Shown here: positions 1 through 64,000 of the stretch, piece by piece | Layout: each line of letters starts with the position of its first letter | How positions within the stretch are numbered: position 1 is the stretch's first letter | NCBI GenBank assembly: GCA_016193485.1 | Contig: JACPRZ010000043.1 | Span: 96,944-160,943 of the forward strand | From: Bacteroidota bacterium | GTDB taxonomy: Bacteria; Bacteroidota; Bacteroidia; JACPRZ01 | DNA length: 64,000 nt | Direction of reading: 5' to 3' | Notes under the pieces: model-generated | Database searches by the model: none | What the model was told of the DNA's origin: nothing | What the model saw: the letters and a program-made list of their open reading frames with translations, nothing else | Translations under genes and position numbers: made by a program

Positions 1-57
1 TTTAAAGATTCAAACTTCCAGATACGGGCAAAGCCGAATGAGTTTAGCAATATTTAT

Positions 58-498
58 GTGGACATTAAACTTAGTAAAAAGGTATTATCAGAAATTTACA
101 TCCCTCATACCGCAATAACAAGGCACGGAGTGTTTCCTGACTATGCAATAGATAATTTTAAAACTAAAAAAACACTTTACATTGAAGTCAAAAGGCAAGA
201 TGGCTGGATAGAAGGTGGAGTGCGTTCAGATGGCAGAGAAAATGCGCATGAAAAATCTTCTAAGTTTTTTACCCCTGGTTTATTAAAAATATTACGGGCA
301 AAAGGAAATCTTGGCGAAGATGTGTTACCATTTTGGACGGTCTTTCAAGGGAATATCACCAGAGACCCTTGCCGTGTAAGAGAGATTACTTGTTGGTATG
401 ATGAATACATTGCTCACTATTATTTTTGGAGAGATTCAAAAAATCCAATCCCGTTAATGAAACACTTCAACAAACATTTAAAGCGCCTCTTGCTCTAA
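58..498 (+). CDS. putative Type II restriction endonuclease (PD-(D/E)xK-like), convergent partner of the MT-A70 methyltransferase
   Basis: ORF begins with GTG at 58; frame is open to window position 1, so the 5' end may be clipped. Candidate PD...E-x-K segment FPDYAIDN...LYIEVKRQ. Overlaps the 3' end of the methyltransferase gene (478-498). Confidence 0.35.
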   Translation: MDIKLSKKVLSEIYIPHTAITRHGVFPDYAIDNFKTKKTLYIEVKRQDGWIEGGVRSDGRENAHEKSSKFFTPGLLKILRAKGNLGEDVLPFWTVFQGNITRDPCRVREITCWYDEYIAHYYFWRDSKNPIPLMKHFNKHLKRLLL

Positions 499-1131
499 AG
501 TTTGTTCTTCGTATTCTTCTCTGACATCTAATCCCCAGACAGACCAACCTTTAGGTTTTTTACGAGCAAATAATTCAATTCGGTTTTGCGTTGGAAACAT
601 TTTTTCAATTCCTGCAAGGACTTCTTTGGGTTTTTCGCTATGCCTTCCTCTTGGACTTTTTACAAGTTGTTGAATATTTCTTGCACCTCTGGGACTTGGG
701 ATTCGTCCGCGCTTAAAAACCAAACATAATTCGCAATTAGACAATGTGTATTGCCCTGGATTATGATTCATTTTATCCCATATAAATGCAACTGTTCTGT
801 ATTCAAAATCCCATGCCTTTCCCAACTCAATAGCCTGTTCCAGGTGCGGACTTGTTGCCCACATAAATAACAGACAATCATCCTTTGCGATTTCATGAAT
901 TGGTATCTTCATGATCTCCGGAGTTTTTAAAGTAGGATACTTGAAATTTGCAGAACTGATAAAAATTTTTTTGCTTACATCAAAATTTTCAGCCCTTCCG
1001 CTTTTATCAAACTGCATTTTTCCATTGTAATCCCATGGCGGGTCGGCATAAATAATATCAAATTTTTTATCGGGCAAGTCAGGAAAGACTCGGAAGATCA
1101 TTTCTTTTAGTTCTTCTTTGCTGTTCTGCAT
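478..1131 (-). CDS. MT-A70 family N6-adenine DNA methyltransferase
   Basis: Translation contains IIYADPPWDY (DPPW catalytic motif) and LLFMWAT, typical of MT-A70-type adenine methyltransferases. Confidence 0.8.
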   Translation of the reverse strand: MQNSKEELKEMIFRVFPDLPDKKFDIIYADPPWDYNGKMQFDKSGRAENFDVSKKIFISSANFKYPTLKTPEIMKIPIHEIAKDDCLLFMWATSPHLEQAIELGKAWDFEYRTVAFIWDKMNHNPGQYTLSNCELCLVFKRGRIPSPRGARNIQQLVKSPRGRHSEKPKEVLAGIEKMFPTQNRIELFARKKPKGWSVWGLDVREEYEEQTLEQEAL

Positions 1132-1250
1132 TATAAATCGTGTAGCCGGTTAACTTACGACCATTGCCATTGTGAATCTCCAATTCAGGCGACTTCAACT
1201 CTTTGGAGAATATGTCAATTTGTATTTGTTTCATTTGCCTTGTGCTAATT

Positions 1251-1342
1251 ATATACTGATGCTGAATGATTTTGTGCTGACGCTTGGATACGGCATTCTG
1301 ACATTTATCGTCAGAACAAATCATTCAGGTCAGTATAGTATG
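1251..1342. repeat. nested palindromic element: outer hairpin ctgaatgatt/aatcattcag with an inner insert carrying gacatttatcgtc
   Basis: Inverted repeat ctgaatgatt (1262-1271) and aatcattcag (1319-1328); inner palindrome ctgacatttatcgtcag (1298-1314). A simple version of the outer hairpin recurs at 9341-9389. Confidence 0.6.
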
Positions 1343-1382
1343 CAAATATAAAATCTTTATTTTAATTACTTCTGCAGCAAAC

Positions 1383-4300
1383 TTATTTCTTCATCAACTC
1401 CTTCGCTTCGTTTACCGGTATCCTCTTTCCTTTATGGAAAGCGATGACAAACGCTTCTTTGAATCCTTTGCTTTTCATCTGGTTCTGCAGGGCGATAACA
1501 GCATCGTAATTGGTTTCACTTCCTACCGTGTATTTGTAAATCCCGCCATCCTCGTAATAACCTACACCCGTAACACCGTTGAAGTTTTCCGGGGTAAGGG
1601 ATTTAAGTTTGGTTGAGGTGGATATTTGTACTTTTAAAATTACTCCTTCGGAATATGGTATTTTTCCAGTATCGCTTTCCTCGCCAACTAATTTCACATC
1701 GCCTGCCTGCACTATGAGCATTTCCACACGCCTGTTCTTCTGCCTGCCGGCAGGAGTAGTGTTATCGGCAACAGGATATTTCTCACCGAAATATTTGAGA
1801 ACAATGCGGTCACCTGAAATTCCTTTGCTTACCAGGTACCGCTTTATCGCTTCTACCCGTTTCATTGAAAGAATAAGGTTGTATCCGTCAGGGCCGATAT
1901 TATCGGTATGGCCGCCAAGTTTTAATTTCCAGGCGGGTTTTGCAGACAGCATGGTCGCAAGGTCATTCAGGGCGCTGTACGATTCAGGGCGTATTACATC
2001 AAGCGCAATATCAAACTCCAGGTTATTGAATGCAGTGTTGAGAATATTTTTTTCATCGCTTTTCAGCACCGCTTTCACATCAGTTGCTTCAAGTAAACTC
2101 AGGTTCACGAGGTCTTCGGAAGGCAGTTTTTCATAGTGGAAATAACCGTCTTCTCCTTTAATGATTTTCCGCATCGCCTCACCCTTTGCAATTATTTTCA
2201 GTTCCCTCAGTTTTGCCGTGTCACCACCGGCAAGAAGGAAGAGAACATTTTCTTCCGGGGGAAGTTTTTCAAAAACAAAAAATCCGTCTTCATTCCGGGT
2301 ACCTATCATCAGGGTATCGCCTTCAGGGCTGATTACATAAAGTTTGACTTCCGATTCCGGCAATTTTTCAAAACGGTAATAGTTATCCGGTCCTCTCTTC
2401 GCTTTCTGGATTGATCCACCGGCAACTATGGTGATATCAGGATCATCCATCCCGGAAAGGGCAAAAAAGTAATTCGGGTGGTCGGGTAAATGTTCAAATA
2501 CGAACATGCTGTCTTCTGTCATCTCGGCAACTTCAAGAGTATCGCCTTTGGCATCTATCATATAGAGTTTTACCTTGCTTTCGGGCAGTTGCCTGTAATG
2601 GTAAAATCCGTCATCTTTCAGCACGAGCGGCACTATATTTCCTTCGCTAAGTGCGTAGATTTCATCAACTAATTTTGTGTCATCATATTTTTGAAGGTCA
2701 AAGCGGTCTTTCGGGTCCATGGGTAGTTTTTCAAATACAAAATAACCGTCCTGGCTTTGCACTACGGTGCGTACGGTGTCGCCTTTGGCTCCGATGAAAT
2801 GCAGTTTCATCGGACAACCTTTGTTGTTACGCGGGCCTGGTTCATCGGGGCACCGGTCATCTTTATCCACAATTTTATCATTGTCACGGTCGGGACATCC
2901 TCTGAGGGCGATCATTCCGGGTACGGACGGGCAATCGTCAAACTTATCAATCACTTTATCGCCATCGCTGTCGGGGCAGCCGGCAAATTCTTTGGGACCT
3001 TTTGTACTGGGGCACTCATCATCTTTATCGCGTATGCCGTCTTTATCGCGGTCGCGGTCACCGCGGCCGAAAGTGAGATTCAAACCGAACCGTACATGGG
3101 CGTTTTTTGATTTTTCCGGGAAGAAAGCACCGTAAAAATTATCAGTTACAATGTAAAACTGGAAAAATGCCAGGTTTAATGAAAGTCCGGCACCGAGGTT
3201 AAAATAACTCCTGTTAAAAATTGAATAAGAGAGCGTGCCTCCAAACCACCGGCCGAACCGGGTAAATGAAGTAACACTGAAACCCGGATAAAAATGACGT
3301 TTGAATTTTTCACCATAGAGGGAAATGGCCACATTATTTTTTTCGTTGATTTTGTAAATGCCTGTGAGGTAAATCTGCGGTGAGAGCCAGTTGGTGTATG
3401 GCTTATATGTTTTCCTGATTTTAAAGGTTCCTTCAAGCGAATCGGCAATAGGTTGAAAAACGTCAATAGTATCCGACTGCAGAGACCGGATAAAAGCGGT
3501 AACATCAACTCCTTCATATTTGAATGTTGCGCTGTCGTTGGCAAAATTGCGCACATAGTCCTTCCACCGGATAAAACCAAGGTCAATGATGGAAGCCGAA
3601 AAATCCCATTTTTCATCGAGTGTATACGTACCTCCGAGGTCAAACCCGAACCCGCGGTTTTTCATACCAAGTAAATATTTTTTTGCATCAATGGTTTCAT
3701 CGGTATCATTCATGGGACCCGAAGTATTTATCAGCCAGTCGGCATTAAAGGTGATGTCGTAGGTTCCCGTATCGGTCTGAAGAGAAAGGTCGCTTTTGGC
3801 TGTCCAGATATTGGTCATACCGTAGAGATATTTGAAACGGCCTCCGATGTTGAATTTTTCCTGGAACCTGTGCACCCAACTGAGTCCATATTCCCGGTAA
3901 TGGATGGCATCAAAACCGATATCTTTGAAGGAAGCCAGCCCGCTGGCATCATCAATAAAAGCGCCATTACCTTTCCACAGGAGTTTTACAAAATCGCGGG
4001 GGTATGTCAACCGGAGAAACACTTTTTCAGTGACATTAAGAGCGAAATAATTATTTTCTTTTACCCTGAATCCAACGGAAAGTAAATCAACCTGTGTCCC
4101 GAATGAAAGATGGTTTCTTTTGGCAAGTTTTTTAACTACATTATCCATATCAATATAGAGCGAATCGTCTCCACGGATTTTTAAAGCATCTGCAATCCGG
4201 AATCCGCTGTGACTGAATGAACCGTAAACCGAAGAAATAACAGGCAGCCCAATGTTTACCTTTGCAAACGGAAAATATGCCGGGTTGGTGTACGTGTACT

Positions 4301-4409
4301 GGGGAACGGTGTACAGGTTATGCAGTGTAAGGTCCTGCTGGGCAGATGATATCAGCGGACTGAAAAACAGAAAAAAGAAATAAAATAAAAATAAAAGACG
4401 TTTTTTCAT
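1383..4409 (-). CDS. OmpA-family outer membrane protein with thrombospondin type 3 (Asp-rich Ca-binding) repeats, OmpA-like domain and C-terminal SPOR-like domain
   Basis: Signal peptide ([25 protein letters not shown]); [17 protein letters not shown] and [17 protein letters not shown] repeats; OmpA-C-like region [28 protein letters not shown]...RRVEMLIV; four YFVFEKLP-type repeats. Confidence 0.85.
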
Positions 4410-4490
4410 CGGATATCTGGAAAAGGGAATACAAAGATAGTAATATCAGGGAGAAAGGGAGCAAGAGAGCATGTCAGAAAATAATGAGTA

Positions 4491-4676
4491 TTTGTTACTA
4501 TTCACTCCAAATTACAAATTATTATTGGTCATTGCAATTTAACTCTGTGTAACTCAGTGTACTCTGTGCTCTCTGTGTTGAAGAATTTTTCCGCCTGAGG
4601 CGGATCTGTCCTTTGGCGGATAACACAGAGTTCACTGAGATAACAGAGTTTCACAGAGGGGATGAATAGTAACGAG
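4491..4676. repeat. CACAGAG-hairpin element copy 1 with terminal inverted repeat ttgttactattcac / gtgaatagtaac
   Basis: About 130 bp identical in reverse complement to 10221-10349; contains ctctgtg/cacagag inverted repeats and a ccgcctgaggcgg hairpin; embedded mini-ORF 4471-4545 ends in PNYKLLLVIAI. Confidence 0.7.
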
Positions 4677-4696
4677 TATTTTATTAATATCGGAAG

Positions 4697-5581
4697 ATGT
4701 ATTCAAACGGTAACCGGATATTTAAGAAAAAAGACCCAAGTAACAAGCCCCAAGTCCCAAGTTCCAAGGGGTTTGTCCACGGAATTTGGTTCTTCAATGT
4801 TTCACAAAGGGAGATTGTTTTATTATCCGTTTTATTTATTATTTCAGCGATGATTATTTCGATTGAGGGTGGTGATGCTCAGAACGCTGAAAATTTCAAA
4901 GAAAAACAGATGAAATATGAACGGGTGAAGAATGCTTTCCGGGAAAAAGAGAAAACGGTAAATGAGATGCTTGCGGCAAAAAATCTCTCTGCAGTCCGGC
5001 TGGAAATTTTTGTCCGGATTTTCAAGACGGAAAAAAAGGTTGAAGTATGGGGTAAGAACCGGGAGGACTCGGTTTTTATCCCGTTAACAGATTATGATAT
5101 TTGCACATCGTCAGGTAGTGTGGGTCCTAAGCGCAAGCAAGGTGACGGGCAGGTTCCTGAGGGTTTTTACCACATCGAACGTTTTAATCCAGTAAGCAAC
5201 TTTCATCTTTCTCTTGGTATTAATTATCCTGACAAATCGGACAGAATTTTGGGCGGGGGAGGAAATTTAGGCGGGGACATATTTATTCACGGCAATTGCG
5301 TAAGCATTGGTTGTATTCCGATAACCGATGATAAGATAAAAGAACTATACATCCTTGCTGTGGAATCGCGGAACAACGGGCAGGAAAAAATTCCGGTTCA
5401 TATTTTCCCATGCCGGATGGACGGCAGTGAATTTGAAGGATTGAAAAAAGAGTATGCCACGTATAATAAACTCCTGGAATTCTGGCAAAATGTAAAGGAG
5501 GGATGGGATTATTTTGAAAACGGGAAAAAAGTACCAATAGTGTCGGTTGACGGCAGCGGAAAATACAAGTTCAGGCCTTAA
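4697..5581 (+). CDS. L,D-transpeptidase (YkuD-like) family protein
   Basis: Catalytic-type motif IFIHGNCVSIGCIPITD (His...Cys L,D-transpeptidase signature); hydrophobic N-terminal anchor. Start codon uncertain. Confidence 0.65.
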   Translation: MYSNGNRIFKKKDPSNKPQVPSSKGFVHGIWFFNVSQREIVLLSVLFIISAMIISIEGGDAQNAENFKEKQMKYERVKNAFREKEKTVNEMLAAKNLSAVRLEIFVRIFKTEKKVEVWGKNREDSVFIPLTDYDICTSSGSVGPKRKQGDGQVPEGFYHIERFNPVSNFHLSLGINYPDKSDRILGGGGNLGGDIFIHGNCVSIGCIPITDDKIKELYILAVESRNNGQEKIPVHIFPCRMDGSEFEGLKKEYATYNKLLEFWQNVKEGWDYFENGKKVPIVSVDGSGKYKFRP

Positions 5582-6522
5582 TCCGAATCCTCGCTGGTCT
5601 CTTCCCTTTTGATTTCACCCGGAATAAATTTCCCTTCCCTCAATATGTAGCGGTCTCCTTTGGAAAGAACATGTACGGTAAGATTCTGAATAGAGAGGGG
5701 GGTGCCTTCTTCAATATCAGAAATATTGGTATATTTAATATTATGTCCGTCCACGAGTATGACAAGCCCGGTGCCGAGGGTTTCGAGGTTATCGCCATTG
5801 GTTACAAGCACAGCAGTATTTTCTCCGAGCCCGATCCCTATACAGGAAGGATTACCGACAACCGCCTGCGCCAACCGGCCAAACCGTCCCCGTTTTACAA
5901 AATGAGTATCTATGATTACATCCTGTATCAGTCCCAGACCGGTTGTAATTTTCACCGATCCTTTCAATAATGCCTCGCTGGGGCTTCCTGTATAAATCAT
6001 GGTATTGGACATCGCCATTGCTCCAGCGCTGGTGCCTGCAATTACGATATGGTCATTTTTGTAACGGTATTGGAGCAATTCATGAAGTTGTGTTCCCCCC
6101 AATGTGGAACTGAGCCGCATTTGATTTCCACCGGTGAACATGATGCCATCGGCAGTTTCCAGCCGCCTGATAATATCGGGATGGTTCGCTTCTTCGCGCG
6201 AGCGTATATGCATCAGTTCAATGCGGTCGACATCAAGCCGTTTGAATGATTCTTTGTAAAGATTTCCGATTTCTTCCGGTATTGAGGAAGCGGTAGTGAT
6301 CACTTCCACATGTTCGCGTACTTCCTGTATCTCATCAATGAAACGGCTAAGAATTTCGGGTTTGAAAAATTCAAGATTTCCGGCCGGCTTAAAATTTCCT
6401 TCATGTTCAGAGCCCTTATCTTCCCTCCCCCCGATGAGAATGAGTTTTCCTACCGGTGCATCGCCATTGCCATTCCGGCCGTTACCCCATTTTTTTGAAT
6501 TTCCCTCTGAATTTCCAAACAT
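5578..6522 (-). CDS. cphB: cyanophycinase (peptidase S51)
   Basis: IMFTGGNQMRL, nucleophile motif VIAGTSAGAMAM, and IIDTHFVKRGRFGRL match the S51 cyanophycinase pattern. Confidence 0.8.
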   Translation of the reverse strand: MFGNSEGNSKKWGNGRNGNGDAPVGKLILIGGREDKGSEHEGNFKPAGNLEFFKPEILSRFIDEIQEVREHVEVITTASSIPEEIGNLYKESFKRLDVDRIELMHIRSREEANHPDIIRRLETADGIMFTGGNQMRLSSTLGGTQLHELLQYRYKNDHIVIAGTSAGAMAMSNTMIYTGSPSEALLKGSVKITTGLGLIQDVIIDTHFVKRGRFGRLAQAVVGNPSCIGIGLGENTAVLVTNGDNLETLGTGLVILVDGHNIKYTNISDIEEGTPLSIQNLTVHVLSKGDRYILREGKFIPGEIKREETSEDSD

Positions 6523-6684
6523 AAATTAAAACTAAGGCAAACGTATCATTAGTTGCGGTACAAAAACCGGAAGAAGAAGAAATTTTTTAACCGGTGATTG
6601 TTAACAATGGTTCGGTAAAAATTTACCCGAATGAATGTACCGGTATATTATGAAAAGAAACGGGGGAGAAAAAAATATCTCTTT

Positions 6685-7782
6685 TCAAATCTGCGGTTTT
6701 GTCTGGTAAAGATACCGCACGGTATCTACAAATCGCAGAGAAATTTCATAACTGCCGCGCCCGGAGGAAGCGGAACGCAGATCGGAAATATTTATGTCAT
6801 AACTGACTCCGATGGAATAGTAAGCCAACTGAAGGTGAGTTGATAAAATAACCGCATCCTTATTTCGGTAATGACCTCCGAAAGCGATGGAAGCGCCTTT
6901 CAGCCGCCCTGTATATTTTGACTCTTCTTTAAGCCGGTACCGGATCAACCCCCCCGTAAGCATTTCTGTAGCCGGTCCCTGTTGAAACCAGGCAAGGGAA
7001 GGCAGGATGGAAAGCGGGGTATTTTTTATACCGATGTTGCCGGTGGCATGCGCTGTGAATTTTCTGAATAATTTTTCATCAGGATTATTATAGAAGGAAT
7101 AATTCGGCTGATTAACATGAAACATAGCCACTCCCGCGGATAACTGCAGGTGATCATTTGCATTGATTGATTTTTCGTCCTTATCGAGATACCAGTCAAG
7201 TCCGGCTCCCACATCCGGCTGGGTGAAACTTTCATTCTGGATGGGGCTTGCAGGGGTAATTGCCGGGTTCCATTGTTTTCCGTCATACTGACTTCCCCAC
7301 TGAAGTTTTGATGCATCAATACTCCGGTTGAGCACACCGCCAAGAAGGCCGGCAGCAAATATCATTTCCTTAGTGATCATAACGTGATAAGCGAGCGAAA
7401 GGTTTGCCTGCAGGGCATGCATTGAGGCATCACCGGCATTGTCATTATACAGGGTAACACCCCAGGCAAGTCCCTGTCCGGGCGCTTTTTTGAAGAAGAA
7501 TGGGGTGCGTTTTTTATCCACATCGTCCCATTTTTTCTTGTTCATACGCATGCAATAGGATACCGAAAATGTTTTATACGGAACCGCCACACTGCGCCAT
7601 TGTTCCTTATAATTTAATTGTGCTTCCATATACCCGTTGGCTCCGGTCATGGCAGGATTCAGCAGATGAGGGGTGAAGTAATATTGGGAAAAGTGGAGGT
7701 CCTGTGCGAAAGCAAAAAGACCTGCCGCCAGGAAGTTTACGGTAATACCGGCAGTAAGTAAATAGTTGTTGTATGTTTTCAT
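6685..7782 (-). CDS. PorP/SprF family type IX secretion system membrane protein
   Basis: N-terminus AQDLHFSQYYFTPHLLNPAMTG is the PorP/SprF hallmark; beta-barrel-like composition ending in F. Confidence 0.85.
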   Translation of the reverse strand: MKTYNNYLLTAGITVNFLAAGLFAFAQDLHFSQYYFTPHLLNPAMTGANGYMEAQLNYKEQWRSVAVPYKTFSVSYCMRMNKKKWDDVDKKRTPFFFKKAPGQGLAWGVTLYNDNAGDASMHALQANLSLAYHVMITKEMIFAAGLLGGVLNRSIDASKLQWGSQYDGKQWNPAITPASPIQNESFTQPDVGAGLDWYLDKDEKSINANDHLQLSAGVAMFHVNQPNYSFYNNPDEKLFRKFTAHATGNIGIKNTPLSILPSLAWFQQGPATEMLTGGLIRYRLKEESKYTGRLKGASIAFGGHYRNKDAVILSTHLQLAYYSIGVSYDINISDLRSASSGRGSYEISLRFVDTVRYLYQTKPQI

Positions 7783-7809
7783 AGGAAGGCGGTTGGTATT
7801 AAAATCGGA

Positions 7810-8154
7810 TTATGAAATCAGGTTATTGATTATTGATGACACTTGTTCCCGTACCGAAAGATTTTCGATATAACGGGAAGGATTACCCAGGTATGGACGG
7901 ATATTTATCATGGCTTCAAAATTGATCCACTCCTCTCCTGTTTTATCCGGGAATAAATTCACACCCCACAGGTCTTCATCGCGGGAACCATCATCCATCA
8001 ATGCTTTTTCACCATCCGGATGCGTTTCAGCCCCAGCGTAAATTACCTTTCGGACAATATCCACAACCGCTTTTACCGGTTCCGGATCACCATCCCTTTC
8101 CTTATTACAATCCTTCAATTCTTGTTTTGATACAGGCGCCTTAATGAGTTTCAT
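7810..8154 (-). CDS. hypothetical protein (small acidic protein)
   Basis: Intact 114-aa ORF in a co-directional string between porP and the isoaspartyl peptidase; no motif recognised. Confidence 0.45.
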   Translation of the reverse strand: MKLIKAPVSKQELKDCNKERDGDPEPVKAVVDIVRKVIYAGAETHPDGEKALMDDGSRDEDLWGVNLFPDKTGEEWINFEAMINIRPYLGNPSRYIENLSVREQVSSIINNLIS

Positions 8155-8232
8155 AATTCTTCCCCGAGACGAAAATAAGAAAAATTATGATTCGCTATAA
8201 GACGGATACCAGGGAGGGAATGCGGATATGAA

Positions 8233-9288
8233 TTATTCCCGGTAAATAAAAACCTTTGCCTGACCATCGGTATTGATATAACCACGGTACATTCCATCCG
8301 AATTAAAAGGCATTGCAATGTTTCCGTTTTTATCAACTGCAATGAGTCCGCCTTCACCGCCCATTTTTTTCAATTTAATGTTAATAATATCCCCTGATGC
8401 CGATCCGAGAGAGGCGCCTGAATATTCCATTCTTGCGGAGACATCATAAGCGGTCACCGTGCGGATGAAATATTCCCCATGGCCGGTGCATGATACAGCG
8501 CACGTTTTATTGTTGGCGTAAGTTCCTGCTCCGATAATCGGGGAGTCACCTACCCGGCCGAATTTTTTATTGGTCATGCCACCGGTTGAAGTTCCCGCTG
8601 CAAGGTTACCGTATTTATCGAGGGCGACAGCCCCGACAGTTCCGAATTTTTTCATTTTGAATTCCATGTCAAAATTTTCCTGTATTGAACCTGAAGTATC
8701 GTCAGCGTGGTCGAGAGCCGGCTTCTCATGTTTTTTTATTTCCTGCAGTTGCCGGTAGCGGATCTCATCGTAAAAATAAGAGGTATCGACAAGTTCAATT
8801 CCATGTTCACGCGCAAATGCCTCGGCACCGCGGCCGACCATCATCACATGAGGCGACTTTTCCATTACCGCCCTTGCAGCCGTGATCGGGTTTTTAATAA
8901 TCCTGACGCTAGCCACCGCTCCGGCATTCAGTGTTTTGCCGTCCATTATTGCGGCATCCATTTCGTTTTTTCCGTCAGCCGTGAAAACCGATCCTTTGCC
9001 TGCGTTGAAAAGCGGGGAGTCCTCCATCACCCGGATTGCCGCTTCAACAGCATCCATGCCTGTGCCGCCTTTTTTCAGAATGGAATACCCTGCCATCAGC
9101 GCCTCGGTCATTTTATCCTTGTACGCTTTTTCTTTTTCAGGGGTCATGTTTTTTTTCAGGATTGTACCTGCTCCGCCATGAATTACCAATACAATTGTGT
9201 CCATCTTACCTTGATTTGATGTTGGTTGTCCCGAAATTTGAGAAAAGAATACAAATGCGAGGGGGATTAAAAACACCAGAGATTTCAT
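8233..9288 (-). CDS. iaaA: isoaspartyl peptidase / L-asparaginase (Ntn-hydrolase, plant-type asparaginase family), secreted
   Basis: Signal peptide; VIHGGAG; autoprocessing-site motif GTVGAVALD; GHGEYFIR. Confidence 0.85.
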   Translation of the reverse strand: MKSLVFLIPLAFVFFSQISGQPTSNQGKMDTIVLVIHGGAGTILKKNMTPEKEKAYKDKMTEALMAGYSILKKGGTGMDAVEAAIRVMEDSPLFNAGKGSVFTADGKNEMDAAIMDGKTLNAGAVASVRIIKNPITAARAVMEKSPHVMMVGRGAEAFAREHGIELVDTSYFYDEIRYRQLQEIKKHEKPALDHADDTSGSIQENFDMEFKMKKFGTVGAVALDKYGNLAAGTSTGGMTNKKFGRVGDSPIIGAGTYANNKTCAVSCTGHGEYFIRTVTAYDVSARMEYSGASLGSASGDIINIKLKKMGGEGGLIAVDKNGNIAMPFNSDGMYRGYINTDGQAKVFIYRE

Positions 9289-9340
9289 CCATAGGGTTTG
9301 AAACGCAAACGTAAGTAAAATTCAATTATACAGGAATATT

Positions 9341-9389
9341 ATACTAACGCTGAATGATTATGCACAATCATTCAGGTCAGCATATAGTG
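9341..9389. repeat. palindromic hairpin ctgaatgatt-atgcac-aatcattcag (simple form of the 1251-1342 element)
   Basis: Shares the outer inverted repeat and the gtcag(c/t)atatagt tail with the element at 1251-1342; lies downstream of recO. Confidence 0.6.
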
Positions 9390-9417
9390 ATGAATTTGAT
9401 TTTGCATACTTGCAAAA

Positions 9418-10140
9418 TCAAATTCCGTCAGTATACATCAATTCCAGTGACCGGATGCGGTGCATCCCCGGAAGATGTATGCGATAGTAAAGAACCAGTT
9501 TGCCGAGAAGTTCTTTTGCCATATCCGGGAAGATCATTTCTTTTGTCGGAGAATCAGATGTTTTCCCGATAACAGAGGACAAAATGCGTGATAATGGAGG
9601 ATGAATGAAATCGGGATGGCCGGCAAATGGTGTAAATTTTCCGTTACGCAGATCAAAATATTCCGAATGGGTGGAAAAATTATTCTGAGGAAAAAATCCA
9701 AGGTAACGGGAGAGTTGAATCAGGAATAAAAGGCAGAAATCACACGTAATTATTGGCGCATCATCCAACTGGTGTGTTGTCTGAACAAGGAATCCGAACA
9801 AATCCGGATTGGCCTCTTCTTCCTTTACTGCCCGCAGTATTGTTTCGGCAATAAAAAATGCAGCGCTTCTCTTATCAGGATCAAATGGAATGGAATGGAA
9901 TGGCTTTTCCGCCTCCGCTTCTTTAATCCGTTGGACATCCCTTGTCGGGCGGTGATAAACTTCCATTTTCATCAGCGACAGAGGGCGGGTTAAATAATTT
10001 CTCAATGGCTTTTTGGTTCCCTTCAATCCCTGAGAAATATATGATACCAGTCCGAAATTTTCAGTATAAATTTTAACGATAATGGCTGAATCGGAGTAGG
10101 GAATATGATGAAGGACGATGCCGCGGGTTTTGGTTAACAT
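9418..10140 (-). CDS. recO: DNA repair protein RecO
   Basis: N-terminus MLTKTRGIVLHHIPYSDSAIIVKIYTE is the typical RecO OB-fold start; length 240 aa. Confidence 0.8.
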   Translation of the reverse strand: MLTKTRGIVLHHIPYSDSAIIVKIYTENFGLVSYISQGLKGTKKPLRNYLTRPLSLMKMEVYHRPTRDVQRIKEAEAEKPFHSIPFDPDKRSAAFFIAETILRAVKEEEANPDLFGFLVQTTHQLDDAPIITCDFCLLFLIQLSRYLGFFPQNNFSTHSEYFDLRNGKFTPFAGHPDFIHPPLSRILSSVIGKTSDSPTKEMIFPDMAKELLGKLVLYYRIHLPGMHRIRSLELMYTDGI

Positions 10141-10220
10141 GGAAAAAATAGGGCTTTAATTAGTTCCCGTGTAAAATTGATATTTCTGATTGATGGTAAA
10201 ATTTACGTAAATATAAATTT

Positions 10221-10349
10221 TTTGTTACTATTCACCCCCTCTGTGAAACTCTGTTATCTCAGTGAACTCTGTGTTAAAAATTCTTCAACACAGAGAGCAC
10301 AGAGTACACTGAGTTACACAGAGTTAAATTGCAATGACCAATAATAATT
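10221..10349. repeat. CACAGAG-hairpin element copy 2 (inverted relative to copy 1); supplies the last 11 codons and stop of the 10324-12684 gene
   Basis: Reverse complement of 10266-10349 is identical to 4507-4590; ends with gtgaatagtaacaa. Confidence 0.7.
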
Positions 10350-12684
10350 TGTAATTTGGGGTAATGGTTTCGCTGCCGTCAAGGTTGGAACAAAAGATGA
10401 GATATACACCTGTGCTTGCTTTGCGGCCGGTGAAATTTTTTCCATCCCATATCGCCTGGCCTCCATCGGCTATGGTTTCAAAGATCAACCCCCCGCTGAT
10501 GTCGGTGATTTTTACCCGGGCATTGGCAACGAGTCCGTTGATGGCGATGGGTCCTTCATAATCCTCACGGATGGGATTGGGATAGACAAAAACATCAGCG
10601 AAACCGGTACCGCCCATGGTGGCTGTAGAACGATAGGAAACAATTCCCTGTGTAGTGCCGAAAAAAATTTCTCCCTCGGCCTGGTTAATTGCAATTGAAG
10701 TGATCTCGTCTGAAGGCAGAGGGCTGTTTGAAGATGTAAAATGGTGAATTTCCTGCGTTCCGTCAGGCGATACGAGAAAAACGCCTGCGCTCCGGGTTCC
10801 GATCCATTTACGGTTTGCCCCGTCAACCGCCATAGCAGTCACTTCTTCAAATTCGAGCAGGTATTGCCAATAGCCATCCTTGAAAACAAGGATCTGCTGT
10901 GCGTCAAAGATATCGCTGTCAAATACCATCCACGGAGTATAAAATACGGCAATGCCTTTTGATGTTCCTATCCAGATGTCACCGGTCAGGTCGGCAACAA
11001 TGCAGTTCAGGTAATTTGTCGGCAGATCTCCGTAACCCACACCGGTTGTCAGGTAGCGTGATCGGTCATCGGTTTCATCAGTGACAGTACCATTTTCATC
11101 AAATGCAAAAATTCCGAATCCCCCTATGATAACCCATTTGATATTATTGGAATCAACTGTAATATCAAGAACGGTTTTACCGGGAGATCCTTTTAGCGGA
11201 AAGGATTTCCAATCCCCGGATGTATCCATTACGCAAAGCGGTCTGGTAACATTAAAATTCGTGACCCACAAACGGTGGTTTCGGTCAAATACCATTGACG
11301 GTATGCGCACATATCCCTTATAAGGTATTTCAAGTTGCAATACACCGCCTGTGGTTTCTTCATCCCATTTATTGGTCAGCACTTTATTACGGAATTCCAG
11401 TACTCCGGAACCCCATGCACCGGCAAAAACCCTTTCGGAGTTCTTCGGATCAATAAGAACGCGGACAATATCGAATGACGAATCCACACCGGTAAAATTT
11501 ATGCGGTCCCAGTCATTATTCAGATAATAAAAAACGCCATCTCCGTTCCATGTGTTGCTCAGCTGGGGTGTAAGAGTGCCAGGCGCCACCCACAGGTTAC
11601 TTCCCGAAGCGTAAATATTCCAGGTGTTTTTTGAAAACGGACCATCGGGTACAATAATTTCATAACCCCAGTCACCCCAGTGTTTTACAAGGCCTTTTTC
11701 AATATCGGCAACCCACATGATTCCATCCTCATCAAGCAGGGCATCATAGGGAATGGGATTTTTATAAGAAAAATCAAAGCCAAATCCTGATATTGAATTA
11801 CCGGATGAATCGAAAACGGTCACTCCCCACGGATGAGTAACGATCAACTTTCCCGGAGAGTTCTGTATATTATAAGGGGGCGGCAGGGACATTTGCTCGA
11901 AATCAATAAAAACCGACCATGAATTCCCATCAAAGCGATACAATAAGTCCCACCATGTGTCTTTGAAATTTACAACCGGATACCCGTTAACCAGATCGGC
12001 CTCTGTGAACAAATAAAAAGTGTCATCCGGTAACACGGCATCATGCGGCAACCCGTTTACATCTCTTGACCACGATGCGTAGTCGGCAAGATTGGAGCCG
12101 GTATAATCCGCCCTGTAAACACCCTTATCGGTTGCAGCAATAATTGAAGTGCCGTCAATAACAACTTCATTTACATTCAAGGCGCTGCCATCGGAACCGA
12201 TGTACCATGTCTCGCTTATTTCTTTTTTTACAATGTCAACCACCACAATTCCGAAACTGCAGGACAGATAGGCGAACCTGCCGTAAAAATAAATTGAATT
12301 GATTGCTTTTTTCCCGACCATATTTTTTCTTTTAATATCGCTCAGGTTGGTAAGGGAAGTGCCGCTTACCATGTCGATATTGGTGTTGGTATAGGCAATT
12401 ACCAGCACATCGTAGGTTTTATTATACAGGATGCACGAGATGCCGATATCGGAGAGGCCAGTGACTTTTGAAAGAGTGGTTATGGAATTATCGGATTTAT
12501 CAAAATAAAAGAGTGAAGAAGTTGTTGCACAATATACTACATCACCGGCATCGGTAACCGATATTGCGCGGGTGTACGGAAGCATATCGCGCCAATAACC
12601 GATGGGAATGTCTTGGGCAAAGCCGGAGAAGCAAAACAGGAAAGAAATGAGATGAATAAAGGTCCTGACGCACGAAGCACTCAT
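10324..12684 (-). CDS. beta-propeller repeat protein with T9SS C-terminal sorting domain
   Basis: Signal peptide; repeated propeller-like segments; C-terminus VYPNPIRE...VKITDISGGLI...GVYLIF...KLLLVIAI resembles a T9SS type A sorting domain. Confidence 0.7.
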   Translation of the reverse strand: MSASCVRTFIHLISFLFCFSGFAQDIPIGYWRDMLPYTRAISVTDAGDVVYCATTSSLFYFDKSDNSITTLSKVTGLSDIGISCILYNKTYDVLVIAYTNTNIDMVSGTSLTNLSDIKRKNMVGKKAINSIYFYGRFAYLSCSFGIVVVDIVKKEISETWYIGSDGSALNVNEVVIDGTSIIAATDKGVYRADYTGSNLADYASWSRDVNGLPHDAVLPDDTFYLFTEADLVNGYPVVNFKDTWWDLLYRFDGNSWSVFIDFEQMSLPPPYNIQNSPGKLIVTHPWGVTVFDSSGNSISGFGFDFSYKNPIPYDALLDEDGIMWVADIEKGLVKHWGDWGYEIIVPDGPFSKNTWNIYASGSNLWVAPGTLTPQLSNTWNGDGVFYYLNNDWDRINFTGVDSSFDIVRVLIDPKNSERVFAGAWGSGVLEFRNKVLTNKWDEETTGGVLQLEIPYKGYVRIPSMVFDRNHRLWVTNFNVTRPLCVMDTSGDWKSFPLKGSPGKTVLDITVDSNNIKWVIIGGFGIFAFDENGTVTDETDDRSRYLTTGVGYGDLPTNYLNCIVADLTGDIWIGTSKGIAVFYTPWMVFDSDIFDAQQILVFKDGYWQYLLEFEEVTAMAVDGANRKWIGTRSAGVFLVSPDGTQEIHHFTSSNSPLPSDEITSIAINQAEGEIFFGTTQGIVSYRSTATMGGTGFADVFVYPNPIREDYEGPIAINGLVANARVKITDISGGLIFETIADGGQAIWDGKNFTGRKASTGVYLIFCSNLDGSETITPNYKLLLVIAI

Positions 12685-12824
12685 GAGAAACGGGTTAGGG
12701 ATGCGAAGATAATGGGTTTAATCAAAGTGAAACGAAGCAATAACGTGAGGGCAGAGGGAATATTGCTTCCGGCTGGTACCAGATAACTATTATACCAAGA
12801 CCTAACAAACTAAAAAAACAAAAA

Positions 12825-14516
12825 CTATAGCGTAGTCCTCATCTTTATTCTCATCCCTAATTTTATCAGGAGGTAATAATCGGCATAAATTTTTACTAAC
12901 TTAGCCGGAGACGGACTATAACCCGGAGTAGATAAGATTGCTTTGATGATCATCTTGTTAGCCCCTGCAACTTTTTTCACCCGTTCATCCGTTACATAAA
13001 CTTCGCTTCGTGTATGAGTGGCTTCGGATACTTTCCCGTTTGCATCTAATTTCCCCGAAAGAAGAAAATCCTGCCCGGTGGTATTCAGCGAATCAATTAT
13101 TTTGAATTTGACAGGGCTTGACGAATCGGCAAAATATACCTGCAGGTCTGCATCCATCGGGAAAAAATTCCAGCAATTGATACGGAAGCGGATATATTCC
13201 ACATCAATGTTTTCACCGGTCTCATCCGGTTCCACGACATTATCTTCCACTTCATCCAGTGTAAAATCTACGGTATCCATCAGGGTAAAAATGCCGGCAT
13301 ATCCCCAGAGGGGCAATTCAATTTCAACACCAACACTCAGGTAACTGCTGCCGGTAATGAAATTCAATGCAGGAGGTCCGGATGGATTCAACTCCCCGTT
13401 AACCTCATATACAATATAAGTGGGATGCGCCTGGAGAACATCAGTCAGGTTGCTGTTGGTTTTGTCAAACTGCATGTCGGTTATTTTTACCTGGCCAACT
13501 TCAGTCATAGCGGGATAATTTATAGTTATTCCGGGACCCGGGAACACTCCATTAAGATTGATATTCTGGTTGCCCTGCTGGGAAGTTGTTTGAAGAGCGG
13601 TAAAAATGGCCTTGACGGGCATTCCGTAGGAGTTTTCAATGTGGATTGTGATACGAGGATCTTCAAAATAAGTAGTACCTCCTGAAGTGGTATTGAAAAT
13701 CTCAAGATTAAGGTCAACCGAGTCCTTTGGCAGGGTGAGCAGCCATTTGCCGAGATAACCGTCCATGTAGGAAAATTCCAAATTCTGAAAACTCATTGTT
13801 ACACGAACTGAGTCGGCAGAGGTTGCCGGATTTCCGCTGTCGTACAGTTTAACCGTTGCGCTGAAAGGAAGGGTATTTACTGTAGTCCCCCCCTTTGTAA
13901 GGTCCATTGTATATCCGGCAAGAGAAACCGATGCAGTTGAAACCGAAGAAGCGCTGATGCCGGAAGAAACGGTCAGGGTATTTGTTCCGGAAGTCACTGA
14001 TGGAAAAGTGATGACCACGGTACCGCTGTGCTGGAAGGAATTGTCAAAAGTGAAATTCACTGTACCCGATGAAAAAATTATGGTTTTGAGTTCAATATTT
14101 TTAGGCGGAGAATCCTGGTCGGGGGGGGTAACAAAGTTGTAATCGTCCGAGTAGAGAACCGTAATACTGTCAAGGTTAAGCAGGTTGAAGATTTCGGCAT
14201 TGGTCAGCCCATACGACTCATTTGCATTTTGAGAAGGAATGGTTATCAGGGACATTCCCCGCGTAGAGTAAATAGTGTCGTTGTAAATAATAGTAAGGAA
14301 CCCGGTTTCATCTTCCACGATTACTTCGCTGGTATCATAATCCTTTAACAGGTCGCGCAGGTCAAGTTTTGAATAAGCGATGGGAAAAGCGAGGTCGGGA
14401 TTCCATTCCGTTCCTGTAAGTTTGCTCAGGTCGTATTTATCCCGGTTGCAGGAGAAAATGCAGGTAAAAAGCAGGATTGATATAAGAGTGGAAAATATTG
14501 GGAAAAATCGTTTCAT
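12825..14516 (-). CDS. hypothetical lipoprotein
   Basis: Start chosen at internal Met (MKRFFPIFSTLISILLFTCIFSC, signal peptide with lipobox-like Cys) rather than the ORF-track start at 14582; Ser/Thr-rich beta-rich body. Confidence 0.55.
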   Translation of the reverse strand: MKRFFPIFSTLISILLFTCIFSCNRDKYDLSKLTGTEWNPDLAFPIAYSKLDLRDLLKDYDTSEVIVEDETGFLTIIYNDTIYSTRGMSLITIPSQNANESYGLTNAEIFNLLNLDSITVLYSDDYNFVTPPDQDSPPKNIELKTIIFSSGTVNFTFDNSFQHSGTVVITFPSVTSGTNTLTVSSGISASSVSTASVSLAGYTMDLTKGGTTVNTLPFSATVKLYDSGNPATSADSVRVTMSFQNLEFSYMDGYLGKWLLTLPKDSVDLNLEIFNTTSGGTTYFEDPRITIHIENSYGMPVKAIFTALQTTSQQGNQNINLNGVFPGPGITINYPAMTEVGQVKITDMQFDKTNSNLTDVLQAHPTYIVYEVNGELNPSGPPALNFITGSSYLSVGVEIELPLWGYAGIFTLMDTVDFTLDEVEDNVVEPDETGENIDVEYIRFRINCWNFFPMDADLQVYFADSSSPVKFKIIDSLNTTGQDFLLSGKLDANGKVSEATHTRSEVYVTDERVKKVAGANKMIIKAILSTPGYSPSPAKLVKIYADYYLLIKLGMRIKMRTTL

Positions 14517-14584
14517 AGGGTGTAATGTGGCAACAAACATACGAAATTTTTTAATACGGTTTATATCTATGGCAGGGTTCACGC

Positions 14585-14690
14585 ACCAGAACTCTGCGCA
14601 ACTCTTTGTTTCCTCTGTGAACTCTGTGTTTAAAAATTTCTAACACAGAGAACACAGAGTTTTTTTCACAGAGAACCACAGAGAAAAAAA
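14585..14690. repeat. CACAGAG-hairpin element copy 3 (short form)
   Basis: ctctgtgaactctgtgtt-loop-aacacagagaacacagag plus cacagagaaccacagag; lies between the thioesterase stop and the lipoprotein start. Confidence 0.6.
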
Positions 14691-14714
14691 TTTCTGATGC
14701 GCGAAACCTGATAT

Positions 14715-15131
14715 CTATGGATTCTCAAACTCTTCCATTTTCTTCTTCCATTCATCCGGTATGTGAATGGTTTTTTTTGATTTGTAGTTATATGCCACAA
14801 CAGCAGTCATCCCCGAAGCCGCTTCTTCGCCTGTTTGGACTTTTTCTATCCGGTAGGAGAGATCAAAACTTTTATTGCCGAAACGCGAGCAGCGGGTGTA
14901 AACGAACAATTCTTCATCGGTAAGGAAGACAGGACTTTTAAAATCCACTTCAGCGCGGGCTATGATAATGCCGGTTTCGGACCAATCAATTTCTTTTCCA
15001 ACAACGTCATTGAAATAGTGAATGCGGGCAAGTTCCATGTAGGTCAAAAAAACCGCATGGTTCACATGGCCGATTAGGTCAATATCACCGAACCTGATCT
15101 GGATTTTTATCTGATGGCGGAAATTATTCAT
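14715..15131 (-). CDS. acyl-CoA thioesterase (hotdog fold, YbgC/4HBT family)
   Basis: IRFGDIDLIGHVNHAVFLTYMELAR matches the 4HBT thioesterase core; 4-nt overlap with the upstream phosphatase gene. Confidence 0.8.
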   Translation of the reverse strand: MNNFRHQIKIQIRFGDIDLIGHVNHAVFLTYMELARIHYFNDVVGKEIDWSETGIIIARAEVDFKSPVFLTDEELFVYTRCSRFGNKSFDLSYRIEKVQTGEEAASGMTAVVAYNYKSKKTIHIPDEWKKKMEEFENP

Positions 15132-18100
15132 ATCTCGATGCCAATCACCAGGATGTCATCCATCTGGGCAGTATTGCCTGTGGTTTTCCAGTCCTCGATG
15201 GTTTTGTCAAGCACTTCTTTTTGCCGCTCCATCGGCTGGTCAGCTACGGAGATAATCAGTTCTTTAAACCGTTTCTTCATGAATTTTTTACCATCCGGCC
15301 CTCCGAATTGGTCACCGTACCCGTCCGATGACATGATGAGTTTGTCGCCCTTTTGCAGCGGGATAGTGTGGTTGGTAAAAATCTTATAAATGCCTCCATA
15401 AATACCTATTGGCATTTTATCGGCTTTTGTTTCGAGGACTTCTCCGCCCCTCACAATGTAAAGTGGATTATTTGCGCCTGCATATTCTACGGTCATATTC
15501 TGGTAGTCAAGAGCGAGGAGAGCCATATCCATGCCGTCCTTCTGTTCGCCCGTCTGGCCGGTTTGTCCCAGCGCCCTGATGATACCCTGCCGCAGGTTTT
15601 CAAGTATAAGGGCCGGAGTAACAATTGCTTTTTCACCGACAATTTCATTGAGCAACTGGTGCCCGATCATCGACATGAAAGCGCCCGGTACGCCATGCCC
15701 GGTACAATCGGCTGCGGTGATGAGCATTTTGCCATTCTTTTCAGCGCACCAGTAAAAATCACCGCTTACAATATCACGCGGTTTGTATAGGATGAAATAA
15801 TTCCTGAACATTTTACGTATTACCGGAGGATGGGGCAGCAGGGCATCCTGTATCCGTTTGGCATAGTTGATGCTGTCGAGGATATCCCGGTTTTTCGCTT
15901 CGATTACTTCCTTCTGCTTCACAACTTCTGCAGTGCGCTCCCGGATAATTTTCTGCAATCCGCGTGTTGATACAAGGATTGATCCATAGACAAAACCGAT
16001 AAAAAATAGAACATAACCGGTATATGCCCACCAGGTGCGGTGCCAGGGGGGGAGGATGGTGAATTCATATACTGCTTCGGTGCTTTCGTTGCCGTAAATA
16101 TTCTTTGCCTTAACCCTGAAATAATAAAGTCCTTCAGGAAAGTTTGTATAGACCGCCTTGGTTTCGTTGCTCCATTCGCTCCAGTTTTTGTCGAATCCTT
16201 CGAGGTAATAGGAATAAAGTGATTTTGCCTCATCGGAATAGGATGCCGAAGAAAATTCAAAATTGAGTGAGTTGAATAGATAAGGCAGGACCACTTTCAG
16301 TTCGTGCGGCTGGATGACAGATGAGATTTTATCCTTATCATAGTACGTCCCGTTAAAAATGACCGAGTCCTCATTGATCACTTTCCGTATGATGGAATTA
16401 AAGGGAATGTCATATTTTTTAAGTACACTGTAATCGAACCGCAGTATTCCGACAGTACTGCCGAGCCATACCGTGTTGGGCTCTGGATAGATGGCATAGG
16501 GTAATTCATCCGAAAATGCGGCAAAAGGTTTTGTGATAAACTCATATTTTCCATTGCTGTTTTTCGTGGCAAAGCCGAGTTCCAGAATGCCTTCCTGCAG
16601 TGTATAGTTGGGTAGCCAGATGTTGCCGTGATCATCTTCGATAATGCGGTGCACCCCACTGGAATTGTCGATAAACTGGGTACCGAAAGATGAATCGTGA
16701 ATGAAATTTTCCCCGTCAAAATGAAATAAGTAACCGGGAGCGGCAAATATGACCTTTTCCTGTACTCTTGAAACATAAACATAATCGGAAAGAATTCCGT
16801 TTTTGGTACCGAAAGTATCAATTACAACTTGCCCGGTCATGTCACCGTTATTCACCGGCCCACCGGAATACTTCAATGTTGCCCTGAAAACCCCCCTGGG
16901 CCCTCCGAGCCATAAATTCCCGTCCGGATCTTCCGCCAAACTTTGTATCTCTTCTTCAAATTCAGGAAACGCTCCTTCGTACACCCATTTATTCCGGCTC
17001 CAGTAAAAGGAGGCGAACCCATCCACATATCCGGCAAAAACGCGGTTGGAATCTTTCTCCGACCTGTGAAGCACCCAGGTATTGGGTTTCACCAGCAATC
17101 GCGCTTTATTGTTTTCAATCTGGTAGATTCCTGTGTTCGAAGCAACGAGCAGGTGAGGAGGGGAATAATGGCGAAAGGAGAGCAACGCCCAACATTCATC
17201 CGAAAAATCTTTTATCTGCACGAAGCGGGGATATTCGGGTTTCGGGTTTTTTTCATTTACCCTCAAACTTCGCGGCACAAGATAAAACACTCCGAGGTTT
17301 GTTGCGGTATATAAAGTATCCTTAAACCTGGCGATGGACTGAACCACACCGCTCAACCCGTTGTTATCGTTGAAAATGGTAATGGGAGAAGTGATATCTA
17401 CCCGTGTTATGCCGTTATTCAGTCCAAGCCAGAGGTTATGTTCCTTGTCGAGAAATTGTGAATAAATTGTTTCATCCTGCAACCCGATTTCTTTTGAGAG
17501 GAAATCGACAAGTTGGCCTTTGCGGTTAATTACGGCAATACCTTTATTAATGGTTCCGACAGACACGGCATCGTCCTGTACCAGGATTCCATTATATATT
17601 TTATACCTGAAGAAAAAAGGATCAATCTGCGTGGGGAATGACTTCAGTACAATCAGTTCACTGCCATATTCGGATGTTTGTGATTCACCGGGTGGAAGCG
17701 CCATCGTGAAAAGGCCGCGGATGCTGGTATTGAGGAGCACAACCCGTTCATCAACAGGTGAAAAAGGAACCATGAAGTAGATATTTTCCTCGGCAAAGAG
17801 CTCACCGCCCGGCAGCCTCAGCAGCCGTTCACCTGAAAGTTCAAGCAGGCCTACCGAACGCTGTCTTACTAAAAGACGGTTATGAACATAAAACATTTTG
17901 TGAAAGGTCTGGGTTTCTTCGGCAAGCCATACCTTTATGGTTTTATCCTTATACCGGAATATTTTCTGCGATGTCTGGAAAAAAATACCTTCCCTTGTTG
18001 CGTAACAGGTCCACACATCACCGAATTCTTTGTCTTTATTATCGCTGATCAATCCGGTAAGGGAATTATACCGCATATTCCCCGAAGAATCGGACTGCAG

Positions 18101-18505
18101 GAAACCGAATTCATCCTGCGCTCCCACATAAATAACACCTGTGCTGTCCATGCACAGGGAACGAATGTTTGATTCATTGGTTACGAGTATCTGCCGCCAG
18201 TTCACCCCGTCATATTCAAGAATGCACTGGTTGTTGCTGAAATATAAAACACCTCTTTTATCCTGAACGATTGCCCAGTTCTGAGGAAGCGCCAAGTAAT
18301 CTTTGGTCGTGTAATTACGGGTCGGATAAAACCCTTTTTCAGTGGATGGCTGGGCGAAGAGTAAGGTAGAAGACAGGTTGACAATCAGAAAAAAGAAACA
18401 ACAAGCGGTAAAAAAAAGAATCCTGAATATGTAAAGTGGATTTTTCAAGGATACCTGTTTGGACACTATAGCCATTATGGTGCGAAGATAAGAATTAACG
18501 GACAT
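15128..18505 (-). CDS. periplasmic-sensor (beta-propeller + Y_Y_Y) membrane protein fused to a PP2C/SpoIIE-type serine phosphatase
   Basis: N-terminal TM segment; propeller repeats; Y_Y_Y-like YSYYLEGFDKNWSEW...YYFRVKAKN followed by a TM helix; C-terminal GDFYW...DCTGHGVPGAFMSM...DGMDMAL...SDGYGDQFGG (PP2C SpoIIE-like). Confidence 0.85.
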   Translation of the reverse strand: MSVNSYLRTIMAIVSKQVSLKNPLYIFRILFFTACCFFFLIVNLSSTLLFAQPSTEKGFYPTRNYTTKDYLALPQNWAIVQDKRGVLYFSNNQCILEYDGVNWRQILVTNESNIRSLCMDSTGVIYVGAQDEFGFLQSDSSGNMRYNSLTGLISDNKDKEFGDVWTCYATREGIFFQTSQKIFRYKDKTIKVWLAEETQTFHKMFYVHNRLLVRQRSVGLLELSGERLLRLPGGELFAEENIYFMVPFSPVDERVVLLNTSIRGLFTMALPPGESQTSEYGSELIVLKSFPTQIDPFFFRYKIYNGILVQDDAVSVGTINKGIAVINRKGQLVDFLSKEIGLQDETIYSQFLDKEHNLWLGLNNGITRVDITSPITIFNDNNGLSGVVQSIARFKDTLYTATNLGVFYLVPRSLRVNEKNPKPEYPRFVQIKDFSDECWALLSFRHYSPPHLLVASNTGIYQIENNKARLLVKPNTWVLHRSEKDSNRVFAGYVDGFASFYWSRNKWVYEGAFPEFEEEIQSLAEDPDGNLWLGGPRGVFRATLKYSGGPVNNGDMTGQVVIDTFGTKNGILSDYVYVSRVQEKVIFAAPGYLFHFDGENFIHDSSFGTQFIDNSSGVHRIIEDDHGNIWLPNYTLQEGILELGFATKNSNGKYEFITKPFAAFSDELPYAIYPEPNTVWLGSTVGILRFDYSVLKKYDIPFNSIIRKVINEDSVIFNGTYYDKDKISSVIQPHELKVVLPYLFNSLNFEFSSASYSDEAKSLYSYYLEGFDKNWSEWSNETKAVYTNFPEGLYYFRVKAKNIYGNESTEAVYEFTILPPWHRTWWAYTGYVLFFIGFVYGSILVSTRGLQKIIRERTAEVVKQKEVIEAKNRDILDSINYAKRIQDALLPHPPVIRKMFRNYFILYKPRDIVSGDFYWCAEKNGKMLITAADCTGHGVPGAFMSMIGHQLLNEIVGEKAIVTPALILENLRQGIIRALGQTGQTGEQKDGMDMALLALDYQNMTVEYAGANNPLYIVRGGEVLETKADKMPIGIYGGIYKIFTNHTIPLQKGDKLIMSSDGYGDQFGGPDGKKFMKKRFKELIISVADQPMERQKEVLDKTIEDWKTTGNTAQMDDILVIGIEI

Positions 18506-18630
18506 TCATTTGTTGCATTATTCCCCTGTGGCGTCAGCATGCAAACATATTTTTATGTTACTTTTGAAGCGAATAATCAATCGTTGTCAGCGACAATAAT
18601 GCGACATCCGAATTCATTAAAACAATATTA

Positions 18631-19149
18631 ATGAAACTATATTCAGTTCTCTTTGCAATAACGATTTTAATCCTGACGGGTTGCGACATGCATACGGAAC
18701 ATAAGAGCGGTTTTAAAACAGCACCAGGTTCCAATATGATGAAAGAGATGGATTGGCTTCTTGGTTCGTGGATAAACCGGTCATCAAACGGTCACCTTTA
18801 TGAAATATGGCGGAAAAATAATGACACTCTATTTTCGGGGGAAAGTTTTTTGATTGAACAGAACGATACAACCTTCCATGAAAAAATTTCACTGGAGTGG
18901 AAAGACGGAAATTTGTATTATATCCCGACAGTCAGAGATCAGAACAACGGTCGCCCCGTTCTTTTTAAATTAATTTCCGGGGTAAACGGTGAATATGTCT
19001 TTGAAAATAAAGAACACGACTTTCCCCATCGCATTATTTATAAAAATCCGGCTCCCGATTCTTTACATGCAAGAATTGAAGGAATTGAGAATGGCATCCT
19101 GCACAAGGAAGAATTCCCCATGAACAGAACCTCCCGGCCAGGTTTATAG
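18631..19149 (+). CDS. hypothetical lipoprotein
   Basis: Signal peptide with LTGC lipobox; no catalytic motif recognised. Confidence 0.55.
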   Translation: MKLYSVLFAITILILTGCDMHTEHKSGFKTAPGSNMMKEMDWLLGSWINRSSNGHLYEIWRKNNDTLFSGESFLIEQNDTTFHEKISLEWKDGNLYYIPTVRDQNNGRPVLFKLISGVNGEYVFENKEHDFPHRIIYKNPAPDSLHARIEGIENGILHKEEFPMNRTSRPGL

Positions 19150-19182
19150 TACGGACGATACCGGGAATTTCAAAAATTGCTG

Positions 19183-22100
19183 TTAAATTCTCACGCCCAG
19201 GAGGAGAATATCATCTAATTGTTCGAATTTTCCCATCCATTCGGTAACGGTGTGGTTGATGATGCGGAGTTGATCCTGCATGGGTTTGTCTCCGCAGTTC
19301 ATCAGCAAACTGCGCAGCCGGGATGCCTTGAATTTTTTACCCTGGGCGCCTCCGAACTGGTCTTCAATGCCGTCCGAAAAAAGATATACGGTATCGCCAC
19401 CGCACAGTTCAAATTCATAATGAGAGAAGGGAGCGCTGTTCATACTTATGGCAACGGGCTGGCGGTCGGGCATGATTTCGTAGAGGCGGAATTTTTCGTT
19501 TTTATGTTTAACGATAAAAGGTGCATCGGGAATATCGTCATTGTTTGAAACCGGCCGTAATACCCAGATGCCGTTATTGGCGCATGCCCCGCTGAGGCGC
19601 AGCCGTCCGTTGCGGGCAGGGGATAGACAGCAGAGGGCTGCATCCATTCCGTCCTGTTGTTCTCCATATTCGCCTTTTTGCTTCAGGGTAGATATAACTC
19701 CTCTTCTGACTTCATCCAGTATGGAAGCGGGTTGTACTATTTTCTTTTCCGTAACTGCTTCATTGAGCAGTGAGGAGCAGAGCATCGACATGAAAGCCCC
19801 CGGTACTCCATGACCGGTGCAGTCGCAGGCGGCAAAGAGAATAGTATTGCCGTCAGGTGAAGAAGGCGGCAGGGCGAGCCAGTAGAAATCACCGCTGACG
19901 ATGGCTTTTGGACGGTGCAGAATAAATGACTCAGGCAGGAATTTCTTCCAGTAACTTTCGGTAGGAAGCATCGCTTCCTGAATCTTTTTTGCATAGGTAA
20001 TGGAATCGGTGATGTCCTTGTTTTTTTCGGCAAGTTCCCTGTTCTTATGGGCGAGTTCCTGGGTGCGTTCCTGCACCAGGTGCTCCAGCCGCCTTTTCTC
20101 GTGGATGAGATTTCTTTCGCGGACCCGGATGACAACATAGATGAGGGAAACGACAACGGTTACGAAAACCAGATAAAACCACCACGTAAGCCAGAAGGGG
20201 GGGGTAATGGAAAATGAGAAGGTGACCGGATTCTTATTCCAGACGCCTGCATCATTGGAAGCGATGAGTTCAAAATCATAATCTCCATGAGGGATATTTG
20301 AATAGGTTACATAACCCTCGCTCACTTCGGGAGACCATCCTTCTTCAAAACCCCTGAGGCGGTATTTATATCTGACCTTTGCCGGATTGGTAAGGGATAC
20401 ACCGATAAAATACAAACTCATCGTATTCTGGTAATATTTCAGTACCGGGTTGTCGGGTAAAAAGGTATCATTCTGATTGATCCTGATCCGGTATATGGAG
20501 GTTACTGGTTCCACCCCGTTGGGCTGTTCAAGCGAAGGGTTGAATTTAAGCGCTCCCATGATCGTACCAAACCAGATATTGCCCAGCCGGTCAATGGTAA
20601 CGGCATTGGCGTTGTTTTCAATACCCATAAACCCTTCGGTACGGCCGTAATGAGTGAAGGAATTATTTTTCCTGTCATACCGGTCAATCCCGTTGCTTGA
20701 GCCGATCCACAGGTTGTCCCGCTCATCGCAGATGATGGAATAGGGCGTACGTGTGCTCAATCCGGCTTCATGCGTATAATTGGTGAAACGGGCTTTATCT
20801 CCCGATTCCGGATTGTAACTGTAAATACCCCCCCCATAAGTGCCGAACCAGATATTACCCGATTTGTCTTCGGCAATACTCAGGATGAATTTATGCAGCA
20901 GACCGTGGTTTTCGTTGAAGGTGGTGAATTTCTGGTTAAAAAAGAGGGTGAGCGATCCTCCCAGCGAACCCATCCACAGGTCACCGCGGCTGTCGCGGAA
21001 AATCCGGAATATGCTGTTCCCGCCCAGGCCGCTTATGCTGCTGAAACTATTAAATGATTTTTCGGCAGGATTATACCTTGAAGCGCCCCTCGGAGTACCG
21101 AACCAGATATTGCCGGAGGGATCTTCGCAAATGGACAAGACAGTGTTGTCGGCAATACCGTCATCAGCGGACCAGGAATTGAATTTGTTATTCCCGGGGT
21201 CGAATGCACACACCCCCCCTCCTGCTGTGCCGATCCATATTGTTCCGTTGCCATCCTCGTACAGGGAGCGAACAGAATTTGCAGGCAACCCGTTTCTGAC
21301 GGAGTAATTGGTAACCTGGTAATTGCCTGCCACTGCCGAAGTTCCGCCATCATCACCGGAAAACGGATGCAGACATGATACTCCCTTATTGGTTCCCATC
21401 CAGACATTACCTTTGGTATCGGCAAGGATGGACCATACGATATTGTCGGTAATTCCGTAACTTTCATCAAACAGTTGGAATTGCTCGCCCCTGAAACGGT
21501 TCAGCCCCAGATCGGTGGCGATCCAGATATTTCCTTCCCTGTCTTCAAAGATGTCGTTTACCCTGTTGTAATTAAGACCATGTGCAGTGCTGTAATTAGA
21601 GTACCGGCCTGGCGTGGGAAAGGAATTTTCTTTACCCCTTGTCGGTGTGAAGCAAATTACACCGGTGTCTGCCGTGGCAAGCCAGATATTCCTGCGGGAA
21701 TCACGGTAAATTTTAGATACAAATTCCGGCATCAATCCTTTACCTGGACGAATGATCGTTTGCGGCAGGTTCCTGAAGTTTTCAGCGGTAATTTTATCCG
21801 TTACGTTGACGGCAAAAACCCCTGTGCCTTCAAGGGCAATCCATATTTGTGTGCCGAGGGCCTGTTTAATGTCGTTTACAAAATCGGAAGGCAGACCGTT
21901 TGATGTGTTAAGGTAAAAGAATGCGCCTGCCGAATTCATATCTACTGAAGGGGTATAGATGGTAATACCGGCATCTGTTCCGAACCAGATATTACCGTAA
22001 GAATCCTGCATGATGCAGGTAATATTGTTGCTGCTTAATCCGTTGATCCTGTTTATCAGAAGAATTTTGTTCGTTTTATGTTCATACTTCACTACTCCCG

Positions 22101-22539
22101 AACCGTATGTGCCGGTCCAGATATTTCCTTCCTTATCTTCAAGGATGGATGATACGCTCCGGAATTCAAGAAATTCCTCTAGCCCGATGGTTTCAAAGGT
22201 ATTGGTCAGGATATTATATTTTGAGATTCCGCCTGTCCAGTGCCCGAACCAGAGGTTTCCTTTGCGGTCGCGGTATGCTGTGGTGATCCAATCTTCCGAC
22301 AGGCCGTCAAGTTTGGTAAAGGTCACAAATTCCTTTCCGTTATAGCGGGTAAGGCCTGAGAGTGTCCCCAGCCAAAGGTTTCCGGCACTATCCTGGTTGA
22401 TGGTCTGAATCTGCGACTGCGGCAGACCGCTTTCGGTGCCGAAATGGACGAAATGCGTGATTTGTCCCATGCATACTTCTGATGCAATATGAAGGTATAT
22501 AGTTATTATCGGGACAATATGTATAAAATATTTTCTCAT
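19183..22539 (-). CDS. periplasmic-sensor (beta-propeller + Y_Y_Y) PP2C/SpoIIE-type phosphatase, paralog of 15128-18505
   Basis: Same architecture: propeller repeats (NLWLGT, NIWFGT and similar), Y_Y_Y (VRYKYRLRGFEEGWS), TM helix, coiled coil, C-terminal GDFYW...DCTGHGVPGAFMSM...SDGIEDQFGG. Confidence 0.85.
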   Translation of the reverse strand: MRKYFIHIVPIITIYLHIASEVCMGQITHFVHFGTESGLPQSQIQTINQDSAGNLWLGTLSGLTRYNGKEFVTFTKLDGLSEDWITTAYRDRKGNLWFGHWTGGISKYNILTNTFETIGLEEFLEFRSVSSILEDKEGNIWTGTYGSGVVKYEHKTNKILLINRINGLSSNNITCIMQDSYGNIWFGTDAGITIYTPSVDMNSAGAFFYLNTSNGLPSDFVNDIKQALGTQIWIALEGTGVFAVNVTDKITAENFRNLPQTIIRPGKGLMPEFVSKIYRDSRRNIWLATADTGVICFTPTRGKENSFPTPGRYSNYSTAHGLNYNRVNDIFEDREGNIWIATDLGLNRFRGEQFQLFDESYGITDNIVWSILADTKGNVWMGTNKGVSCLHPFSGDDGGTSAVAGNYQVTNYSVRNGLPANSVRSLYEDGNGTIWIGTAGGGVCAFDPGNNKFNSWSADDGIADNTVLSICEDPSGNIWFGTPRGASRYNPAEKSFNSFSSISGLGGNSIFRIFRDSRGDLWMGSLGGSLTLFFNQKFTTFNENHGLLHKFILSIAEDKSGNIWFGTYGGGIYSYNPESGDKARFTNYTHEAGLSTRTPYSIICDERDNLWIGSSNGIDRYDRKNNSFTHYGRTEGFMGIENNANAVTIDRLGNIWFGTIMGALKFNPSLEQPNGVEPVTSIYRIRINQNDTFLPDNPVLKYYQNTMSLYFIGVSLTNPAKVRYKYRLRGFEEGWSPEVSEGYVTYSNIPHGDYDFELIASNDAGVWNKNPVTFSFSITPPFWLTWWFYLVFVTVVVSLIYVVIRVRERNLIHEKRRLEHLVQERTQELAHKNRELAEKNKDITDSITYAKKIQEAMLPTESYWKKFLPESFILHRPKAIVSGDFYWLALPPSSPDGNTILFAACDCTGHGVPGAFMSMLCSSLLNEAVTEKKIVQPASILDEVRRGVISTLKQKGEYGEQQDGMDAALCCLSPARNGRLRLSGACANNGIWVLRPVSNNDDIPDAPFIVKHKNEKFRLYEIMPDRQPVAISMNSAPFSHYEFELCGGDTVYLFSDGIEDQFGGAQGKKFKASRLRSLLMNCGDKPMQDQLRIINHTVTEWMGKFEQLDDILLLGVRI

Positions 22540-23954
22540 TTTCCGAATGAAAAGCGGTTTAGCTCACGTAAATAATCATCTTTTGAAATTTCTTTTCGGT
22601 TTTTAAAATAATTTTCAGCGCCCCACAGGTACGATGCTTTTTGCAGGGTATCCCTGCGGGTCGGAAAATAGATCACGGTAGTATTAACGGTTACGAGTAT
22701 TTCTTTTTTTTCGGTCTGGACCATGCGTGGAATATATTCGTATTTCGGGAATTTTGTCGCTGCAGTGGGTTTGTATATTTTTTTTTCAGAAGGATTTTTT
22801 TGGGCGGATTCCGTTTTTGCGAGACGTTCATTTTCGGCAGCCATCACCATCAGCGATCTCATCTGTCCTGAATAAATCTGCCTCCGGGTATCAGAAACAA
22901 TTTCTGCATTGCGGGATTTCATGGCATTAGTGCCGGCAATATTTTTTGTTTCGGTATCTTTTTTCATCAAATCTTCAGCGCTCTTCGCTTCGGCCGCCTT
23001 GCGCATTTCGGCAAGCCGCGCCAGTTTTTCTTTATCCGCAAGTTCTGTAGTTCCGGGTGAGATGCCGGTCAGTTTTTTCTCATCTTCGGTCTTGATTTTT
23101 TTATTGGTTCCGGCTTCCAAAGTTCTGGCTTCTTCTTCCCTTGCCTGCCGTTCTAATTCCGATTTCATAGCTTCATCGCGTTTTTTCTGCTCTTCGGTAA
23201 TGCTGGCGGCAAGCAGCCGGTCTATTTCTCCTATTTTTTCAAGAGCGTAGGTTTCATCCGGTTTTACGGCATGCGCCTGCAGATAATATGCTTTTGCATT
23301 TGCATAGTCCTCCTGCTTAAAATGAGCATCGCCTTTCGCTATCGCTTCCTTATATTTGGCTTCTGTTTCGGCTTTCTTTTTTTCTTCTTCCATCTTTTTC
23401 TTCCGGTAATCGGCAATCAGTTTGTACCGTTCATCGGCTTCGGCCCTGAGTATGGCGAAGAGCGCTTCAACGCGCGCACGTATGGAATTAAAGTAGGCCT
23501 TATCATCATAAAAATCCCTGCGTTCGGGATTATAGGAGAAACGTGAGACCGGTTTCTCAAGAATTGAGGTGAGGTCTTTATCGAGACCGGGAACCATCTC
23601 AAAAAGTTCTATGGTTGGAATATAAGTGGGATAATGAACCCCATAGTCGGGCGGGACTCTTGCAGATACATAGTGCCTGAGCGTGACGTGCCCGTATTTG
23701 GAAAGTTCAATAATATATTCATCATCTTTGACGGTAAGCGGAAGTTCTTTGAATGTGAACTTGCCGTTGTTTTGGGTAATTTCTGTGGTAATTTTAGTTC
23801 CGTTTTTATAAAGAACGGCAGTCACCCCCGGGAGGGTTTTGCCATGAAGAACCACCGTTCCTTTGATGGTCATGTATCCGAGGTCCTGCGCGTAAGCCGT
23901 TTGGAAGAGAAAAATAAAGAAGGGAATGAATAATATGCGGCAGAAAAGTTTCAT
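22536..23954 (-). CDS. secreted protein with CarboxypepD_reg-like N-terminal domain and Lys/Glu-rich coiled-coil region
   Basis: Signal peptide; IKGTVVLHGKTLPGVTAVLYKNGTK (carboxypeptidase regulatory-like beta-sandwich); long EEKKKAE-rich helix; start overlaps the stop of the upstream phosphatase. Confidence 0.55.
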   Translation of the reverse strand: MKLFCRILFIPFFIFLFQTAYAQDLGYMTIKGTVVLHGKTLPGVTAVLYKNGTKITTEITQNNGKFTFKELPLTVKDDEYIIELSKYGHVTLRHYVSARVPPDYGVHYPTYIPTIELFEMVPGLDKDLTSILEKPVSRFSYNPERRDFYDDKAYFNSIRARVEALFAILRAEADERYKLIADYRKKKMEEEKKKAETEAKYKEAIAKGDAHFKQEDYANAKAYYLQAHAVKPDETYALEKIGEIDRLLAASITEEQKKRDEAMKSELERQAREEEARTLEAGTNKKIKTEDEKKLTGISPGTTELADKEKLARLAEMRKAAEAKSAEDLMKKDTETKNIAGTNAMKSRNAEIVSDTRRQIYSGQMRSLMVMAAENERLAKTESAQKNPSEKKIYKPTAATKFPKYEYIPRMVQTEKKEILVTVNTTVIYFPTRRDTLQKASYLWGAENYFKNRKEISKDDYLRELNRFSFGK

Positions 23955-24010
23955 TGAATAGCGAAATTACGAAAATATAGGGCAGTCGGGCACAGAAGAG
24001 GGCGGAATGG

Positions 24011-24166
24011 CCTGCCTGCCGGCAGGCAAGGGCTACATTCCCATTGATCAGGTGTGAATTTTTTTGTTTTCCTGATCTGATGAAGTCCGATACTAGTCCT
24101 GACGTTTACGATCAGGATGCAGACATTTATCGTCTGCATCAGATTCATCGGACCGGCAGGCAGGGA
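24011..24166. repeat. complex palindromic region (cctgcctgccggcaggcaagg; nested insert with gatgcagacatttatcgtctgcatc; tail tcatcggaccggcaggcaggga)
   Basis: Shares gtccgatact(a/c)gtc and tcatcggaccgg(c/t)aggcaggga with 37746-37806, and the gacatttatcgtc core with 1298-1314. Confidence 0.6.
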
Positions 24167-24224
24167 TAAATGATTGCCTATGCTGCTGGAAAAAATACAA
24201 ATGTGATTACAAATGTGTTGGGGT

Positions 24225-26465
24225 TTAACCGATAATTTTCTGCACCAGATTGTCTATGTTTTTCAATTCAGATGCAAGATTGTTTTTAATGGCAACCCGC
24301 AATAGACCTAAGTAAATTGCAGTTAGTTCTTTTTGCGGTGGGTTGTTCTTTAAATATTTTGCCGTTTTGTCGTGTGCCTCTTTGCTAAGTTTTGCCAAAC
24401 GCAAATGTGTTTCATTTTCTTTGTCAAACTTTGGGTAATACATGTCAAGAATTTTTTTATGAACATCTCTTGCACCGAATAAACCTTTTGTCTGGAAATC
24501 TTTCATTAAAAGGTTTGGGGAAGTTGCATTGAGAATAGCAGTCAGATAATATGCTTCGTTTGAACTGTTGGTAACAAATGAATATCCTTTGCTTTCAACA
24601 ATAAATTCCAAATCAAAGTCCTTTCTTTTTACTACAGTTGCGTTTGCATTTTTTGCAGAAGAATTGTAGATCACTAAATAAGGCGCGTTAATATGTTGTT
24701 CAGTTAATCCTCTTTGAAAATCAAGACGGTCATTGCTTGACATGTTTTTTGATTTTGCAGTTTTTTGCAAATCCCAAATTCTTTCAGCATTTTTAAACCA
24801 TTTTGAAGCATGTAAATATCCTTCGCTTCTTAATTCATCTGCCAAGTAGATTTTGATTTCCTTTTTATTTTCATTTTGATTATATTCAACGGTAATAGGA
24901 AGAACAACTAAATCGGGTTTGAATAACGCAAAAGGTAAAATACTTTTTGATAGTGCGGTGCGGAAAAGAAAACGGCTTTCAATTTGACCAGTGAAATCAA
25001 GTCCCTTCCAAGGTTTTTTTGCGACTGCCTGAATGGAATCAGAAGTTTTTATGTTAATAATTCTACCTTCCCAATCAGGCGGATATTCTTGTGTGAGTTG
25101 AATAAAATAAAATGTGCGCGGGACAATAGTAGCGCCTTGTTTGAATAATTTTTTATATGGATTTATGTTGGTTTGTTTCTTTGATTTACGCGGTGAAAAT
25201 GCTGATGACTTTCCCTGTTTTACATAAAACCAATTTTCACTTTTTTCAACAAGATTCGGCATTGCTGATTTAAGATTGCAATTGTGTGAAGGTACATTTC
25301 CACTGAAGCTTATTCCACCGATACCGGTAGCAGGCAATGATTTTTTCCCGTTTGTTTTTTCAGCAAATAAGACACCGCTCGGAATACGGAATAAAGGGGC
25401 GACTTTATTTAAATCCCAAATATTTGTAAGGCGAAATCCTTTTGCTTTTCCGCTTCTCGTATTATCGTGATGGTCTGCGCTGAAAAAACTACGCGGTAAA
25501 ACAAAAGCAATTTTCCCGCTATCATTTAAAAAATAATTGGCACAATGGGATAAAAATATTGCGGCAATTTCAAGGTGCGGGAAGTTTGCTTTTTTGTCGG
25601 GTTTTACAAGATAGATTTCAGCAAGTTTATTTAGTATGTTCTGATATTCTTCGTTCCTGATTGAACTGTATGTGAACCAGGGAGGATTGCCTATGATGTA
25701 ATCAAATTTTCCATGCAAAAAATAGGGTTTGTAAATATTTTGCAAAATGAATTTCCAAATGCTGTCTCTGCCTTTTTCTTTTACAGATTTCAAGCCAAGA
25801 TATATTTTGTAAAATCCATTTGTAATATTGCCATTAAATCCGTTCTTCGGGAATTTTTTACATAAAATATTTTCAAAAGTTTTTTCATCTTCGGCTTTGG
25901 TATGCAATGTTTGATCTGCCAATTCTTCGCACAATTCCAAACCCTCATCAAATAATTCAATTTCTTCCAACACTTGTGTATTGAGTAAAAATACTTCTTT
26001 GTCAATTTTTAATTTGAATTCGCTGCCGAATAAACTTCCAACTCCATCGGGGGCTAATAGCGTGTTTGCAAGGATAATATTTATGTGAATAGGTTTTTTA
26101 GATTTTACAATTTCTTTTCCCAATGAAAGAAGCATTGTTGTTTTTGCAATCTGTACGGAAAGGGGATGAATGTCTATTCCGAAAATATGTTCATTGAGTT
26201 GTTCGGCAGAAGTCCCCGGATGATTTTTTTTTATCCGGTGAATGGCAGCGCGGAGAAACGAACCGCTTCCGCAAGCAGGGTCAAGGATTTTGTCAGTGGG
26301 TTTAAAATTGAATTCTTTTACAATTCTTTCGCATAACCAGTCGGGCGTATAATACTCGCCTAATGCGTGGCGCGTGTCCAAATCAATTAATTCCTGGTAA
26401 CCAGAAGAAAAAATCGTTGTCAACAAAATTGCGGATGTTGTATTTATGAAAAACAGTGCCGTCAA
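24225..26465 (-). CDS. N6-adenine DNA methyltransferase domain plus putative target-recognition region of a Type IIG (MmeI-like) restriction-modification enzyme; C-terminal part of a split gene
   Basis: SAM-binding motif ILDPACGSGSFL and catalytic motif YIIGNPPWFTYS (gamma-class N6-adenine MTase); about 450 aa C-terminal extension; overlaps the upstream ORF by 83 bp in another frame. Confidence 0.75.
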   Translation of the reverse strand: MTALFFINTTSAILLTTIFSSGYQELIDLDTRHALGEYYTPDWLCERIVKEFNFKPTDKILDPACGSGSFLRAAIHRIKKNHPGTSAEQLNEHIFGIDIHPLSVQIAKTTMLLSLGKEIVKSKKPIHINIILANTLLAPDGVGSLFGSEFKLKIDKEVFLLNTQVLEEIELFDEGLELCEELADQTLHTKAEDEKTFENILCKKFPKNGFNGNITNGFYKIYLGLKSVKEKGRDSIWKFILQNIYKPYFLHGKFDYIIGNPPWFTYSSIRNEEYQNILNKLAEIYLVKPDKKANFPHLEIAAIFLSHCANYFLNDSGKIAFVLPRSFFSADHHDNTRSGKAKGFRLTNIWDLNKVAPLFRIPSGVLFAEKTNGKKSLPATGIGGISFSGNVPSHNCNLKSAMPNLVEKSENWFYVKQGKSSAFSPRKSKKQTNINPYKKLFKQGATIVPRTFYFIQLTQEYPPDWEGRIINIKTSDSIQAVAKKPWKGLDFTGQIESRFLFRTALSKSILPFALFKPDLVVLPITVEYNQNENKKEIKIYLADELRSEGYLHASKWFKNAERIWDLQKTAKSKNMSSNDRLDFQRGLTEQHINAPYLVIYNSSAKNANATVVKRKDFDLEFIVESKGYSFVTNSSNEAYYLTAILNATSPNLLMKDFQTKGLFGARDVHKKILDMYYPKFDKENETHLRLAKLSKEAHDKTAKYLKNNPPQKELTAIYLGLLRVAIKNNLASELKNIDNLVQKIIG

Positions 26466-27288
26466 TGATTCCTTTCATTTCGTCATCGCTAATATAATCA
26501 TCATTGCTGACCACCGTATATGCCAACATTTTTGAAAAGACAGAAAGATAGGTATGAATAAGAAAATTATTTTCGCTTGCGTCATAAGAACCGTAAGCAA
26601 TGCTCAAAAACTTTTCCCATTGCGCATAAGAAACCTGAATCTCACCGTATTTTTTTACATCCCGGAAATGGTTTGACATTTCACGATAACAATCAATGAA
26701 AATACCGCTTTGATAGCCGAATGATTCTTCAATTCTCTTGAGGGTCGCTTTTTGTTTTTCTTCTTTGAAAAGAAATCTGTCAATCCAGAAATAAAAATCG
26801 TCTGCGTTATTTTCTGACAGGGTGAAAGAAGCAGAGGCGATTTCGTTCAATTTTAATTTATCTTCCGTGAGTTCTTCCAGTATATCAATTTGTGAAATGT
26901 CGGGAGCAAAAACTTTCCAATTGATAAAGTCGGAAGCAATTAGGGTGTAGTTGTAACCTTCGCCTGAATTAACCTGGCCTAAAAGATAACCCGCCAGTTG
27001 TTCTTTGGCGTGTTTCAAAGTAAATTTCAGGTCGTTTTCAAATTCAATAATGATTTTATTATAAAGGGTGTCGGCACTACCCTTGTGCATTTTGTCCTTT
27101 CGGGGAATATTCAGGACCGTTTTTTCAGCACCGCTTGTAATTTTGTCAATTATTTTTTTTATCTCTTCTTCACCGGAATATAATCGGTTGAGCAGGTCTT
27201 TGAATAATTCTTTTTTGGCGAGTTCTTTATTGGCAGTTTTTATCTTTTGCCGGTATATTTCAATCAGTTCGTTTCTGTTTTGGTCCAT
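26383..27288 (-). CDS. N-terminal (nuclease-like) domain of the Type IIG-like enzyme, separated from the methyltransferase domain by a frameshift
   Basis: 301-aa ORF ending inside the start of 24225-26465; its tail ...NDFFFWLPGIN* joins the downstream frame ...SGYQELID by a 1-nt shift near a T6 run. Confidence 0.55.
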   Translation of the reverse strand: MDQNRNELIEIYRQKIKTANKELAKKELFKDLLNRLYSGEEEIKKIIDKITSGAEKTVLNIPRKDKMHKGSADTLYNKIIIEFENDLKFTLKHAKEQLAGYLLGQVNSGEGYNYTLIASDFINWKVFAPDISQIDILEELTEDKLKLNEIASASFTLSENNADDFYFWIDRFLFKEEKQKATLKRIEESFGYQSGIFIDCYREMSNHFRDVKKYGEIQVSYAQWEKFLSIAYGSYDASENNFLIHTYLSVFSKMLAYTVVSNDDYISDDEMKGIIDGTVFHKYNIRNFVDNDFFFWLPGIN

Positions 27289-27365
27289 TGTAAATTATCT
27301 CTTTAAAACATTGTAAAAATACCATTTATTCCTGTTTGGCGGTTGCGGGCGTAACTGCCGATGAT

Positions 27366-27446
27366 CTGGAGGGAGGTGACATTGAGGGATTTGATGTAGG
27401 GGATTGAGGGGATGAGGGAATGAGGAATTAATAACATGAGGGAATT
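27366..27446. promoter_or_regulatory. purine-rich tgaggga-type short repeats upstream of the Type IIG-like gene
   Basis: ggagggagg, ttgagggat, ttgagggga, atgagggaa, tgaggaatt, atgagggaat within 80 bp; a similar ttgagggagg and G-rich tract recurs at 29680-29840. Confidence 0.35.
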
Positions 27447-27565
27447 AAAGGATCAGAAGGGAACAAGAAAAGATATTTATTGGCATAGAGTTGGTAATTT
27501 TCGTTATGGAAAAAGAAAAGGGATAGTGGAGGATTACGATACAAAGAAAGATTAGGTAAATGGCT

Positions 27566-28282
27566 TTAGTTTGTTAACGTGTGAATCAACAATCTTGCTT
27601 CCGGAATTTCTTTATAGACATTATTAATATTATCTTCGGTTAAATATGTATTAATTGTTTTGAATAACTTACCACTTCTAAATGCTTCAGGAATGGATTC
27701 AGTATCATACACCTTTTTTTTTAATTGAGGGGTTGGGTGCAAATATCTAATATTCTCTTTTGAAATATCAAATATGCAGGATGCGACAAGTATTTCTGAA
27801 CTTGGGAATAATATTAGTGGAATGAAATATGGCAATATTTCGTAATTATAACCTTGTTTAACCATTTCTTCGTAGAATTTTTCAATTGAAAAATAAATTA
27901 ATCTATTAATACTATAAGCCCATTCAGTGAAGTAATTTGAGCGGTCTTTCAGAAGTTTTTCCGTATCAGAATTGATAATTATTATTTCTTTATTTGAAAT
28001 TGCAGAATTTACCCTTAAAGTTTTTTGGTAACAAGCATAATAAATAGCAATCAAATCTTTTAATAATTTATTGGAATCATCAGAAGTAAATGAGTAATTG
28101 GATGAATTTGAAGTGTTATGCAGATATCTTGATAAAGAATTAAAAATATTCAATTGATCCAGGTCAATAAAGCAATTATCGGGTAATTCCTCCTTCCGGT
28201 GTTTTTTAAAAATGGATTGTAAAAATTTTCGGATAACATAAAAGTCACTTAGCCCGTCACGAAGTATTGCAATATTTCGCAT
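27566..28282 (-). CDS. small partner protein of the upstream ATPase; possible RloB/TOPRIM-like effector (unassigned)
   Basis: Start 3 nt after the ATPase stop; N-terminus MRNIAILRDGLSDFYV (hydrophobic strand then D-G-x-S-D) resembles the start of RloB/DUF4276-type partners; later IIIINSDTEKLL acidic patch; AT-rich. Confidence 0.5.
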   Translation of the reverse strand: MRNIAILRDGLSDFYVIRKFLQSIFKKHRKEELPDNCFIDLDQLNIFNSLSRYLHNTSNSSNYSFTSDDSNKLLKDLIAIYYACYQKTLRVNSAISNKEIIIINSDTEKLLKDRSNYFTEWAYSINRLIYFSIEKFYEEMVKQGYNYEILPYFIPLILFPSSEILVASCIFDISKENIRYLHPTPQLKKKVYDTESIPEAFRSGKLFKTINTYLTEDNINNVYKEIPEARLLIHTLTN

Positions 28283-28285
28283 AAA

Positions 28286-29581
28286 TTAAATTTCACCTAA
28301 AACACCATTATAGAAAAGTTCAACTAAATCGAATGGTTTAATAGCAATTATTTTTTTATTATTCACTGTAATTTCCTCACCCTCAACAGTACCCATATTG
28401 ACAAGGGGTTTAATTGCGTCATTTAAGTTTGTAACAAGTGTAATAAAATCTTTTTCTTTCAAATGGAAATTATAAACGGAATCGGGCCGTTGTGAGAATT
28501 CCCGAATTACGGATGGGCTGTGGCTGGTAAAAATAAACTGTGTTTTTTTTGAATTATCAGATGTATCTCTTAACCAATTAAGAAATTCATGAAGATTTTT
28601 TTGATTTATACCATTTTCTATTTCTTCAATCATAATCAATGCGGGAGGTTTGCGAATAGAGCAAAGGAGGGCAATTGCTGCAGCTCTAACTAACCCATCA
28701 GATATTTTATCAGGGTCATAGTAAGGGAAGTTTGAACCACCCATATCAAATTGCCATTTTAAACCATTTTCCTTTAAAACGAAGTTATTGAAATTTTTAA
28801 CGAACCTTTTAAGGTAACCAATAAATCGACTAAAAGTTTCTTGATCCTGCTCTTTAATAAAACAGAGTAATTCCAGAAGGTTTCCCCCTTCCTTACCGAT
28901 TGCGCTTGGTGGATATGGAAAGACATTATTTGTTTTAAAATTACCTAAAAAATCTTTTTTATAACTCGGTACTAGTTTACCTCTAATATAGGAGCCGGAA
29001 AATGCATCTCCTTTTAAAAAGGACGGTTGAAAATTATAATAATAAAAAGTTGCAAGATCGTGGAAAAATAAATTAACTATTTCTTTTTCCCGGAAATGGT
29101 TATTAGATTCATATATTTTTTTTCTTAAAAGTAATTTGGAAGAATTTATATCAAAGCCATTTTCAAATGTTATGTTATTATCAGGAAATAAAAGGGTTAA
29201 TTTCTCGGTGCTTAAAATTAAGCGATCATCTTTTATATTAGGAAAAATTGAGAGGTTATATTCTATATTGTAATTATCTTTACTCCATATGCATCGAAAA
29301 CTAATTGGTTCACCAATTTTGCACATTGAATGTTTATTTGAATTGTATTCGTATGAACGAAGGTCAGAGAAATAATATTCATCTTGACTTTCATGATCAG
29401 TTTCATGAATTGGTTCTTTAACAGGATTATATCGACTTATCAATCTAGAAAAAAAATGCAGACCCCTAAGGAAATTACTTTTACCAGAGTTATTAGAGCC
29501 GATAATTAAAGACAAATCAATGGGTTCAATGGCAGTACATTTATGGGTTCTGTAATTTTTTAGTTCTAATAATTTAAACAT
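28286..29581 (-). CDS. ABC-type (AAA_15/AAA_21, OLD/SMC-like) ATPase, defence-associated family
   Basis: Walker A LIIGSNNSGKSN near N-terminus; D-loop/Walker B ALIMIEEIENGI; H-loop FIFTSHSP; 431 aa; AT-rich. Confidence 0.75.
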   Translation of the reverse strand: MFKLLELKNYRTHKCTAIEPIDLSLIIGSNNSGKSNFLRGLHFFSRLISRYNPVKEPIHETDHESQDEYYFSDLRSYEYNSNKHSMCKIGEPISFRCIWSKDNYNIEYNLSIFPNIKDDRLILSTEKLTLLFPDNNITFENGFDINSSKLLLRKKIYESNNHFREKEIVNLFFHDLATFYYYNFQPSFLKGDAFSGSYIRGKLVPSYKKDFLGNFKTNNVFPYPPSAIGKEGGNLLELLCFIKEQDQETFSRFIGYLKRFVKNFNNFVLKENGLKWQFDMGGSNFPYYDPDKISDGLVRAAAIALLCSIRKPPALIMIEEIENGINQKNLHEFLNWLRDTSDNSKKTQFIFTSHSPSVIREFSQRPDSVYNFHLKEKDFITLVTNLNDAIKPLVNMGTVEGEEITVNNKKIIAIKPFDLVELFYNGVLGEI

Positions 29582-29861
29582 AAGAATAATATTGAGCAGT
29601 TGTTAATTTGGCGGATTTGCAAGTTTTTTTTCGAACCATTAGCGAGCAACAAAGGTAGAAATTCTTCGGGAATGATAAGGTAGTCTTCGGGATTGGGAAT
29701 GTGAAATATTTTTGATGTTGATGTTTAGTCCTGGTCGGGACCGTTGAGGGAGGCAGCCCACCCTGCCCCTTCAAAGGGGGGGGAAGTCGCGAAGGGATGG
29801 AGATAGGCGGGTGAGGTTTGTCGGGTGGAAACACACGATTGCACAAGGGAAGCATTATTCT

Positions 29862-32800
29862 TCACTTCGCCATCTGTTCCCGTGCCGTGGCGGTCTGCAT
29901 GTAGCGTGCTTGCAGTTTTTTGAACCGTTCGTCCAAATCCTTATTGAGTTCTTCCTGCTTGTAGATTTTTGTTACGGTGGATAATCGTCCCATGATGGAC
30001 ATTGAGCGCTGCATATCTTCGGCAATATGCGCTTCATATTCCCCGCCTACCGTAAAATAATAATCAAGATCATCTTCGCATACTTCGGCAAGGCGTTTTA
30101 TGATCGGGTTTGCCTTATCGTGTTTTCCTGCGCGGTAATACGCTTCGGCAATGGGCAGAATAAGGAAGTTATAGGGGACGGTTTTTTCAGGCACCACTTC
30201 CATACATTTATCCAGCACGGCAACGGCAGAGTCCTTTTTTCCCTCCATGATCAGCGCATTGGCAAGGCGGGCGAAATTATTGCGGAAGTTCATGGTCATG
30301 CGCGAAATATTTTCATCAAGCGAAAAACCGGGATGCGTCAGGTTACCCCATTTGAATTTGTTCATCAGGTTATCGTACATGATATCGGTAGCAACCCTCC
30401 CGGTTTGTCCGTCAGGGCTTTCATTGCGGATCGGAACGAGGCGGTAGGCAAGCCCTTCCAACTGGAAATAGGGCTCTAACTGAAGATATGCTTCGGAGCC
30501 GACAGTGATGGCAAAATAAACAGGACGTTTCCATTCGTTATGCGCAATCAGGTCAAGCACCATCAGGTCATTTTTCATAAGGTAGTTCTGCCTGACGGTC
30601 CACTCTATTGAAGTAACTATTTTTCCTGTATCCTGCGGTTGCACATTTCCTCTTGTCAGCATTTTGTTCAGGGATTGTCCCGGCTTTTGCGGTTCTCCCA
30701 TCATTTGTGTTTGCACATTTTCAAGGACTTTCTTTTTATCAACAGGCAGGCGGAATGACTTGGACGGATAGTAGTTGATCAGTTTACCGCTGACGGTCTG
30801 CAGTTTCGCCTGCGGGTCATCTGATCCGATGAAACTCATCAGGTCTTTGAGGTCAACCGGACCTTTGAGTTTACGGTCATAAAAGGGTGCAAAATCACGG
30901 GTGCCCTGGCGGTATCGGTCAGGGGAAAGCGTAAACGGCACAGGGTCCGAATCATAAGCCTTCCGTCTCATCTGGTCGATGTACCAGTCAGTATTAAGCA
31001 AACTCAAATTGACCACGCGCACATCGGTTCGCACGCCCTCAACTTCCTGTACGTACCAGAGGGGGAAGGTATCGTTATCGCCATTGGTGAATAAAATCGC
31101 ATTCGGTGCGCATGATTCAAGGTAATTGGCGGCAAAGTCGCGTGCCGTGTAACGCATGGAACGGTCATGGTCATCCCAACCCTCTTTTGCCATTATAGCA
31201 GGAACCGGGCTGCAGATGATTGTTGCAATTACCGGAACCATTACCGGCACAATTTTTATTTTTGATGATATCCATTCGGCAATTGCCATCACACCGAGAC
31301 CAATCCATATTGCAAAAGCGTAAAATGATCCCACGTAAGCGTAATCACGTTCACGCGGCTGGTAGGGATACTGGTTCAGGTAAACTACAATGGCTAGCCC
31401 GGTCATAATAAAAAGAATAAGAACTACAAAGGCACCCTTGTTTTCGCTCCGGAAATGATATATGAGACCGATAAGGCCAAGTATGAGAGGAAGAAGGTAA
31501 AACCTGTTACGGGCTTTACTATTTGCTAAACTTTCAGGAAGGTTCTCCTGGGGACCTGCCTGCATTTTGTCAATAAAAGGGATACCGCATATCCAGTTGC
31601 CTTCGGTGGGTCCGCCATGGCCCTGTATGTCATTCTGCCGTCCGGCAAAATTCCACATAAAATAGCGGAAGTACATCCATCCTACCTGGTATTTGAAAAA
31701 GAATTTGAGGTTCTGGCCGGATGTGGGTTTTTTGTCTTTCGGCCCGCTTATTTCACCCCATGTTTTATATGCGCTTATATGGGAGCCCTGGTCGCTCCAC
31801 ATCCTTGGAAGGACAGTGCAATATTCAGGATCATAATTAGGGATTGAACCCTTGCGGTCGTCTGTTACAACGTATATTCCTTTTTCTTTATCGGGAGCAT
31901 AAACAGGTGAACCGTCCTTGTAGGGATCGGACGGGTCAAGCGGAGCATTAAAATGTTGCCCGTATAATAATGGACGGTCGCCATATTGTTCACGGCCGAG
32001 GTAGGCGAGCAAACTGAACATGTTCTCGGGATTATTTTCATCCATCGGGGGGTTTGAAAGGGATCGGATCACGGTCACGGCAAAGGTGGAGTACCCGATG
32101 ACAATCACTGTAAAACAAAGAATGGCTGTATTGACGACCGGGTGATTTTTTTTTCTTGACCAGTGAAGGCCCCAGATGACAAGCGCTATGAGGAGAAGGA
32201 TATAAAAAATTATTCCACTGTTAAACGGAAGCCCGAATGAATTTACGAAAAGCAATTCAAATTTGGAAGCAAGAATTATCACACCCTGGATAACACCAAC
32301 CTGGATAGTACCGAGAAGAATCATAGAGATAAGTCCCGTAATAATGATCCCGTTCCGTGTTACCGGAAATTTTTTGAAATAATAGACAAATGCAATAGCC
32401 GGGAGAGCGGTGAGGTTCAGCAGGTGCACACCCACGGAAAGTCCGCACAGGTAGGCGATGAGCACCAGCCAGCGGTCGGCATATTTTTCTTCGGCAACAT
32501 TTTCCCATTTGAGGATAGCCCAGAAGACAACTGCCGTAAAAAGCGAAGAAAGCGCATATACTTCTCCTTCCACTGCCGAGAACCAGAACGAATCGCTGAA
32601 GGTGTATGCCAGCGAACCGATAATACCGCTTCCGATGACGGAAGGAATTTTTTCGCCTGGGATCTCAGCGCCATTGCGGCTGATGATTTTTTTTGCCAGT
32701 GCGGTTATGGTCCAGAAAAGAAAGAGAATGGTAAAGGCGCTGGCAATTGCCGATAACGTATTTATGCACAGTGCAACAAGAGTTTTGTCGGCAGCAAAAA

Positions 32801-32996
32801 GAGAAACAATCCTGCCGAGGAGCATGAAAAAAGGAGCGCCCGGTGGATGCCCCACTTCAAGTTTATATGCGGTGGCGATAAATTCCCCGCAGTCCCAGAA
32901 ACTTGTGGTTGGTTCAGTAGTGGAAATGTAAACGAATGCGGCAATGAGAAAAATTATCCAGCCGGTAATAATATTGGTGCGTTGGTAGAGGTTCAT
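29862..32996 (-). CDS. DUF2723-type polytopic membrane protein (putative glycosyltransferase-like) with C-terminal TPR-like region
   Basis: N-terminus TSFWDCGEFIATAYKLEVGHPPGAPFFMLLGR is characteristic of DUF2723 membrane proteins; many TM helices; helical repeat C-terminus. Confidence 0.75.
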   Translation of the reverse strand: MNLYQRTNIITGWIIFLIAAFVYISTTEPTTSFWDCGEFIATAYKLEVGHPPGAPFFMLLGRIVSLFAADKTLVALCINTLSAIASAFTILFLFWTITALAKKIISRNGAEIPGEKIPSVIGSGIIGSLAYTFSDSFWFSAVEGEVYALSSLFTAVVFWAILKWENVAEEKYADRWLVLIAYLCGLSVGVHLLNLTALPAIAFVYYFKKFPVTRNGIIITGLISMILLGTIQVGVIQGVIILASKFELLFVNSFGLPFNSGIIFYILLLIALVIWGLHWSRKKNHPVVNTAILCFTVIVIGYSTFAVTVIRSLSNPPMDENNPENMFSLLAYLGREQYGDRPLLYGQHFNAPLDPSDPYKDGSPVYAPDKEKGIYVVTDDRKGSIPNYDPEYCTVLPRMWSDQGSHISAYKTWGEISGPKDKKPTSGQNLKFFFKYQVGWMYFRYFMWNFAGRQNDIQGHGGPTEGNWICGIPFIDKMQAGPQENLPESLANSKARNRFYLLPLILGLIGLIYHFRSENKGAFVVLILFIMTGLAIVVYLNQYPYQPRERDYAYVGSFYAFAIWIGLGVMAIAEWISSKIKIVPVMVPVIATIICSPVPAIMAKEGWDDHDRSMRYTARDFAANYLESCAPNAILFTNGDNDTFPLWYVQEVEGVRTDVRVVNLSLLNTDWYIDQMRRKAYDSDPVPFTLSPDRYRQGTRDFAPFYDRKLKGPVDLKDLMSFIGSDDPQAKLQTVSGKLINYYPSKSFRLPVDKKKVLENVQTQMMGEPQKPGQSLNKMLTRGNVQPQDTGKIVTSIEWTVRQNYLMKNDLMVLDLIAHNEWKRPVYFAITVGSEAYLQLEPYFQLEGLAYRLVPIRNESPDGQTGRVATDIMYDNLMNKFKWGNLTHPGFSLDENISRMTMNFRNNFARLANALIMEGKKDSAVAVLDKCMEVVPEKTVPYNFLILPIAEAYYRAGKHDKANPIIKRLAEVCEDDLDYYFTVGGEYEAHIAEDMQRSMSIMGRLSTVTKIYKQEELNKDLDERFKKLQARYMQTATAREQMAK

Positions 32997-33011
32997 CAGG
33001 AATAATGTTTA

Positions 33012-33111
33012 CCACGTTCAATGCAAAGCATATTTAACGTGGTGAACAGGAAAAAAAGAAGTGCAAAGCCCCGCACATAAATTTCAATCAGTTATATCTT
33101 ATGTGCGGGGC
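33012..33111 (-). promoter_or_regulatory. two stable hairpins in the divergent leader region between the DUF2723 gene and aroA
   Basis: Perfect 12-bp stem ccccgcacataa (33069-33080) / ttatgtgcgggg (33099-33110), followed on the minus strand by a T-run; second hairpin accacgtt...aacgtggt at 33012-33045. Confidence 0.3.
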
Positions 33112-33186
33112 AAAGGTAACAAAATAGGGTAACGGGTATTAACGGAAATTCCAAAACAGTCGTCCTTTGGCGGAGAGATTTGAGAT

Positions 33187-34497
33187 TTGATATTTTGTTT
33201 TGCCGATTCCTGTACCTTTGATGGAAATGTGAGAGAAGTAAAACATCGCTATGTTACTCCTCCGGCCGGTAAAGTGGCAGTATCCGTCCGGTTACCTGCC
33301 TCAAAGAGTATATCTGCAAGGGTTCTGCTCATCCGGGCGCTGTGTGAAAAAAAGTTCAGGATAAAAAATCTTTCTGCATCGGATGACACGCTCTATCTTA
33401 AAAATATTCTTGAGCGGTACGGCAGAGGAGATCTCCGAATTCACCGCATCCATAAAATAAACACAGGGGATGGAGGAACTACAATGCGGTTTCTCATTGC
33501 ATTTTTTGCTATTCAAAAAGGGACAACAGTCATTCTGAACGGTTCAAAACAGATGAACAAGCGTCCGGTGGGGATCCTTGTTAGCGCCCTGAAAAAACTC
33601 GGTGCTGAAATACGGTATGTTGGAAAGAAAGGGTATCCTCCTGTCAGAATCAATGGCAAAGAAATCGTTGGAGGTAAAATAAAAATGGACGGTTCGGTAA
33701 GCAGCCAGTTCGTTTCAGCGCTTATACTTGCAGCGCCCCTGTTCAAAAGCGGACTTAAAATTGCGATACCCGGCAACATAGTATCCCTGCCCTACATAAT
33801 CATGACGGCAAAACTGATGAAATACTTTGGCATACGGGTAACCTTGAAGAAAAACCGGTCGGGAATTATTATTCATATTCCTCCGTCAGAATATCAATCC
33901 CGGGAATTTTCCGTTGAACCGGACTGGAGCGCTGCATCCTTCTGGTATGAGGCGGCAGCGCTGGCCAAAAGCGCATCCGTATTCCTGAAGGGGCTGAGGA
34001 AAGAAAGTTTGCAGGGGGATGCCGCTGTGGTTTCATTATTTAAAAATTTTGGAGTTGAAACGAAATTTACGGAGGGGGGGTGTATGGTTATTAAAAAGAA
34101 AAGACCTGTCAGGTTTTCAAAACCTGACAGGTCTTTAAGAATTGATTTCACCAATCATCCGGACCTCGCCATTCCTTTTGCCTTCACCTGTGCCGGACTG
34201 GGCAGGCGCGCTTTTTTTACCGGGTTGAATAATCTATCCATAAAAGAGAGCGACCGGGTTAATTCACTGATAACGGAAATTAATAAAATCGGAATTTCTC
34301 TTTCCTTTCATTCCCACCACGATCACCGCATTGCCATGGGCGTGGCACCCCTGGCTCTGAAGTCAGGCACAATAAAGGTGAACCACTCTGATGTTGTGAA
34401 AAAATCCTACCCTGCTTACTGGTGCGACCTGGAAAAGGCGGGGTTCCGGGTTAAAAATATACTGGGACAAAGATCAAAGATAAAGGATACAGGATAA
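33187..34497 (+). CDS. aroA: 3-phosphoshikimate 1-carboxyvinyltransferase (EPSP synthase)
   Basis: LPASKSISARVLL, SSQFVSALILAAP, DWSAASFW, KESDRVNSL, HHDHRIAMG are EPSP synthase motifs. Start may be the in-frame GTG at 33226. Confidence 0.85.
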   Translation: MIFCFADSCTFDGNVREVKHRYVTPPAGKVAVSVRLPASKSISARVLLIRALCEKKFRIKNLSASDDTLYLKNILERYGRGDLRIHRIHKINTGDGGTTMRFLIAFFAIQKGTTVILNGSKQMNKRPVGILVSALKKLGAEIRYVGKKGYPPVRINGKEIVGGKIKMDGSVSSQFVSALILAAPLFKSGLKIAIPGNIVSLPYIIMTAKLMKYFGIRVTLKKNRSGIIIHIPPSEYQSREFSVEPDWSAASFWYEAAALAKSASVFLKGLRKESLQGDAAVVSLFKNFGVETKFTEGGCMVIKKKRPVRFSKPDRSLRIDFTNHPDLAIPFAFTCAGLGRRAFFTGLNNLSIKESDRVNSLITEINKIGISLSFHSHHDHRIAMGVAPLALKSGTIKVNHSDVVKKSYPAYWCDLEKAGFRVKNILGQRSKIKDTG

Positions 34498-34571
34498 AAA
34501 TCCAAAAATCGCTGTATCCCTCATGTAGTTAGTACTCAGCAGGGGGGATAAAAAAATGAAAATTCATGCCA

Positions 34572-34589
34572 CCCCGATAGCAATCGGGG
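34572..34589. repeat. palindrome ccccgatagcaatcgggg between convergent aroA and the ABC ATPase gene
   Basis: Member of the cccgat-N-atcggg hairpin family (also 46299-46314, 57961-57976). Confidence 0.5.
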
Positions 34590-34709
34590 TCACAAAAGCA
34601 CTGAAAAACACAAAAAATTTAGTGGAATTTTGTGTTTTCGTGTTTTTGTGGCAGGAAATTACGGGGGCCTTGAGTAGTAACCTCATGCATCTTTGTCCTC
34701 TTATTATCT

Positions 34710-35336
34710 TTACAAGTTCCGGTAATTCTCCATTTTAATTACTTCCCTGCAGAACGAATATTCTTCGCCTGCTTTATTGGAAGCCACAATTACGACTCGG
34801 TTTTTACTGTGGTTCATAACGAGATTAAGGTACCATTGAACCGAATGAGTATCAAGGTTTGTGAGCGGTTCATCAAGAAGCAGGAGTCGGGTGTCGCTGA
34901 GAATAGCAAGAGCCAGTTGAAGACGTTGTTTCATCCCGGAAGAAAAATTTTTTATCTGCTGACTTTTGCGCTCCTCCATACCGAGTGCATCAATTATTGT
35001 TGCTGGTGAATAATCGTTCCGGAAGGGCTTAAGCCGGTCGTGAAAAACAATCATTTCTTCAAGGGTCATCTCTCCGGGCAATTCCATGTGAGGCGAGGAA
35101 AGGGAAAGATACCGGTATAAAAAATCGGGTTGAATAATTTTTCCGTCTAGGTTGTGCGATATTTTTCCGAAACTGGGGGGGGTGTATCCGGAAATGATTT
35201 TCAGGAGGGTTGATTTGCCTGATCCGTTGGCTCCTGTTACCGCATAGGAGTTGCCGGGCTTAAATTCAAAAGAGAGTTTATTGAAAATCCACCGGCCGTC
35301 ATATTCTTTCCCGGTATTTTCAAGCAGAATATTCAT
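34710..35336 (-). CDS. ABC transporter ATP-binding protein
   Basis: Walker A GANGSGKST, ABC signature FSSGMKQRL, Walker B LLLLDEP. Confidence 0.85.
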   Translation of the reverse strand: MNILLENTGKEYDGRWIFNKLSFEFKPGNSYAVTGANGSGKSTLLKIISGYTPPSFGKISHNLDGKIIQPDFLYRYLSLSSPHMELPGEMTLEEMIVFHDRLKPFRNDYSPATIIDALGMEERKSQQIKNFSSGMKQRLQLALAILSDTRLLLLDEPLTNLDTHSVQWYLNLVMNHSKNRVVIVASNKAGEEYSFCREVIKMENYRNL

Positions 35337-36129
35337 TGCTGAGATATGGGCCGCGGATGATTCCTTTGGTGGATTCCCGGATGAATTTCGTGATGATCTG
35401 CTTTTCGGGAGTGGCTGGAAATTCCAGTTCTATGACGCTCAGCGCCTGGGTGATATTGTTGGTGCGAAGGTAAAGCATCCTGTAAATTTCTTCTATGTGA
35501 GAAATGGTCTCTTCTGAAAAACCCCTCCTGCGCAGGCCGATGGAATTAATTCCCATATAGCAGAGCGGGTCGCGGGCGGCTCTAACAAACGGAGGCACAT
35601 TCTTTCTTACCCCTGATCCACCGGAAATAAAAGCATGCGTACCTATGCGCACAAACTGTTGCACACCCACCCAGCCCTCAAGTATAGCGTAGTCATCGAT
35701 GGTTACATGACCGGCCAGACCGCTTCCACCTGCAATTACGCAATGGTTGCCGACCATACAGTCATGCGCGATATGAACATTAGCCATAATAAGACAATTG
35801 CTTCCGACCGTGGTCTTATGATTGGCTTCAGTACCACGGTGAAGTGTGACATATTCGCGAATGACCGTATTATCACTGATTTCTGCGGTTGTTTCTTCAC
35901 CTTTGAATTTAAGATCCTGCGGTATGGCTGAAATTATTGCACCCGGAAAAATTTTACAGTTTTTTCCGATCCGGGCGCCATCCATGATTACGGCATTGGG
36001 TCCTACCCATGAACCATCACCGATTATTACATCTTTGTAAACGGTAGAGAACGGTTCAATAATCACATTTTTGCCGATACGCGCTTCGGGGTGTATGTTG
36101 GCAGGCAGTTTTGATGCGGTATATTTCAT
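35320..36129 (-). CDS. lpxA: acyl-ACP--UDP-N-acetylglucosamine O-acyltransferase
   Basis: Hexapeptide-repeat left-handed beta-helix (IHPEARIGKNVII, IGDGSWVGPNAVI, ARIGKNCKIFPGAIIS) with LpxA-like C-terminal helical domain. Confidence 0.85.
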   Translation of the reverse strand: MKYTASKLPANIHPEARIGKNVIIEPFSTVYKDVIIGDGSWVGPNAVIMDGARIGKNCKIFPGAIISAIPQDLKFKGEETTAEISDNTVIREYVTLHRGTEANHKTTVGSNCLIMANVHIAHDCMVGNHCVIAGGSGLAGHVTIDDYAILEGWVGVQQFVRIGTHAFISGGSGVRKNVPPFVRAARDPLCYMGINSIGLRRRGFSEETISHIEEIYRMLYLRTNNITQALSVIELEFPATPEKQIITKFIRESTKGIIRGPYLSNEYSA

Positions 36130-36320
36130 TTTTACGAATTACGAATGTATGCGAATTTACGAATGGTACCTCTGAAAATTATCTTTGCCATTTAACTTTT
36201 TTACGCATTACCGGATGCATACGAATTTTATAGATGTAGAACGAAAATTTACCACATAAACGGCAATAAGGGATGACATTCGTAATTTCCTTAAAATTCG
36301 CAAATGGAATACGGTCATAT
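36130..36320 (-). promoter_or_regulatory. array of TACGAAT / ATTCGTA heptamer repeats immediately upstream of lpxA
   Basis: tttacgaattacgaatgtatgcgaatttacgaatgg directly 5' of the lpxA start, with further copies (gcatacgaat, cattcgtaat, attcgcaaat) up to the lpxC/fabZ stop. Confidence 0.35.
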
Positions 36321-37720
36321 TACTTTTGCGTTTTTACCCTTTGAATAATAGCCATCATGTCGGCCTCCGTAGTCAATTTATTACCGACATAGGCGGTTCC
36401 CTTCATGTGGACAATTCCCCTGCGTATGGGTTCAATCAGTTCTAATTTGAACACCAGGGTATCACCGGGAACCACCGCCTTTTTGAACCGCACGGAATCA
36501 ATTTTCAGAAAATAGGTCTCGTAATTTTCAGGATCGGGAACCGTTTTCAGTGCAAGGACGCCACCGGTTTGCGCCATGGCTTCAATGATCAGAACACCGG
36601 GCATTATGGGATTACCCGGAAAATGCCCTTTGAAAAAATCTTCATTCATCGTAACATTTTTTAAACCCACTATATAGGTATCTGTCATTTCAATGATCTT
36701 ATCAACCAGGAGAAATGGCGGGCGGTGGGGCAGGAGTTGCATTATACCCTTTACATCAACTACGGCTGGCGCATGGATGTTGTAATAGGGGATGCCGTTT
36801 TTCAGGTCGGTCTTAATCAGTTGCCTGATCTTTTTTGCGAATTCAACATTTAAAGTATGCCCCGGCTTTTTAGCGATTATGTGCCCTTTGATTGGCATAC
36901 CCACTAGAGCAAGATCACCGATAATATCAATTAACTTATGTCGGGCAGGTTCATTGTGGCATTTCAGTTTTTCATTGTTGATAATTCCCTGCCGGTTCAC
37001 ATCGGTTTTGGGCTTATTGAAGAGTTTGGCAAGATGATCCAGTTCTTCATCGGTAACCTGGCGGTCCGAAATCAGGATGGCATTGCTCAGGTCCCCTCCT
37101 TTGATCAATCCGCTTTGCAGTAATCCTTCAATTTCATCGATAAAAACGAATGTCCTGCAAACCGAAAAATGATCTTTGAAATCGGTGATATGCTCCAGAA
37201 CGGCATGCTGCGGTCCGAGCACCGATGAATTGTAATCAATCAGCACTGTAACCTTGAAATCGTCAGCCGGCATGGCGAGAATTTCATGTTCTCCGTTATT
37301 GCTTGAATATACCACATTCGATTTTATCTCATAATATTTTCTTTCCTGGTTTTGTTCTTTTATTCCGGCAGAGAGAATGGAATCCACGAAGGGCCGGGCG
37401 CTTCCATCCATGATTGGCACCTCCGGACCGTTCAGTTCAATAGTTATATTATCTATACCAAGGCCGCTGAGCGCTGCTAATACATGTTCAACCGTATTGA
37501 CGCAGACACCATTCTGCGAAAGGTTTGTTCCTCTGGCAGTACTATACACATTATCAATATCGGCCGGAACAGGAGGCATATTTTCAATGTCGGTACGGAC
37601 AAAGACAATGCCGCTGTTGACCGGTGCCGGTTTTAAAGTAAGATTTATTTGCTTGCCGGTATGGAGGCCGATACCGGACAATTTAACCGGTTTATCAATG
37701 GTTTTTTGTTTCTCTGTCAT
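36320..37720 (-). CDS. lpxC/fabZ: bifunctional UDP-3-O-acyl-N-acetylglucosamine deacetylase / 3-hydroxyacyl-ACP dehydratase
   Basis: LpxC N-terminal half (VKLSGIGLHTGKQINLTLKPA, HNEPARHKLIDIIGDLAL) fused to FabZ hotdog (FFKGHFPGNPIMPGVLIIEAMAQ). Start set at internal MTEKQ (37720) because the ORF-track extension to 37849 runs through a palindromic repeat. Confidence 0.85.
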   Translation of the reverse strand: MTEKQKTIDKPVKLSGIGLHTGKQINLTLKPAPVNSGIVFVRTDIENMPPVPADIDNVYSTARGTNLSQNGVCVNTVEHVLAALSGLGIDNITIELNGPEVPIMDGSARPFVDSILSAGIKEQNQERKYYEIKSNVVYSSNNGEHEILAMPADDFKVTVLIDYNSSVLGPQHAVLEHITDFKDHFSVCRTFVFIDEIEGLLQSGLIKGGDLSNAILISDRQVTDEELDHLAKLFNKPKTDVNRQGIINNEKLKCHNEPARHKLIDIIGDLALVGMPIKGHIIAKKPGHTLNVEFAKKIRQLIKTDLKNGIPYYNIHAPAVVDVKGIMQLLPHRPPFLLVDKIIEMTDTYIVGLKNVTMNEDFFKGHFPGNPIMPGVLIIEAMAQTGGVLALKTVPDPENYETYFLKIDSVRFKKAVVPGDTLVFKLELIEPIRRGIVHMKGTAYVGNKLTTEADMMAIIQRVKTQK

Positions 37721-37745
37721 AACAGGGGTGGTTTTCTGCCGAAGG

Positions 37746-37806
37746 GCACCTGCCTGCTCTGACGGAGTCCGATACTCGTCAGAGTCATCGGACCGGTAGG
37801 CAGGGA
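37746..37806. repeat. palindromic element (ctctgacg...cgtcagag; tcatcggaccggtaggcaggga), simple form of the 24071-24166 element
   Basis: Shares gtccgatact and tcatcggaccggNaggcaggga with 24080-24166 but lacks the inner gacatttatcgtc insert. Confidence 0.6.
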
Positions 37807-37880
37807 TTCGTCTTCTGGCGGATTGGGGGAGCAAAAATAGAAAATCCACGAAAATCAGGATATTTGCACGTTCTTACTAT

Positions 37881-38879
37881 ATGAACTTCGACCAGATCAT
37901 AAAAAACATTAAGAACAAGGTCTATCATCCCGTATACCTGCTTACGGGCGATGAGCCCTATTTTATTGACTTCATCAGCGGGACTATCGAAAAAAATATT
38001 CTGACGGAAGAAGAAAAAGAGTTTAACCTGAGCATCCTCTACGGGCTTGAGACAGACCCGGTCACAGTGATGAACTATGCTAAGAGATATCCTATGATGT
38101 CGAACTACCAGGTCATAATAGTAAGGGAAGCGCAGAACCTGGATGATATTGACCAGATGGTATCCTATGTTGAAAATCCGCTAAAATCAACTATCCTCGT
38201 AATCTGTTATAAATACAAGTCGGTTGACAAGCGGAAAAAATTTTACAAGGCAATTGACAGGCATGGTGTTGTTTTTGAATCAAAACCTGTATATGAATCG
38301 CAGATCCCCGCATGGATAACCGGTTATCTCAAAGAAAAAGGATACCCGATACAGCCCCAGGCATCGGCTTTGCTTGCTGATTATTTGGGGAATGACCTCT
38401 CACGAATTGTGAATGAATTTGAAAAGTTGACGCTGAATATTCCTGCCCGAACTGCAATAACACCTGCGCACATTGAAAAATTCATCGGAATCAGCAAGGA
38501 TTTTAACACCTTTGAACTCCAGAAGGCGCTTGCCCAGCGCGATATCAGGAAAGCAAACAGTATCATCAATTACCTCAATGCGAATCAAAAAAGCAACCCA
38601 TTGATACTGACCCTGGCCAACCTCTTCTCATTTTTCAGTAAGGTATTTACCTACCATTATCTTAAAGACAAATCAAAAAACAATGTTGCCGCAGCGCTTA
38701 AAATTAATCCCTGGTTTGTCCAGGAGTATGAAATGGCATCGCGCAAATACAATACGGAAAAACTTAAAACGGTAATTACGGATATAAGGGAATATGATGC
38801 CCGGCTAAAGGGAATTAACCGCGGTGCAATAACAGATGGTGAATTATTAAGGGAACTGGTATGGAAGATACTGCATTGA
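37881..38879 (+). CDS. holA: DNA polymerase III subunit delta
   Basis: N-terminus VYLLTGDEPYFID, QVIIVREAQNL, and size 332 aa match the HolA pattern. Confidence 0.8.
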   Translation: MNFDQIIKNIKNKVYHPVYLLTGDEPYFIDFISGTIEKNILTEEEKEFNLSILYGLETDPVTVMNYAKRYPMMSNYQVIIVREAQNLDDIDQMVSYVENPLKSTILVICYKYKSVDKRKKFYKAIDRHGVVFESKPVYESQIPAWITGYLKEKGYPIQPQASALLADYLGNDLSRIVNEFEKLTLNIPARTAITPAHIEKFIGISKDFNTFELQKALAQRDIRKANSIINYLNANQKSNPLILTLANLFSFFSKVFTYHYLKDKSKNNVAAALKINPWFVQEYEMASRKYNTEKLKTVITDIREYDARLKGINRGAITDGELLRELVWKILH

Positions 38880-38947
38880 GAGGGATAGAGGGATAGAAGG
38901 AAATTCCCTATACCTTAATACCTTATTTCTTATACCTTCATACTCCA

Positions 38948-39508
38948 TTACTTCAACCCCAACTCTTTGATAACATCTCTGTAAATATCAACTGCATCGC
39001 TGCTGTAGAGGACAATTCCCTGGCTGCGGTCCAGAACAACAGAATAACCCTTTGCCACCGCCACTTTTTTAATTGCCTTTTGTACCGTATCCATTACCGG
39101 CTTAAAAAGTTCGCTCTGCTTATTGCGGTAATCCTGCTGCGCCTTTACCTGGAAATCGGAAATCCGTTGCCGCAGGTCATTTAATTCTTTCAGTTTGGTG
39201 TCTTTTATTAAAGGAGAATAGGAGGCGCTGTCTTTAATAAATTCTTCCGCCTTACGGTTGTACTCCTCCTGCATTTTTCCGACTTCATTCTCAAGTTGGC
39301 TCAGGTAATCCTGTGCCGATTTCTGCGCTGCCTGAACCGAAGGCATCTGCAAAAGAATTGAGTCAACATGAACCACCGCCACCTTCTGGGCAAAAAGGAG
39401 GTTGGAAACCGGAAAAAGTGTAAAAATGAAACATTTAACTAAAAAAGCAGTATAACTACCCGTTGGTGTAATTAATACGTCATTAAAAAATTTCCTAATG
39501 GTTGTCAT
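38948..39508 (-). CDS. OmpH/Skp-family periplasmic chaperone
   Basis: Hydrophobic N-terminus, long coiled-coil (KELNDLRQRISDFQVKAQQDY), C-terminal AVAKGYSVVLD. Confidence 0.7.
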   Translation of the reverse strand: MTTIRKFFNDVLITPTGSYTAFLVKCFIFTLFPVSNLLFAQKVAVVHVDSILLQMPSVQAAQKSAQDYLSQLENEVGKMQEEYNRKAEEFIKDSASYSPLIKDTKLKELNDLRQRISDFQVKAQQDYRNKQSELFKPVMDTVQKAIKKVAVAKGYSVVLDRSQGIVLYSSDAVDIYRDVIKELGLK

Positions 39509-39695
39509 TTGAATTAAAATTAGTATATTTGGGGCGGTTAATAATTATATCCGGGTAAACCCGGAGTGTTGATTTTCGCAAAGGTACTGTTTTTCACCTT
39601 GTCATTTTTTTATGAATATTTCAGAAGCAAAAATAAAAATCACTTAAATCACCACTGTTGACAGGATTTTCTGTCTACTTAAATGAAATTTTTTT

Positions 39696-41339
39696 ATGAG
39701 AACATTTTTACTCCTGCAAAGGTATCGGGATATTCCTTATTCCCTGTACATTATTCCTTTTATTTTTTTCATCTTCTGTCCGTACCTTTTTTCGCAGGGT
39801 ATTTACAACAACGGTGCGTACATTGTGATCCAGACAGGCGCTTATGTTTATATTGACGGAGACGGCAGTGGCGACTACCGCAATGAAACAAGTACCTCAA
39901 ACGGCTCCATTGACCTTGACGGGGAACTCATTCTTGAGGGCGACTGGACCAATAATGCAACTGGCGGTAACGTCTTTATCAACATTGAAGGCGCTCCTGA
40001 CGGGTGGACAAGATTCAAAGGAACTACCAACCAGACCATAGGCGGGACAAGAGATACTTACTTTGAAAAATTTGAAGTTAATAATACGGCTGCGGGAACA
40101 TCGGTTACCCTGAACCGTGATGTCAATGTCTTTGGCTCCTGCGCCATGACAGACGGAGTGATATCCACAGGAGCAAATTATTTCATTCTGAGAAGTACAA
40201 CCGCAGCAGATCTCTCCGGTTTCAGCAGCGGCAGTTTTGTATATGGAAACCTGAGGCGCTATATTGCTTCCAACACCAGCACTTATGATTTTCCGGTGGG
40301 CAGCAATAATGCTTCAACAAATTATTACCGCAGTGATTTTATCAACGGTAACCTGACCGGTGTATCTTACCTTACCGCTTCGGTCGGCATCCTGGCGGAA
40401 GGAGGTAATAATGTGGATGCAAGAGTTATCAGCAATCCTAATGCTTTTGAGGGTGGGCAGCAATACCAGAATGTTGTAGGCCCGGCTGCCGGCCAGGCGA
40501 CAGAATGGACTTTTATTCCTGATGCCCCAGTCGGAACCGGCAACTATAACTTGAACCTTTATGTAGCCAATATTAGCGAACTATCGGCAGCAGATGATGA
40601 TAAATTCAATATTTTAAAACGACCTGACGGGTCATCGGATTATAACGACTGGGATGCCCTGGATGCAACCACATCCATACCGGCCAATGGCGGTGCCGGC
40701 AGAATATACAGCGCAGGTGCCGGTTATGCGCAGAAGAACGGCTTTACCTCATTCTCCAAATTCGTCATTGCCAAGGCGGACAATCCGCTTCCCGTTGAAT
40801 TACTCTATTTTTCCGGAGTATGCGAGGGGGGGGTGGTAAAATTATCATGGGCGACTGCATCCGAAACAAATTCGGATTATTTTACGGTTGAGAAAAGTGA
40901 AGACGGCATTACTTTCCGGCCCATTGGAGAAATTCCGGCACAGGGAAACAGCCATTCAGTGGTTTTATATAATTATTCAGATGCTGTATTGCCTGAAAAC
41001 GTATCGTATTACATCCTGAAACAAACCGACATTGACGGTAAAACCGAACAATTTGCAACCATAGCGGTTGATGCTTGCGCTGAAACAACCACTGGCGATG
41101 AAATCAATGCCTGGTCCGCTGGTGACGGATTTATCGTGATACGGATTATTAAAAATTCTGGCGGTGAAGAAAATTACCCTGTCACCCTTTTTGATATGGT
41201 TGCAAGGGAGGTCTTATCCGCTGCCATTCATGTTGATGAAGGCGCAAATCATGCGGTGCTTAACACCGGAAATCTTGCACCTGCCTTGTATATTCTCAAT
41301 GTCAATAATTCATATAAACGGAAGTTGGCGCTTTATTAA
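39696..41339 (+). CDS. secreted repeat protein sharing a beta-sandwich module with the 47324-51808 adhesin; divergent T9SS-like C-terminus
   Basis: Signal/anchor; segment PLPVELLYFSGVCEGGVVKLSWATASETNSDYFTVEKS...YYILKQTDIDGK is paralogous to 51210-51540 of the giant adhesin. Confidence 0.6.
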   Translation: MRTFLLLQRYRDIPYSLYIIPFIFFIFCPYLFSQGIYNNGAYIVIQTGAYVYIDGDGSGDYRNETSTSNGSIDLDGELILEGDWTNNATGGNVFINIEGAPDGWTRFKGTTNQTIGGTRDTYFEKFEVNNTAAGTSVTLNRDVNVFGSCAMTDGVISTGANYFILRSTTAADLSGFSSGSFVYGNLRRYIASNTSTYDFPVGSNNASTNYYRSDFINGNLTGVSYLTASVGILAEGGNNVDARVISNPNAFEGGQQYQNVVGPAAGQATEWTFIPDAPVGTGNYNLNLYVANISELSAADDDKFNILKRPDGSSDYNDWDALDATTSIPANGGAGRIYSAGAGYAQKNGFTSFSKFVIAKADNPLPVELLYFSGVCEGGVVKLSWATASETNSDYFTVEKSEDGITFRPIGEIPAQGNSHSVVLYNYSDAVLPENVSYYILKQTDIDGKTEQFATIAVDACAETTTGDEINAWSAGDGFIVIRIIKNSGGEENYPVTLFDMVAREVLSAAIHVDEGANHAVLNTGNLAPALYILNVNNSYKRKLALY

Positions 41340-41341
41340 AT

Positions 41342-42151
41342 ATGAGCAAACCGGTTTTTAATATCAAAATCACATCGCCTGATGCAATGACAGCGGAAGT
41401 GCCTGCGCTTTTTGACTCAGGCGCATATTATACATTAATAAGGGAAGATAAATTGCCTTCAAAAAATTTTTTAATTTACAAAGTGCCGGAAATATTGGAC
41501 ACCGCAACAAAAGGAGGCGCACTCAAAGTAATTGGTTCATTAGAAATAATTATTGAACACCTGGATAAAAAAATAAAGACGCTCGCATTAGTGTCGCCCG
41601 ATATGACAAGGGAAATGATAGTGGGTGCCATAACCATGCAGGAATGGGATATTGTAATAAAAAATAAAAACGGAAGCGCCAAAGTAAATATCGGCAGGGA
41701 TATGCGCGACCCGGAAATTACGGAAGTTTGTTATGTCAGGGAGATTATTACCCCTGAAAATCTGCTTCATGAAGCCGTTTCCCTGCAGTTATTCCTGACA
41801 TATTGTGCCGAATGCGAAGATGATATTGATTACAAGATAAAACTGATTTCATTTATTGAACGCGCCAAACAAATTCATGCACTGCTGAAAGAACAATACA
41901 AAATAAAAAAAGAAAAACAGCCGGCAATTGAAGAAATTCGCGCTTTTTATGATAAGAATTGGCCCGGCTATATGAGACGCGGCTATAATTCCCTTTCGCA
42001 TGCTTTCGGTATTTTCGGCTGGTTGGGCGGAGATATGGAAGGCGGACCTCCCGTTGAAAAATATACTTTATCAATAATGGAAATGCTCAGGCACGACATA
42101 TTATCTCTCTTGCATGAATGGCAAAATAAAAAACGTCATCTGAAAAAATAG
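41342..42151 (+). CDS. retropepsin-like (clan AA) aspartic protease domain protein with unknown C-terminal domain
   Basis: N-terminal VPALFDSGAYYTLI (hydrophobic-hydrophobic-D-S-G-A active-site loop) and IVGAITMQEWDIVI closing strand; about 150-aa extra C-terminal domain. Confidence 0.6.
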   Translation: MSKPVFNIKITSPDAMTAEVPALFDSGAYYTLIREDKLPSKNFLIYKVPEILDTATKGGALKVIGSLEIIIEHLDKKIKTLALVSPDMTREMIVGAITMQEWDIVIKNKNGSAKVNIGRDMRDPEITEVCYVREIITPENLLHEAVSLQLFLTYCAECEDDIDYKIKLISFIERAKQIHALLKEQYKIKKEKQPAIEEIRAFYDKNWPGYMRRGYNSLSHAFGIFGWLGGDMEGGPPVEKYTLSIMEMLRHDILSLLHEWQNKKRHLKK

Positions 42152-42185
42152 TTATTGTAGAATTTTAAACAACATCAGTTTAAAA

Positions 42186-42791
42186 ATGAGGACGCAAAAC
42201 ATAAGGATAGACCCGAACTGGGTAAATAAAAATAAAGACATAGTAGAGAAATATGCCGGCAAATGGATAGCCATTAACCCGGAAAAAGGAATTATCGGAT
42301 TTAGCGATTCCATAAAAAAATTATCAGAACAATGCGATGCATTAAACATTCCGTATATTTTTTATCATGTTCCTTTATATTCTGGTGTTTTAAGATTTAT
42401 CCCCATTTATTTTAAAAGTGCGGTTACCAATAACTGGCGCCCTGTTTATCCTGCTCAACTCCGCAATAATAAAAATATAATAAAAGGATTTTTCTTAATA
42501 GACAGTGGCGCTGATTCCTCATTGATCAGCAAAGAAGCCGGAAAGCAACTCGGTTTTATCAAACAAACAGACGATGCCGTTTTAACTGCCTTTGGAATTG
42601 GGGGAACAGTTGAATACATATTGAAAATGGTTGATTGCACCATTGACGGACATACGCTCAAAATACCGGTTGCATGGATACAAACCGATGATATAGATGA
42701 TATGATAATAGGCAGAGATGTTGTTTTTGATTATTTTGATATTGAATTTAAACAAAAGACAAAAAAAATAGTTTTTAAACCTGTAAAATAA
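42186..42791 (+). CDS. two-domain protein: small N-terminal domain plus C-terminal retropepsin-like aspartic protease
   Basis: C-terminal FFLIDSGADSSLIS (D-S-G-A) and IIGRDVVFDYFDIEF; N-terminal 90 aa (KYAGKWIAINPEKGIIGFSDSIKKL) resembles small antitoxin-like DUF5678-type domains (uncertain). Confidence 0.6.
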   Translation: MRTQNIRIDPNWVNKNKDIVEKYAGKWIAINPEKGIIGFSDSIKKLSEQCDALNIPYIFYHVPLYSGVLRFIPIYFKSAVTNNWRPVYPAQLRNNKNIIKGFFLIDSGADSSLISKEAGKQLGFIKQTDDAVLTAFGIGGTVEYILKMVDCTIDGHTLKIPVAWIQTDDIDDMIIGRDVVFDYFDIEFKQKTKKIVFKPVK

Positions 42792-42868
42792 ACCACAGAC
42801 AAGAGCAAACGAAAATCAGAAGCAACCAAAAAAGTTTTCATACAGATAAACAAAATATCCCCAAACCC

Positions 42869-45082
42869 ATGAAAAAAATATTATTTTCATGCGCAGTTGT
42901 TCTTTGCGCTCTCACCGCAAGGGCGCAGAATGTTGGAGTGAATACCGATGGCACCGCACCTACAGAACTCCTGCATGTTAAAAGCAACCAGGCAACTGAT
43001 AACACGTTGCTATTAGAGCACACCAATGGCGCGCAGGAATTAGCGCTTCGCTTCCTTACTCCGACTGCAAGCGCTGACTGGAAATTATATATTCCCGCAT
43101 CCTCTTCCAACCTGCGGCTGTACAATACTGCCGACAGGGTTACTTTTCTCTCTACCGGAACAGTGCAATTTAATGCATACACCACTAACGGCATTGTGCG
43201 CACTACTGGCGGAACAGGAACTCTATCAAGCACCGGGGGCGCAATAAGTTTAACAACAGAAGTTACAGGAACTTTGCCCGTTGGCAATGGTGGTACGGGC
43301 CTTACTGCAATTCCCCTAGGTATTCTCAGAGGCGATGGCGCTTCTGCAATTACTGGTACCACAGGTACGCAATATGGTGTTCCTTATTGGGCTACCACCA
43401 GCACACTCGGTTCTACTGCTGCCGGTACAACCACAACTCTATTGCACGGCAATGCAGCCGGAGCGCCAACTTTTGGCGCAGTAAGTTTAACAGCAGATGT
43501 TACAGGTGTTTTGCCCTTTGCCAATGGTGGAACGAATGCAAACTTAACTGCAGTAAACGGAGGTATGATTTGGAGCAATGCATCGCAAATGCAGATTACG
43601 CCTGTGGGTACTGCCGGACAATTTCTGCAGAGCAATGGAGCAGCCGCTCCTACATGGGCAACAGGAGGGCTGCTCAGCGGTGGAACGGCTAATTATAATA
43701 CTTATTGGACAGGAGCAACTACTGTCGGAGCGGAGCAATATGTTGCCATAAGCCGTGGAGGAACAAATATCGGAACCATCGGTGCAATTGGCTCTGTAAT
43801 ATATTCCAACGGAACACAGCATGCTTCAACTGCGGTAGGTACGGCAGGACAGGTATTAATATCAAACGGAGGCGCAGCGCCAACCTTTGGCGCTGTACCG
43901 GGTGGAGGGAATAACTGGGGAATATTAGGCAATGCAGGAACGGCTGTTGCCACAAACTTCGTTGGAACTACCGATGCTGTTGCACTTGCATTCAGAACTA
44001 ATAATACTGAAAAAATGAGAATACAATCTGCTGATGGAGAAGTAATTATTGGAGCTGTTGCTTCTCCATATGCGGGAGATTTGCTTTCTGGTAGAGGTAC
44101 TGCAGCACTTCCATTTGCCGTAAATGGATATACTGACCAAAATGGTTCTGGTACTTGGGGTGAAGTTCTCGGAGGGGCGACCAATTTTTCCGCTATTCAA
44201 GGTGTGTATAGTGGAACCGGAGTTGGAGCAGGAGCTTTAGGCAACTACAATGGAACCAATACGGCTAACACGCGTGCAGGAGTTGTTGGGGTAATGTCCA
44301 CACCTGCTGCTACTAACAATGGAACTGGGGTTTTGGGAAATCATACTACAGCATCAGGTAATGCCCATATGGGAGTTTTAGGAATTTATGCCGGCACCTC
44401 TTATGGTATAGGTGCTTATGGTATTGGATTTGGTGGGGGTATTGTTGCAGGAAATTTTGATTTTGGAGTAGTGGGATGGAGAGCAAATAATGCAAATTAT
44501 AGTGGATATTATAACGGGAACCATGTTATTGCTAATGGAACTAAAACTGCCAGCGTTGGTACAAGCAAAGGAAATCAGCTTCTTTATTGTATGGAGAGCA
44601 CTGAAATTTGGTTTGAAGATGTAGGAAGGGCTAAATTAACAAATGGTTATATTGAAGTTAAATTAGATGAATTATTTTTAGAAACTGTATTTATAGACGA
44701 TACACATCCTATGCATATATTTGTTCAGGAAGAAGGGGAGTCAAATGGCTTAATAGTGATTCCCGGCAAAGATGGTTTTATTGTGAGAGAAAAAAACAAC
44801 GGAACATCAAACATCAGTTTTTCATACAGAATAATGGCTAAACGGCTTAATTTTCAAGACCACCGATTTGGTAATGATCCGGTCTGGGGTTCCGGTGATA
44901 CTCGAAAGTATTCACAGTATGCGCCTCCTCCTCCAGTAGATTATTATGAAAATGTAAAATTTCAGGAAGACAAAAAGAAAAATTGGAAACCTACACCTAT
45001 GCCTGAAGGATTTGTAGATTATCTTACACTTATGCGTGAACTCGGAGAAAAAAAGGTTACAAAGGATAATCCAACAAAATAA
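42869..45082 (+). CDS. secreted Gly/Thr/Ala-rich repeat protein with phage tail-fibre-like repeats
   Basis: Signal peptide; recurring units ISLTTEVTGTLPVGNGGTGLTA / VSLTADVTGVLPFANGGTNANLTA and AAPTFGAV / AAPTWATG; no T9SS tail recognised. Confidence 0.55.
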   Translation: MKKILFSCAVVLCALTARAQNVGVNTDGTAPTELLHVKSNQATDNTLLLEHTNGAQELALRFLTPTASADWKLYIPASSSNLRLYNTADRVTFLSTGTVQFNAYTTNGIVRTTGGTGTLSSTGGAISLTTEVTGTLPVGNGGTGLTAIPLGILRGDGASAITGTTGTQYGVPYWATTSTLGSTAAGTTTTLLHGNAAGAPTFGAVSLTADVTGVLPFANGGTNANLTAVNGGMIWSNASQMQITPVGTAGQFLQSNGAAAPTWATGGLLSGGTANYNTYWTGATTVGAEQYVAISRGGTNIGTIGAIGSVIYSNGTQHASTAVGTAGQVLISNGGAAPTFGAVPGGGNNWGILGNAGTAVATNFVGTTDAVALAFRTNNTEKMRIQSADGEVIIGAVASPYAGDLLSGRGTAALPFAVNGYTDQNGSGTWGEVLGGATNFSAIQGVYSGTGVGAGALGNYNGTNTANTRAGVVGVMSTPAATNNGTGVLGNHTTASGNAHMGVLGIYAGTSYGIGAYGIGFGGGIVAGNFDFGVVGWRANNANYSGYYNGNHVIANGTKTASVGTSKGNQLLYCMESTEIWFEDVGRAKLTNGYIEVKLDELFLETVFIDDTHPMHIFVQEEGESNGLIVIPGKDGFIVREKNNGTSNISFSYRIMAKRLNFQDHRFGNDPVWGSGDTRKYSQYAPPPPVDYYENVKFQEDKKKNWKPTPMPEGFVDYLTLMRELGEKKVTKDNPTK

Positions 45083-45194
45083 AAAAAAAGAAAATAAATC
45101 GTTCCTCAACGAAAAGAAGAGTTTAATAATAAAAAACCGTACACAGGAGACAATAAAAAAATAAGCAGCAGCGGCAGAAAAAGAAGTAAACACA

Positions 45195-45446
45195 ATGAAA
45201 CTATCTGATCATGCAAAAAACAAACTTGAAATATACAATATAAATGAGGATGAAGTTATCAGCAAATGCAACAAGCAGATTTATGAATTTTACGATACAA
45301 AGGAGGAGTCGCACATAAAAATAATTGAACTGCAGGAAATACTTTTTGCAGTAGTTTATAACAATAAAGCGCAAATGATAGTAACGGTGTACAGAACAGA
45401 CCGAAGAACAATAAACAACAGGCAAAAAAATAAAAGATGGATTTAA
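45195..45446 (+). CDS. DUF4258-like small toxin-like protein
   Basis: 83 aa; LSDHAKNKLEIYNINEDEV...MIVTVYRTD pattern resembles DUF4258; overlaps the next ORF by 10 nt. Confidence 0.45.
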   Translation: MKLSDHAKNKLEIYNINEDEVISKCNKQIYEFYDTKEESHIKIIELQEILFAVVYNNKAQMIVTVYRTDRRTINNRQKNKRWI

Positions 45447-45661
45447 AACTTAAATACGGAACATTTAAAAAGCGTGTTGACAGCGAAACCGGCAGCATCC
45501 TTTTTTACAGAGATGATATTAAAGGGCTGCCTGATAAGGTTTATCAGGGGGATGGATTTACTGTTGAAGTAAAAAACAGCCAAATATATCTCATTGACAT
45601 TTTTAATGCCGAAAAAGTACTGAACAACTTGCTGAAAAGCGTAAAAAAAGAAGTTGCGTAA
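45437..45661 (+). CDS. DUF2283-like small antitoxin-like protein
   Basis: 74 aa; ...GDGFTVEVKNSQIYLIDIFNAEKVL resembles the DUF2283 C-terminal beta hairpin; translationally coupled to the preceding ORF. Confidence 0.45.
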   Translation: MDLKLKYGTFKKRVDSETGSILFYRDDIKGLPDKVYQGDGFTVEVKNSQIYLIDIFNAEKVLNNLLKSVKKEVA

Positions 45662-45719
45662 AAAAGAGAAAGTCCCGCTGTGCAGAATTTTGGTGCTCAC
45701 TATAATTTTCGTGATGTTG

Positions 45720-45744
45720 GGTGCCTGCCGGACAGGCAGGCACC
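45720..45744. repeat. perfect palindrome ggtgcctgccggacaggcaggcacc
   Basis: 10-bp stem; shares the caggcagg/cctgcctg core with 24011-24031 and 37746-37806. Confidence 0.55.
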
Positions 45745-46298
45745 TGACGCCACGTGAACACTCATAATCACTTACCTCGCATAACAGGAAAAGAAAAGGA
45801 AAAACAAACATCCCATGGGCAAAATAAAACAACATATAGAAATAGGCGAAAAAAAGTACCGGGCGCTATTTGACCCCGAATCCGCAAGTATACAATGAAG
45901 CACATCATTTATTTGAGTGAATCGTTTCAAAGTGAACATGCGGATACGGGGTTTGATACCGGTGCGCGCAATAATTAAGCACGCCAAACCAACTCCGGTT
46001 TCAGGAAATATCTGCTGAATTGAATAAGTTTATACCATTGCGTATAATACCAAATGGTATAAAACATGAAAGATTCCCCATTTATTTATGGTTCTACAGT
46101 AAGCGGACATTCATTTGCCTAAAGGCAAACTTGAAATGGACAAACTAAAAATTTGTAACTGCCTCCCGTGCAAAGTTTGCAGATTCCTCCAGGATGGTCT
46201 CCTCTTCATTTAATACGTAACGGACTTTGATTTGTCCACAGCGGCCATGCTGGCAAGTATACGGATCAGCCCATTATCCGGCAAATTGCTTTTGGCAT

Positions 46299-46314
46299 CC
46301 CGATATCTATCGGG
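46299..46314. repeat. palindrome cccgatatctatcggg
   Basis: Identical core to 57961-57976; related to 34572-34589; preceded by ggcat as in the element at 1291-1314. Confidence 0.55.
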
Positions 46315-46615
46315 GTCAAACACCATCAGTATTGAAAACATCACTGCCGGTATTATTCTGTCTTTTACCATGTAAAAAGTGTCCTGCAATCCGCAAAAAG
46401 CATATAAATGAAACATTTGGCAATAATAACCGTATAACCAGAGGTTGGTGCTTATTTCGTCAGCACTAAATTTAAAAGGGTTGTCATTTTAATAAATATT
46501 GTTATATTTGCCACGATGATAATTCTGGATTTTTTTAATAGCACACTGAAATAATCACGAACCTTGATTTTAAAGAAAAAGATTTTTATTCCGGTCGCAC
46601 ACAATTAAGATCTTT

Positions 46616-47314
46616 TTGTATCACAATCCTTCAACCCCGATATTTCCAATGAAAAATTCTGTTCGGATTTTTATGGTATTTGTTTTATTTTATACGGGTC
46701 AGATTATTTTTGCCCAGGAAAGAAGCGTTGAAAGTATTAATACCTCAACCACAAAAGATGTCATTAAACCTGAAAGCGTAAAATATCTTCAAATGGAAAA
46801 AAGAACAGCCGGTGATTATCCATTCCCTGAAAACAGTAAAAAATCCGGAGTTCAAAAAGAAGAAAAAACAGGTTCTGCCTCCCGCCAGGAAGTTTTTATT
46901 GACGTATCCGTAAGGGAATGTGATATTTTTAAAAGCCCGGTTGTTGCAAAATATGTTTCGCCCGAAAAACTTAATAATATCCGGTTAAAAAATCCCGGTA
47001 ACCTGAACCATATTGATTACTATTTTAATAAATCGTTCCTGTTTGAACTTATCCCCGGAACCGTGTGCGACCAGAAGATTATAAATGAGTTCATCGCAAA
47101 TTTCGACCCCTATAAATATGAACCGCAACGAAAAGAAACGGAAAAAGCCGTTATTGAATTTTCCGAATACGGAGTAAAAGTAATTCTGTTACCCAAAAGT
47201 GAAATGCCTGTTGAAGTTCAGAAGTACATTGCTAAACGGGAAAAGGGTGGCTGTATCGGTTGTATTAACGGCAGGCCAATGCCGCAAAAAGCCGGTAGCA
47301 TAAAAAATAAGTAA
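46616..47314 (+). CDS. hypothetical secreted protein
   Basis: Signal peptide (MKNSVRIFMVFVLFYTGQIIFAQ from the internal Met); ends 10 bp before the giant adhesin gene. Confidence 0.5.
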   Translation: MYHNPSTPIFPMKNSVRIFMVFVLFYTGQIIFAQERSVESINTSTTKDVIKPESVKYLQMEKRTAGDYPFPENSKKSGVQKEEKTGSASRQEVFIDVSVRECDIFKSPVVAKYVSPEKLNNIRLKNPGNLNHIDYYFNKSFLFELIPGTVCDQKIINEFIANFDPYKYEPQRKETEKAVIEFSEYGVKVILLPKSEMPVEVQKYIAKREKGGCIGCINGRPMPQKAGSIKNK

Positions 47315-47323
47315 CAAGGTATT

Positions 47324-50300
47324 ATGAGGCGATATTTACTTTTTTGTTTATCTGTTCTCAGCACATTTTTGCCCCGTTTTGTATTGGCGCAGGCGGATAA
47401 TTGCAATACCCCCGCCACTACATTAACAGTTTATCCTGCTGTTTGCACTCCTTATTCCGGTTCTACTACTGGCGCAACACCTTCTTCGGGCCCTGCCTCT
47501 ACTTGCGGAAGCACTGATGACGATGTTTGGTTCAGGTACACTACTGCAGCCGGAAGCAGTTACGCATTTTTATATGTTGATCCTGCAAGTTCCGGTTTTG
47601 ATCCTGCTTTCCAGGCATTATCAGGCGCTTGTGGCTCTCAGGCAGTTCAGGCATGTGTTGACGCCTATGCCGGAGGCCAGGGTGAATCAGTAACATTAAC
47701 CGGATTAAGCGGAAGCACTACTTATTATATCCGTGTTTTCAGTTATGGTTCCGGCAGCGGAACAGACGGCTCTTTTACCGCGTGTGTTTTCAATGGAGCG
47801 CCTCCTGCCAATGATGTTTGCGGAGTTGCTACATCAGTTACTCTTACACAAAACGCTACTTGCTCGCCTACAGCCGGAACAACTGCCTGGGCGACTACTT
47901 CTGCAGGCATTCCCGCATGTGTGGGTACTGCCGATGATGATGTTTGGTATAAATTTACCACAGGTGCAGGAGTTACTTATGAAAGAATTGTGGTAGACCC
48001 AACCGGAAGTGGCGGAGCCGATTTAGAGTTTGACCCTGTAGTTCAGGTATTTTCCGGAACATGTGGCGCCTTTGTCAGCATTGCCTGCCAGAATGCAGTT
48101 GGTGCCGGTGGGACTGAAGATTTTTTTGTTAGCGGATTAACAGGCAGTACCACTTATTATGTCAGAGTTTATCACTATGGCTCATGGTATGCGAATAGAA
48201 CCGATGGAGGAAGTTTTGATATTTGTGTGATGGGCGGTTCTCCTCCTGCCAATGATAATTGTGCAGGCGCTCTGGCTCTTCCAACTAATCCCGGTTGTGT
48301 TGTTTTTGGAGGTTCTTCTACCACAACTTTTGCAACACAATCCTCTACGGGTACTCCTTGTTCCGGCTATAGCATTGATGACGATGTATGGTACAGTTTT
48401 GTGGCTATTAATTATACCCATACTCTTACGGTTGACCCAAATTCTGCAATGAATGTGCAGATTCAGGTGTTATCTGGCGCCTGCGGTTCTATTCTCTCTG
48501 AACAATGCCAGGATAATGCAGGGATAGATGGTACCGAAACAATGGTAGTGACCGGATTGACCATCGGCAATACTTATTATGTGAGAATAAGCCATAATGG
48601 AACTTTTTATGGCAGCAATGGTTCTTTTACTATTTGCAATGTGGCGAGCGCTCCCGTTGGAGGTGACGACCTTTGCAATGCAGTTGCATTACCGGCAGTA
48701 ACCTCTGCCTGCACTTATGGAACTTATGATAATTCTTCTATGCCCACCGGCTCAGGCGCGCTACCTGCAGGATGCAGCGAAAGGGCTAATGGATTCAGGA
48801 GACACATGTGGTTTAAGTTTGTTGTTCCAACCGGTGGAAAAGTCAGCATAAATGTAAAAGGTCTTACCGGGAATATTACAAACCCCACTGTGGCCGCTTT
48901 CTCATGGAATGGAGGGGCCTGTGGCACCCTTACTAATTTTACATTACTTTCCTGCAATAATGATTTTTGCAATGTTAATGGGGATTGTAATTACCATTCC
49001 GTACTGAATTTATCCGGATTATCGGTAGGGGCGACCACCTATTTCAAAGTATCTTCCGCTTCAACAGATAATGGAGCCGGAACATTTAAAATATGTGTTT
49101 CAGCGCCACTCAATGACGGTTGTCCTGCACCTCTTTTTGTTTGTGATTTAAATGGTTTTGAAGGCACCACCAGCGCAGGTTATACAATTGATAATGGAGG
49201 TCTTGAAGGATGGAGCGGAGGACCCTATGGTACGGGAGGAACAACCATTGAAAATAATTCATGGCTGCAATTTGAGGCATCTGATGTGAATGCATCCATT
49301 ACAATTACGGTATCTGATTGTTATTTGGATGATGGTGGTGCCGGGGAATATCAATATAATTGTTGTGGCGGTCCAGCCGGTTTTAACGGTGGAGGGCTTC
49401 AGGCGCAAATACTTGCCATGAATGGCGGAAATTGTTCGGGTTCTGCGGGATGGACTGCTATGTCTGTATTTCTAAATGGCATCAATGGTCCTAATTTCGG
49501 ATTAAACGGAACTTATACTGTTACCAACACCTCTGCTCTGACTGTTGGTCAGATTTACTATATTATGTTTGACGGCTTTGCAGGCGATGTTTGTAATTAC
49601 AAAATCAATGCGGCTACAGGTGTCGGCACTACTGTTATTGTAACCCCCCCGAGCAGCACCACTAATATCTGCAGCGGCAGTACGGCTACATTGGCAATTA
49701 ATCCGGTTGGTTCGGGAGGTACGGTAAACTGGAGTTCCTCTCCTTCCGGGTATGTATGCAATAATTGCGGTTCATCAGTGGTTGTTGACCCTGCTGCTTC
49801 TCCTGGCGTTACGGATGGTACAGTAACTTATTATGCTACGGTATCCGGCAATTGCATCACACCGCAAACAGTATCGGCAACTGTGAATGTAGAGCCAACT
49901 CCACCCACTCCAACGGTTGTTGCCGATCCACCCGGTTTTTGCGGGGTTACCAGCGTTTCCATGACCGCCTCTGCTGCCAACGCTACCGATTACGAATGGT
50001 TTGATGCCCTTGTCGGAGGCAATTCATTAGATGTTGGTCCGGTCTTCACTCCGGCAATAACAGATAATCAAATCGGTTCCTATACCGTTTATGTTGCTGC
50101 ATATAACACATCAGGTTCTCCCACTTGTACCACAGTAACGCGAGCCACGAAAACAGTAACCATTAATGCCTGGGATGGAAAAATAAAGTGGACAGGAAAT
50201 GCCCCTGCTGCTACTCCCAACTGGACAAATACTCTTAATTGGGCAGGTTGCACTCCGGGTTGCGCTGATGCCGTTGGTGTAATTATTCCTGACCAAACCA

Positions 50301-51808
50301 CGGTTCCCGGTCCGAATGACTGGCCTGTTATCAGCAGCAGCGTGACCACCGACAGTTTAAAATTAGAACCAAACGGAAAACTGGAATTCATTGGAGGCGC
50401 ATTGAGCATCTGCGGTTCATTCGGACACTTTGGAATAATAACTATTTCAGGTGGTGTGCCGACAATCACTTTTAACGGTACGACAAAACAATTTTATATA
50501 AAAACATCTACCGGCACGGGTGATTTACCTAATGTTGTTATCAACAATGCAGCGGGAGTCAGAGTAGTGGATGGTGCAGGTAATAAGGATATGGATATTG
50601 GAACCGCATACATTTTAACTTTAACAAATGGGATTTTAACTTCCACAAACACCCGGACGGTAAATGTTAAAAACAGCGCTGTTGGCGCAGTTACCGGATT
50701 CGGAACATCTTCTTATGTTGCAGGTCGCCTACAAAGGGCTATTACGGGAGGATTTCCAAAATCTTATGATTTTCCTGTTGGGACTTCCAGCGGTTACGAG
50801 TTGATGAATATTAATTTTACGGCAGGCACCACCATTACAAGCGCAACCGTCTATTTTGAGAAACCATCAAACGCACTGGGCACGGGACTAAGTGCCCTAT
50901 CCGAAGGCGGTGCATCTTTTATTACTACCGTTCCCGGTATTGTCGATGCAGGGGGTGGCACAAACGGAGGATTATGGACGGTATTGGCAAGCGGAGGAGT
51001 TGCCAATTATGATATGACTTTGTATGGCAGAATATATTCTAATGCAGGCGGATTTACCCACACCATTGTAAAAAGGGACCCGTTTTGCCCAGGCAACTGG
51101 ACCCTGTCGGGAACTTATGGCGGCAGTTCGGTTGGCGGAGGAATCATTACCGTAACACGAACCGGAATGAACGGCTTTTCGCAGTTTGGCATTGGCAGGC
51201 ACGATGCGGTATTTCCTATATCCCTGTTATTCTTTAATGCCGTATGCACGAGCAGGGGAATTGAATTATCATGGATAACCGCCAGTGAAATCAATAACGA
51301 TTATTTTACAATTGAAAGAGCAGCCCCCTCCCAACTTCCCCCATCAGGGGAGGGGATGAATTGGACTGTTATCGGAACAGTTAAGGGAGCAGGCAATAGT
51401 TCTACGATTCGCAAATATGAATTTACCGATCCCCTCCCCGATAGGGAGGGTAATGGAGGGGCTTTCTATTATCGCCTTAAACAAACCGACTTTGACGGTA
51501 CCCATGAGTACTTTGATGCCGTACCTGCCGATTGCAATTCGGAAAATGAATTCAAGGTCATTAACATAATACCTAACCCGGCCAAAGACAATATTTACAT
51601 CCTCTTTAGTTCAGGGAAGAAACTCACCGATGTGACAATTGTATTATTTGACGTGCTGGGTAATTATGTGATTAAAGAAAAATTTTTACCTATTGAGGGC
51701 TTTAACAGCAGGGAGGTTGACTTAAGTTTCCTGAATAACGGGGTGTACGTAGTGAATGTAAATAACGGAACAACCAATTTTATTCAGAGAATAGTGAGAC
51801 AGGATTAA
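47324..51808 (+). CDS. giant secreted repeat protein (adhesin-like) with T9SS type A C-terminal sorting domain
   Basis: Signal peptide; about four N-terminal repeats with PPAND(N/V)C...DDDVW(Y/F)...TYY(I/V)RV; C-terminus KVINIIPNPAKDNIYILF...GVYVVNVNNGTTNFIQRIV is a T9SS tail. Confidence 0.8.
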   Translation: MRRYLLFCLSVLSTFLPRFVLAQADNCNTPATTLTVYPAVCTPYSGSTTGATPSSGPASTCGSTDDDVWFRYTTAAGSSYAFLYVDPASSGFDPAFQALSGACGSQAVQACVDAYAGGQGESVTLTGLSGSTTYYIRVFSYGSGSGTDGSFTACVFNGAPPANDVCGVATSVTLTQNATCSPTAGTTAWATTSAGIPACVGTADDDVWYKFTTGAGVTYERIVVDPTGSGGADLEFDPVVQVFSGTCGAFVSIACQNAVGAGGTEDFFVSGLTGSTTYYVRVYHYGSWYANRTDGGSFDICVMGGSPPANDNCAGALALPTNPGCVVFGGSSTTTFATQSSTGTPCSGYSIDDDVWYSFVAINYTHTLTVDPNSAMNVQIQVLSGACGSILSEQCQDNAGIDGTETMVVTGLTIGNTYYVRISHNGTFYGSNGSFTICNVASAPVGGDDLCNAVALPAVTSACTYGTYDNSSMPTGSGALPAGCSERANGFRRHMWFKFVVPTGGKVSINVKGLTGNITNPTVAAFSWNGGACGTLTNFTLLSCNNDFCNVNGDCNYHSVLNLSGLSVGATTYFKVSSASTDNGAGTFKICVSAPLNDGCPAPLFVCDLNGFEGTTSAGYTIDNGGLEGWSGGPYGTGGTTIENNSWLQFEASDVNASITITVSDCYLDDGGAGEYQYNCCGGPAGFNGGGLQAQILAMNGGNCSGSAGWTAMSVFLNGINGPNFGLNGTYTVTNTSALTVGQIYYIMFDGFAGDVCNYKINAATGVGTTVIVTPPSSTTNICSGSTATLAINPVGSGGTVNWSSSPSGYVCNNCGSSVVVDPAASPGVTDGTVTYYATVSGNCITPQTVSATVNVEPTPPTPTVVADPPGFCGVTSVSMTASAANATDYEWFDALVGGNSLDVGPVFTPAITDNQIGSYTVYVAAYNTSGSPTCTTVTRATKTVTINAWDGKIKWTGNAPAATPNWTNTLNWAGCTPGCADAVGVIIPDQTTVPGPNDWPVISSSVTTDSLKLEPNGKLEFIGGALSICGSFGHFGIITISGGVPTITFNGTTKQFYIKTSTGTGDLPNVVINNAAGVRVVDGAGNKDMDIGTAYILTLTNGILTSTNTRTVNVKNSAVGAVTGFGTSSYVAGRLQRAITGGFPKSYDFPVGTSSGYELMNINFTAGTTITSATVYFEKPSNALGTGLSALSEGGASFITTVPGIVDAGGGTNGGLWTVLASGGVANYDMTLYGRIYSNAGGFTHTIVKRDPFCPGNWTLSGTYGGSSVGGGIITVTRTGMNGFSQFGIGRHDAVFPISLLFFNAVCTSRGIELSWITASEINNDYFTIERAAPSQLPPSGEGMNWTVIGTVKGAGNSSTIRKYEFTDPLPDREGNGGAFYYRLKQTDFDGTHEYFDAVPADCNSENEFKVINIIPNPAKDNIYILFSSGKKLTDVTIVLFDVLGNYVIKEKFLPIEGFNSREVDLSFLNNGVYVVNVNNGTTNFIQRIVRQD
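51321..51465 (+). repeat. two GC-rich palindromic mini-insertions lying in-frame inside the adhesin gene
   Basis: ccccctcccaacttcccccatcaggggagggg (51321-51354) and cccctccccgatagggagggtaatggagggg (51429-51465) encode extra residues (APSQLPPSGEGM; PDREGNGGAF) absent from the paralogous module in 39696-41339. Confidence 0.5.
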
Positions 51809-52604
51809 ATGAAACGGATACCATACATAACTATCATTTTACTAACCGCAGCAGGGTTGTGCAGCAATTTCATCATGGCACAAACTTACCTAATTTCTCC
51901 GACTGGCGATGGGGGATTTGAAACCGGAACCACTTTTGCAGCCAACGGATGGACTGCTGTAAATGGTGGTTCAGATAATTGGCAGGTTGGTGGTGCGGCA
52001 GGCGTTCAGGGTGGGGCACGTGCATCTAAATTCCACAACATATACTGCTTCAGGTGCGGCTACTGTGGTGCATTATTACCGTGATATAGCCATTCCTGCA
52101 GGTGCAAATTATGTATATCTTAATTATTACCTGAAATATCCCACCATAGATAACACTTATGATTATTTCTATGTTTATAGAACTACTACAGGCAATACAC
52201 CTGTAGCCGGTACTGTCCCTGGAGCCGGATACACAAACTTGTTTACTAATACAGCCACAACCTATGCTGGTTATACAGCAATGCCACAAGTTGACCTCAC
52301 CGCACTGGCAGGCACAACAGTTCGTTTGGTTTTTACTTTTAAAAATGACGGAGCATCACCATATGCCGACCCTGCTGTTGATAATATCTCACTGACTTAT
52401 TGTAATCCTACTACTTCACTTTCCCCTACGGGTGATGGGGGATTTGAAACCGGAACCACTTTTGCAGCCAACGGATGGACTGCTGTAAATGGTGGTTCAG
52501 ATAATTGGCAGCGCTCCCACCGACCCTGCAAACGGAACTTCCTACACTGCCAATGCCGCTTATGGTTCAGGAACAGCCGTAGGAGGAGGATTTTGCGTGT
52601 ATAA
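51809..52604 (+). pseudogene. 5' part of a giant GEVED-domain adhesin gene disrupted by frameshifts (signal peptide plus MAM/choice-of-anchor-J-like domain)
   Basis: Three overlapping ORFs in different frames; peptide SPTGDGGFETGTTFAANGWTAVNGGSDNWQ encoded twice by a direct repeat (51908-51985 and 52434-52511). Confidence 0.5.
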
Positions 52605-55600
52605 TAGTACAGGCACTTCGGTTGCCATTACTGCATTAACTGCGGGTACTACCTATTATTACAATATCTACGAATATGCCACTGCCGGCACGTGTTATAA
52701 TCTTACCGAGTTAGCCGGCAATGCTGCCACATCAGCCCTTCCTTCAGCAGCAGGGGCAATTTCAGGAACTGCCACTGTTTGCCAGGGAGCAAGTGGTGTG
52801 GCTTATTCCGTAGGAGCAGTCGGGGGCGCCACAAGTTATGGATGGGCATACTCTGGCGCAGGGTACTCTTGTGCGTCTGGTTGTGCTACAAATTCCATCA
52901 CTGCTAATTTTTCCGGTGCTGCTACCTCCGGCAACCTCACCGTTTATGGAATCAATGCCTGCGGCAACGGAACAGCATCAGCCAATTATGCAATCACAGT
53001 AAATTCAATTCCCGGCACAGCCGGAATATCATCGCCTTCCAACGGAGCCACCAATCAATGCTCTGCAAACCCAATCACCTCTTTGAATTGGACTGCCGCA
53101 TCGGGTTCTCCAACGGGTTATAAACTTTATTTCGGAACAGATAATCCGCCAACAAATATTGTAAATGGCACAAATCTGGGAGCAGTATTAACCTATACGC
53201 CTGCCTCATTAAATTCCAACACACTTTATTATTGGAAAATTGTGCCTACCAATGCCTGCGGAGATGCCACAGGCGCTTCTGTTTGGAATTTCACTACCGG
53301 AACGCCATGTTATTGCGCTTCAAACGGTGGTACTTGGACCGATGAATGGCTTGCACGAGTACAAATGAATACAAGTCCGGCACTGGATAATAACAGCGGA
53401 GGACCTCCGGCATCCGGATACACTAATTTTACAGGACTGGGTCCGTACACAGTGAACCCCGGCAGCACTTATAATTTTACAGGAACTGTCGGGTCTTCAG
53501 GTTCATGGAGTGAATATATAAGGGTTTATATTGACTGGAACCAAGATGGCGACTTTATTGACGCGAATGAATCTTACGACATTGGCTCAAGAACAGGCGC
53601 AGGAACAATAGTCAATACAATACTGGTACCCGCAGGCGCAACAGTTGGCGCAACAAGAATGAGAGTTATAGAAAAATATAGCGGATATGCTACGTCATGC
53701 GAACTGTATAGCTATGGCGAAACCGAAGATTATACTATCACAGTTGCAACCGCCTGCACCCCCCCCACCACACAGGCATCCGCATACACTTCAAGTAACC
53801 TTGCCAACACCACTATGACTATTGGCTGGACAAGAGGCAATGGAAACAATATAATGGTAATAGCCCGTGCCGGCAGCGCACCCACCGACCCTACAAACGG
53901 AACATCCTATACTGCTAATGCCAATTATGGTTCCGGAACAGCCGTTGGAGGAGGGTTTTGTGTATATAATGGAACGGGAACTTCTGTAAACCTCACCGGA
54001 CTCACGGCAAATACAATGTACTATTTTGCCCTGTATGAATATAACACAGCAGGCACTTGTTATTATATGACTGAATTAACCGGCAGTACTCAAACAGCCA
54101 ATAACGGTAATGATGTAAATCATCCCGGAGATGGCGGTACTGCTACCTATTACCAATGCTCCGGTAATTATTACGACCCGGGAGGACCGGGGGCGGGAAA
54201 TTATGCCGATAATATTACTGTTTCAACAACTACTTTTTATCCCTCCACTTCCGGAAGCAAAGTATCGCTCTTCTTTACTGTTTTTGATACCGAAAATAAT
54301 TATGACGGACTGATGATATATGACGGACCAAATACCGGCTCACCCCTTATTTCATCAGGATTAGGTGTCGGAAGCAATGCCACCACTTGTCCTGCGGGCT
54401 CATGGCGCGGCACCGGGTCGCCAGGCACCGTAACTTCCACCCATGCCACAGGCGCTTTAACTCTTGTTTTTAGATCCGATGCTTCGGTTAATTCTACCGG
54501 ATGGGCGGCATCTATTTCCTGTATTTCCTCCTGCACCCCGCCCACCACCCAGGCAACCTCCTTTACCTCAAGTTCCATTGCTCAAACTACTATGACCGTT
54601 GGCTGGACAAGGGGCAATGGCAATAATGTAATGGTAATAGCCAAAGCAGGTAGCGCACCCACCGACCCTACAAGCGGTACTTCCTACGCAGCCAATGCCG
54701 CTTATGGTTCAGGAGCAGCAGTAGGCGGTGGATTTTGCGTGTATAACGGTACAGGCACTTCGGTAAATCTCACTGCGCTTAGTTGTCTCAATACCTATTA
54801 TTTTGCTATTTATGAATATGCCACGGCCGGTACTTGTTACAATTTAACAGAATTAACCGGTAGTGCAGCCACCGTTCCTCCCGGTAACCAAACTACTTAC
54901 GGAGCAGGTACATGGATAGGATATGTTTATACATGGTCCGGTTCTCCGGATTTTACACCTGGTAACTATAAGGGATATGTTACCCAGGCAACTACTTTTG
55001 ACAGGAACCCGGCAGATGTAGCGGCTGGAGGAAACATTTGTGGCGGTCCTTATACTGATAATTTCACGATTCGATTTAAAATGAATTATAATTTCCCTGC
55101 AAACAATTATGTTTTCACTATCGGTGGTGATGATGGAGTAAGGTTGAGCGTAGATGGAGGTAGCACATGGATTATTGATGGATGGTCAGACCATGGTTAT
55201 ACTACGTACTCAAATAATCCTTGTGTTATTTTGAATGGTTCTACCAATCTTGTTTTTGAATACTATGAAAATGGTGGAGGCGCCCGTGTTTCCTTTTCAT
55301 ACACAACTGTCGGGGGTAGTTGTTATTGCGCTGCTGATGGCGCTACCTGCGATGAATACATTGGTAATGTAACGGTTGGAAGCATCAATAACAGCACTGC
55401 CTGTACCACTACTCCACAGGGATATGGCGACTATACAGGACAATCTACCGCAATGAATATTGGAACAGGATATTCAATAACTGTTACAAATGGGAATGGT
55501 TATGCAGATGATCAATGCGGCATCTGGGTTGACTGGAACCAGGATGGTGATTTTGCAGATGCCGGTGAAACAATCAGTGTTACGGGTACTCCCGGCTATG

Positions 55601-56619
55601 GTCCCTATACCGCCACCATAACACCTCCCGGAACTGCAACAGCGGGTAATACAAGAATGAGGGTTAGAATCCACTATAATGATGAATCTTCTTCTTCCTG
55701 CGGTTCGGCTGTTTGGGGCGAAGTGGAGGATTATACCATTAATGTTCTTGGTTGCGTGGCTCCAACCACTTCTGCAACTTCCATTACTTTTCCAAGTGTA
55801 CAATGCACGCAAATGAATGTAAGTTGGACAAACGGAAACGGAGGCAGAAGAATAGTGGTTGCCAAAGCAGGAGCAGCGGTTGCCGGAAATCCGGTTGACG
55901 GTACTGATTATGCCGAAAATTCTTCCTTTGGCACGGGAGGTACAATTGCAGCAGGTGAATATGTTGTTTATGACGGCACCGGCTCAGGTTTTACGCTTAC
56001 CAATCTTGCAAGCGGTACAACTTATTATTTCAAAGTGTTTGAGTATAATTGCACAGGGGCAAATATAAAATACCGCACTACTTCTCCGCCCTCTGCCAGT
56101 CAGGCGACCAACTCCCTGCCTGGAACTCCAAGTGTAATTAGCGGTTTGCAAGGTGTTTGTATTTATCAAACCGGAGTTTCTTATTCGGTAACTATTGCCG
56201 GAGCAACGAGTTATACATGGTCGTATTCCGGAACCGGATTCACCAATACATCCGGCAATGTAAATCCTATTGCTGCCGATTTTTCCGCCACGGCCACTTC
56301 AGGCAATTTAACAGTATATGGTACCAGCGCTTGCGGCAACGGACCAACCTCCGCTGCATTGGCAATAACTGTAAATACCACCCCCCCCACCTCTGTTGAT
56401 GCAGGCGAAGACCAGTATATCTGTGCAAATCCCGTTACAATGGCTGCAACCGGCACAGGAACCTGGACTGTATTGAATGGAACCGGTACCATCACTACTC
56501 CGTCAAATCCGACAACTACGGTAACAGTTACCAATCCTTCTACCTCTGTTACTTTCCGGTGGGGAGCCACCAACGGCTGCGGCACATCCTACGATGAAGT
56601 GGTAATTAACAGGCAGTAA
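52489..56619 (+). CDS. giant secreted repeat protein with FN3-like repeats and GEVED domains (main body of the disrupted adhesin gene)
   Basis: Three repeats of GSAPTDP(T)NGTSYTANAxYGSGTAVGGGFCVYNGTGTSV; GEVED-type modules ending YGETEDYTITV and WGEVEDYTINV; ends abruptly (VVINRQ*) without a T9SS tail. Confidence 0.65.
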   Translation: MVVQIIGSAPTDPANGTSYTANAAYGSGTAVGGGFCVYNSTGTSVAITALTAGTTYYYNIYEYATAGTCYNLTELAGNAATSALPSAAGAISGTATVCQGASGVAYSVGAVGGATSYGWAYSGAGYSCASGCATNSITANFSGAATSGNLTVYGINACGNGTASANYAITVNSIPGTAGISSPSNGATNQCSANPITSLNWTAASGSPTGYKLYFGTDNPPTNIVNGTNLGAVLTYTPASLNSNTLYYWKIVPTNACGDATGASVWNFTTGTPCYCASNGGTWTDEWLARVQMNTSPALDNNSGGPPASGYTNFTGLGPYTVNPGSTYNFTGTVGSSGSWSEYIRVYIDWNQDGDFIDANESYDIGSRTGAGTIVNTILVPAGATVGATRMRVIEKYSGYATSCELYSYGETEDYTITVATACTPPTTQASAYTSSNLANTTMTIGWTRGNGNNIMVIARAGSAPTDPTNGTSYTANANYGSGTAVGGGFCVYNGTGTSVNLTGLTANTMYYFALYEYNTAGTCYYMTELTGSTQTANNGNDVNHPGDGGTATYYQCSGNYYDPGGPGAGNYADNITVSTTTFYPSTSGSKVSLFFTVFDTENNYDGLMIYDGPNTGSPLISSGLGVGSNATTCPAGSWRGTGSPGTVTSTHATGALTLVFRSDASVNSTGWAASISCISSCTPPTTQATSFTSSSIAQTTMTVGWTRGNGNNVMVIAKAGSAPTDPTSGTSYAANAAYGSGAAVGGGFCVYNGTGTSVNLTALSCLNTYYFAIYEYATAGTCYNLTELTGSAATVPPGNQTTYGAGTWIGYVYTWSGSPDFTPGNYKGYVTQATTFDRNPADVAAGGNICGGPYTDNFTIRFKMNYNFPANNYVFTIGGDDGVRLSVDGGSTWIIDGWSDHGYTTYSNNPCVILNGSTNLVFEYYENGGGARVSFSYTTVGGSCYCAADGATCDEYIGNVTVGSINNSTACTTTPQGYGDYTGQSTAMNIGTGYSITVTNGNGYADDQCGIWVDWNQDGDFADAGETISVTGTPGYGPYTATITPPGTATAGNTRMRVRIHYNDESSSSCGSAVWGEVEDYTINVLGCVAPTTSATSITFPSVQCTQMNVSWTNGNGGRRIVVAKAGAAVAGNPVDGTDYAENSSFGTGGTIAAGEYVVYDGTGSGFTLTNLASGTTYYFKVFEYNCTGANIKYRTTSPPSASQATNSLPGTPSVISGLQGVCIYQTGVSYSVTIAGATSYTWSYSGTGFTNTSGNVNPIAADFSATATSGNLTVYGTSACGNGPTSAALAITVNTTPPTSVDAGEDQYICANPVTMAATGTGTWTVLNGTGTITTPSNPTTTVTVTNPSTSVTFRWGATNGCGTSYDEVVINRQ

Positions 56620-56656
56620 TTTTGTTTTAAAAAAAGCGATTGATTTAAGTTTATTT

Positions 56657-57682
56657 TTGCAACCTTCCAATCCCAATATGGGCGCTTACATCAAAGCCAT
56701 AAGTTATTACCTGCCTGAAGAAGTTCTTACCAATGCTGATTTAGTGAGGATTTTTCCTCAATTAACTGAAGTTGAAATTTTCAGGGCGACAGGGATTAGG
56801 AAAAGGCATATCACTCCACACGGCATCATTGGTTCTGATCTGGCATATCTAAGCGCCATTAAATTTTTTGATGAACATCCAATAAAAAAAAAAGAGATTG
56901 ATTTTTTACTTTTTTGCACCCATGGATCAGATTATAATGGGCCCTCTTCCGCCTGCATTTTACAAGATAGAATCGGATTGCCGAACCATTGCGGTGCAAT
57001 GGACATTCCTTATGGTTGTACCGGCTTTGTTTATGGAACCGCCATAGCGAAATCATTAATAGAAAGTAACCTCGCAAAAAATGTTTTACTGCTTACCTCA
57101 GATATTCCCACAACGGTTATTCGTCCGGAAAATCATGAGTTAAGGGCAATTTTCGGTGATGGAGCTGCCTGTACCCTTTTTTCCATTTCAAAAAATAATT
57201 CCTCAATAGGTGATTTTGTTTTTGGAACAGATGGCAGGGGTGCGAAAAACCTCATAGTCAGAAATTCAGGAAGACGGGAACCGGTAACTATGGAATATCT
57301 TGAAAAAAATTCGGATGCCGGGGGAATGTTAAACGGAACAATGGAAATGAATGGTGCTGAAATATTTATCTTCGCGGTTAAAGTGGTTCCGACCATGGTA
57401 AAACAGGTGCTGGAAAAAAACAATCTGCAACAGGATGATATTGATTTATTCATATTTCACCAGGCAAGCGGATTTTTATTGGAAATCCTCAGGAAAAAAT
57501 TAAAAATTCCGAAAGAAAATTTTTTTGTTTATCTTGAAAATGTAGGGAATACCGTTTCGGCAACAATACCGATCGCCCTGAAGGAAGCGATTAAGGAAGG
57601 AAAAGCGAAAACGGGCGATAAAATCCTTCTTGCCGGTTTCGGAATCGGATATTCATGGGCAGGAACGGTAATACAATTGTAA
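56657..57682 (+). CDS. 3-oxoacyl-ACP synthase III (FabH-like, KAS III) family protein
   Basis: Active-site Cys context DIPYGCTGFVYG, His in LFIFHQASGF, Asn in LENVGNTVSATIP. Confidence 0.8.
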   Translation: MQPSNPNMGAYIKAISYYLPEEVLTNADLVRIFPQLTEVEIFRATGIRKRHITPHGIIGSDLAYLSAIKFFDEHPIKKKEIDFLLFCTHGSDYNGPSSACILQDRIGLPNHCGAMDIPYGCTGFVYGTAIAKSLIESNLAKNVLLLTSDIPTTVIRPENHELRAIFGDGAACTLFSISKNNSSIGDFVFGTDGRGAKNLIVRNSGRREPVTMEYLEKNSDAGGMLNGTMEMNGAEIFIFAVKVVPTMVKQVLEKNNLQQDDIDLFIFHQASGFLLEILRKKLKIPKENFFVYLENVGNTVSATIPIALKEAIKEGKAKTGDKILLAGFGIGYSWAGTVIQL

Positions 57683-57687
57683 TTCAG

Positions 57688-57945
57688 ATGTCGGACATCA
57701 ATGATTTTATTAAAAAAATTGAAGCGGAATTTGAAGAAATTTCCCCGGGTTCGCTTAACCCGGGAACTAATTTCCGTGAGATGAAGGATTGGAGTTCCAT
57801 GCACGCGCTTATCATCATCGCCCTCATTGATACTGAATATGGCATCTCGCTCAATGGTGAACATATGCGTTCTGTTTCCACCATAAAAGAATTATTTGAT
57901 TTAATCGGTAAAAAAAAAGTAACCCAGCAACATATTAATGACTGA
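57688..57945 (+). CDS. acyl carrier protein-like
   Basis: 85-aa acidic protein; helix II-like region MKDWSSMHALIIIALIDTEYGISL with candidate phosphopantetheine Ser; start taken at internal ATG 5 nt after the KAS III stop. Confidence 0.55.
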   Translation: MSDINDFIKKIEAEFEEISPGSLNPGTNFREMKDWSSMHALIIIALIDTEYGISLNGEHMRSVSTIKELFDLIGKKKVTQQHIND

Positions 57946-57960
57946 AAACTTGCCACTGAT

Positions 57961-57976
57961 CCCGATATCTATCGGG
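57961..57976. repeat. palindrome cccgatatctatcggg just after the ACP gene
   Basis: Identical to 46299-46314. Confidence 0.55.
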
Positions 57977-58203
57977 ACAGATTAAAAACAAAATAGATAT
58001 ATGTCTGAATTGTTATTCAAAGTGGAAACTCACAAAATAATGCGAACCCTAAATTATCTTGCTGCTTCCAAACTAAAAGTCGGATTAATCGTAAATTTCG
58101 GGAAAGATTTTTTAGAATGGAAAAGATTAGTATTATAAAAAATAATCCGTGCAATCAGTGGCTGCATTTTTTTTCTACTGAGTAGGCACAAAAAAAATCC
58201 TGA

Positions 58204-59265
58204 ATGGCGGTTTTTTCAATACCCGGTGCAAAAATTTCTGGAATATCCGCCTGTGTTCCTTCTGAAATCAGGTATACGAAAAATTACGACAGGATGAGCG
58301 AAAATGAAAAGAATCTCTTTATTAAAACGGTAGGAGTTGAAAGCCGAAGAGTAACCGGAAAGGGAATGACAACGCTTGATTTATGCGTAACAGCAGCCGA
58401 AAAACTTATTACTGAATTGGGATGGAACAGGAATGAAATTGAACTGTTGGTTTTTATCACTCAATCAAAAGATTATTACCTGCCCGGTAACGGCACCATT
58501 GCTCAGGATAAATTACGGCTAAGCAGGAATTGCATGGCATTTGATATTGGTCTTGGTTGTTCGGGATATATCTACGGGTTATCAGTGGCTGCAAGTATTT
58601 TGCGGGCTGCCGGAATTAAAAAAGCATTGCTGCTGGCAGGAGATATTTCCACCGTTAACACTTCGTACGAAGATAAAAGCGTATTTCCTTTATTTGGCGA
58701 TGCCGGCACTGCAACAGCCATTGAAAATAGTTCTGATTCCGGGAAATGGAGTTTTAATCTTTTCAGCGATGGTTCAGGGTTTGAATCCATCATGATCCCC
58801 GATGGCGGAATGAGAAACCGGATTTCGCAGGATTCATCGTTTGTTTACCGCACTTTTGAAAATGGAAATTCGCGGACTCCCTTGCATCTGGCGCTAAAAG
58901 GGATTGACATTTTTAATTTTTCCATCGGTGAAGTTCCCCGTTCTGTCAGAGAACTTTTGGCCTTTGAAAACAGAACTATCGGAGATTTTGATTATTTTAT
59001 CCTTCACCAGGCAAATAAACTGATGAATGAAACCATTCGTAAAAAACTCGGTATTGAAAAAAATAAAGTTCCGTATTCAATTCAAAAATTCGGAAATACA
59101 AGTTCTGCATCTATTCCTCTTACTGTAGTTACTGAACTGGGTCAGAAGGCAAGAGAAAATAATCTCTCGCTGTTTTTGAGCGGTTTTGGCGTTGGATTAT
59201 CATGGGGAAATGTATCGTTGAATACAAATCATATTGTTTGTCCTGAAATAATTAATGCCGGCTGA
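58204..59265 (+). CDS. 3-oxoacyl-ACP synthase III-like (KAS III family) protein, second copy
   Basis: Active-site Cys context FDIGLGCSGYIYG, His in FILHQANKL, Asn in QKFGNTSSASIP. Confidence 0.8.
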   Translation: MAVFSIPGAKISGISACVPSEIRYTKNYDRMSENEKNLFIKTVGVESRRVTGKGMTTLDLCVTAAEKLITELGWNRNEIELLVFITQSKDYYLPGNGTIAQDKLRLSRNCMAFDIGLGCSGYIYGLSVAASILRAAGIKKALLLAGDISTVNTSYEDKSVFPLFGDAGTATAIENSSDSGKWSFNLFSDGSGFESIMIPDGGMRNRISQDSSFVYRTFENGNSRTPLHLALKGIDIFNFSIGEVPRSVRELLAFENRTIGDFDYFILHQANKLMNETIRKKLGIEKNKVPYSIQKFGNTSSASIPLTVVTELGQKARENNLSLFLSGFGVGLSWGNVSLNTNHIVCPEIINAG

Positions 59266-60005
59266 TGATTGATTTAACCGGAAAAAATATTTTGATAACC
59301 GGTGCATCGTCCGGTATTGGAAGGGAAACGGCTATTCTGGCCGGTAACCTTGGTGCCGTGGTAACGGTGACGGGGAGAAATAAGAACCGCCTGGATGAGA
59401 CATTTCAGCGGCTTAAAGGGAAAAATAACCTGCAGTTTGTTGCCGATTTATCGGAAGAAAAAAATATCGTTGAACTTACCGGGCATCTTCCGGAATTTGA
59501 CGGGATTGTTCATTGTGCCGGAATAACCAGTCCGATGCCGGTAAAATTCATCAGGGAAAAGCATTTGCAGGAAGTTTTTAAAATAAATTATTTCGCGTCT
59601 GTTTTACTGACCGGATCTCTTTTGAGCAAAGGGAAAATCAAAAATGCTTCTTCCATTATCTTTGTATCATCCGTATCCACTCAACTGCCTTATTTCGGGG
59701 GAACAGCATACATTGCTTCAAAAGCGGCAACCGAATCCTATTGTAAGACATTGGCTTTTGAATTGGCCCCGCAAAAAATAAGGGTGAATTGCATTTCACC
59801 GGGATTGGTAAGGACCGCAGTATATGAAGAGATGAGAACCGGTTACGGAGACGAAAAAATGGAGGAATACGAAAAAAAATACCCGCTCGGGTTTGGCAAA
59901 CCGGCTGATGTTGCCAATGCCGTTGTTTTTTTACTTTCGGATGCTTCCGGTTGGATTACCGGCACCATAATCAATCTTGACGGAGGATTATTACTTGGCA
60001 GATGA
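59265..60005 (+). CDS. SDR-family oxidoreductase (ketoreductase-like)
   Basis: Rossmann motif ILITGASSGIGRE; catalytic YIASKAA (YxxxK); 1-nt overlap with the upstream gene. Confidence 0.85.
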   Translation: MIDLTGKNILITGASSGIGRETAILAGNLGAVVTVTGRNKNRLDETFQRLKGKNNLQFVADLSEEKNIVELTGHLPEFDGIVHCAGITSPMPVKFIREKHLQEVFKINYFASVLLTGSLLSKGKIKNASSIIFVSSVSTQLPYFGGTAYIASKAATESYCKTLAFELAPQKIRVNCISPGLVRTAVYEEMRTGYGDEKMEEYEKKYPLGFGKPADVANAVVFLLSDASGWITGTIINLDGGLLLGR

Positions 60006-60922
60006 AACCCGCAGCGTATTCCATTATCATTCCCGTTTATAATGGCGGAAAATTTTTGCCTGAACTTTTCCATCGGTTACTGACCATATGCAAAAATTAT
60101 GAAAAAACCGAAATAATTTTTGTGGATGACGGAAGTTATGATGACAGTTGGAAGGTAATTGAGAAAATCAAGGAAGAAAACAGCGATTTGGTTACCGGAA
60201 TAAAACTCTCCAGAAATTTCGGACAGCATAACGCCACTATGTGCGGGTTTTACCATTGCACCGGTGATTTTATTATTACCATTGATGATGACCTTGAGAT
60301 GCTGCCGGAAGATATTCCTCTTCTCATTGAAAAGCAAAAAGAGAATAATGCCGATCTGACTTATGGCATCAATGATAATTTTTCACACATTTCGCTTCGC
60401 GGGCTGCTTACCGCCACCTACAAACGTGCATCCTTACTGGAGGGGAGGTACAGGGGGAAAGGATCAGGTTTCCGGCTTTTAAAAAAATCTCTTGTTGAAA
60501 ACATTAAGAACAATACGGGGAATTTTGTTTTTATTGATGAATTTTGCATGTGGTACACTTCCAATATTGATTATGTAAATGTTCAATCTTCTTTTTCAGG
60601 AAAAAAGAAAAGTTCGGGTTACACCCTGGCTAAATTATCCGCGCTTACAAGAAAATTAATTGTCATATCCACTGTTATTCCCCTGAGAGTAATTACTAAT
60701 CTCGGCTTGATTGTGGCTGTAATAAATTTATTGCTGGGAATGAGAATTATCATTAAAAAACTCTTTTTCAACGTTCCCCTCGGGTACACTTCTATTATTG
60801 TGGGCATCTTATTTTCCACCGGGTTAATTATGTTCAGCATCGGTATTTTGGGAGAATACCTTGGCATTGTCGTTCGCTCCGTTACAAAAATGCCGCCATT
60901 CAATATTGATAAAAAAATATGA
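60002..60922 (+). CDS. GT2-family polyprenyl-phosphate glycosyltransferase (GtrB/ArnC/DPM1-like)
   Basis: YSIIIPVYNGG...IIFVDDGSYDDS...ITIDDDLE (GT-A DxD fold) with two C-terminal TM helices. Confidence 0.8.
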   Translation: MKPAAYSIIIPVYNGGKFLPELFHRLLTICKNYEKTEIIFVDDGSYDDSWKVIEKIKEENSDLVTGIKLSRNFGQHNATMCGFYHCTGDFIITIDDDLEMLPEDIPLLIEKQKENNADLTYGINDNFSHISLRGLLTATYKRASLLEGRYRGKGSGFRLLKKSLVENIKNNTGNFVFIDEFCMWYTSNIDYVNVQSSFSGKKKSSGYTLAKLSALTRKLIVISTVIPLRVITNLGLIVAVINLLLGMRIIIKKLFFNVPLGYTSIIVGILFSTGLIMFSIGILGEYLGIVVRSVTKMPPFNIDKKI

Positions 60923-61527
60923 AACTGGAACAGTACGGAATAACCCTTTCAAGAATTACATCCGATGATATTGAATTGGTGAGAAACATGAGAAATGCAC
61001 CGCACGTCAGAAGCACAATGGCTTACCGGAGGTATATTACGAAATCAATGCAAAAAAAGTGGTTTGAACGTGTAAATAATCCGCTGAATTATTATTTGCT
61101 CATCTCGTATCGGAATGAAAAAATCGGAGTTATCAACATTAAAAATATCCGCTTGGATGAAAAATGGGGCGAAGGAGGTATTTTTATTCATGAAAAAAAT
61201 TACTGGAACACTCCTGTTCCGGTGTTGGCTTCACTGTGCCTGCTGAATTTTATTTTTTTTCAGTTAAAAATAACCGATAAATCATTCATAAAAATTTTAA
61301 AAGATAATTTGCCTTCCATCCGTTACAATAAAATACTTGGCTATGTTTTGGTCCCTTATCAGGAAAAAAAGAAGAATCAGCTCTATGTGCTCACTAAAGA
61401 TGCGTACATTGAAAAAACCGAAAAACTCCGTAAAGCCGCAACCATCTTTTCTGGTGATACTGAATTACCGAGATTAACCGGGGTAAAAAGTCCGTTGAAT
61501 CTTGAACAAATGAACATCATGCTTTAA
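60919..61527 (+). CDS. GNAT-like N-acetyltransferase (PseH-like), tentative
   Basis: LSRITSDDIELVRNMRNAPHVRSTM...WFERVNNPLNYYLLISYRNEKIGVINIKNI resembles the PseH/sugar N-acetyltransferase pattern; 4-nt overlap with the GT2 gene. Confidence 0.45.
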   Translation: MKLEQYGITLSRITSDDIELVRNMRNAPHVRSTMAYRRYITKSMQKKWFERVNNPLNYYLLISYRNEKIGVINIKNIRLDEKWGEGGIFIHEKNYWNTPVPVLASLCLLNFIFFQLKITDKSFIKILKDNLPSIRYNKILGYVLVPYQEKKKNQLYVLTKDAYIEKTEKLRKAATIFSGDTELPRLTGVKSPLNLEQMNIML

Positions 61528-61576
61528 AAATATCCTGACGTTCTACCCCTGGGGTATTTATTCACAAGTATAAATA

Positions 61577-62809
61577 TTACTTAAGCACATCTGCCAAACA
61601 CACAGGAATAAGTTTATTATCTTTTATTGTTACGTCAGGACAATTTAAACAATATTCAATTTCGCCATCATAAGTAACATTTGGCCCTTGCTGAAAGATC
61701 ATCGTTTTAAAATTCAGTGTAGAACCTGGTTTTAACAAGTTGGACAGAAATAATATTGTCTTCATTATTGTTAAAGGATTTAAACTGAACAATGCATACA
61801 ACAAACACTTGTAAAATATTTTTTTCTTGTTCCAGATAATATCAAAAGGATACTTTCCCGTTTTTTTTATATGCAACTGATTTCCAACTTTTGCAATATG
61901 TTTAAAATCAATATTCGTATGCAATAGTTTTGTTTTGCAATTTTTTAATTGGATAACAAATGTTAAATAAAATATCCATCTTTTCTCGGATATATTTTTA
62001 GTTGATGGGATATAACCATATGGTAATAAATTAAACTGATGATTTAAATATGCAATAACTTCTTCATTCAAAACAACTTCATTGTCTAAAATTGTAGGTA
62101 CAAGCCGGTTAGGCAGGATTGAGGATTTCGGGATATTGTTTGCAATTAATTCAAAATCCGTACAGCAGGTAACCAATAATGATTGATGCATTTTATTGTT
62201 AAAGAAGCAAGAAATAAATTCGCTAAAATTCGCCAAATCGCTTTTATACAAAGTTATTTCAAGTGCACACCGTATTCCGTTTTTAATAATCTTGTTTGAT
62301 ATATTTGTGCGTAATTCTATCAGATCCTTTCTGTCGAAATTTTCTTTCAAATCCGGTCTTTTTTGGTGCTCATCAATATGAAGAAAAATCTTATTTATTT
62401 TTGATTTTTTATACTCGGCAAGCTTTTTATCAGTTAATGCAAAACCGTTACTTAATACATCAACCAAAATCCCTTTATTTGAAATATATTTAATGACTTC
62501 TGATAATTCCGGGTGTAAAGTGGGTTCTCCGCCAGCAAGTGTTATCAAATGTAAATTTCTCTTTGTTATAATAAAATCAATTTCATTTTTGATGATTTCC
62601 AGAGGTTTTGTATAGTCAGATTGGTCTTTGTAACATGCTTTACAGGAGATATTGCATTTTTGATTTACTTCAATTACGGCATGAGGAATATTTTTCCCGC
62701 TAAATGGCATTTTATAGAGTTTATTTACTGCCACTGTATTTTTAATCTTAGGATTCATAATTATACAATAATAAAACAAACTTATTAATAACTTTATGAC
62801 ATAGGTCAT
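61577..62809 (-). CDS. radical SAM protein with Cys-rich C-terminal (SPASM/twitch-like) region
   Basis: CNISCKACY (CxxxCxxC) followed by a GGEP-type motif (LAGGEPTLHP); C-terminal cysteines (VTCC, EYCLNCPD...PVC); AT-rich. Confidence 0.7.
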   Translation of the reverse strand: MTYVIKLLISLFYYCIIMNPKIKNTVAVNKLYKMPFSGKNIPHAVIEVNQKCNISCKACYKDQSDYTKPLEIIKNEIDFIITKRNLHLITLAGGEPTLHPELSEVIKYISNKGILVDVLSNGFALTDKKLAEYKKSKINKIFLHIDEHQKRPDLKENFDRKDLIELRTNISNKIIKNGIRCALEITLYKSDLANFSEFISCFFNNKMHQSLLVTCCTDFELIANNIPKSSILPNRLVPTILDNEVVLNEEVIAYLNHQFNLLPYGYIPSTKNISEKRWIFYLTFVIQLKNCKTKLLHTNIDFKHIAKVGNQLHIKKTGKYPFDIIWNKKKIFYKCLLYALFSLNPLTIMKTILFLSNLLKPGSTLNFKTMIFQQGPNVTYDGEIEYCLNCPDVTIKDNKLIPVCLADVLK

Positions 62810-62893
62810 GTATTTTGAGTGCCTTTTTATTGAATTTTGGTTTTAAGTAAAATTTGTAGTAAACATTCATATTTTTGGGGGTAACTATATACA

Positions 62894-63343
62894 ATGGACG
62901 ACAATACTTTTAATACTGGAATTTACTTAGCTGAGAAAAGCTTTCAGAATATTTATAAAAAGCATAATTATTTTATGGAAAAGTATTTTAACCATTCCAT
63001 ACCAAAAAAAGGATTATCCACAGGGTTCATTCCATATAATATTGATTTTTCTAAATTAGCGCAACGGAATATTATTTTGACCGGGGATGCCGCTGGCCTT
63101 TGCGATAAAATGTTTGGTCATGGAGTTGATAATGCCATAATATCCGGATATCTTGCCATTGAAAGTATTTGTAATGCTGAAAATACAAATAACACATACC
63201 CGCTTAATGAAATTTACCGTTATAAATTAGGAAAGTATCTTAATAAATCACTTTCTTACGCTATAAAAACCTACGAAACTTTAAAGGAAAATAAAGTAAA
63301 TTATTTGGATTCATTGGAAGCGCTTATAAAACCAGGTGTCTAA
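62894..63343 (+). CDS. truncated FAD-dependent oxidoreductase (geranylgeranyl reductase/halogenase-like C-terminal fragment)
   Basis: IILTGDAAGLCDKMFGHGVDNAIISGYLA is the second FAD-binding motif of this family, but the N-terminal Rossmann part is missing (only 149 aa). Confidence 0.4.
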   Translation: MDDNTFNTGIYLAEKSFQNIYKKHNYFMEKYFNHSIPKKGLSTGFIPYNIDFSKLAQRNIILTGDAAGLCDKMFGHGVDNAIISGYLAIESICNAENTNNTYPLNEIYRYKLGKYLNKSLSYAIKTYETLKENKVNYLDSLEALIKPGV

Positions 63344-63354
63344 TTTGTTCTACT

Positions 63355-64000
63355 ATGAAATTTGCAGATCAATTTGATACAATTTTTTATTCTTCAAAAG
63401 TTAATGAAAATGTCAGGTTGATATTAAACGAGGGTTCTGCCCATGACTTATTTATCAACTATTTTGGAGTTAATTATAATGAAACAGACATTGTTTCGGT
63501 TAAGTTATATTTTTCTTTTTTTGAAAGACCATCCGAAAATATTTTAAGTGAATTTGGCATAAATGAAAAGCACAGAGGGCTTATCTTTACTAACTGGATG
63601 CCTTCAAAAAGGTATGATTTTATCCACCAGGGATTAACCCTTGGGTTAAAATGTTACCTTAAAAATAATGAGATAATAATTAATAAATACATCCATTTTA
63701 GAACAACAGAATTTGCATTAGGGTTTCCGGATGAAATAAAATTACTAAAGGAAGATAGAAACTGCCCCGGCATTTGCCTTGAATTTCATGAGGAGGTAAC
63801 CGAAGTAAAAAAATACTATTATATTACCTCTGCTGAAAATAAATCAAAAATCATTAAAAATTTTGGAATAGAAGCAATTGTTAAACATAACGATATAAGC
63901 ATGATAGAATACACAGAAAGCGAATTAGGGAGAAAAATAAACCTGGCGGTTAACAGGGCGGATACTGTTAAAACTATTTTAATGAAAGAAAATAATAAAT
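63355..64000 (+). CDS. hypothetical protein, 3' end beyond window
   Basis: Open frame from ATG at 63355 to the window end (215 codons, no stop); AT-rich; no motif recognised. Confidence 0.4.
   Translation, partial: MKFADQFDTIFYSSKVNENVRLILNEGSAHDLFINYFGVNYNETDIVSVKLYFSFFERPSENILSEFGINEKHRGLIFTNWMPSKRYDFIHQGLTLGLKCYLKNNEIIINKYIHFRTTEFALGFPDEIKLLKEDRNCPGICLEFHEEVTEVKKYYYITSAENKSKIIKNFGIEAIVKHNDISMIEYTESELGRKINLAVNRADTVKTILMKENNK

Follow-up and report, generated by a model that had tools for sequence, protein, structure and literature searches.

A coupled ABC ATPase and an uncatalogued partner protein in a Bacteroidota bacterium: a candidate anti-virus pair with a predicted Toprim-like nuclease

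Described ABC ATPase-effector pairs

Few groups of bacterial immune systems are as large, or as poorly resolved, as the pairs of an ABC ATPase and an effector. The RloA/RloB genes of Campylobacter Type I loci encode an ATPase and a small Toprim-like protein in or beside restriction-modification loci. OLD proteins and the GajA protein of Gabija, which is accompanied by the helicase GajB, carry an ABC ATPase and a Toprim domain in a single polypeptide, whereas PARIS, which is often triggered by anti-restriction proteins, has a separate ABC ATPase (AriA) and Toprim-type effector (AriB, a DUF4435 Toprim nuclease). The PtuA ATPase of Septu and retron systems has an HNH nuclease, PtuB, as its partner. 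In HEC-01, which is found embedded in Hma systems and gave no protection in assays in E. coli (Payne et al., bioRxiv 10.1101/2024.01.29.577857), the gene for an AAA_21/AAA_15 ABC ATPase precedes that for HEC-01B, a small DUF4276 protein of Toprim type with ~190–240 aa. Finally, the PADLOC candidate PDC-M31, which was not found in the main text of the literature, consists of an ATPase of family FAM_00005 and a B protein of ~233–241 aa; the PADLOC authors recorded the same ATPase family in the HEC-01, PDC-M07, PDC-M25 and PDC-M29 cassettes.

Here we analyse a pair of this general kind in a 64,000-nucleotide stretch of DNA from a Bacteroidota bacterium (hereafter the window). It shares with HEC-01 and PDC-M31 the order of the two genes and the approximate size of the second product, with PARIS the separate ATPase and putative Toprim-type effector, and with RloA/RloB the combination of an ATPase and a small, predicted Toprim-like protein in a restriction-modification setting. 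OLD and GajA likewise combine an ABC ATPase with a Toprim, but there the two are fused, while here they are encoded by separate genes and no GajB-like helicase is present.

Locus organization and base composition

The pair consists of two minus-strand open reading frames, both beginning with ATG: an ABC ATPase gene (28286..29581, 431 aa) and a partner gene (27566..28282, 238 aa), the ATPase stop codon TAA being followed by TTT and then by the partner's ATG. The two frames, their coordinates and this 3-nt coupling had been described in an earlier note on the same DNA, and all are confirmed. Judged by homology, both are genuine genes rather than chance reading frames, since homologues are found at E values down to 1e-87 for the partner and 1e-164 for the ATPase.

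The AT-richness that had been remarked on relative to the flanks is real: GC is 0.302 in the ATPase gene and 0.282 in the partner gene vs 0.47 and 0.44 in the flanking genes, and that of the pair lies 15 points under the host's. Together with a neighbouring restriction-modification (RM) gene, the pair lies inside an AT-rich island (24000..29700, not assigned to a strand) with a GC of 0.32–0.38 per kb vs ~0.45–0.48 on either side. The pair is AT-rich foreign DNA. A search for flanking direct or inverted repeats and for tRNA genes at the borders of the island gave nothing above chance, and a search for promoter and terminator signals around the pair reached chance level only. About 70 nt upstream of the start of the ATPase gene there is a match to TAnnTTTG (TACCTTTG, 29650-29657, minus strand); such matches occur by chance frequently enough that it was given no weight as a promoter signal.

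The RM neighbour (24225..27288, minus strand) had been called Type IIG-like, and PADLOC agrees. A frameshift at a run of six T residues (T6, 26408-26413) breaks the gene into reading frames of 301 and 746 aa, of which the longer matches the PADLOC model REase_MTase_IIG at E 2.5e-61 (profile positions 356-712) and the shorter at E 2.4e-07 (positions 25-315); the neighbour also matches the Eco57I and N6_Mtase models. The frameshift may represent a sequencing error, phase variation or a pseudogene.

The ABC ATPase

All catalytic motifs are conserved in the 431-aa protein, an AAA_21/AAA_15 ABC ATPase. Pfam assigns it to AAA_21 (E 3.1e-24, 87 bits, gathering cut-off 27) and AAA_15 (E 5.6e-16, 59.6 bits, gathering cut-off 32.1), and its AF2 model (pLDDT 91.2) has the form of an SMC/Rad50/PtuA-like head that lacks a long coiled coil, for which the top Foldseek matches in the PDB are PtuA, Rad50 and SMC heads (E ~1e-12, probability 1.00). 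Across 40 homologues, the Walker A motif GSNNSGKS (aa 28-35, 29477..29500, minus strand, as for all motifs given below) has G28, N30, G33 and K34 invariant. The Q-loop QPS (aa 185-187, 29021..29029) keeps Q185 and P186 in at least 90% of them, as does the ABC signature S-D-G (aa 294-296, 28694..28702) for S294 and D295, with G296 invariant. Equally invariant are E319, E320, E322, N323 and N326 in the Walker B and D-loop segment ALIMIEEIENGIN (aa 314-326, 28604..28642), and H354 and P356 in the H-loop TSHSP (aa 352-356, 28514..28528). The Walker A, Walker B/D-loop and TSHSP motifs listed in the earlier note are therefore all present, and its placement of the protein with the AAA_21/AAA_15 ATPases of two-gene defence systems is one on which Pfam, PADLOC and Foldseek agree.

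Among PADLOC models the ATPase matches HEC-01A (E 3.5e-20), PDC-M07A and PDC-M25A, and PDC-M31A is not among its best 25. Among structures, its profile matched 44 solved sequences, and PtuA is both the best of these and the closest solved fold; the identity to PtuA is, however, only 12–15%, and the HNH nuclease that accompanies PtuA has no counterpart here. The pair had further been likened to PARIS, a comparison that holds for the architecture and fails for AriA identity: the AriA PADLOC profiles that were matched (304 and 373 positions) have practically the lengths of the generic AAA_21 (304) and AAA_15 (374) models and cover nearly the same positions, and no AriA chain occurs among the 44 solved sequences.

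An uncatalogued partner family

The 238-aa partner had been considered unrecognised, and it did indeed return zero matches from Pfam, NCBIfam, PADLOC, PHROGs and PDB sequences. The absence of HNH and PD-(D/E)xK motifs was likewise upheld, neither domain being detected in Pfam, PADLOC, NCBIfam or PHROGs searches. An HMM search of 1.84 billion proteins placed it in a family of ~106 clusters at 50% identity and retrieved members of that family only; none was a fusion, and none linked it to a family already known. When 26 and then 67 of these relatives were compared with Pfam, nothing was found except OLD-like_TOPRIM in one of the 67, at E 0.068.

The earlier suggestion of an RloB- or DUF4276-type partner was not borne out. 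Neither the window partner nor any of the 67 relatives matches the DUF4276 model (PF14103), to which HEC-01B, used as a positive control, matches at 2.7e-10; this sets the family apart from HEC-01B. The same sequences gave no match to RloB-like (PF13707) in Pfam-A scans, so that the partner is set apart from RloB at the level of Pfam models. In hhalign comparisons the partner reached a probability of 0.4%, thus below 1%, against DUF4276 (templates: a single HEC-01B and a 32-sequence alignment) and 0.1% against P2 Old and five relatives, whether aligned in local, low-mact or global mode, failures that are weak negative evidence because the diversity of the templates was low (Neff 1.6–2.8). As for the effector of PARIS, the window partner has no Pfam or PADLOC match to AriB, AbiLii or DUF4435, and none of the 67 family members matches the AriB or AbiLii PADLOC models at E up to 10. 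By these model tests the partner appears to fall outside DUF4276, RloB and DUF4435.

Its closest catalogued relative is, as far as profile matches suggest, the PADLOC candidate PDC-M31B, which it resembles weakly and at the N-terminus. PDC-M31B was weakly matched, in every case N-terminus to N-terminus, by 26 of the 67 members (best E 5e-4), over only about the first 25–35 residues rather than the full length, and had no match to the window partner itself at E up to 10.

Conserved residues and a predicted metal site

The AF2 model of the partner (pLDDT 87.7, pTM 0.86) is an alpha/beta fold with four core strands and two helical insertions; the insertions and its greater length distinguish it from HEC-01B. 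Near-invariant residues mark the C-terminal end of each of strands 1, 3 and 4, and a further one lies in a later helix. Just past strand 1 lies motif 1, D9-G10-x-S12-D13 (28244..28258; DGLSD in the window), with D9 in 65, G10 in 66, T or S at position 12 in 62 and D13 in 66 of the 67 members. Motif 2, D106-x-E108 (27959..27967, within NSDTE, aa 104-108), ends strand 3; D106 is found in 67/67, and E occupies position 108 in 65 members, D in the other two. Motif 3, P160-S161-S162-E163 (27794..27805), spans the end of strand 4 and the start of a helix, with P160 in 67/67, S161 in 66/67 and an acidic residue always at position 163 (37 E, 30 D). The later helix contributes K188 (27719..27721), which is invariant (67/67). 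In total, six acidic positions are conserved: D9, D13, D99, D106, E108 and 163. The two acidic patches to which the earlier note had drawn attention thus contain the most conserved residues of the family, and they have the order and spacing of the metal site of the OLD Toprim (PMC6755086).

In BpOLD, two Mg2+ ions are bound by E400, E404, D455, D457, T506, E508 and K562 (PMC6755086). The partner's D9xxxD13, D106xE108, S161x[E/D]163 and K188 reproduce the order and micro-spacing of BpOLD E400/E404, D455/D457, T506/E508 and K562, a correspondence of motif order and spacing that is not a statistical one. Motif 1 follows the pattern [ED]-G-x-[TS]-[ED], which the EGKTE of P2 Old also matches; D106-x-E108 is placed where the Toprim DxD motif sits (PMC6755086); the spacing of S161-x-E163 equals that of T506-x-E508; and K188 occupies a position analogous to that of K562. 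Toprim homology found no statistical support in profile or fold searches, and the partner shows no profile or fold match to the OLD Toprim. The family appears to have rebuilt a two-metal nuclease site of the OLD type on a scaffold that has diverged, and we annotate the partner as a predicted metal-dependent, Toprim-like nuclease.

The same fold and residues could be read differently. The partner might not be a nuclease at all, and instead be a Rossmann/MID-like binder of a ligand or of nucleic-acid ends, or some other metal-dependent hydrolase or phosphatase, serving the ATPase as a sensor or adaptor and possibly acting as an accessory of restriction systems nearby. We consider this unlikely: the six conserved acidic positions suggest cation binding rather than the phosphate-binding pocket of a MID domain, the model has four strands where receiver domains have five, the agreement with the OLD site in micro-spacing (xxx, x, x) is exact, and the usual companion of an ABC ATPase of this clade is a nuclease. 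It is quite improbable, in our estimate, that the partner is a Rossmann/MID-like variant at the level of the fold, whose metal site reads either the end of a nucleic acid or a small-molecule signal and is coupled to the ABC ATPase. If it were, the sensing or effector principle would be one undescribed for ABC-ATPase defence systems, and the partner might guard restriction systems that a phage has disabled.

Co-conservation and distribution of the pair

Conservation of the two genes as a unit, which the earlier note had named as a check, is complete in the loci recovered: an ATPase homologue lies immediately upstream of the partner, on the same strand, in 25/25 loci (21 of them non-redundant, from Bacteroidota, Desulfobacterota, Poribacteria and Cyanobacteria). 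Between 0 and ~60 nt separate the two genes, and gene order is retained down to identities of 33% for the ATPase and 27% for the partner. ATPase and partner are strictly co-inherited as a unit. Their spread is patchy, with 10 loci in 100,044 species genomes, in a scan for which we used the closer 26-member partner alignment because that of 67 members was too divergent. No homologues were found in phage or IMG/VR collections, and the lack of any detected phage or satellite carriage is a further difference from PARIS.

This distribution bears on whether the pair could be a housekeeping one for DNA repair or recombination, analogous to RecF (ABC ATPase) and RecR, which carries a Toprim domain (PMC6755086). 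The ATPase profile does weakly match RecF, Rad50 and SMC. A housekeeping role of this kind is nevertheless highly improbable, given the mere 10 species genomes in which the pair occurs, its GC 15 points under that of the host, its variable genomic context and the lack of any RecR or RecF family match above threshold.

Genomic neighbourhoods

Systems of the restriction type adjoin the pair in five of the 21 non-redundant loci (a raw count), in two of them in an operonic or embedded position. The neighbour is a Type IIG RM gene in the window and in one further locus (L014), and a Type II RM system in another (L015); in L019 the pair follows a Type I operon at a distance of 39 nt from its hsdR, and in L018, on a Planktothrix plasmid, it is embedded within an Hma system, as HEC-01 can be. 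Elsewhere the pair neighbours toxin-antitoxin genes, and in many loci it stands among housekeeping genes or is inserted within housekeeping operons, for example after clpA or ileS-like genes. In L034 and L035 it interrupts the genes of an ABC transporter, lying between the one for solute binding and those for the permease, and the L035 copy is decaying. A role in transport, which this last context might suggest, was rejected because the ATPase belongs with SMC/Rad50 and not with ABC_tran, and because the transporter context is confined to these two syntenic loci.

Several of these observations would also fit a selfish, toxin-antitoxin-like addiction cassette, in which the ATPase restrains a nuclease toxin and which persists and spreads through post-segregational killing, without a role dedicated to phage defence. 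The unit is compact and coupled, low in GC and phylogenetically patchy; it occurs as single insertions in housekeeping operons, those of L034 and L035 and the clpA and ileS-like contexts among them, frequently has toxin-antitoxin neighbours and includes one decaying copy (L035), and HEC-01 gave no defence when assayed. Its recurrence in or beside restriction-type systems, including the embedding in Hma and the operonic position after hsdR, argues otherwise, and we regard a purely selfish cassette as rather unlikely. Addiction and defence are not mutually exclusive readings, because PARIS-type systems themselves behave like toxin-antitoxin pairs.

A proposed mechanism and its implications

We lean towards a horizontally acquired, self-contained two-gene module, made up of an ABC ATPase that acts as sensor or regulator and a divergent, Toprim-like two-metal nuclease as effector, and hold this somewhat likelier to be right than wrong. 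The pair is probably a rare variant of a common type of anti-virus system, because an AT-rich foreign island, a restriction neighbour, an ATP-driven switch and a nuclease-like partner come together in it. For its action we infer an ATPase–partner complex, nuclease chemistry, a trigger, a substrate and a defence phenotype along the following lines. If PARIS, HEC-01 and OLD/Gabija are a guide, the nuclease is probably held or gated by an oligomer of the ATPase. The nucleotide state of the ATPase would change in response to a phage cue, and since the restriction-system neighbourhood recurs, this cue may be anti-restriction activity. The nuclease, thereby freed or activated, would cleave nucleic acid, either DNA or tRNA, and this cleavage would stop the infection or the cell.

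As Pfam, NCBIfam, PADLOC and PHROGs all miss the partner family, the pair would escape the defence-finding tools now in use. The gain from it is incremental rather than conceptual: with a function presumed from its parts and surroundings, the pair adds a variant to the defence theme of an ABC ATPase joined to a Toprim-like nuclease. If it does provide nuclease-based defence, the 67-member profile would widen annotation in Bacteroidota, Desulfobacterota, Cyanobacteria and Poribacteria, and the pair would be a further case of restriction systems coupled to back-up abortive modules.

The gene pair and its setting

On the minus strand of the window the earlier note had placed two tightly coupled genes, an ATPase gene (28286..29581, 431 aa) and a downstream partner gene (27566..28282, 238 aa). 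Both ORFs occur at these positions, with the ATPase stop codon TAA, a TTT and the partner's ATG directly consecutive, and judging from homologues down to E 1e-164 (ATPase) and 1e-87 (partner) they are real genes. The quoted peptides were also recovered: GSNNSGKS (aa 28–35), ALIMIEEIENGIN (aa 314–326) and TSHSP (aa 352–356) in the ATPase, DGLSD (aa 9–13) and NSDTE (aa 104–108) in the partner. An identical partner protein in the database, from a Bacteroidetes metagenome-assembled genome (MAG), carries no annotation beyond 'hypothetical protein'.

The pair is AT-rich, as had been noticed by eye, with a GC of 0.302 (ATPase) and 0.282 (partner) against 0.44–0.47 in flanking host genes; the adjoining restriction gene stands at 0.35–0.36. 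This contrast delimits an AT-rich island of roughly 24.0–29.7 kb that includes the pair, which has been acquired horizontally. The upstream border lies near the ATPase start, since the 280-nt spacer 5' of that gene (29582–29861) has a host-like GC of 0.46; a proline-rich 93-aa ORF in this spacer (29574–29855) is probably spurious. Neither flanking repeats nor a tRNA gene were found, and no promoter or terminator signal exceeded chance. PADLOC recognised the suspected Type IIG restriction-modification neighbour (24225–27288, likewise on the minus strand), which follows the pair after 277 nt. A frameshift at a T6 run (26408–26413), where one T less would join the parts, divides it into an N-terminal ORF of 301 aa and a second of 746 aa, which cover positions 25–315 and 356–712 of one PADLOC profile; the gene could be a pseudogene, it could vary by phase, or the assembly could be in error.

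Elsewhere in the window, an AT-rich stretch on the plus strand (41342–42791) holds two adjoining ORFs of 269 and 201 aa, each with a retropepsin-like D-S-G-A motif (FDSGAYY, IDSGADSS). The lowest GC of the window (0.29–0.32) is found at 61000–64000, where ORFs resemble genes for a glycosyltransferase, an acetyltransferase and a radical-SAM protein (CNISCKAC); the region is probably a locus for surface polysaccharide.

An ATPase with intact motifs

The proposed AAA_21/AAA_15 identity of the 431-aa protein was borne out, both Pfam thresholds being passed. Across 40 homologues (36–63% identity), Walker A G28 and K34, Q185, the S294-D295-G296 signature, Walker B E319 and E320, and H354 are invariant or nearly so, which argues for an enzymatically active protein. 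AlphaFold models the protein with confidence (pLDDT 91.2), and among solved structures Foldseek places this model nearest to the PtuA proteins of Septu and retrons and to the heads of Rad50 and SMC (E about 1e-12, 12–15% identity); a PDB profile search agreed, mostly via the N-terminal P-loop region. That the pair is a RecF/RecR-like repair pair strikes us as very improbable.

PADLOC also returned 'AriA' matches, to profiles of 304 and 373 positions. Because these lengths, and the positions matched, are almost those of Pfam AAA_21 (304) and AAA_15 (374), we treat the matches as generic. More specific PADLOC models that match are HEC-01A, mad3, PDC-M07A and PDC-M25A. The NCBIfam MADS3 match falls far under its cut-off.

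A partner family with a metal-site-like constellation

Searches with the window partner against Pfam, PADLOC, NCBIfam, PHROGs and PDB sequences gave no match. Its family comprises 32 clusters at 40–59% identity in a word-indexed search and 106 when 1.84 billion representatives were searched exhaustively with a profile; full-length clusters are single-domain proteins of about 220–260 aa, the remainder are fragments, and none of the 106 is a fusion protein. Scanned individually against Pfam, 67 full-length members gave no assignment, the sole Toprim-related result being one OLD-like_TOPRIM match at E 0.068. The AlphaFold model of the partner is confident (pLDDT 87.7, pTM 0.86) and has four beta strands (residues 4–7, 38–40, 100–106 and 152–159) amid helices.

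Among these 67 sequences, with identities down to 19%, conservation is concentrated in few residues: D9 (65/67), G10 (66/67), T/S12 (62/67), D13 (66/67), D99 (63/67, E in the window protein), D106 (67/67), E108 (E in 65, D in 2), P160 (67/67), S161 (66/67), position 163 (acidic in all, 37 E and 30 D), K188 (67/67), E228 (65/67) and R230 (61/67). They map to the C-terminal ends of strands 1, 3 and 4 or to helices further along, a putative metal-site constellation. The Toprim site of the Class 2 OLD nuclease BpOLD has E400 after strand 1 and a second acid, E404, four residues on, then the DxD acids D455 and D457, T506-x-E508 at the helix start after the last strand, and K562, the catalytic lysine, on a helix further along (PMC6755086). 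The partner's D9xxxD13, D106xE108, S161x[E/D]163 and K188 repeat this order and local spacing over six or seven residues, and the start of the Toprim domain in phage P2 Old, LLVEGKTE, shares an [ED]-G-x-[TS]-[ED] pattern with the family's DGxTD. We thus predict that the partner is a Toprim-like two-metal nuclease, an argument resting on motifs and positions, not statistics.

Aligned by hhalign, the 67-member alignment scored a probability of 0.4% against HEC-01B alone, 0.4% against a 32-sequence DUF4276 alignment and 0.1% against P2 Old and relatives, weak negatives given these low-diversity templates; a Foldseek search of the model against the PDB gave nothing below E 0.1. The hhalign results nevertheless leave no basis for assigning the partner to DUF4276 or RloB, the resemblance first proposed, or to DUF4435 or OLD-Toprim. 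A non-nuclease partner, either a MID/Rossmann-like sensor or some other hydrolase, would be unlikely in our estimation.

The closest catalogued relative is PDC-M31B, weakly matched by 26 of the 67 members in a PADLOC scan at permissive threshold (best E 5e-4), always through their first 25–35 residues against the start of a 233–241-position profile; the window partner itself has no PADLOC match at E up to 10. PDC-M31 consists of FAM_00005 then FAM_00304 and is an untested candidate with 102 occurrences; FAM_00005 also stands first in HEC-01, PDC-M07, PDC-M25 and PDC-M29 (PADLOC authors' tables), and the A models of HEC-01, PDC-M07 and PDC-M25 match the window ATPase. We read the partner family as a putative sister of PDC-M31B that shares its N-terminal catalytic motif, not as a member. 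No main-text discussion of PDC-M31 was found in the literature searched.

Co-conservation and genomic neighbourhoods

The two genes are conserved as a unit. Each of the 25 partner loci fetched, window included (21 non-redundant), has a co-oriented ATPase homologue directly upstream of the partner, and a locus at a contig edge still retains the ATPase C-terminus. These loci come from contigs of Desulfobacterales, Deltaproteobacteria, Poribacteria, Chitinophagales, Cytophagales and Bacteroidetes, from Bernardetia, cyanobacteria and a Planktothrix plasmid, and from two syntenic sites on 1.9- and 5.8-Mb contigs. Pairing persists to 33% ATPase and 27% partner identity, the two genes overlapping by 1 nt at one extreme and standing about 60 nt apart at the other, and there is no third conserved gene. 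In a set of 100,044 species-representative genomes the close partner family occurs at 10 loci; every genome concerned is metagenome-assembled, and a single MAG accounts for two of the ten loci. No member was found in the phage and IMG/VR collections. In the Deltaproteobacteria MAG WB1_Bin_16 the pair occurs twice, as divergent copies on two contigs (L011, 5758–7690; L013, 3229–5183). Both copies are preceded by LptF/G and followed by a nucleotidyltransferase toxin-antitoxin pair and argininosuccinate lyase; a mixture of two strains in one bin is more probable here than a duplication.

Restriction-type systems adjoin or enclose the pair at five of the 21 non-redundant loci, a suggestive association. 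Besides the window, the pair begins 39 nt past hsdR of a complete Type I operon (L019), neighbours a 1270-aa fused HSDR_N, N6_Mtase and Methylase_S enzyme (L014), or lies near a DpnII/BanI-like endonuclease, an N6_N4 methylase and another AAA_21 gene (L015). On the Planktothrix plasmid (L018) it sits between a DUF3883 gene and DUF1156 and DUF499 genes, which we take, from the PADLOC definition of Hma (helicase, methylase, ATPase), to be an Hma system that encloses the pair. Hma embedding has been described in the paper that defines HEC-01 as an ABC ATPase with a TOPRIM partner, lists HEC-01B as a DUF4276 protein in a supplementary table and reports no protection by HEC-01 in E. coli assays (bioRxiv 10.1101/2024.01.29.577857). 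Extra AAA_21/AAA_15 ATPase genes occur a few kb from the pair at L015 (2174–3514) and L016 (7753–8094, a 113-aa fragment directly downstream), suggesting that such sites gather ATPase-based modules.

Other loci have toxin-antitoxin neighbours (MNT/HEPN, PemK, PIN, HicAB). At the syntenic loci on the large contigs of 1.9 and 5.8 Mb (L034, 9001–10971; L035, 9001–11112) the pair separates the solute-binding gene of an ABC sugar-transporter operon from its two permease genes, the L035 partner being fragmented into 98-aa and 123-aa ORFs. At L012 (15–4259) it lies between ORFs with, by eye, NuoK-like and NuoL-like N-termini, which would be an insertion within an NADH dehydrogenase operon. From these varied contexts, including insertion within housekeeping operons, the pair behaves as an autonomous mobile cassette. 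A purely selfish, toxin-antitoxin-like cassette, a reading compatible with defence, seems to us quite unlikely.

A possible defence module

We lean towards a PARIS/HEC-01/OLD-like module, in which detection of a cue by the ABC ATPase would gate the Toprim-like two-metal nuclease, whose activity would arrest the infection or the cell. We infer here a physical complex of ATPase and partner, the nuclease chemistry and its substrate, the trigger and the phenotype; given the restriction neighbourhoods, anti-restriction activity is a reasonable guess for the trigger. The architecture is already well known, and what is new is a partner family that no library recognises, so that standard defence finders would miss the pair; for the specialist it is a useful addition rather than a surprise.

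Follow-up and report, generated by a model that had tools for sequence, protein, structure and literature searches.

The window analysed here, a stretch of 64,000 nucleotides of Bacteroidota DNA, carries two adjacent genes, ORF A and ORF B, which both encode a retropepsin-like protease domain. We consider it probable that each belongs, independently of the other, to one of two distantly related families of small, cytoplasmic, retropepsin-like aspartic proteases in the accessory genome, that they lie next to each other by chance and that each product dimerises with itself. The window looks like an uncharacterised accessory-gene neighbourhood and not like a new two-part protease.

This view departs from the sequence-only reading, in which the two genes form a unit that could assemble into a heterodimeric protease. 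Co-conservation, which was set beforehand as the refuting test of this proposal, is absent. Neither an ORF A-type gene nor domain X, the C-terminal domain of ORF A, occurs in any of 80 genomic loci of the ORF B family, and none of approximately 36 sampled places with relatives of the ORF A protease domain (termed the N family) holds an ORF B-type gene. The nearest relatives of ORF B, L005 and L006, are found in two other contexts, both without ORF A, and in the related MAG GCA_016213435.1 the two families are located on separate contigs. N-family genes stand without a second retropepsin in about 31 of the 36 sampled places; as many metagenomic loci are short, such counts of solitary genes are upper bounds, and the metagenome sample, drawn with a closer subset of the family, is biased toward the AGTMQKW subfamily. 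No conserved neighbour of N-family genes was found among the sampled places, and no recurrent functional neighbour across the ORF B-family loci. Genes of both families stand alone in the great majority of cases, so either type has to function in the absence of its counterpart. Most likely, each protein would pair with itself to form a two-Asp active site, as characterised retropepsin-like enzymes do, while the attached domain, DUF5678 or X, may tune or target its own protease. No two-gene holoenzyme is implied by this arrangement.

Gene Content of the Locus

Both open reading frames are present on the forward strand where they had been reported (Table 1). They are co-directional with a gap of 34 nt and therefore probably co-transcribed; ORF A in turn starts 2 nt past the stop codon of the upstream 547-aa ORF. 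When 39.3-46.2 kb was scanned for promoters and terminators, with a sigma-70 consensus unsuited to Bacteroidota, the counts did not exceed those of shuffled sequence. The AT-richness noted earlier is real but modest, with a GC content of 0.389 in ORF A and 0.340 in ORF B versus 0.421 in the window.

The flanking genes had been read as T9SS adhesins, a tail-fibre-like protein and a toxin-antitoxin-like pair, and this picture can be retained in part. The upstream 547-aa protein does match Por_Secre_tail, with an E-value of 0.0038 that stays under the cut-off. In the window as well as in L005 and L006, ORF B has a T9SS-type protein of similar kind in its vicinity; we did not count it as synteny because the similarity (33-37% identity) is confined to a common repeat domain. 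Residues 543-667 of the downstream 737-aa protein match phrog_6616 (E = 6e-13), so that its C-terminal region is phage-tail-like, but the gene is not kept beside ORF B relatives, and no counterpart was found near those in L005 and L006. In case of the 83-aa and 74-aa ORFs, the likeness to DUF4258 is weak (E = 0.035).

Table 1. Features of the ORF A/ORF B locus in window coordinates.
Feature	Position	Strand	Description
547-aa protein	39696..41339	+	T9SS C-terminal sorting domain, sub-threshold; outside any conserved module
ORF A	41342-42151	+	269 aa; retropepsin-like protease and rare helical protein X in one frame
ORF A retropepsin domain	41342..41728	+	aa 1-129; N family of ~131-aa stand-alone proteins
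ORF A catalytic-loop codons	41414-41425	+	D25-S26-G27-A28; direct sequence reading
Fusion junction	41722..41740	+	N-family ending ...DPEITEVD-stop replaced; ...DPEITEV joined directly to CYVREIITPE
Domain X of ORF A	41729..42151	+	C-terminal domain, aa 130-269; predicted all-helical
ORF B	42186-42791	+	201 aa; member of the DUF5678-retropepsin fusion family
ORF B DUF5678 domain	42240..42365	+	aa 19-60; Pfam PF18929
ORF B linker	42366..42443	+	aa ~61-86; conserved motif LPIxFKxVxxHxWxPxY
ORF B retropepsin domain	42438..42788	+	aa ~85-201
ORF B catalytic-loop codons	42501-42512	+	D106-S107-G108-A109; sequence reading
737-aa secreted repeat protein	42869..45082	+	C-terminal region phage-tail-like
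83-aa and 74-aa ORFs	45195..45661	+	possible toxin-antitoxin-like pair; 10-nt overlap

Two Remotely Related Retropepsin-like Families

The earlier assignment of a retropepsin fold to both products, with D-S-G-A at the catalytic position and a different extra domain in each, is borne out, and the profile matches exceed what chance would produce. ORF A scores 26.9 bits against Pfam RVP (PF00077, gathering threshold 20.7) over aa 2-105, and ORF B scores 31.7 bits against Asp_protease_2 (PF13650, gathering threshold 24.3) over aa 103-179. Both exhibit the single-lobe beta-barrel fold of clan AA, with a D-[TS]-G-[AST] loop after a hydrophobic strand: ALF-D25-S-G-A in ORF A, within ALFDSGAYYTLI (aa 22-33, containing D25-S26-G27-A28), and FLI-D106-S-G-A in ORF B, within FLIDSGADSSLI (aa 103-114, containing D106-A109). 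The second clan AA motif, located on the helix that precedes the C-terminal strands and generally of the form hydrophobic-hydrophobic-G-R-[DN] or I-L-G-x-D, reads I-I-G176-R177-D in ORF B and takes the variant form V-G95-A-I-T-M-Q-E-W in ORF A, where G95 is invariant in the N family. By hhalign, these second motifs are aligned with each other and the DSGA of ORF A with that of the ORF B family; the DSGA of ORF A also falls in the FD[ST]G[SA] column of the N family. The two families share 19% identity at an hhalign probability of 80%, the alignment bringing together their DSG and IIG[AR] motifs, and are by this comparison only remotely related. The extra domain is C-terminal and all-helical in ORF A, and it is the N-terminal DUF5678 in ORF B. 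Sequence inspection revealed neither a signal peptide nor a membrane segment in the two proteins.

The N family comprises 105 matches, nearly all of exactly 131 aa and terminating in DPEITEVD, with the overall pattern MSKP...FD[ST]G[SA]...IGAGTMQKWDI...DPEITEVD-stop. Most of its genes are located among housekeeping genes, and no relative was found in 2.9 million viral contigs.

ORF B is, to judge from its sequence, a self-contained member of a widespread family of DUF5678-retropepsin fusions with 122 relatives in species-representative genomes; the 80 genomic loci come from Bacteroidota, Cyanobacteria, Thiotrichaceae, Acidobacteriota and Ignavibacteria. Its DUF5678 domain scores 29.1 bits against PF18929 (gathering threshold 23.2) and is modelled by AF2 as an alpha/beta unit with a pLDDT of 90-94, and the linker (pLDDT 54-78) carries the nearly invariant residues W84 and P86. 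In 58 homologues, L104, D106, S107, A109, D110, G176, R177 and FDxFDIEFxQ are invariant and G108 nearly so; the catalytic Asp is retained in 78 of 79 full-length genomic copies, and dN/dS amounts to 0.14-0.25. The closest relatives (L005, L006) show 85% amino acid and 88% nucleotide identity, and the latter spans exactly the ATG to the stop codon of ORF B while the flanks are unrelated. Six of the 80 copies are pseudogenes, so accessory genes of this kind do decay; the in-frame stops of L077, L027 and L063 are situated at or beside the W codon of the linker motif. One locus, L129, represents a two-gene form: DUF5678 (75 aa) and the retropepsin (123 aa) are encoded by separate genes that have 4 nt (ATGA) in common, and the split is located just ahead of the W-x-P motif.

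Neighbouring Retropepsin Genes and a Possible Role in Conflict

Retropepsin neighbours of a different family were observed at approximately 10% of the N-family loci and at 2 of the 80 ORF B-family loci. Retropepsin genes seem to adjoin one another more often than chance would predict, which, like the 34-nt spacing in the window, counts against mere chance neighbours. L085 shows a Q-type gene followed after 10 nt by an N-type gene, with a third copy 1.5 kb further, all three mixed with Uma2, Hjc-like and DUF5618 genes. N paralogues stand in tandem in L090 and L091, an N/T pair is convergent in L104, and in L016 and L022 a T-type gene lies directly upstream of a B-type gene, with VapC-like PIN genes adjoining the L016 pair. 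Q, N and X adjoin one another pairwise, namely Q-N in L085, Q-X in L002 and N::X in the window. Such occasional adjacency with changing partners is more readily explained by clustering or duplication of accessory genes than by an obligate pair. That divergent retropepsins, including true tandem paralogues (L090), are occasionally adjacent may be of interest for the evolution of aspartic proteases.

These clusters could also be read as a loose guild of toxin-antitoxin-like, defence or conflict modules, in which a partner such as DUF5678 or X restrains or triggers the small retropepsin; ORF B would then be the fused, self-inhibited form of a two-gene module, and clustered cassettes would be typical island behaviour. 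We hold this to be unlikely, although several observations point in its direction. The bicistronic form in L129 lies in a toxin-antitoxin island, amid PIN, BrnA, PemK, DUF4926 and TIR genes, and its protease matches the PADLOC candidate-defence model PDC-M52B nearly over its full length (E = 4e-8); the ORF B protease matches PDC-M08B (E = 3e-7) and PDC-M52B (E = 1.5e-3). Conservation that ends exactly with the ORF between unrelated flanks suggests a cassette moving as a single gene, and the mixture in L085, the PIN genes beside L016 and the pairwise adjacency of Q, N and X would fit as well. In Sulfolobales, a small retropepsin was reported beside type III CRISPR loci (PMC3973734), which is also in line with a guild. 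However, when 150 genes around the relatives of ORF B were scanned with Pfam, polysaccharide-biosynthesis genes predominated and, Uma2 aside, neither toxin-antitoxin nor defence genes were enriched; the PADLOC 'A' component was not detected for DUF5678, X or their neighbours, and most N-family genes have housekeeping surroundings. A phage or plasmid origin was considered and rejected: beside the lack of N-family viral relatives, the single viral match of ORF B is weak (27% identity), and tblastn returned no match for ORF B in the phage collection and none for either ORF in the plasmid collection. These results speak against the guild as well.

A more specific version, which we find doubtful, takes proteins of the ORF B type as the single-chain counterpart of a two-gene module of toxin-antitoxin-like or defence character: DUF5678 would hold the cytoplasmic retropepsin-like protease in check until a trigger frees it. 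Its release might proceed by self-cleavage in the LPIxFKxVxxHxWxPxY linker. The N, Q, T and B retropepsins with partners like X would then constitute an unrecognised guild of clustering, partner-swapping conflict cassettes, of which the tandem in the window is one instance.

The Gene Fusion in ORF A

ORF A itself is, by its alignments, a one-off, lineage-specific in-frame fusion of an N-family gene with the X gene that followed it. According to exhaustive phmmer searches, its two halves each match different, usually separate proteins, and a search of 5.8 billion proteins returned only ORF A itself and the partial relative P0060; the full-length fusion was seen in this genome only. At the junction, CYVREIITPE matches the stand-alone X protein of L002 from residue ~19 onwards (...SPSV|YYVQEIVTPE), and nucleotide homology between ORF A and L002 begins at window position 41725. 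A stop-loss or a deletion would have joined the 131-aa retropepsin gene to X as the next gene. The fusion costs the otherwise strictly conserved C-terminal Asp, the free C-terminus of the 131-aa family and approximately 18 N-terminal residues of X.

Domain X has no match in Pfam, NCBIfam, PADLOC or PDB. Only three relatives were found by exhaustive phmmer in 1.8 billion representatives, i.e., P0060 (76%), the fragment P0077 and P0082 (34%), and AF2 predicts helices with a pLDDT of 30-65. X is known from four loci, and in two of them, namely the window and L002, it has retropepsin genes on either side.

From the losses at the junction one may suspect that ORF A is a decaying by-product of a deletion with impaired or lost function, and that the apparent pair consists of a working ORF B and a relic. 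The restriction of the fusion to one contig would agree with this, as would other one-off fusions in the N family and the pseudogenes among ORF B-family copies. Against it, the reading frame of ORF A is unbroken by internal stops or frameshifts and it preserves every N-family motif, D25-S-G-A and IGAxTMQxW among them; the dN/dS of X versus L002 is 0.11, though this value mostly reflects history before the fusion. We judge decay to be an improbable explanation of ORF A. As a side observation, one of the other N-family fusions, P0062, is joined to an IscA-like domain.

A Dedicated Two-Gene Protease as an Improbable Alternative

Very improbable, finally, is an obligate heterodimer to which ORF A and ORF B contribute one Asp each, as a dedicated system of two genes whose substrate might be the downstream repeat protein: the complete D-S-G-A loop on a retropepsin fold in both products, the tandem arrangement across 34 nt and the recurrence of retropepsin gene pairs at other loci speak for it, but the pair is co-conserved nowhere, ORF A is missing beside the nearest relatives of ORF B, mostly solitary families must each be active alone, the partners in the recurring pairs vary (Q+N, N+N, N/T, T+B), which a co-evolving heterodimer would not be expected to show, identity between the two domains is just 19%, and the 737-aa candidate substrate does not recur beside the relatives of ORF B. 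Had it held, it would have represented a living two-gene intermediate linking homodimeric retropepsins with bilobed pepsins.

With independent, self-pairing proteases as the preferred reading, the locus is an ordinary, partly accidental instance, and the points of interest are not specific to the window. They concern two sizeable uncharacterised families of cytoplasmic prokaryotic retropepsin-like proteins, the 131-aa 'MSKP...DPEITEVD' type and the DUF5678-fused type. DUF5678 is linked to a protease twice, by fusion and by an operon with a 4-nt overlap, which provides a concrete handle on its function.

Comparison with Known Systems

In agreement with the sequence-only reading, a search of the accessible literature found no described system with this arrangement. 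Searches on DUF5678, PDC-M08, retropepsins with toxin-antitoxin systems and PF13650 with defence islands yielded nothing relevant, and those on bacterial retropepsins yielded general papers only. Retropepsins act as homodimers whose interface carries the Asp dyad (PMC12239564). With the retroviral proteases of HIV-1, EIAV and RSV (MEROPS A2) and the Ddi1 domain, ORFs A and B share only 14-24% identity. Unlike these, they have no polyprotein, retroelement or ubiquitin-like context, their accessory domains DUF5678 and X bear no relation to Gag-Pol or UBL/UBA, and ORF A carries IGAxTMQxW where retroviral proteases and Ddi1 have G-R-[DN].

Among bacterial enzymes, APRc of Rickettsia is described as membrane-embedded and RloA of Pseudomonas as secreted with a signal peptide, whereas ORFs A and B, by inspection, show neither a membrane segment nor a signal peptide. 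RimB and RloA of Pseudomonas belong to other Pfam families, and a rimK- or rlo-type operon is absent at the locus. The best NCBIfam match of both proteins is TIGR03698 (clan_AA_DTGF), which likewise consists of stand-alone retropepsin-like proteins of approximately 110-140 aa in archaea and bacteria; with 27.2 bits for ORF B and 17.7 bits for ORF A, both fall short of the cut-off of 57.35, so neither is a member. The T-type genes of L016, L022 and L002 resemble TIGR03698 by eye. Concerning the PDC-M08 and PDC-M52 systems, which are themselves candidates, component B alone matches ORF B or L129.

Type II toxin-antitoxin modules occur in fused or bicistronic form, e.g., EzeT and CapRel-SJ46. Their small bicistronic layout is found in L129 only, with a single polypeptide in the window and in most relatives, and, unlike in such modules, the neighbourhoods of ORF B relatives are not generally rich in toxin-antitoxin genes. 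By analogy, the ORF B family may nevertheless be compared with them, in that its small N-terminal domain is encoded in L129 by a gene of its own, upstream of the protease gene and overlapping it by 4 nt, and in its patchy phylogeny, occasional pseudogenes and conservation limited to the ORF.

Assignment of the two genes

The analysis favours reading the locus as two neighbouring but independent accessory genes for retropepsin-like proteases, one of which is a singleton fusion. ORF A and ORF B are co-directional and separated by 34 nt, and ORF A starts 2 nt after the stop codon of a 547-aa ORF. The two ORFs lie exactly where the sequence-only reading had placed them. Of the D-S-G-A segments, ALFDSGAYYTLI covers residues 22-33 of ORF A, with D25-S26-G27-A28 at 41414-41425, and FLIDSGADSSLI covers residues 103-114 of ORF B, with D106-A109 at 42501-42512. 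ORF A matches Pfam RVP (26.9 bits, threshold 20.7, aa 2-105), while ORF B matches Asp_protease_2 (31.7 bits, threshold 24.3, aa 103-179) and DUF5678 (29.1 bits, threshold 23.2, aa 19-60); both are far under the cut-off of NCBIfam TIGR03698. Fold and motif alike thus uphold the retropepsin assignment. The two retropepsin domains are remote kin (19% identity, hhalign probability 80%).

Coordinates of the retropepsin-like genes and of the ORFs downstream of them
Feature	Position	Strand	Remarks
ORF A (retropepsin + X fusion)	41342-42151	+	269 aa, ORF call
ORF B (DUF5678-retropepsin)	42186-42791	+	201 aa, ORF call
737-aa protein	42869-45082	+	phrog_6616 match at aa 543-667, E 6e-13
83-aa ORF	45195-45446	+	GC 0.31; weak DUF4258 match over the whole profile, E 0.035
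74-aa ORF	45437-45661	+	GC 0.35; 10-nt overlap with the 83-aa ORF

The ORF B family

A word-indexed search returned 58 homologues of ORF B of about 200 aa, mostly annotated as DUF5678 plus Asp_protease_2. Their alignment shows invariant L104, D106, S107, A109, D110, G176, R177 and a C-terminal FDxFDIEFxQ, as well as a conserved linker motif, LPIxFKxVxxHxWxPxY. A scan of species-representative genomes yielded 122 relatives, 80 of which were kept as loci; the hosts are Bacteroidota (Saprospiraceae, Chitinophagales), many Cyanobacteria, Thiotrichaceae, Acidobacteriota and Ignavibacteria. The catalytic Asp is retained in 78 of 79 full-length copies, and dN/dS of ORF B against its nearest relatives is 0.14-0.25. 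Asn replaces the Asp in the copy at L022, 2389-3000. In-frame stops occur in 6 of the 80 copies. At L077 (~6229, TAG), L027 (~6217, TGA) and L063 (~6223, TAA) the stop falls at the near-invariant linker Trp or one codon later.

The genes directly beside ORF B relatives are of varying size, strand and family. In 150 of them scanned with Pfam, no partner recurred; sugar-nucleotide and polysaccharide genes predominated, together with Uma2. ORF B shares 88% nucleotide identity with two copies from groundwater Bacteroidetes MAGs, exactly from ATG to stop codon, while the flanks are unrelated (window 42167-42795, L005 5998-6610, L006 383-1007); no terminal repeats were seen around the shared stretch in these three. 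This confinement suggests that ORF B behaves as a single-gene unit. An origin as a phage or plasmid gene was rejected after searches of phage, viral and plasmid sequences. Altogether, the family is coherent, widespread and self-contained.

In one case, L132 (5001-5594, in a 4.5-Mb genome), a family member lies between an Rrf2 regulator and sufB. Together with P0062, an N-family retropepsin described below, this makes two loose links to Fe-S cluster assembly, each seen once.

A toxin-antitoxin-like or defence module, in which DUF5678 would regulate the protease, is kept alive by L129 (GCA_053495555.1, 2277-2872), where the family occurs as two genes. A 75-aa DUF5678 gene (Pfam E 3e-13) and a 123-aa retropepsin gene share 4 nt (ATGA), the stop of the first lying over the start of the second; the split sits just ahead of the linker W-x-P, and the pair lies in an island with PIN, BrnA, DUF4926, PemK and TIR genes. 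The linker-Trp stops fall at this same spot. Furthermore, ORF B and the L129 protease match protease components of two untested candidate defence systems of PADLOC (PDC-M08, E 3e-7, and PDC-M52, E 4e-8, respectively), although no 'A' component was detected with either. As a rule, though, the family's neighbourhoods are not defence-related, which speaks against extending this explanation to all its members.

Origin of ORF A

In a search of 5.8 billion proteins, full-length ORF A matched only itself and one 158-aa protein resembling its C-terminal half. Exhaustive phmmer against 1.84 billion representatives separated the halves: some 40 proteins, mostly of 125-135 aa with few exceptions, match residues 1-129, but just three match residues 128-268, the X half (P0060, 76%; the fragment P0077; P0082, 34%). 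A profile search extended the former, the N family, to 105 members, nearly all exactly 131 aa long with an MSKP start and a DPEITEVD end. They derive from groundwater and sediment MAGs of Planctomycetes, Nitrospirae, Deltaproteobacteria, Verrucomicrobia and Bacteroidetes.

In ORF A, the family's terminal DPEITEV is followed by CYVREIITPENLL, the counterpart of SPSV-YYVQEIVTPEQLL in the stand-alone X of L002, which it matches from roughly residue 19 on; at the DNA level, homology to L002 begins at window position 41725, at an AGTT common to both. ORF A therefore arose by a one-off fusion of two genes: a 131-aa retropepsin gene, shorn of its final codon and stop, was joined to the following X gene, itself missing about 18 codons at the 5' end. 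X is all helical by prediction, with a low-confidence model (pLDDT 30-65). Searches for a family, PDB or PADLOC match came back empty, and dN/dS of X against L002 is 0.11. Fusions in the N family look sporadic. Other singletons are P0062 (269 aa), whose C-terminal extension is IscA/HesB-like by eye, and P0063 and P0071, both extended at the N-terminus.

Probable independence of the pair

It had been proposed that ORF A and ORF B could form a heterodimeric protease and constitute a new system. Both proposals fail the test of co-conservation. Among the 80 ORF B-family loci, tblastn of ORF A and HMMs of both halves turned up neither an ORF A-type N-domain gene nor X. Likewise, no ORF B-type gene or X was found in about 36 N- or Q-family places (Q- and T-type being other small retropepsins) from contig look-ups and one metagenome scan. 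The metagenome sample is skewed toward one subfamily, many metagenomic loci span just 1-2 kb, where neighbours can go unnoticed, and ORFs in related loci were called crudely. In MAG GCA_016213435.1, one contig (JACRAL010000085) carries an ORF B relative at 85% identity (L001 = L005) and another (JACRAL010000202) an N-family gene at 52% identity (L085). Being mostly solitary, both families must, judging from their distribution, each be able to function alone. This would mean homodimerising, as retropepsins are stated to do as a rule (PMC12239564).

Retropepsin genes nevertheless adjoin each other more often than chance would give with a handful of copies per genome, which slightly favours a link. 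In L085 (483-3116), a 125-aa Q-type gene precedes an N-family gene by 10 nt, with a third, Q-like copy 1.5 kb on, so that three lie within 3 kb, in company of Uma2, Hjc-like and DUF5618 genes. L090/L091 carry tandem 131-aa paralogues (77% identity, dN/dS 0.14; L090 3053-3896), L104 a convergent N/T pair (2197-3009), and L108/L116 a T-type gene 1.5 kb away. In the related cyanobacterial loci L016 and L022, the gene immediately before the ORF B-type one is T-type (139 aa), and L002 has a Q-type gene, a 12-nt gap, X and a T-type gene. Of the four known X loci, two (window and L002) thus have X between retropepsin genes; it is solitary in L127 and frameshifted in L128 (90-509). By eye, the protein next to it in L128 looks like an N-terminal PLD-like nuclease domain attached to a C-terminus of OmpR type unrelated to it, which may point to a chimeric contig. 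Partners differ between these cases (Q+N, N+N, N/T, T+B, Q-X-T, N::X+B), a pattern that suits accessory cassettes clustering, or local duplication, better than a co-evolving heterodimer.

Genomic surroundings

The gene context as described from the sequence alone stands in part. Large T9SS cargo proteins do flank the pair on either side, but the T9SS sorting domain match of the upstream 547-aa protein is under threshold; housekeeping genes (murA-like, lpxA-like, lpxC-fabZ, holA, skp/ompH) lie upstream. The proposed tail-fibre-like protein (737 aa) has a phage-tail-like C-terminal region (phrog_6616, a phage tail protein family), yet no counterpart was found next to ORF B relatives, and neither a Pfam family nor a T9SS sorting domain was detected in it. 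By eye, it shows a signal-peptide-like N-terminus and Gly/Thr-rich repeats. The 83- and 74-aa ORFs overlap and are possibly a toxin-antitoxin-like pair; the DUF4258 match is weak. The genes described as AT-rich have GC contents (ORF A 0.389, ORF B 0.340) below that of the window (0.421), compatible with acquired accessory genes, yet unremarkable. Marked GC troughs at 24000-30000 (0.32-0.38) and 61000-64000 (0.29-0.32), against 0.42 overall, may mark other acquired segments.

Remaining interest lies in the coupling of DUF5678 to a protease, in the 131-aa family and in the occasional tandem retropepsin genes rather than in the window pair itself. ORF A and ORF B belong to known but functionally uncharacterised kinds.

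Follow-up and report, generated by a model that had tools for sequence, protein, structure and literature searches.

In-frame three-block G/C-rich repeats as the probable source of two loop extensions in a Bacteroidota T9SS cargo protein

How do two short, G/C-rich segments come to lie, in frame, in neighboring loops of a single protein module whose DNA is otherwise far poorer in G and C? The question arises in a 64-kb stretch of DNA from a Bacteroidota MAG, here called the window. An earlier sequence-only reading had compared the segments to the palindromic elements that are inserted in frame in Rickettsia genes. Here, we ask what the segments are, whether they arrived as DNA or were shaped as protein, and to which known repeats they are related.

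The host module and its two extended loops

The gene at 47324..51808 (+ strand; ORF list and translation) encodes a 1494-aa T9SS cargo protein that is a 100% match to P0001 and carries the Pfam domains GBD_T9SS_assoc, Ig_7, and Por_Secre_tail; the name adhesin, used in the sequence-only reading, is at most putative. Por_Secre_tail is the T9SS C-terminal sorting domain (51566..51796, + strand; aa 1415-1491; Pfam). N-terminal to it lies an Ig/Fn3-like beta-sandwich module (51221..51540, + strand), which shows the signature W.TASEINNDYFTIER ... YYRLKQTDFDG in an alignment of 125 homologous modules. This module hosts both segments. Specifically, ccccctcccaacttcccccatcaggggagggg (51324-51355) encodes APSQLPPSGEG in loop 1, and cccctccccgatagggagggtaatggagggg (51431-51461) encodes PLPDREGNGGA in loop 2.

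The sequence-only reading had presented these strings and their peptides as G/C-rich additions that keep the reading frame, and this description stands. The strings are present within the ORF where it had placed them, and no frame break occurs across either one. Their GC contents, 0.72 and 0.68, compare with 0.397 for the module minus both elements, 0.457 for the gene, and 0.42 for the window. The segments are additions when set against the paralogous module of gene 39696-41339 (40848..41040, + strand), a comparison copy that has neither element and in which a triplex-motif scan finds no motif. They are likewise extra relative to P0002, a full-length orthologue that is 52% identical to the host protein. 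The proposed check, alignment of the module across paralogues and orthologues, confirms the insertions: loop 1 has 14 aa (P0002, 8; family consensus, 6), loop 2 has 12 aa versus 8, and neither extension exists in 113 of the 125 aligned modules.

In an AF2 model of the module (pLDDT 91.4), the insertions form the non-strand segments 35-47 and 71-81, which are among the lowest-confidence blocks. That both sites are predicted loops counts in favor of insertion at permissive positions. Loop length by itself is no proof of insertion, since two homologous modules, L126 and L127, have a long loop 2 that lacks a GC-rich motif. Moreover, the motifs in part overlap Pro and Gly codons that are conserved in the loops, and the host may thus have supplied some of the sequence.

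This overlap initially made a purely local origin attractive. The notion is that template switching or fold-back copying generated an inverted duplication of Pro (CCC) and Gly (GGG) codons, that a short direct duplication followed, and that no dispersed element took part. The C- and G-rich arms indeed fall on conserved loop positions (P and G in the ..P..G.. of loop 2, DG in loop 1), and the net gain of 12-24 nt falls short of a complete 30-nt element. In addition, where blocks are near-symmetric, a mirror repeat is also a direct repeat. Finally, exact 8-mer, pyrimidine/purine hairpin, and triplex scans reveal no further copies in the 64-kb window. The relatives found elsewhere, described below, weigh heavily against this origin.

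Three-block symmetry

Both segments had been described as hairpin-forming palindromes. The complementary arms exist, but a plain hairpin does not capture the arrangement: folding yields about -8 kcal/mol for each element (z -0.5 to -1.4), which is unexceptional for the base composition in a calculation that covers hairpins only. The significant property is three-block symmetry, not the hairpin. The second G-run, previously taken for an alternative hairpin arm, is instead a mirror-repeat "third strand." Specifically, both elements follow the three-block rule of potential intrastrand triplex motifs, in which a pyrimidine block Y is joined by a purine block R, the reverse complement of Y, and by a second purine block R', the mirror of R. 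Allowed triads are G.G:C, A.A:T, or T.A:T, with stems of 6-15 nt, at most 1 mismatch, and loops of 1-6 nt. Under this rule, the elements are potential intrastrand triplex motifs. The order, namely Y, a short loop, complementary R, a second loop (about 3 nt), and mirror R', is that of a class II purine motif.

Element 1, in loop 1, occupies 51325..51353 with its G-rich strand on the minus strand, where it reads CCTCCCC-tgatg-GGGGAAG-ttg-GGAGGGG (7 triads, 1 mismatch, loops of 5 and 3 in the triplex-motif scan). On the plus strand, the blocks are R' (51325-51331), loop (51332-51334), R (51335-51341), loop (51342-51346), and Y (51347-51353). Element 2, in loop 2, occupies 51432..51460 with its G-rich strand on the plus strand and reads CCCTCCC-cgata-GGGAGGG-taa-TGGAGGG (7 triads, 1 mismatch). 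It also contains a perfect 6-triad version at 51433-51460 (+ strand), CCTCCC-cgata-GGGAGG-gtaat-GGAGGG, with loops of 5 and 5. The two elements have opposite orientations, and the codon phase of the motif differs between them.

At 7 triads and at most 1 mismatch, these two are the sole triplex motifs in the 64 kb, and 150 shuffles produce none; perfect motifs of at least 6 triads number 1 against 0.035 expected per window from shuffles, with the reservation that stems of 6-7 triads, on their own, are of a size that Holder et al. consider prone to noise (PMC4666352). The simpler pattern CCCTCCC N3-30 GGGAGGG occurs twice in the window, both times at this locus, versus never in 100 shuffles, and all 3 occurrences of CCCCTCCC/GGGAGGGG in the window are at this locus too. 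The loose form CCCCTCCC N3-20 GGGAGGGG has at least 120 matches in the sequence collection and says little. Rfam returns no family match at the elements (best, PhotoRC-I at 11.5 bits, E 2.4, against a gathering score of 45), and a terminator and promoter scan finds neither an intrinsic terminator nor a promoter there.

The opposite orientations create a perfect 11-nt inverted repeat, with left arm GGGGAGGGGAT at 51347..51357 and right arm ATCCCCTCCCC at 51429..51439 (both + strand; repeat search), 71 nt apart. Thus, one could imagine an intragenic invertible segment, in which a recombinase flips 93 nt and installs an alternative 31-residue stretch. Flipping 51347-51439 does give exactly 31 codons in an open frame, GEGIGKFIFANRRTIACSLNCSDNSPIHPLP, and the fold of the full 145 nt has z = -3.15. 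We regard such a switch as very improbable. We estimate that about one 11-nt inverted repeat within 100 nt arises per 64 kb by chance, the arms are no more than the ends at which two elements of opposite orientation face each other, and the flip would swap two core beta-strands, including the invariant GAGNS.

Relatives in other genomes, other genes, and homologous loops

Element 1 has relatives well beyond the window. Its family has the form CCTCCCCC-loop-GGGGGAGG-TTG-GGAGGGGG, and the window copy agrees with it along about 30 nt, TTG second loop and flanks included. The copy is slightly decayed: one of its triads is broken, and a loop has grown. The pattern CCTCCCAACNTCCCCC N1-6 GGGGAGG, which fits the window as well as the homologue L002, has matches in 12 stretches of viral DNA and in at least 120 stretches of reference genomes. 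Among the matches listed, the genomes include Bacteroidota, Devosia, Geobacter, Chloroflexota, and Deinococcus; the source MAG is not one of them. The pattern leaves three bases on its 5' side unspecified, and 129 of 139 copies have CCC there, in keeping with the mirror rule. By sequence match, element 1 is a member of a conserved multi-copy family dispersed across phyla in other genomes. For element 2, the only relative recorded is a near twin, CCTCCC-taccg-GGGAGG-gttaa-GGTGGG, at L305 2266-2293.

Copies also reside inside genes. In Bacteroidota, in-frame copies occur where a Pfam domain spans the insert, namely in CTP_synth_N (CTP synthase), PriA (DEAD), LeuRS, and ApbE, and further in-frame copies lie in ORFs bearing DsbD_TM, B12-binding, or FAD-oxidase_C domains. 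At loci below 55% GC, 8 of the 29 assessable copies sit in an open frame at a depth of 100 codons or more. In other genes, translation of family T1 copies uses at least three frames and gives PLPTSPKGEE, PSQPPPxGGG, and PPNLPRRGRG.

The homologous loops allow a further comparison. L002 shares both insertions with the window gene, in site as well as orientation, and has perfect motifs in loop 1 (CCTCCCC-ttg-GGGGAGG-ttg-GGAGGGG) and loop 2 (CCCTTCCC-ttt-GGGAAGGG-tcg-GGGATGGG). Thus, the insertions are most likely older than the split of these two genes. Across element 1, the DNA of the window and L002 is about 88% identical, versus 62-73% in the flanks, and indels of 1 nt and 2 nt change the reading frame inside the element. 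That the DNA is kept despite frame-shifting indels points to a constraint or origin at the level of DNA, not peptide.

At the loop-2 site, other modules hold different triplex-motif subfamilies. L003 has the perfect motif CCCCTCTCC-cttg-GGAGAGGGG-ttg-GGGGTGAGG there, and L125, likewise a metagenomic module, has the perfect motif CCCCCTC-tgcag-GAGGGGG-gca-GGGGGAG in a homologous loop. The stems differ among the L002, L003, and L125 motifs, and the rule that they obey is identical. In L004, a second insertion is nested in the first. Each module's loop-2 motif belongs to a subfamily that is also found flanking DUF559 genes. These loop-2 motifs may be independent insertions, or one old insertion may have been kept symmetric. 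Along 37 nt, the L003 element shares 89.5% identity with an intergenic site of E. coli. It has matches in 3687 of the 5426 E. coli genomes, and its blocks agree with the published TMECO consensus (PMC4666352).

These relatives bear on the local duplication introduced above. A fold-back event within one gene does not account for an element 1 that fits a cross-phylum family along its length, for an L003 element nearly identical to E. coli intergenic copies, for loop-2 subfamilies shared with the surroundings of DUF559 genes, or for elements in unrelated genes. We therefore dropped the local origin, given complete elements in unrelated genomes and genes, and consider it unlikely.

A second alternative places selection on the protein. 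Proline-rich and then glycine-rich loops could have been favored for binding or flexibility, with DNA symmetry a by-product of CCN and GGN codons, since P and G codons are mutually reverse complementary. Loop variation is common in surface proteins, and the modeled strand topology would put both loops at the same end of the beta-sandwich. However, elements 1 and 2 sit in different codon phases, the indels between the window and L002 alter the peptide while the DNA is retained, and other genes contain this DNA family in three different reading frames. Codon usage, moreover, gives no account of the mirror-repeat third block or of the failure of 150 shuffles to yield such motifs. We judge protein adaptation more improbable still than local duplication, and we read the elements as passengers, that is, selfish or neutral DNA.

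We conclude that the two segments are, in all probability, copies of about 30 nt each, in opposite orientation, of a G/C-rich three-block repeat of the BoxC/PIT/TMECO type, inserted in frame. According to this proposal, each element would have entered, as DNA, a permissive surface loop of the beta-sandwich module N-terminal to the T9SS sorting domain, and would have partly replaced the original loop codons. Because the repeats consist almost wholly of C-runs and G-runs, stop codons are unlikely. Translation would yield linker-like peptides of Pro/Ser/Leu and then Gly/Glu/Arg that a loop can presumably tolerate.

Several consequences follow. This repeat class occurs in frame within Bacteroidota genes, including those for essential enzymes; our search of the open-access literature found no earlier description of in-frame palindromic repeats in Bacteroidetes or of these peptide and DNA strings. 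In-frame repeats in Bacteroidota genes imply that Rickettsia is not alone in having its protein loops reshaped by small structured repeats. The T9SS-cargo domain is very common, and a single permissive loop in it appears to have received different repeat subfamilies in different lineages. In practice, the inserts enlarge loops, and annotations and alignments come to contain spurious Pro/Gly peptides of "low complexity."

DUF559 genes and known repeat systems

How might such repeats spread? Among 19 DUF559 loci, chosen by protein similarity, 11 have the gene tightly flanked by triplex motifs, and E. coli ycjD is a further motif-flanked DUF559 gene. A motif-DUF559-motif arrangement lies intact inside an acetyl-CoA synthetase gene and inside a polysaccharide-synthesis gene, and pyrG, apbE, dsbD, and leuS homologues contain short motif-spacer-motif stretches that could be its remnants. 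The tight flanking suggests a candidate mobilizing enzyme, and the involvement of DUF559 (Vsr-like) nuclease genes in the spread of the repeats is our working hypothesis. We found no prior description of such a link in the open-access literature. A bolder version, which we hold to be possible but doubtful, is that the triplex repeats are the ends and solitary remnants of a mobile unit, [motif, C-strand]-DUF559 gene-[motif, G-strand], that inserts in frame into genes. The window pair, which has the same polarity, would then be relics in two adjacent loops; the 64-kb window itself contains no DUF559-like ORF. The tight bracketing of DUF559 genes provides a concrete, testable candidate for the enzyme behind the repeats.

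Arrangements of this kind have a precedent. REPs lie outside genes and are imperfect palindromes whose head is a conserved tetranucleotide, and RAYT genes, which encode an IS200/IS605-like tyrosine (HUH) transposase, are flanked by REPs. Like REPs and BIMEs, the triplex repeats are short (20-40 nt), structured, and present in many copies, and a minority flank a nuclease-type enzyme gene, so that DUF559 genes are flanked by triplex motifs as RAYT genes are by REPs. The flanked gene, however, specifies a PD-(D/E)XK (Vsr-like) DUF559 protein, not RAYT. With three-block motifs inside a coding sequence, and DUF559 as the partner gene at other loci, the elements do not belong to the REP/RAYT system.

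The sequence-only reading had likened the segments to the Rickettsia palindromic elements (RPEs; Ogata et al., 2000). These are reportedly simple palindromes of about 100-150 bp, restricted to Rickettsia and carried in frame within genes. The general likeness survives: small G/C-rich structured repeats are inserted in frame at positions that the fold tolerates, and their identity lies in the DNA, not the peptide. Identity with RPEs does not. The window elements measure 29-32 nt, have three blocks, are unrelated in sequence, belong to families present in several phyla, and reside in a Bacteroidota MAG; the common trait is just in-frame insertion. Cyanobacterial small dispersed repeats and yeast mitochondrial GC clusters are likewise tiny, GC-rich, structured, and nestable, and occur in coding regions. 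The nesting in L004 and the coding-region location recall them, but sequences, hosts, and symmetry are different, and those repeats have no triplex-type third block.

The closest relatives are the BoxC/PIT/TMECO repeats. The question of where the BoxC/PIT class comes from dates back to the 1990s. The repeats are abundant, strikingly conserved, and described in print as intergenic. Holder et al. (2015) define this group of G/C-rich, three-block, potential intrastrand triplex repeats (PMC4666352). The TMECO consensus is CCCTCNCCC N3-6 GGGNGAGGG N3 GGGNGAGGG, and E. coli copies are reported always to be intergenic (PMC4666352). The test for the class is formation of a stable triplex by a single strand in vitro (CD/NMR), and Holder et al. 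found no evidence of triplex in vivo, even for TMECO (PMC4666352). We found no Bacteroidota examples in that study. The window elements are not TMECO in the strict sense: their 7-nt stems, CCTCCCC/GGGGAAG/GGAGGGG and CCCTCCC/GGGAGGG/TGGAGGG, represent another subfamily, of CCTCCCC/GGGGAGG/GGAGGGG type, rather than CCCTCNCCC; the window copies are partly decayed, and they lie in frame within a coding sequence, unlike the intergenic E. coli copies. They nonetheless share with the BoxC/PIT/TMECO class the order Y-loop-R-3-nt loop-mirror-R, a length of about 30-37 nt, G/C richness with a single A/T marker position, strong conservation across distant taxa, and frequent occurrence as inverted pairs, as in the window. 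Finally, the homologous loop of L003 carries a TMECO-type copy that matches the copies in E. coli.

Triplex-type motifs in two loops of a T9SS cargo module

The open reading frame at 47324-51808 (plus strand, 1494 aa) encodes a protein that matches P0001 exactly; P0001 comes from an NCBI metagenome-assembled genome labeled "Bacteroidetes bacterium". Pfam detects GBD_T9SS_assoc, Ig_7, and Por_Secre_tail sorting domains in it. Directly before the T9SS C-terminal domain lies an Ig/Fn3-like module (W.TASEINNDYFTIER ... YYRLKQTDFDG) whose loops 1 and 2 each contain a GC-rich segment, called here elements 1 and 2. The segments lie, and are read through in frame, where the sequence-only reading had placed them, and as it claimed they are GC-richer than their gene: 72% and 68% G+C versus 45.7% (39.7% for the surrounding module minus the elements). 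They are also genuinely extra, being absent from the second module copy of the window, in gene 39696-41339. Alignment across paralogs and orthologs agrees. Specifically, loops 1 and 2 have 14 and 12 residues in the window versus 8 and 8 in P0002, the sole full-length ortholog found (52% identity), and 113 of 125 aligned modules have consensus loops of 6 (S.DG..) and 8 (..P..G..) residues. Loop length by itself is not diagnostic, because two relatives (L126 and L127) have a long loop 2 that lacks a GC-rich motif. When residues 1300-1494 are modeled with AlphaFold2 (pLDDT 91.4), the extra residues form non-strand connections (model residues 35-47 and 71-81), which are the blocks of lowest confidence; judged from strand order, the two extended loops share one end of the sandwich.

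The sequence-only reading took the segments for hairpin-forming palindromes. Structured repeats they are, but not plain palindromes: matches in a triplex-motif scan of the window, written after published rules (Holder et al. 2015), identify them as two oppositely oriented three-block motifs. When 6 or more perfect triads are required, a single match is found in the window, element 2 (51433-51460, plus strand, CCTCCC-cgata-GGGAGG-gtaat-GGAGGG), versus 0.035 per window in dinucleotide shuffles. When 7 triads are required and one mismatch is allowed, the matches are exactly two, element 2 and element 1 (51325-51353, minus strand, CCTCCCC-tgatg-GGGGAAG-ttg-GGAGGGG), and none occurs in 150 shuffles. 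CCCTCCC N3-30 GGGAGGG likewise occurs twice, at the elements, and never in 100 shuffles; the exact 8-mers CCCCTCCC/GGGAGGGG occur three times in the window, always at the element site. The stems are short (6-7 triads), and Rfam and terminator scans at the elements found nothing. The inner ends of the two elements form a perfect 11-nt inverted repeat, and the 31 codons that this repeat spans remain open when inverted. Inversion would, however, remove two core strands, and we regard an invertible segment as very improbable.

Other compositional features were seen in the window. G+C is markedly low at 24001-30000 (0.34-0.35) and 60001-64000 (0.30-0.35), against a mean of 0.42. Runs of 8 G or C number eight (14121, 20197, 20828, 29776, 35175, 40826, 53759, and 56381) versus 2.1 expected, and 100 shuffles gave no more than 5. 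Longer runs are absent, and at least three of the eight fall inside listed ORFs, one of them in the paralogous module (40826-40833).

Homologous modules from metagenomes reveal the common architecture. L002 (protein P0121) has insertions at both sites used in the window. Loop 2 bears a GC-rich motif in L003 and L125 and an interrupted one in L004. The stems differ, but intact motifs share one rule, Y - loop - R - ~3-nt loop - R', in which Y is a pyrimidine block, R the complementary purine block, and R' the purine mirror image of R. Examples are L002 loop 1 (minus strand, CCTCCCC-ttg-GGGGAGG-ttg-GGAGGGG), L002 loop 2 (CCCTTCCC-ttt-GGGAAGGG-tcg-GGGATGGG), and loop 2 of L003 (CCCCTCTCC-cttg-GGAGAGGGG-ttg-GGGGTGAGG) and of L125 (CCCCCTC-tgcag-GAGGGGG-gca-GGGGGAG). 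This is the block architecture of the class II purine-motif "intrastrand triplex motif", formerly BoxC or PIT, known from more than 260 genomes; its E. coli form, TMECO, is CCCTCNCCC N3-6 GGGNGAGGG N3 GGGNGAGGG (Holder et al. 2015, PMC4666352). According to that paper, oppositely oriented pairs are frequent, the triplex forms in vitro and was undetected in vivo, and neither function nor manner of spread has been explained. Judged by sequence, we re-assign the window elements to the BoxC/PIT/TMECO class.

Dispersed families, a recurrent loop, and in-frame copies

Element 1 has many relatives, the T1 family. The pattern CCTCCCAACNTCCCCC N1-6 GGGGAGG fits both the window and L002 and has matches in 12 viral stretches and at least 120 reference-genome stretches. 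The matches listed include Prevotellaceae, Bacteroidaceae, Chitinophagales, Ferruginibacter, Mangrovibacterium, and Draconibacterium, as well as Devosia, Geobacter, Chloroflexota, and Deinococcus. Among the 139 copies listed, 135 fit CCTCCCC+-loop-G+GGGAGG-TTG-GGAGGG+, and the three unspecified bases 5' of the pattern are CCC in 129, as the mirror rule demands. The one N of the pattern is C in 138 of these copies; the window has T there, its single broken triad. Given the pattern match, the parse, and that lone broken triad, element 1 is a slightly decayed T1 member. A TMECO-type palindrome, CCCCTCTCCC N2-4 GGGAGAGGGG, occurs in more than 120 viral stretches, most copies having the third block GGGGTGAGGG. 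The element in loop 2 of L003 has a counterpart at an intergenic site of E. coli (89.5% identity over 37 nt); of 5426 E. coli genomes, 3687 contain a match to it. The presence of complete family-consensus elements in unrelated genomes contradicts the alternative that local fold-back duplication made the elements on the spot. Some viral contigs (L015, L075, L149, and L154) have three or four CCCCTCCC...GGGAGGGG or TMECO-type copies within a few kilobases.

At loop 2, the subfamily differs by lineage: TMECO type in L003 and L004, CCCTTCCC type in L002, CCCCCTC type in L125, and CCCTCCC type in the window. The coding strand is always the G-strand, and the site lies between a conserved P and a conserved G. 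Because the subfamilies differ in this way and each is also found beside DUF559 genes elsewhere, we favor recurrent insertion at a permissive site, possibly a microhomologous one (CCN CTN TCN ... GGN), rather than one ancient insertion whose symmetry was maintained. The two insertions common to the window and L002, identical in orientation, are most simply explained by inheritance from a common ancestor. In L004, the loop-2 repeat near the codons for DESPLSFGAHQPVLSEVEGGVRYY (gene 265-843) is split by a 29-nt insertion, CGCATCAGCCTGTCCTGAGCGAAGTCGAA (peptide HQPVLSEVE), apparently another kind of small repeat that is nested within it.

Conservation of element 1 is at the level of DNA, not peptide. 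Element 1 is ~88% identical between the window and L002, versus 62-73% for the flanking module. One 1-nt and one 2-nt indel separate the copies, so the peptide is altered (PSQLPPS versus PPNLPQ) while the DNA is retained. T1 DNA in other genes encodes PLPTSPKGEE, PSQPPPxGGG, or PPNLPRRGRG. Selection of the loops at the protein level is contradicted by these frame-shifting indels and by the different codon phases of the motif in elements 1 and 2. L002, a 592-nt metagenome contig, starts with an apparent Illumina adapter remnant (1-45), so that its first codons are unlikely to be biological; the called protein begins with VTGVQTCALPI, which we take to be adapter-derived.

T1 copies also lie inside long open frames of other Bacteroidota genes (L259, L283, L299, L325, L371, L274, and L362), with Pfam domains spanning the insert in CTP synthase (CTP_synth_N 21-303, insert 147-157), PriA (DEAD 258-432, insert 405-415), leucyl-tRNA synthetase (two copies), and ApbE. 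In ORFs with DsbD_TM, B12-binding, or FAD-oxidase_C, the in-frame copy lies outside the matched domain stretch. A second, oppositely oriented motif often follows after a short spacer. Of the 29 copies that could be assessed in loci of less than 55% GC, 8 sit 100 codons or more inside an open frame, versus 44% of random positions in these same loci. Coding sequence is somewhat avoided yet clearly tolerated.

Association with DUF559 and comparison with known repeats

Triplex-type motifs are associated with genes for DUF559, a Vsr-like PD-(D/E)XK domain. In loci fetched via motif patterns, a pattern match is no more than 500 nt away for 5 of 6 DUF559-like ORFs, and motifs flank all 5 DUF559-like ORFs examined. 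An unbiased test used 19 metagenome loci (L380-L398) chosen solely for similarity to DUF559 proteins: in 11, a perfect GC-rich motif of 6 or more triads lies within ~50 nt, and 8 have motifs on both sides within 175 nt. In 5 of those 8, the G-strand is on minus for the upstream copy and on plus for the downstream copy. DUF559 bracketed by triplex-type repeats is present at L280 (958-1520), and in E. coli K-12, TMECO no. 9 lies 167 nt downstream of ycjD, annotated as DUF559 (L379, NC_000913 1351204-1351760).

In two Bacteroidota loci, motif-bracketed DUF559 lies in frame within a host gene. At L365 (3997-4455), it splits the AMP-binding region of an acetyl-CoA synthetase ahead of AMP-binding_C; at L305 (2658-3150), the domain interrupted is Polysacc_synt_C, in a polysaccharide-synthesis gene, and one flank has T1 three times in tandem (3056-3150, 33-nt period, SPLPTSPSRGV three times, in open frame). 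Short T1-spacer-T2 units that lack DUF559 are in frame in pyrG, apbE, dsbD, and leuS homologs. The window pair shares this minus-then-plus polarity of DUF559 flanks, but the stretch separating its two copies, 78 nt, is true domain sequence (GAGNS and neighbors). The notion is that DUF559 could be the enzyme that mobilizes these repeats; our search of open-access papers found no description of such a role.

The motif class was known already; what is added here is the placement in frame, the recurrence at one loop, and the link with DUF559. The sequence-only reading had likened the segments to Rickettsia palindromic elements. That likeness holds insofar as both are small structured repeats inserted in frame, but the class is a different one, BoxC/PIT/TMECO. 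Within that class, T1 copies in Bacteroidota can lie inside genes, whereas the E. coli K-12 copies are reported to be intergenic without exception (PMC4666352).

Follow-up and report, generated by a model that had tools for sequence, protein, structure and literature searches.

Within the 64,000-nt stretch of Bacteroidota DNA analysed here (the window), the locus under study is occupied by a giant gene that, like the other features of the locus described below, lies on the plus strand, and whose coding sequence is distributed over three ORFs in three separate frames. ORF1 (51809..52084, 91 aa) encodes a signal peptide and the start of a MAM-like domain and is the only product that translation from the native start would give in the window's form of the gene; it is not annotated by NCBI and had no entry in the protein collection searched. 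ORF2 (51963..52604, 213 aa) is the NCBI protein HYY40_09610 (MBI2968056.1, identical to P0001), and ORF3 (52489..56619, 1376 aa) is the body of the giant protein (MBI2968057.1, HYY40_09615), the two being carried at NCBI as separate hypothetical proteins. Three-frame translation bears out a preliminary description in which the gene start was spread over three frames, and ORF2 is an artefact that the two frame breaks create.

Immediately upstream lies a partner gene (47324..51808, 1494 aa, MBI2968055.1) whose stop codon is followed at once by the giant gene's ATG (TAAATG) and whose product carries a type A T9SS C-terminal sorting domain, detected by the searches also applied to ORF3 at residues 1415-1491 as Por_Secre_tail in Pfam and as TIGR04183 in NCBIfam (E 1.6e-11 and 6.9e-8). 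Downstream, a 58-nt intergenic spacer (56620..56677) precedes a KAS III / ACP / KAS III / SDR / GT2 / GNAT cluster, with the KAS III gene (56678..57682, assigned by Pfam) marking the end of the locus. The distance of 37 bp previously given to this cluster applies to a TTG start at 56657 but not to the independently called ATG at 56678, which lies 58 nt past the stop codon. The spacer includes TTTG ... TATTTTTG, a putative promoter that we take to resemble the Bacteroidota -33/-7 pattern (TTTG / TAnnTTTG consensus).

By its sequence, the gene product is a predicted Sec-exported giant mosaic protein, presumably surface-located and ~1600-1800 aa long if intact, and its intact order is a signal peptide, a MAM-like domain, a stalk built from FN3-like, PKD_6 and Ig-like units with two GEVED modules, a CUB-like and a PA14-like domain, and a terminal Ig-like domain. 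The predicted Sec signal peptide, MKRIPYITIILLTAAGLCSNFIMA|Q (51809..51880), was read from the translation and consists by eye of MKR, a hydrophobic core and IMA|Q; with cleavage at this likely site, Gln would be the first mature residue, and homologues begin with a matching ...G/A|Q start. The N-terminal MAM-like (jelly-roll) domain (51896..52403), which ends ...AVDNISLTYC and is split by the first frameshift, matches InhA-like_MAM with an E-value of 8e-5, under the Pfam cut-off, and gives full-length alignments of 44-57%, on both sides of the shift, to the N-terminal domains of the giant proteins in L003-L014.

Beyond this domain, motif searches placed four FN3-like units, of which unit 1 is truncated (52507-52734) and units 2, 3 and 4 span 53755-54096, 54532-54876 and 55753-56115. 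Pfam and motif searches located two PKD_6 domains (52741-53007 and 56116-56379), an FN3 domain (53008-53301) and GEVED modules 1 and 2 (53305-53745 and 55318-55746), while weak Pfam matches mark the CUB-like (54118-54528) and PA14-like (54883-55311) domains. The terminal Ig-like domain (TPPTSVDAGEDQYIC...CGTSYDEVVINRQ), conserved in homologues, and the stop codon complete the gene (56380..56619). The GEVED (PF20009) assignments are strong (E 2e-38, 131.5 bits against a Pfam gathering cut-off of 24.4). A repeated stalk is thus present, comprising the four FN3-like units with internal DNA repeats of 75-79%, the PKD_6 pair and the terminal Ig-like domain; within it, an internal FN3-like repeat family, D1, begins at 52507, 53872 and 54649. 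No anchor motif was found in the giant protein.

ORF3 ends with VVINRQ* at 56619, two residues beyond the final strand of an Ig-like domain of the ordinary repeat type. In agreement with the preliminary description, this 1376-aa body has no recognisable T9SS tail: no match was obtained to PF18962/TIGR04183 or PF13585/TIGR04131 (Pfam and NCBIfam, E<=1), no Por_Secre_tail was detected in ORF3 or in its last 79-239 aa (Pfam E<=5; NCBIfam E<=1), and the type B motif (...PNGDGxNDxF...) is absent after the terminal Ig-like domain. The abrupt C-terminus had been attributed to decay or collapse, a view that comparison with other assemblies overturns. Two independent Logan assemblies (SRR12113425 and SRR12113428; contigs L015 and L016) match the 3' end base for base, the spacer between the giant gene and KAS III is of equal length in L015, and the exact KAS III protein is present on two Logan contigs. 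Four homologous giants from other metagenomes (P0121, P0133, P0129 and P0172) likewise have this ~80-aa domain last and stop at the equivalent residue (…YDDVxIxRQ), so that the ending is kept in five loci, and in L021, L022 and L023 genes follow the homologous giants downstream, so their termini are not contig-end truncations. The terminal domain is a natural, conserved protein end, and the 3' end is no truncation; because it is both reproduced and conserved in homologues, a normal T9SS tail is not expected to appear in long reads.

The same two-gene arrangement accompanies this ending. We defined the pair by a giant GEVED protein ending in an AGxDQY[IL]C...FRW...CG..YDDVxIxRQ domain, a definition made here that corresponds to no named family, and found the giant directly downstream of a homologous Por_Secre_tail gene in the window, at the P0121 locus and in L021, L022 and L023. 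Residues 782-1494 of the partner MBI2968055.1 share 36% identity (E ~1e-100) with the genes directly upstream of the L021 and L022 giants, and 37% identity with the gene upstream of the L023 giant. The giant gene is the second member of a conserved two-gene module whose first member encodes a homologue bearing the type A T9SS tail, and the conserved association between a giant lacking a tail and a partner possessing one offers a modest lead.

The 5' end is broken in two places. Three-frame translation, homologue alignment and reconstruction locate frameshift 1 at TCTAAAT (52025..52031), where frames A and B are reunited if a single A from 52028-52030 is dropped. The surrounding sequence, TCTAAATTCC, contains A3 only, with no simple-sequence tract and no X XXY YYZ slippery heptamer at the site, and this stretch is represented by the single MAG assembly, with no independent contig across it. 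Elsewhere in the window, near 26.4 kb, a type IIG restriction-modification/methylase gene also looks frameshifted at a T6 run, so that minor indel errors may be present in the assembly.

The second break is a junction at the end of a direct repeat, whose reported identity over 78 bp is exact: 51908..51985 (copy 1) recurs at 52434..52511 (copy 2), with 0 matches in 100 shuffles. At 96% identity the homology covers 92 nt, starting from 51894 (51894-51985 / 52420-52511), and the four flanking differences (T>C, G>T, T>G and C>T) are all third-position and synonymous, fall in SPTG codons and are not adenine-specific. Copy 2 shares its reading frame with the MAM-like domain before it and not with the sequence downstream. 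It does join the middle of an FN3-like unit, as had been stated, ending in GGCAG (52507..52511) exactly at the D1 family start at 52507; the window reads ...GATAATTGGCAG|CGCTCCCACC around 52500-52520, and a junction at this position leaves FN3-like unit 1 without its first ~40 residues. Alignments identify GGCAG as a 5-nt microhomology at an illegitimate junction, common to the repeat end and to the FN3-like unit as read in L015.

The notion of a simple second repeat copy inside the FN3 unit had to be revised, because copy 2 is accompanied by 30 nt of novel sequence, AATCCTACTACTTCACTTTCCCCTACGGGT (52404..52433, encoding NPTTSLSPTG), that is absent from L015 and has no second match anywhere in the window. 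This segment reads as a P/T-rich linker plus the beginning, in diverged form, of a second MAM-like domain, and its association with copy 2 points to a gene form with two tandem MAM-like domains. Both shifts are +1 and non-compensating. The comparison with intact orthologues advised earlier showed homologues to be colinear across both frame breaks and to share the terminus and the gene pair; relative to these intact homologues the window's allele has a disrupted frame, as a pseudogene would. The remaining 4.1 kb of ORF3 contain no stop codon and show 0 differences from L015.

Contig L015, from SRR12113425, carries an alternative junction and matches the window at 100% identity throughout 52507-57981 (5475 nt). 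It replaces window positions 52404-52506 with 123 nt encoding SSCTPPTTQATSFTSGSIGCTSMTVGWTRGNGNNVMVIAKA, the missing N-terminal half of the FN3-like unit, which leads in frame into the 1376-aa body, and passes 52507 without a break. This segment is 74-78% identical to the matching part of FN3-like units 2 and 3, a divergence equal to that of the rest of unit 1, indicating that the segment is the part lost from unit 1 itself rather than a paralogue joined by mistake. In the homologues L003 and L011, a MAM-like domain is likewise followed directly by this FN3-like unit. Repair by removal of one A and restoration of the 123 nt yields a single ORF of 1609 aa, and a two-domain reconstruction yields a clean ORF of 1784 aa. 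The second-junction lesion is thus not reproduced in independent data, and the intact in-frame junction in L015 implies that the 5' lesion is not fixed but belongs to one haplotype or is an artefact. L015 starts exactly at 52374..52403, the last 30 nt common to it and the window before they diverge, and this 30-mer is unique in the window. Its length equals k-1 if Logan's k is 31, which would imply a graph branch here in SRR12113425.

On balance, we lean towards the window carrying a real, recently inactivated haplotype of the giant gene. A 1-nt frameshift near 52028-52030 would halt translation after 91 residues. A microhomology-mediated deletion (GGCAG...GGCAG, ~545 nt) in a gene form with two tandem MAM-like domains, an ancestor that we infer, would leave the linker and 26-30 codons from the start of the second MAM-like domain, joined in the wrong frame midway into FN3-like unit 1, and another haplotype in the same groundwater population would retain an undisturbed, in-frame junction between MAM and FN3. 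Real DNA probably contains the junction seen in the window, because the 30-nt linker is novel sequence that an assembler cannot invent, and because a junction with only 5 nt in common with the intact sequence requires a de Bruijn assembler such as MEGAHIT to have reads containing it. The 78-nt repeat should be resolvable by typical Illumina read lengths, consistent with the unbroken 292-kb contig, and two independent lesions within 500 bp of otherwise clean sequence fit a recent inactivation. Against a disrupted haplotype, the junction and the frameshift are known from a single MAG assembly, whose origin in a project combining MEGAHIT with IDBA-UD scaffolding is suggested by run numbers and locus-tag style, and a genome with two MAM-like domains by itself, with no deletion haplotype in SRR12113425, explains the L015 start and the unbroken 52507 most simply. 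Such a genome underlies the possible, though doubtful, alternative of a local MAG misassembly, in which an intact gene has near-identical tandem MAM-like domains (signal peptide - MAM1 - NPTTSL - MAM2 - FN3 ...). An exact repeat of ~496 nt, beyond short-read resolution, would have been crossed once by the MEGAHIT plus IDBA-UD scaffolding pipeline, re-entered via the linker and wrongly joined to the downstream contig with the loss of ~545 nt, and the 1-nt frameshift would be another minor error. A two-domain genome without a repeat-to-FN3 edge predicts both that L015 should start k-1 = 30 nt before the divergence and that 52507 should show no break. The exact repeat length equals k-1 for k=79, one of the MEGAHIT default k values, and a unitig that terminated within a longer, collapsed tandem repeat would stop there. 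The clean two-domain ORF, the reputation of repeat-rich adhesin genes as classic misassembly sites and the hint of indel errors from the other apparent frameshift in the window also favour it. However, no standard de Bruijn or scaffolding step makes a join on a 5-nt overlap, and a blind join would share 5 nt only ~1 time in 1000; the window contains no Ns within its long contig; a k=79 unitig end should extend at k=99-141 given good coverage; and swapping between two in-frame domain copies produces no 1-nt frameshift.

Little room is left for a fixed, decaying pseudogene, dead in the lineage with its 5' end broken and its 3' end truncated through loss of the T9SS tail. Although the three frames, the lack of a CTD match and the separate annotation of ORF2 and ORF3 suit such a gene, it is largely refuted and highly improbable given the intact in-frame junction in an independent assembly, a natural terminus in five loci with synteny conserved in all, and 1376 stop-free codons that are 100% identical between assemblies. 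Pseudogene, recombination and assembly collapse, as first proposed, were the right options for the 5' end, where L015 narrows them, and are unsupported at the 3' end; the finding as posed is largely ordinary. Least probable of the explanations considered, and disfavoured, is regulated on/off switching by phase variation via the 78-nt repeats, slippage, programmed ribosomal frameshifting or a diversity-generating retroelement (DGR). Phase variation commonly targets surface adhesins, two haplotypes appear to coexist, and a perfect direct repeat could recombine, yet an inter-repeat deletion would yield the signal peptide, the repeat, ...RSHRPCKRNFL... and a stop, with the frame still broken. Nor do the two +1 shifts compensate or does the A3 site offer a tract for slippage; the repeat-copy differences lack the adenine specificity of a DGR TR/VR pair, and no reverse transcriptase or invertible segment was seen at the locus in the repeat scan and the ORFs examined there.

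As a disrupted haplotype, the window resembles microhomology deletion alleles and strain-level structural variants in having a 5-nt microhomology at the junction, an out-of-frame product and coexistence with an intact junction at 0 differences in 5475 nt, but differs in that the parental two-domain allele is here deduced from assemblies and not observed. The giant protein resembles T9SS cargo in its Bacteroidota MAG context, its predicted N-terminal Sec signal peptide followed by Gln, its FN3-like, PKD_6, GEVED and Ig-like modules, which occur in tailed proteins too, and its adjoining gene with a type A tail. An equivalent Ig-like domain immediately precedes the type B sorting domain in P0135, P0198 and P0203, whereas the giant itself has no detectable type A (TIGR04183/PF18962) or type B (TIGR04131/PF13585, CHU_C) tail. 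Its N-terminal domain is 35-66% identical to those of ~285-aa SP - MAM-like - Por_Secre_tail proteins and of the giants L003/L011 and L005-L008, and L003 and L011 share its MAM-then-FN3-like order; by contrast, L005, L007 and the ~285-aa proteins, whose C-termini are visible, end in a type A tail, and none of these relatives shows two tandem MAM-like domains. Compared with GEVED fibrillar adhesins (CshA-like; PF20009), the giant has no detected CshA NR2-type domain, belongs to a Gram-negative (Bacteroidota) background, lacks an LPXTG or cell-wall anchor, and bears at its N-terminal tip a MAM-like jelly roll that is sub-threshold in Pfam. Fibrillar adhesins have a mosaic "binding module plus stalk" layout (PMC10952558), and the giant resembles the GEVED members of this group in carrying two strong GEVED matches within a stalk of repeated domains.

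The giant gene (51809-56619, forward strand) is broken into three consecutive ORFs, each in a different frame when all three frames are translated. ORF1 (51809-52084, 91 aa) carries a signal peptide (…NFIMA/Q) and the start of a MAM-like domain, ORF2 (51963-52604, 213 aa) continues this domain, and ORF3 (52489-56619) encodes the 1376-aa body. ORF2 and ORF3 are identical to MBI2968056.1 (HYY40_09610) and MBI2968057.1 (HYY40_09615), both on a 292,441-bp contig of a "Bacteroidetes bacterium" MAG; the two proteins are pieces of a single gene, a point of practical value for the NCBI entries. The nearest Pfam family to the N-terminal domain is InhA-like MAM (E 8e-5, under threshold), and the domain aligns well with many Bacteroidota N-terminal domains on both sides of a frame break at 52025-52031 (TCTAAAT), where removal of one A restores the frame.

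An exact 78-nt direct repeat spans this region (51908-51985 and 52434-52511; 0 of 100 shuffles gave a match), and its homology extends to 92 nt with four differences, all synonymous. Copy 2 keeps the frame of the MAM-like domain end (…AVDNISLTYC-NPTTSL-SPTGDGG…DNWQ) and then enters GSAPTDP… out of frame; set against the FN3-like units that this gene has at 53755 and 54532, the point of entry is at about residue 40 of a unit. At this second junction AATTGGCAG is followed by CGCTCC, while in the repeat that continues into the MAM-like domain AATTGGCAG is followed by GTTGG. The 1376-aa body contains two PKD_6 domains, two GEVED domains (E 2e-38), four FN3-like units and a terminal Ig-like domain, with weak matches to CUB-like and PA14-like modules. 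No T9SS tail of type A (Por_Secre_tail, PF18962/TIGR04183) or type B (PF13585/TIGR04131) was found in ORF3, which thus lacks the sorting domain that defines T9SS cargo of both known types. The three-frame 5' end, the exact repeat and the tail-less body were therefore all as the preliminary description had reported.

Logan assemblies of four runs (SRR12113421, SRR12113425, SRR12113428 and SRR12113433) contain this organism at 100% identity; the runs, we infer, belong to the groundwater study PMC7906910, in which each filter was assembled with MEGAHIT 1.2.9 and scaffolded with IDBA-UD. A contig from SRR12113425, L015, carries an intact form of the second junction. Its first 30 nt equal window 52374-52403; 123 nt absent from the window follow, and the contig rejoins at 52507. 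Their translation, SSCTPPTTQATSFTSGSIGCTSMTVGWTRGNGNNVMVIAKA, supplies the first half that FN3-like unit 1 lacks in the window and leads in frame into the 1376-aa body. This segment is 74-78% identical to FN3-like units 2 and 3, from which the rest of unit 1 is equally diverged, and the homologous loci L003 and L011 likewise have a MAM-then-FN3-like order. Inserting the segment and repairing one base yields a single reconstructed ORF of 1609 aa. The earlier proposal of decay, recombination or assembly collapse is thus supported in part at the 5' end: the frames are broken in the window, but the junction is not universal.

In place of this segment the window (52404-52506) has 30 nt of novel sequence (NPTTSLSPTG), with no other match within the window, followed by repeat copy 2. 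TTATTGT runs into AATCC at the entry to this linker and into TCCTC at the entry to the intact FN3 start. Our first model, in which a 92-nt patch overwrote the FN3 start and CNPTT was equivalent to CTPPTT, is ruled out by L015: its true reading is LTYC-SSCTPPTT, and the linker is no part of the FN3 unit. Two features, the new linker sequence and the synonymous differences in the SPTG codons, suggest instead a gene form that has two MAM-like domains in tandem. Reconstruction of such a form from these sequences gives a clean 1784-aa ORF, and the window sequence equals it less a stretch of ~545 nt that lies between two GGCAG pentamers. With a Logan k of 31, L015 begins exactly k-1 = 30 nt ahead of the divergence, which implies that the linker and FN3 continuations both occur in SRR12113425. 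The contig runs unbroken through 52507, which suggests that the repeat-to-FN3 junction is missing from this run or infrequent in it.

Giant repeat-rich surface-protein genes are commonly found broken in one MAG consensus, and here the break reflects either a haplotype or an artefact. We lean slightly toward a real disrupted haplotype. The linker is beyond an assembler's power to invent, and a de Bruijn join on 5 shared nt is impossible without reads that contain it. Microhomology of 5 nt is typical of biological deletions and would arise at about 1 in 1000 blind joins, and the frameshift, as a second lesion in the same gene, fits relaxed selection. An assembly artefact seems the less probable explanation but retains several points in its favor. 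The 78 nt of the repeat correspond to k-1 at MEGAHIT k = 79. An exact tandem repeat of ~496 nt is what short-read pipelines mishandle, a two-domain genome alone explains the L015 boundaries most simply, and another gene in the window also seems frameshifted, at a T6 run. On the side of the disrupted haplotype, a 78-nt repeat should be resolvable at typical Illumina read length, with which the unbroken contig agrees.

Regulated variation fits the locus poorly. Recombination between the repeat copies would leave the frame broken, and the two shifts do not compensate; slippage or programmed frameshifting is rejected because neither a simple-sequence tract nor a slippery heptamer lies at the frameshift site. 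Differences between the repeats are not adenine-specific, contrary to a diversity-generating retroelement, and the ORFs examined at the locus showed neither a reverse transcriptase nor an invertible segment. As an event the broken allele is ordinary, and the gene is of a known kind.

The 3' end leads to a different conclusion from the decay or collapse suggested by the abrupt C-terminus. Two Logan contigs of different runs, L015 (5628 nt) and L016 (1889 nt), match the window at 100% identity through the stop, the spacer and the KAS III gene. Four of ORF3's best homologues share its terminal domain and end at the same place: P0121 (…CGTSYDDVIIVRQ), P0133 (…CGNIYDDVMIIRQ), P0129 (…CGYDDVVVIVE) and P0172 (…SDDIVIYTQ). 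None of their precomputed Pfam lists contains PF18962 or PF13585 (0/4), and base composition at 56.6 kb shows nothing more than the usual fall on passing from a Gly/Thr-rich gene to its neighbours. Because this end is reproduced in two runs and in four homologues that end alike within the same gene pair, it is where this conserved two-gene module normally ends. Both this end and the intact L015 junction contradict a fixed 3'-truncated pseudogene, and the absent T9SS tail gives no ground for calling ORF3 truncated. In a representative search the terminal-domain fold recurred very often as an internal repeat, with as many as 58 copies in one protein; the matches listed were mostly multi-copy arrays and gave no sign of a dedicated sorting domain. 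A role as a dedicated signal is therefore not obvious, although the fold is conserved as a terminus.

The upstream gene (47324-51808, 1494 aa) has a type A sorting domain, and its stop abuts the ORF1 start (TAAATG). A type A-tailed gene lies directly upstream of the giant gene in every homologous locus, and the upstream proteins are 36-37% identical to that of the window over 400-750 aa (E 1e-57 to 1e-107). The module comprises a type A-tailed protein with a homologous C-terminal ~700 aa, then a giant GEVED protein; its giants have no known sorting domain and share the same terminal Ig-like domain (…YDDVxIxRQ). It occurs at window 47324-56619, L021 5088-14165, L022 115-8562, L023 2-3686 and the P0121 locus (no DNA), giving five loci from unrelated metagenomes with a tail-less giant and a homologous tailed gene. 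We found no description of this pairing in the literature. The terminal Ig-like domain (...FRW...CG..YDDVxIxRQ-COOH) might be an unrecognised sorting or attachment signal, or the giant might ride on or dock to the tailed protein encoded immediately upstream; the intact-versus-broken polymorphism could then represent on/off variation of the module within the population. We consider it improbable that the tail-less giants make up a class of their own among T9SS-associated surface proteins, with such routes and such variation. The conserved pairing is a modest lead rather than a finding, which, if functional, would bear on how Bacteroidota export or anchor proteins without a known T9SS signal.

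Genome and metagenome contig scans with the N-terminal domain returned only relatives at 54-66% identity and no close orthologue. The closest, P0003 (L001, 59%) and P0006 (L002, 54%), are themselves split into several ORFs (L001 10001-16583; L002 10001-14377) and were dropped as intact references. L001 (contig_29011) and L002 (a 2.6-Mb contig) look like long-read assemblies, and the splits are probably indel errors rather than biology. Compared with P0026-P0098, the MAM-like domain (window 51809-52604) is commonest as a stand-alone secreted protein of ~285 aa, laid out as signal peptide, MAM-like domain and Por_Secre_tail. It is therefore a mobile module, one that caps giant proteins as well.

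Several other features of the window were recorded. A type IIG restriction-modification/methyltransferase gene (24225-27288, reverse strand) is split, probably by a frameshift, into ORFs 26383-27288 and 24225-26465, which overlap by 83 nt, with N6_Mtase and Eco57I matches in the downstream part. The shift lies at or near a T6 run (GATTTTTTCTTCTGG), where the upstream frame ends in …DNDFFFWLPGIN and a stop and the next reads …ELIDLDTRHALGEYYTP; phase variation, a pseudogene and an indel error are all candidate explanations. In two ~1120-aa paralogues (15128-18505 and 19183-22539, reverse strand), Reg_prop/Y_Y_Y (two-component regulator propeller) domains are joined to a C-terminal SpoIIE (PP2C phosphatase) domain, where a kinase/HTH output is usual. 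Directly 5' of the two giant genes, ~1.5 kb (45082-46616) has no ORF of at least 150 aa and a G+C content of 32-41%, and the flanking ORFs (42869-45082, 737 aa; 46616-47314, 232 aa) had no Pfam match. On the 3' side, 56678-61527 encodes KAS III, acyl carrier protein, KAS III, an SDR/ketoreductase, a GT2 glycosyltransferase and a GNAT acetyltransferase. A TTTG…TATTTTTG stretch that resembles a Bacteroidota promoter lies in front of this cluster, whose predicted product may be an unusual lipid or glycolipid. G+C then falls to 27-31% over 61500-64000, against 38-51% over the preceding 15 kb, and this stretch, which contains a radical SAM gene (61577-62809, reverse strand), may be foreign DNA.

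From its domain content, the giant protein is predicted to work like a fibrillar-adhesin-type surface protein. It resembles the GEVED fibrillar adhesins (PMC10952558) in combining GEVED modules with stalk repeats, and its own context is that of the T9SS.
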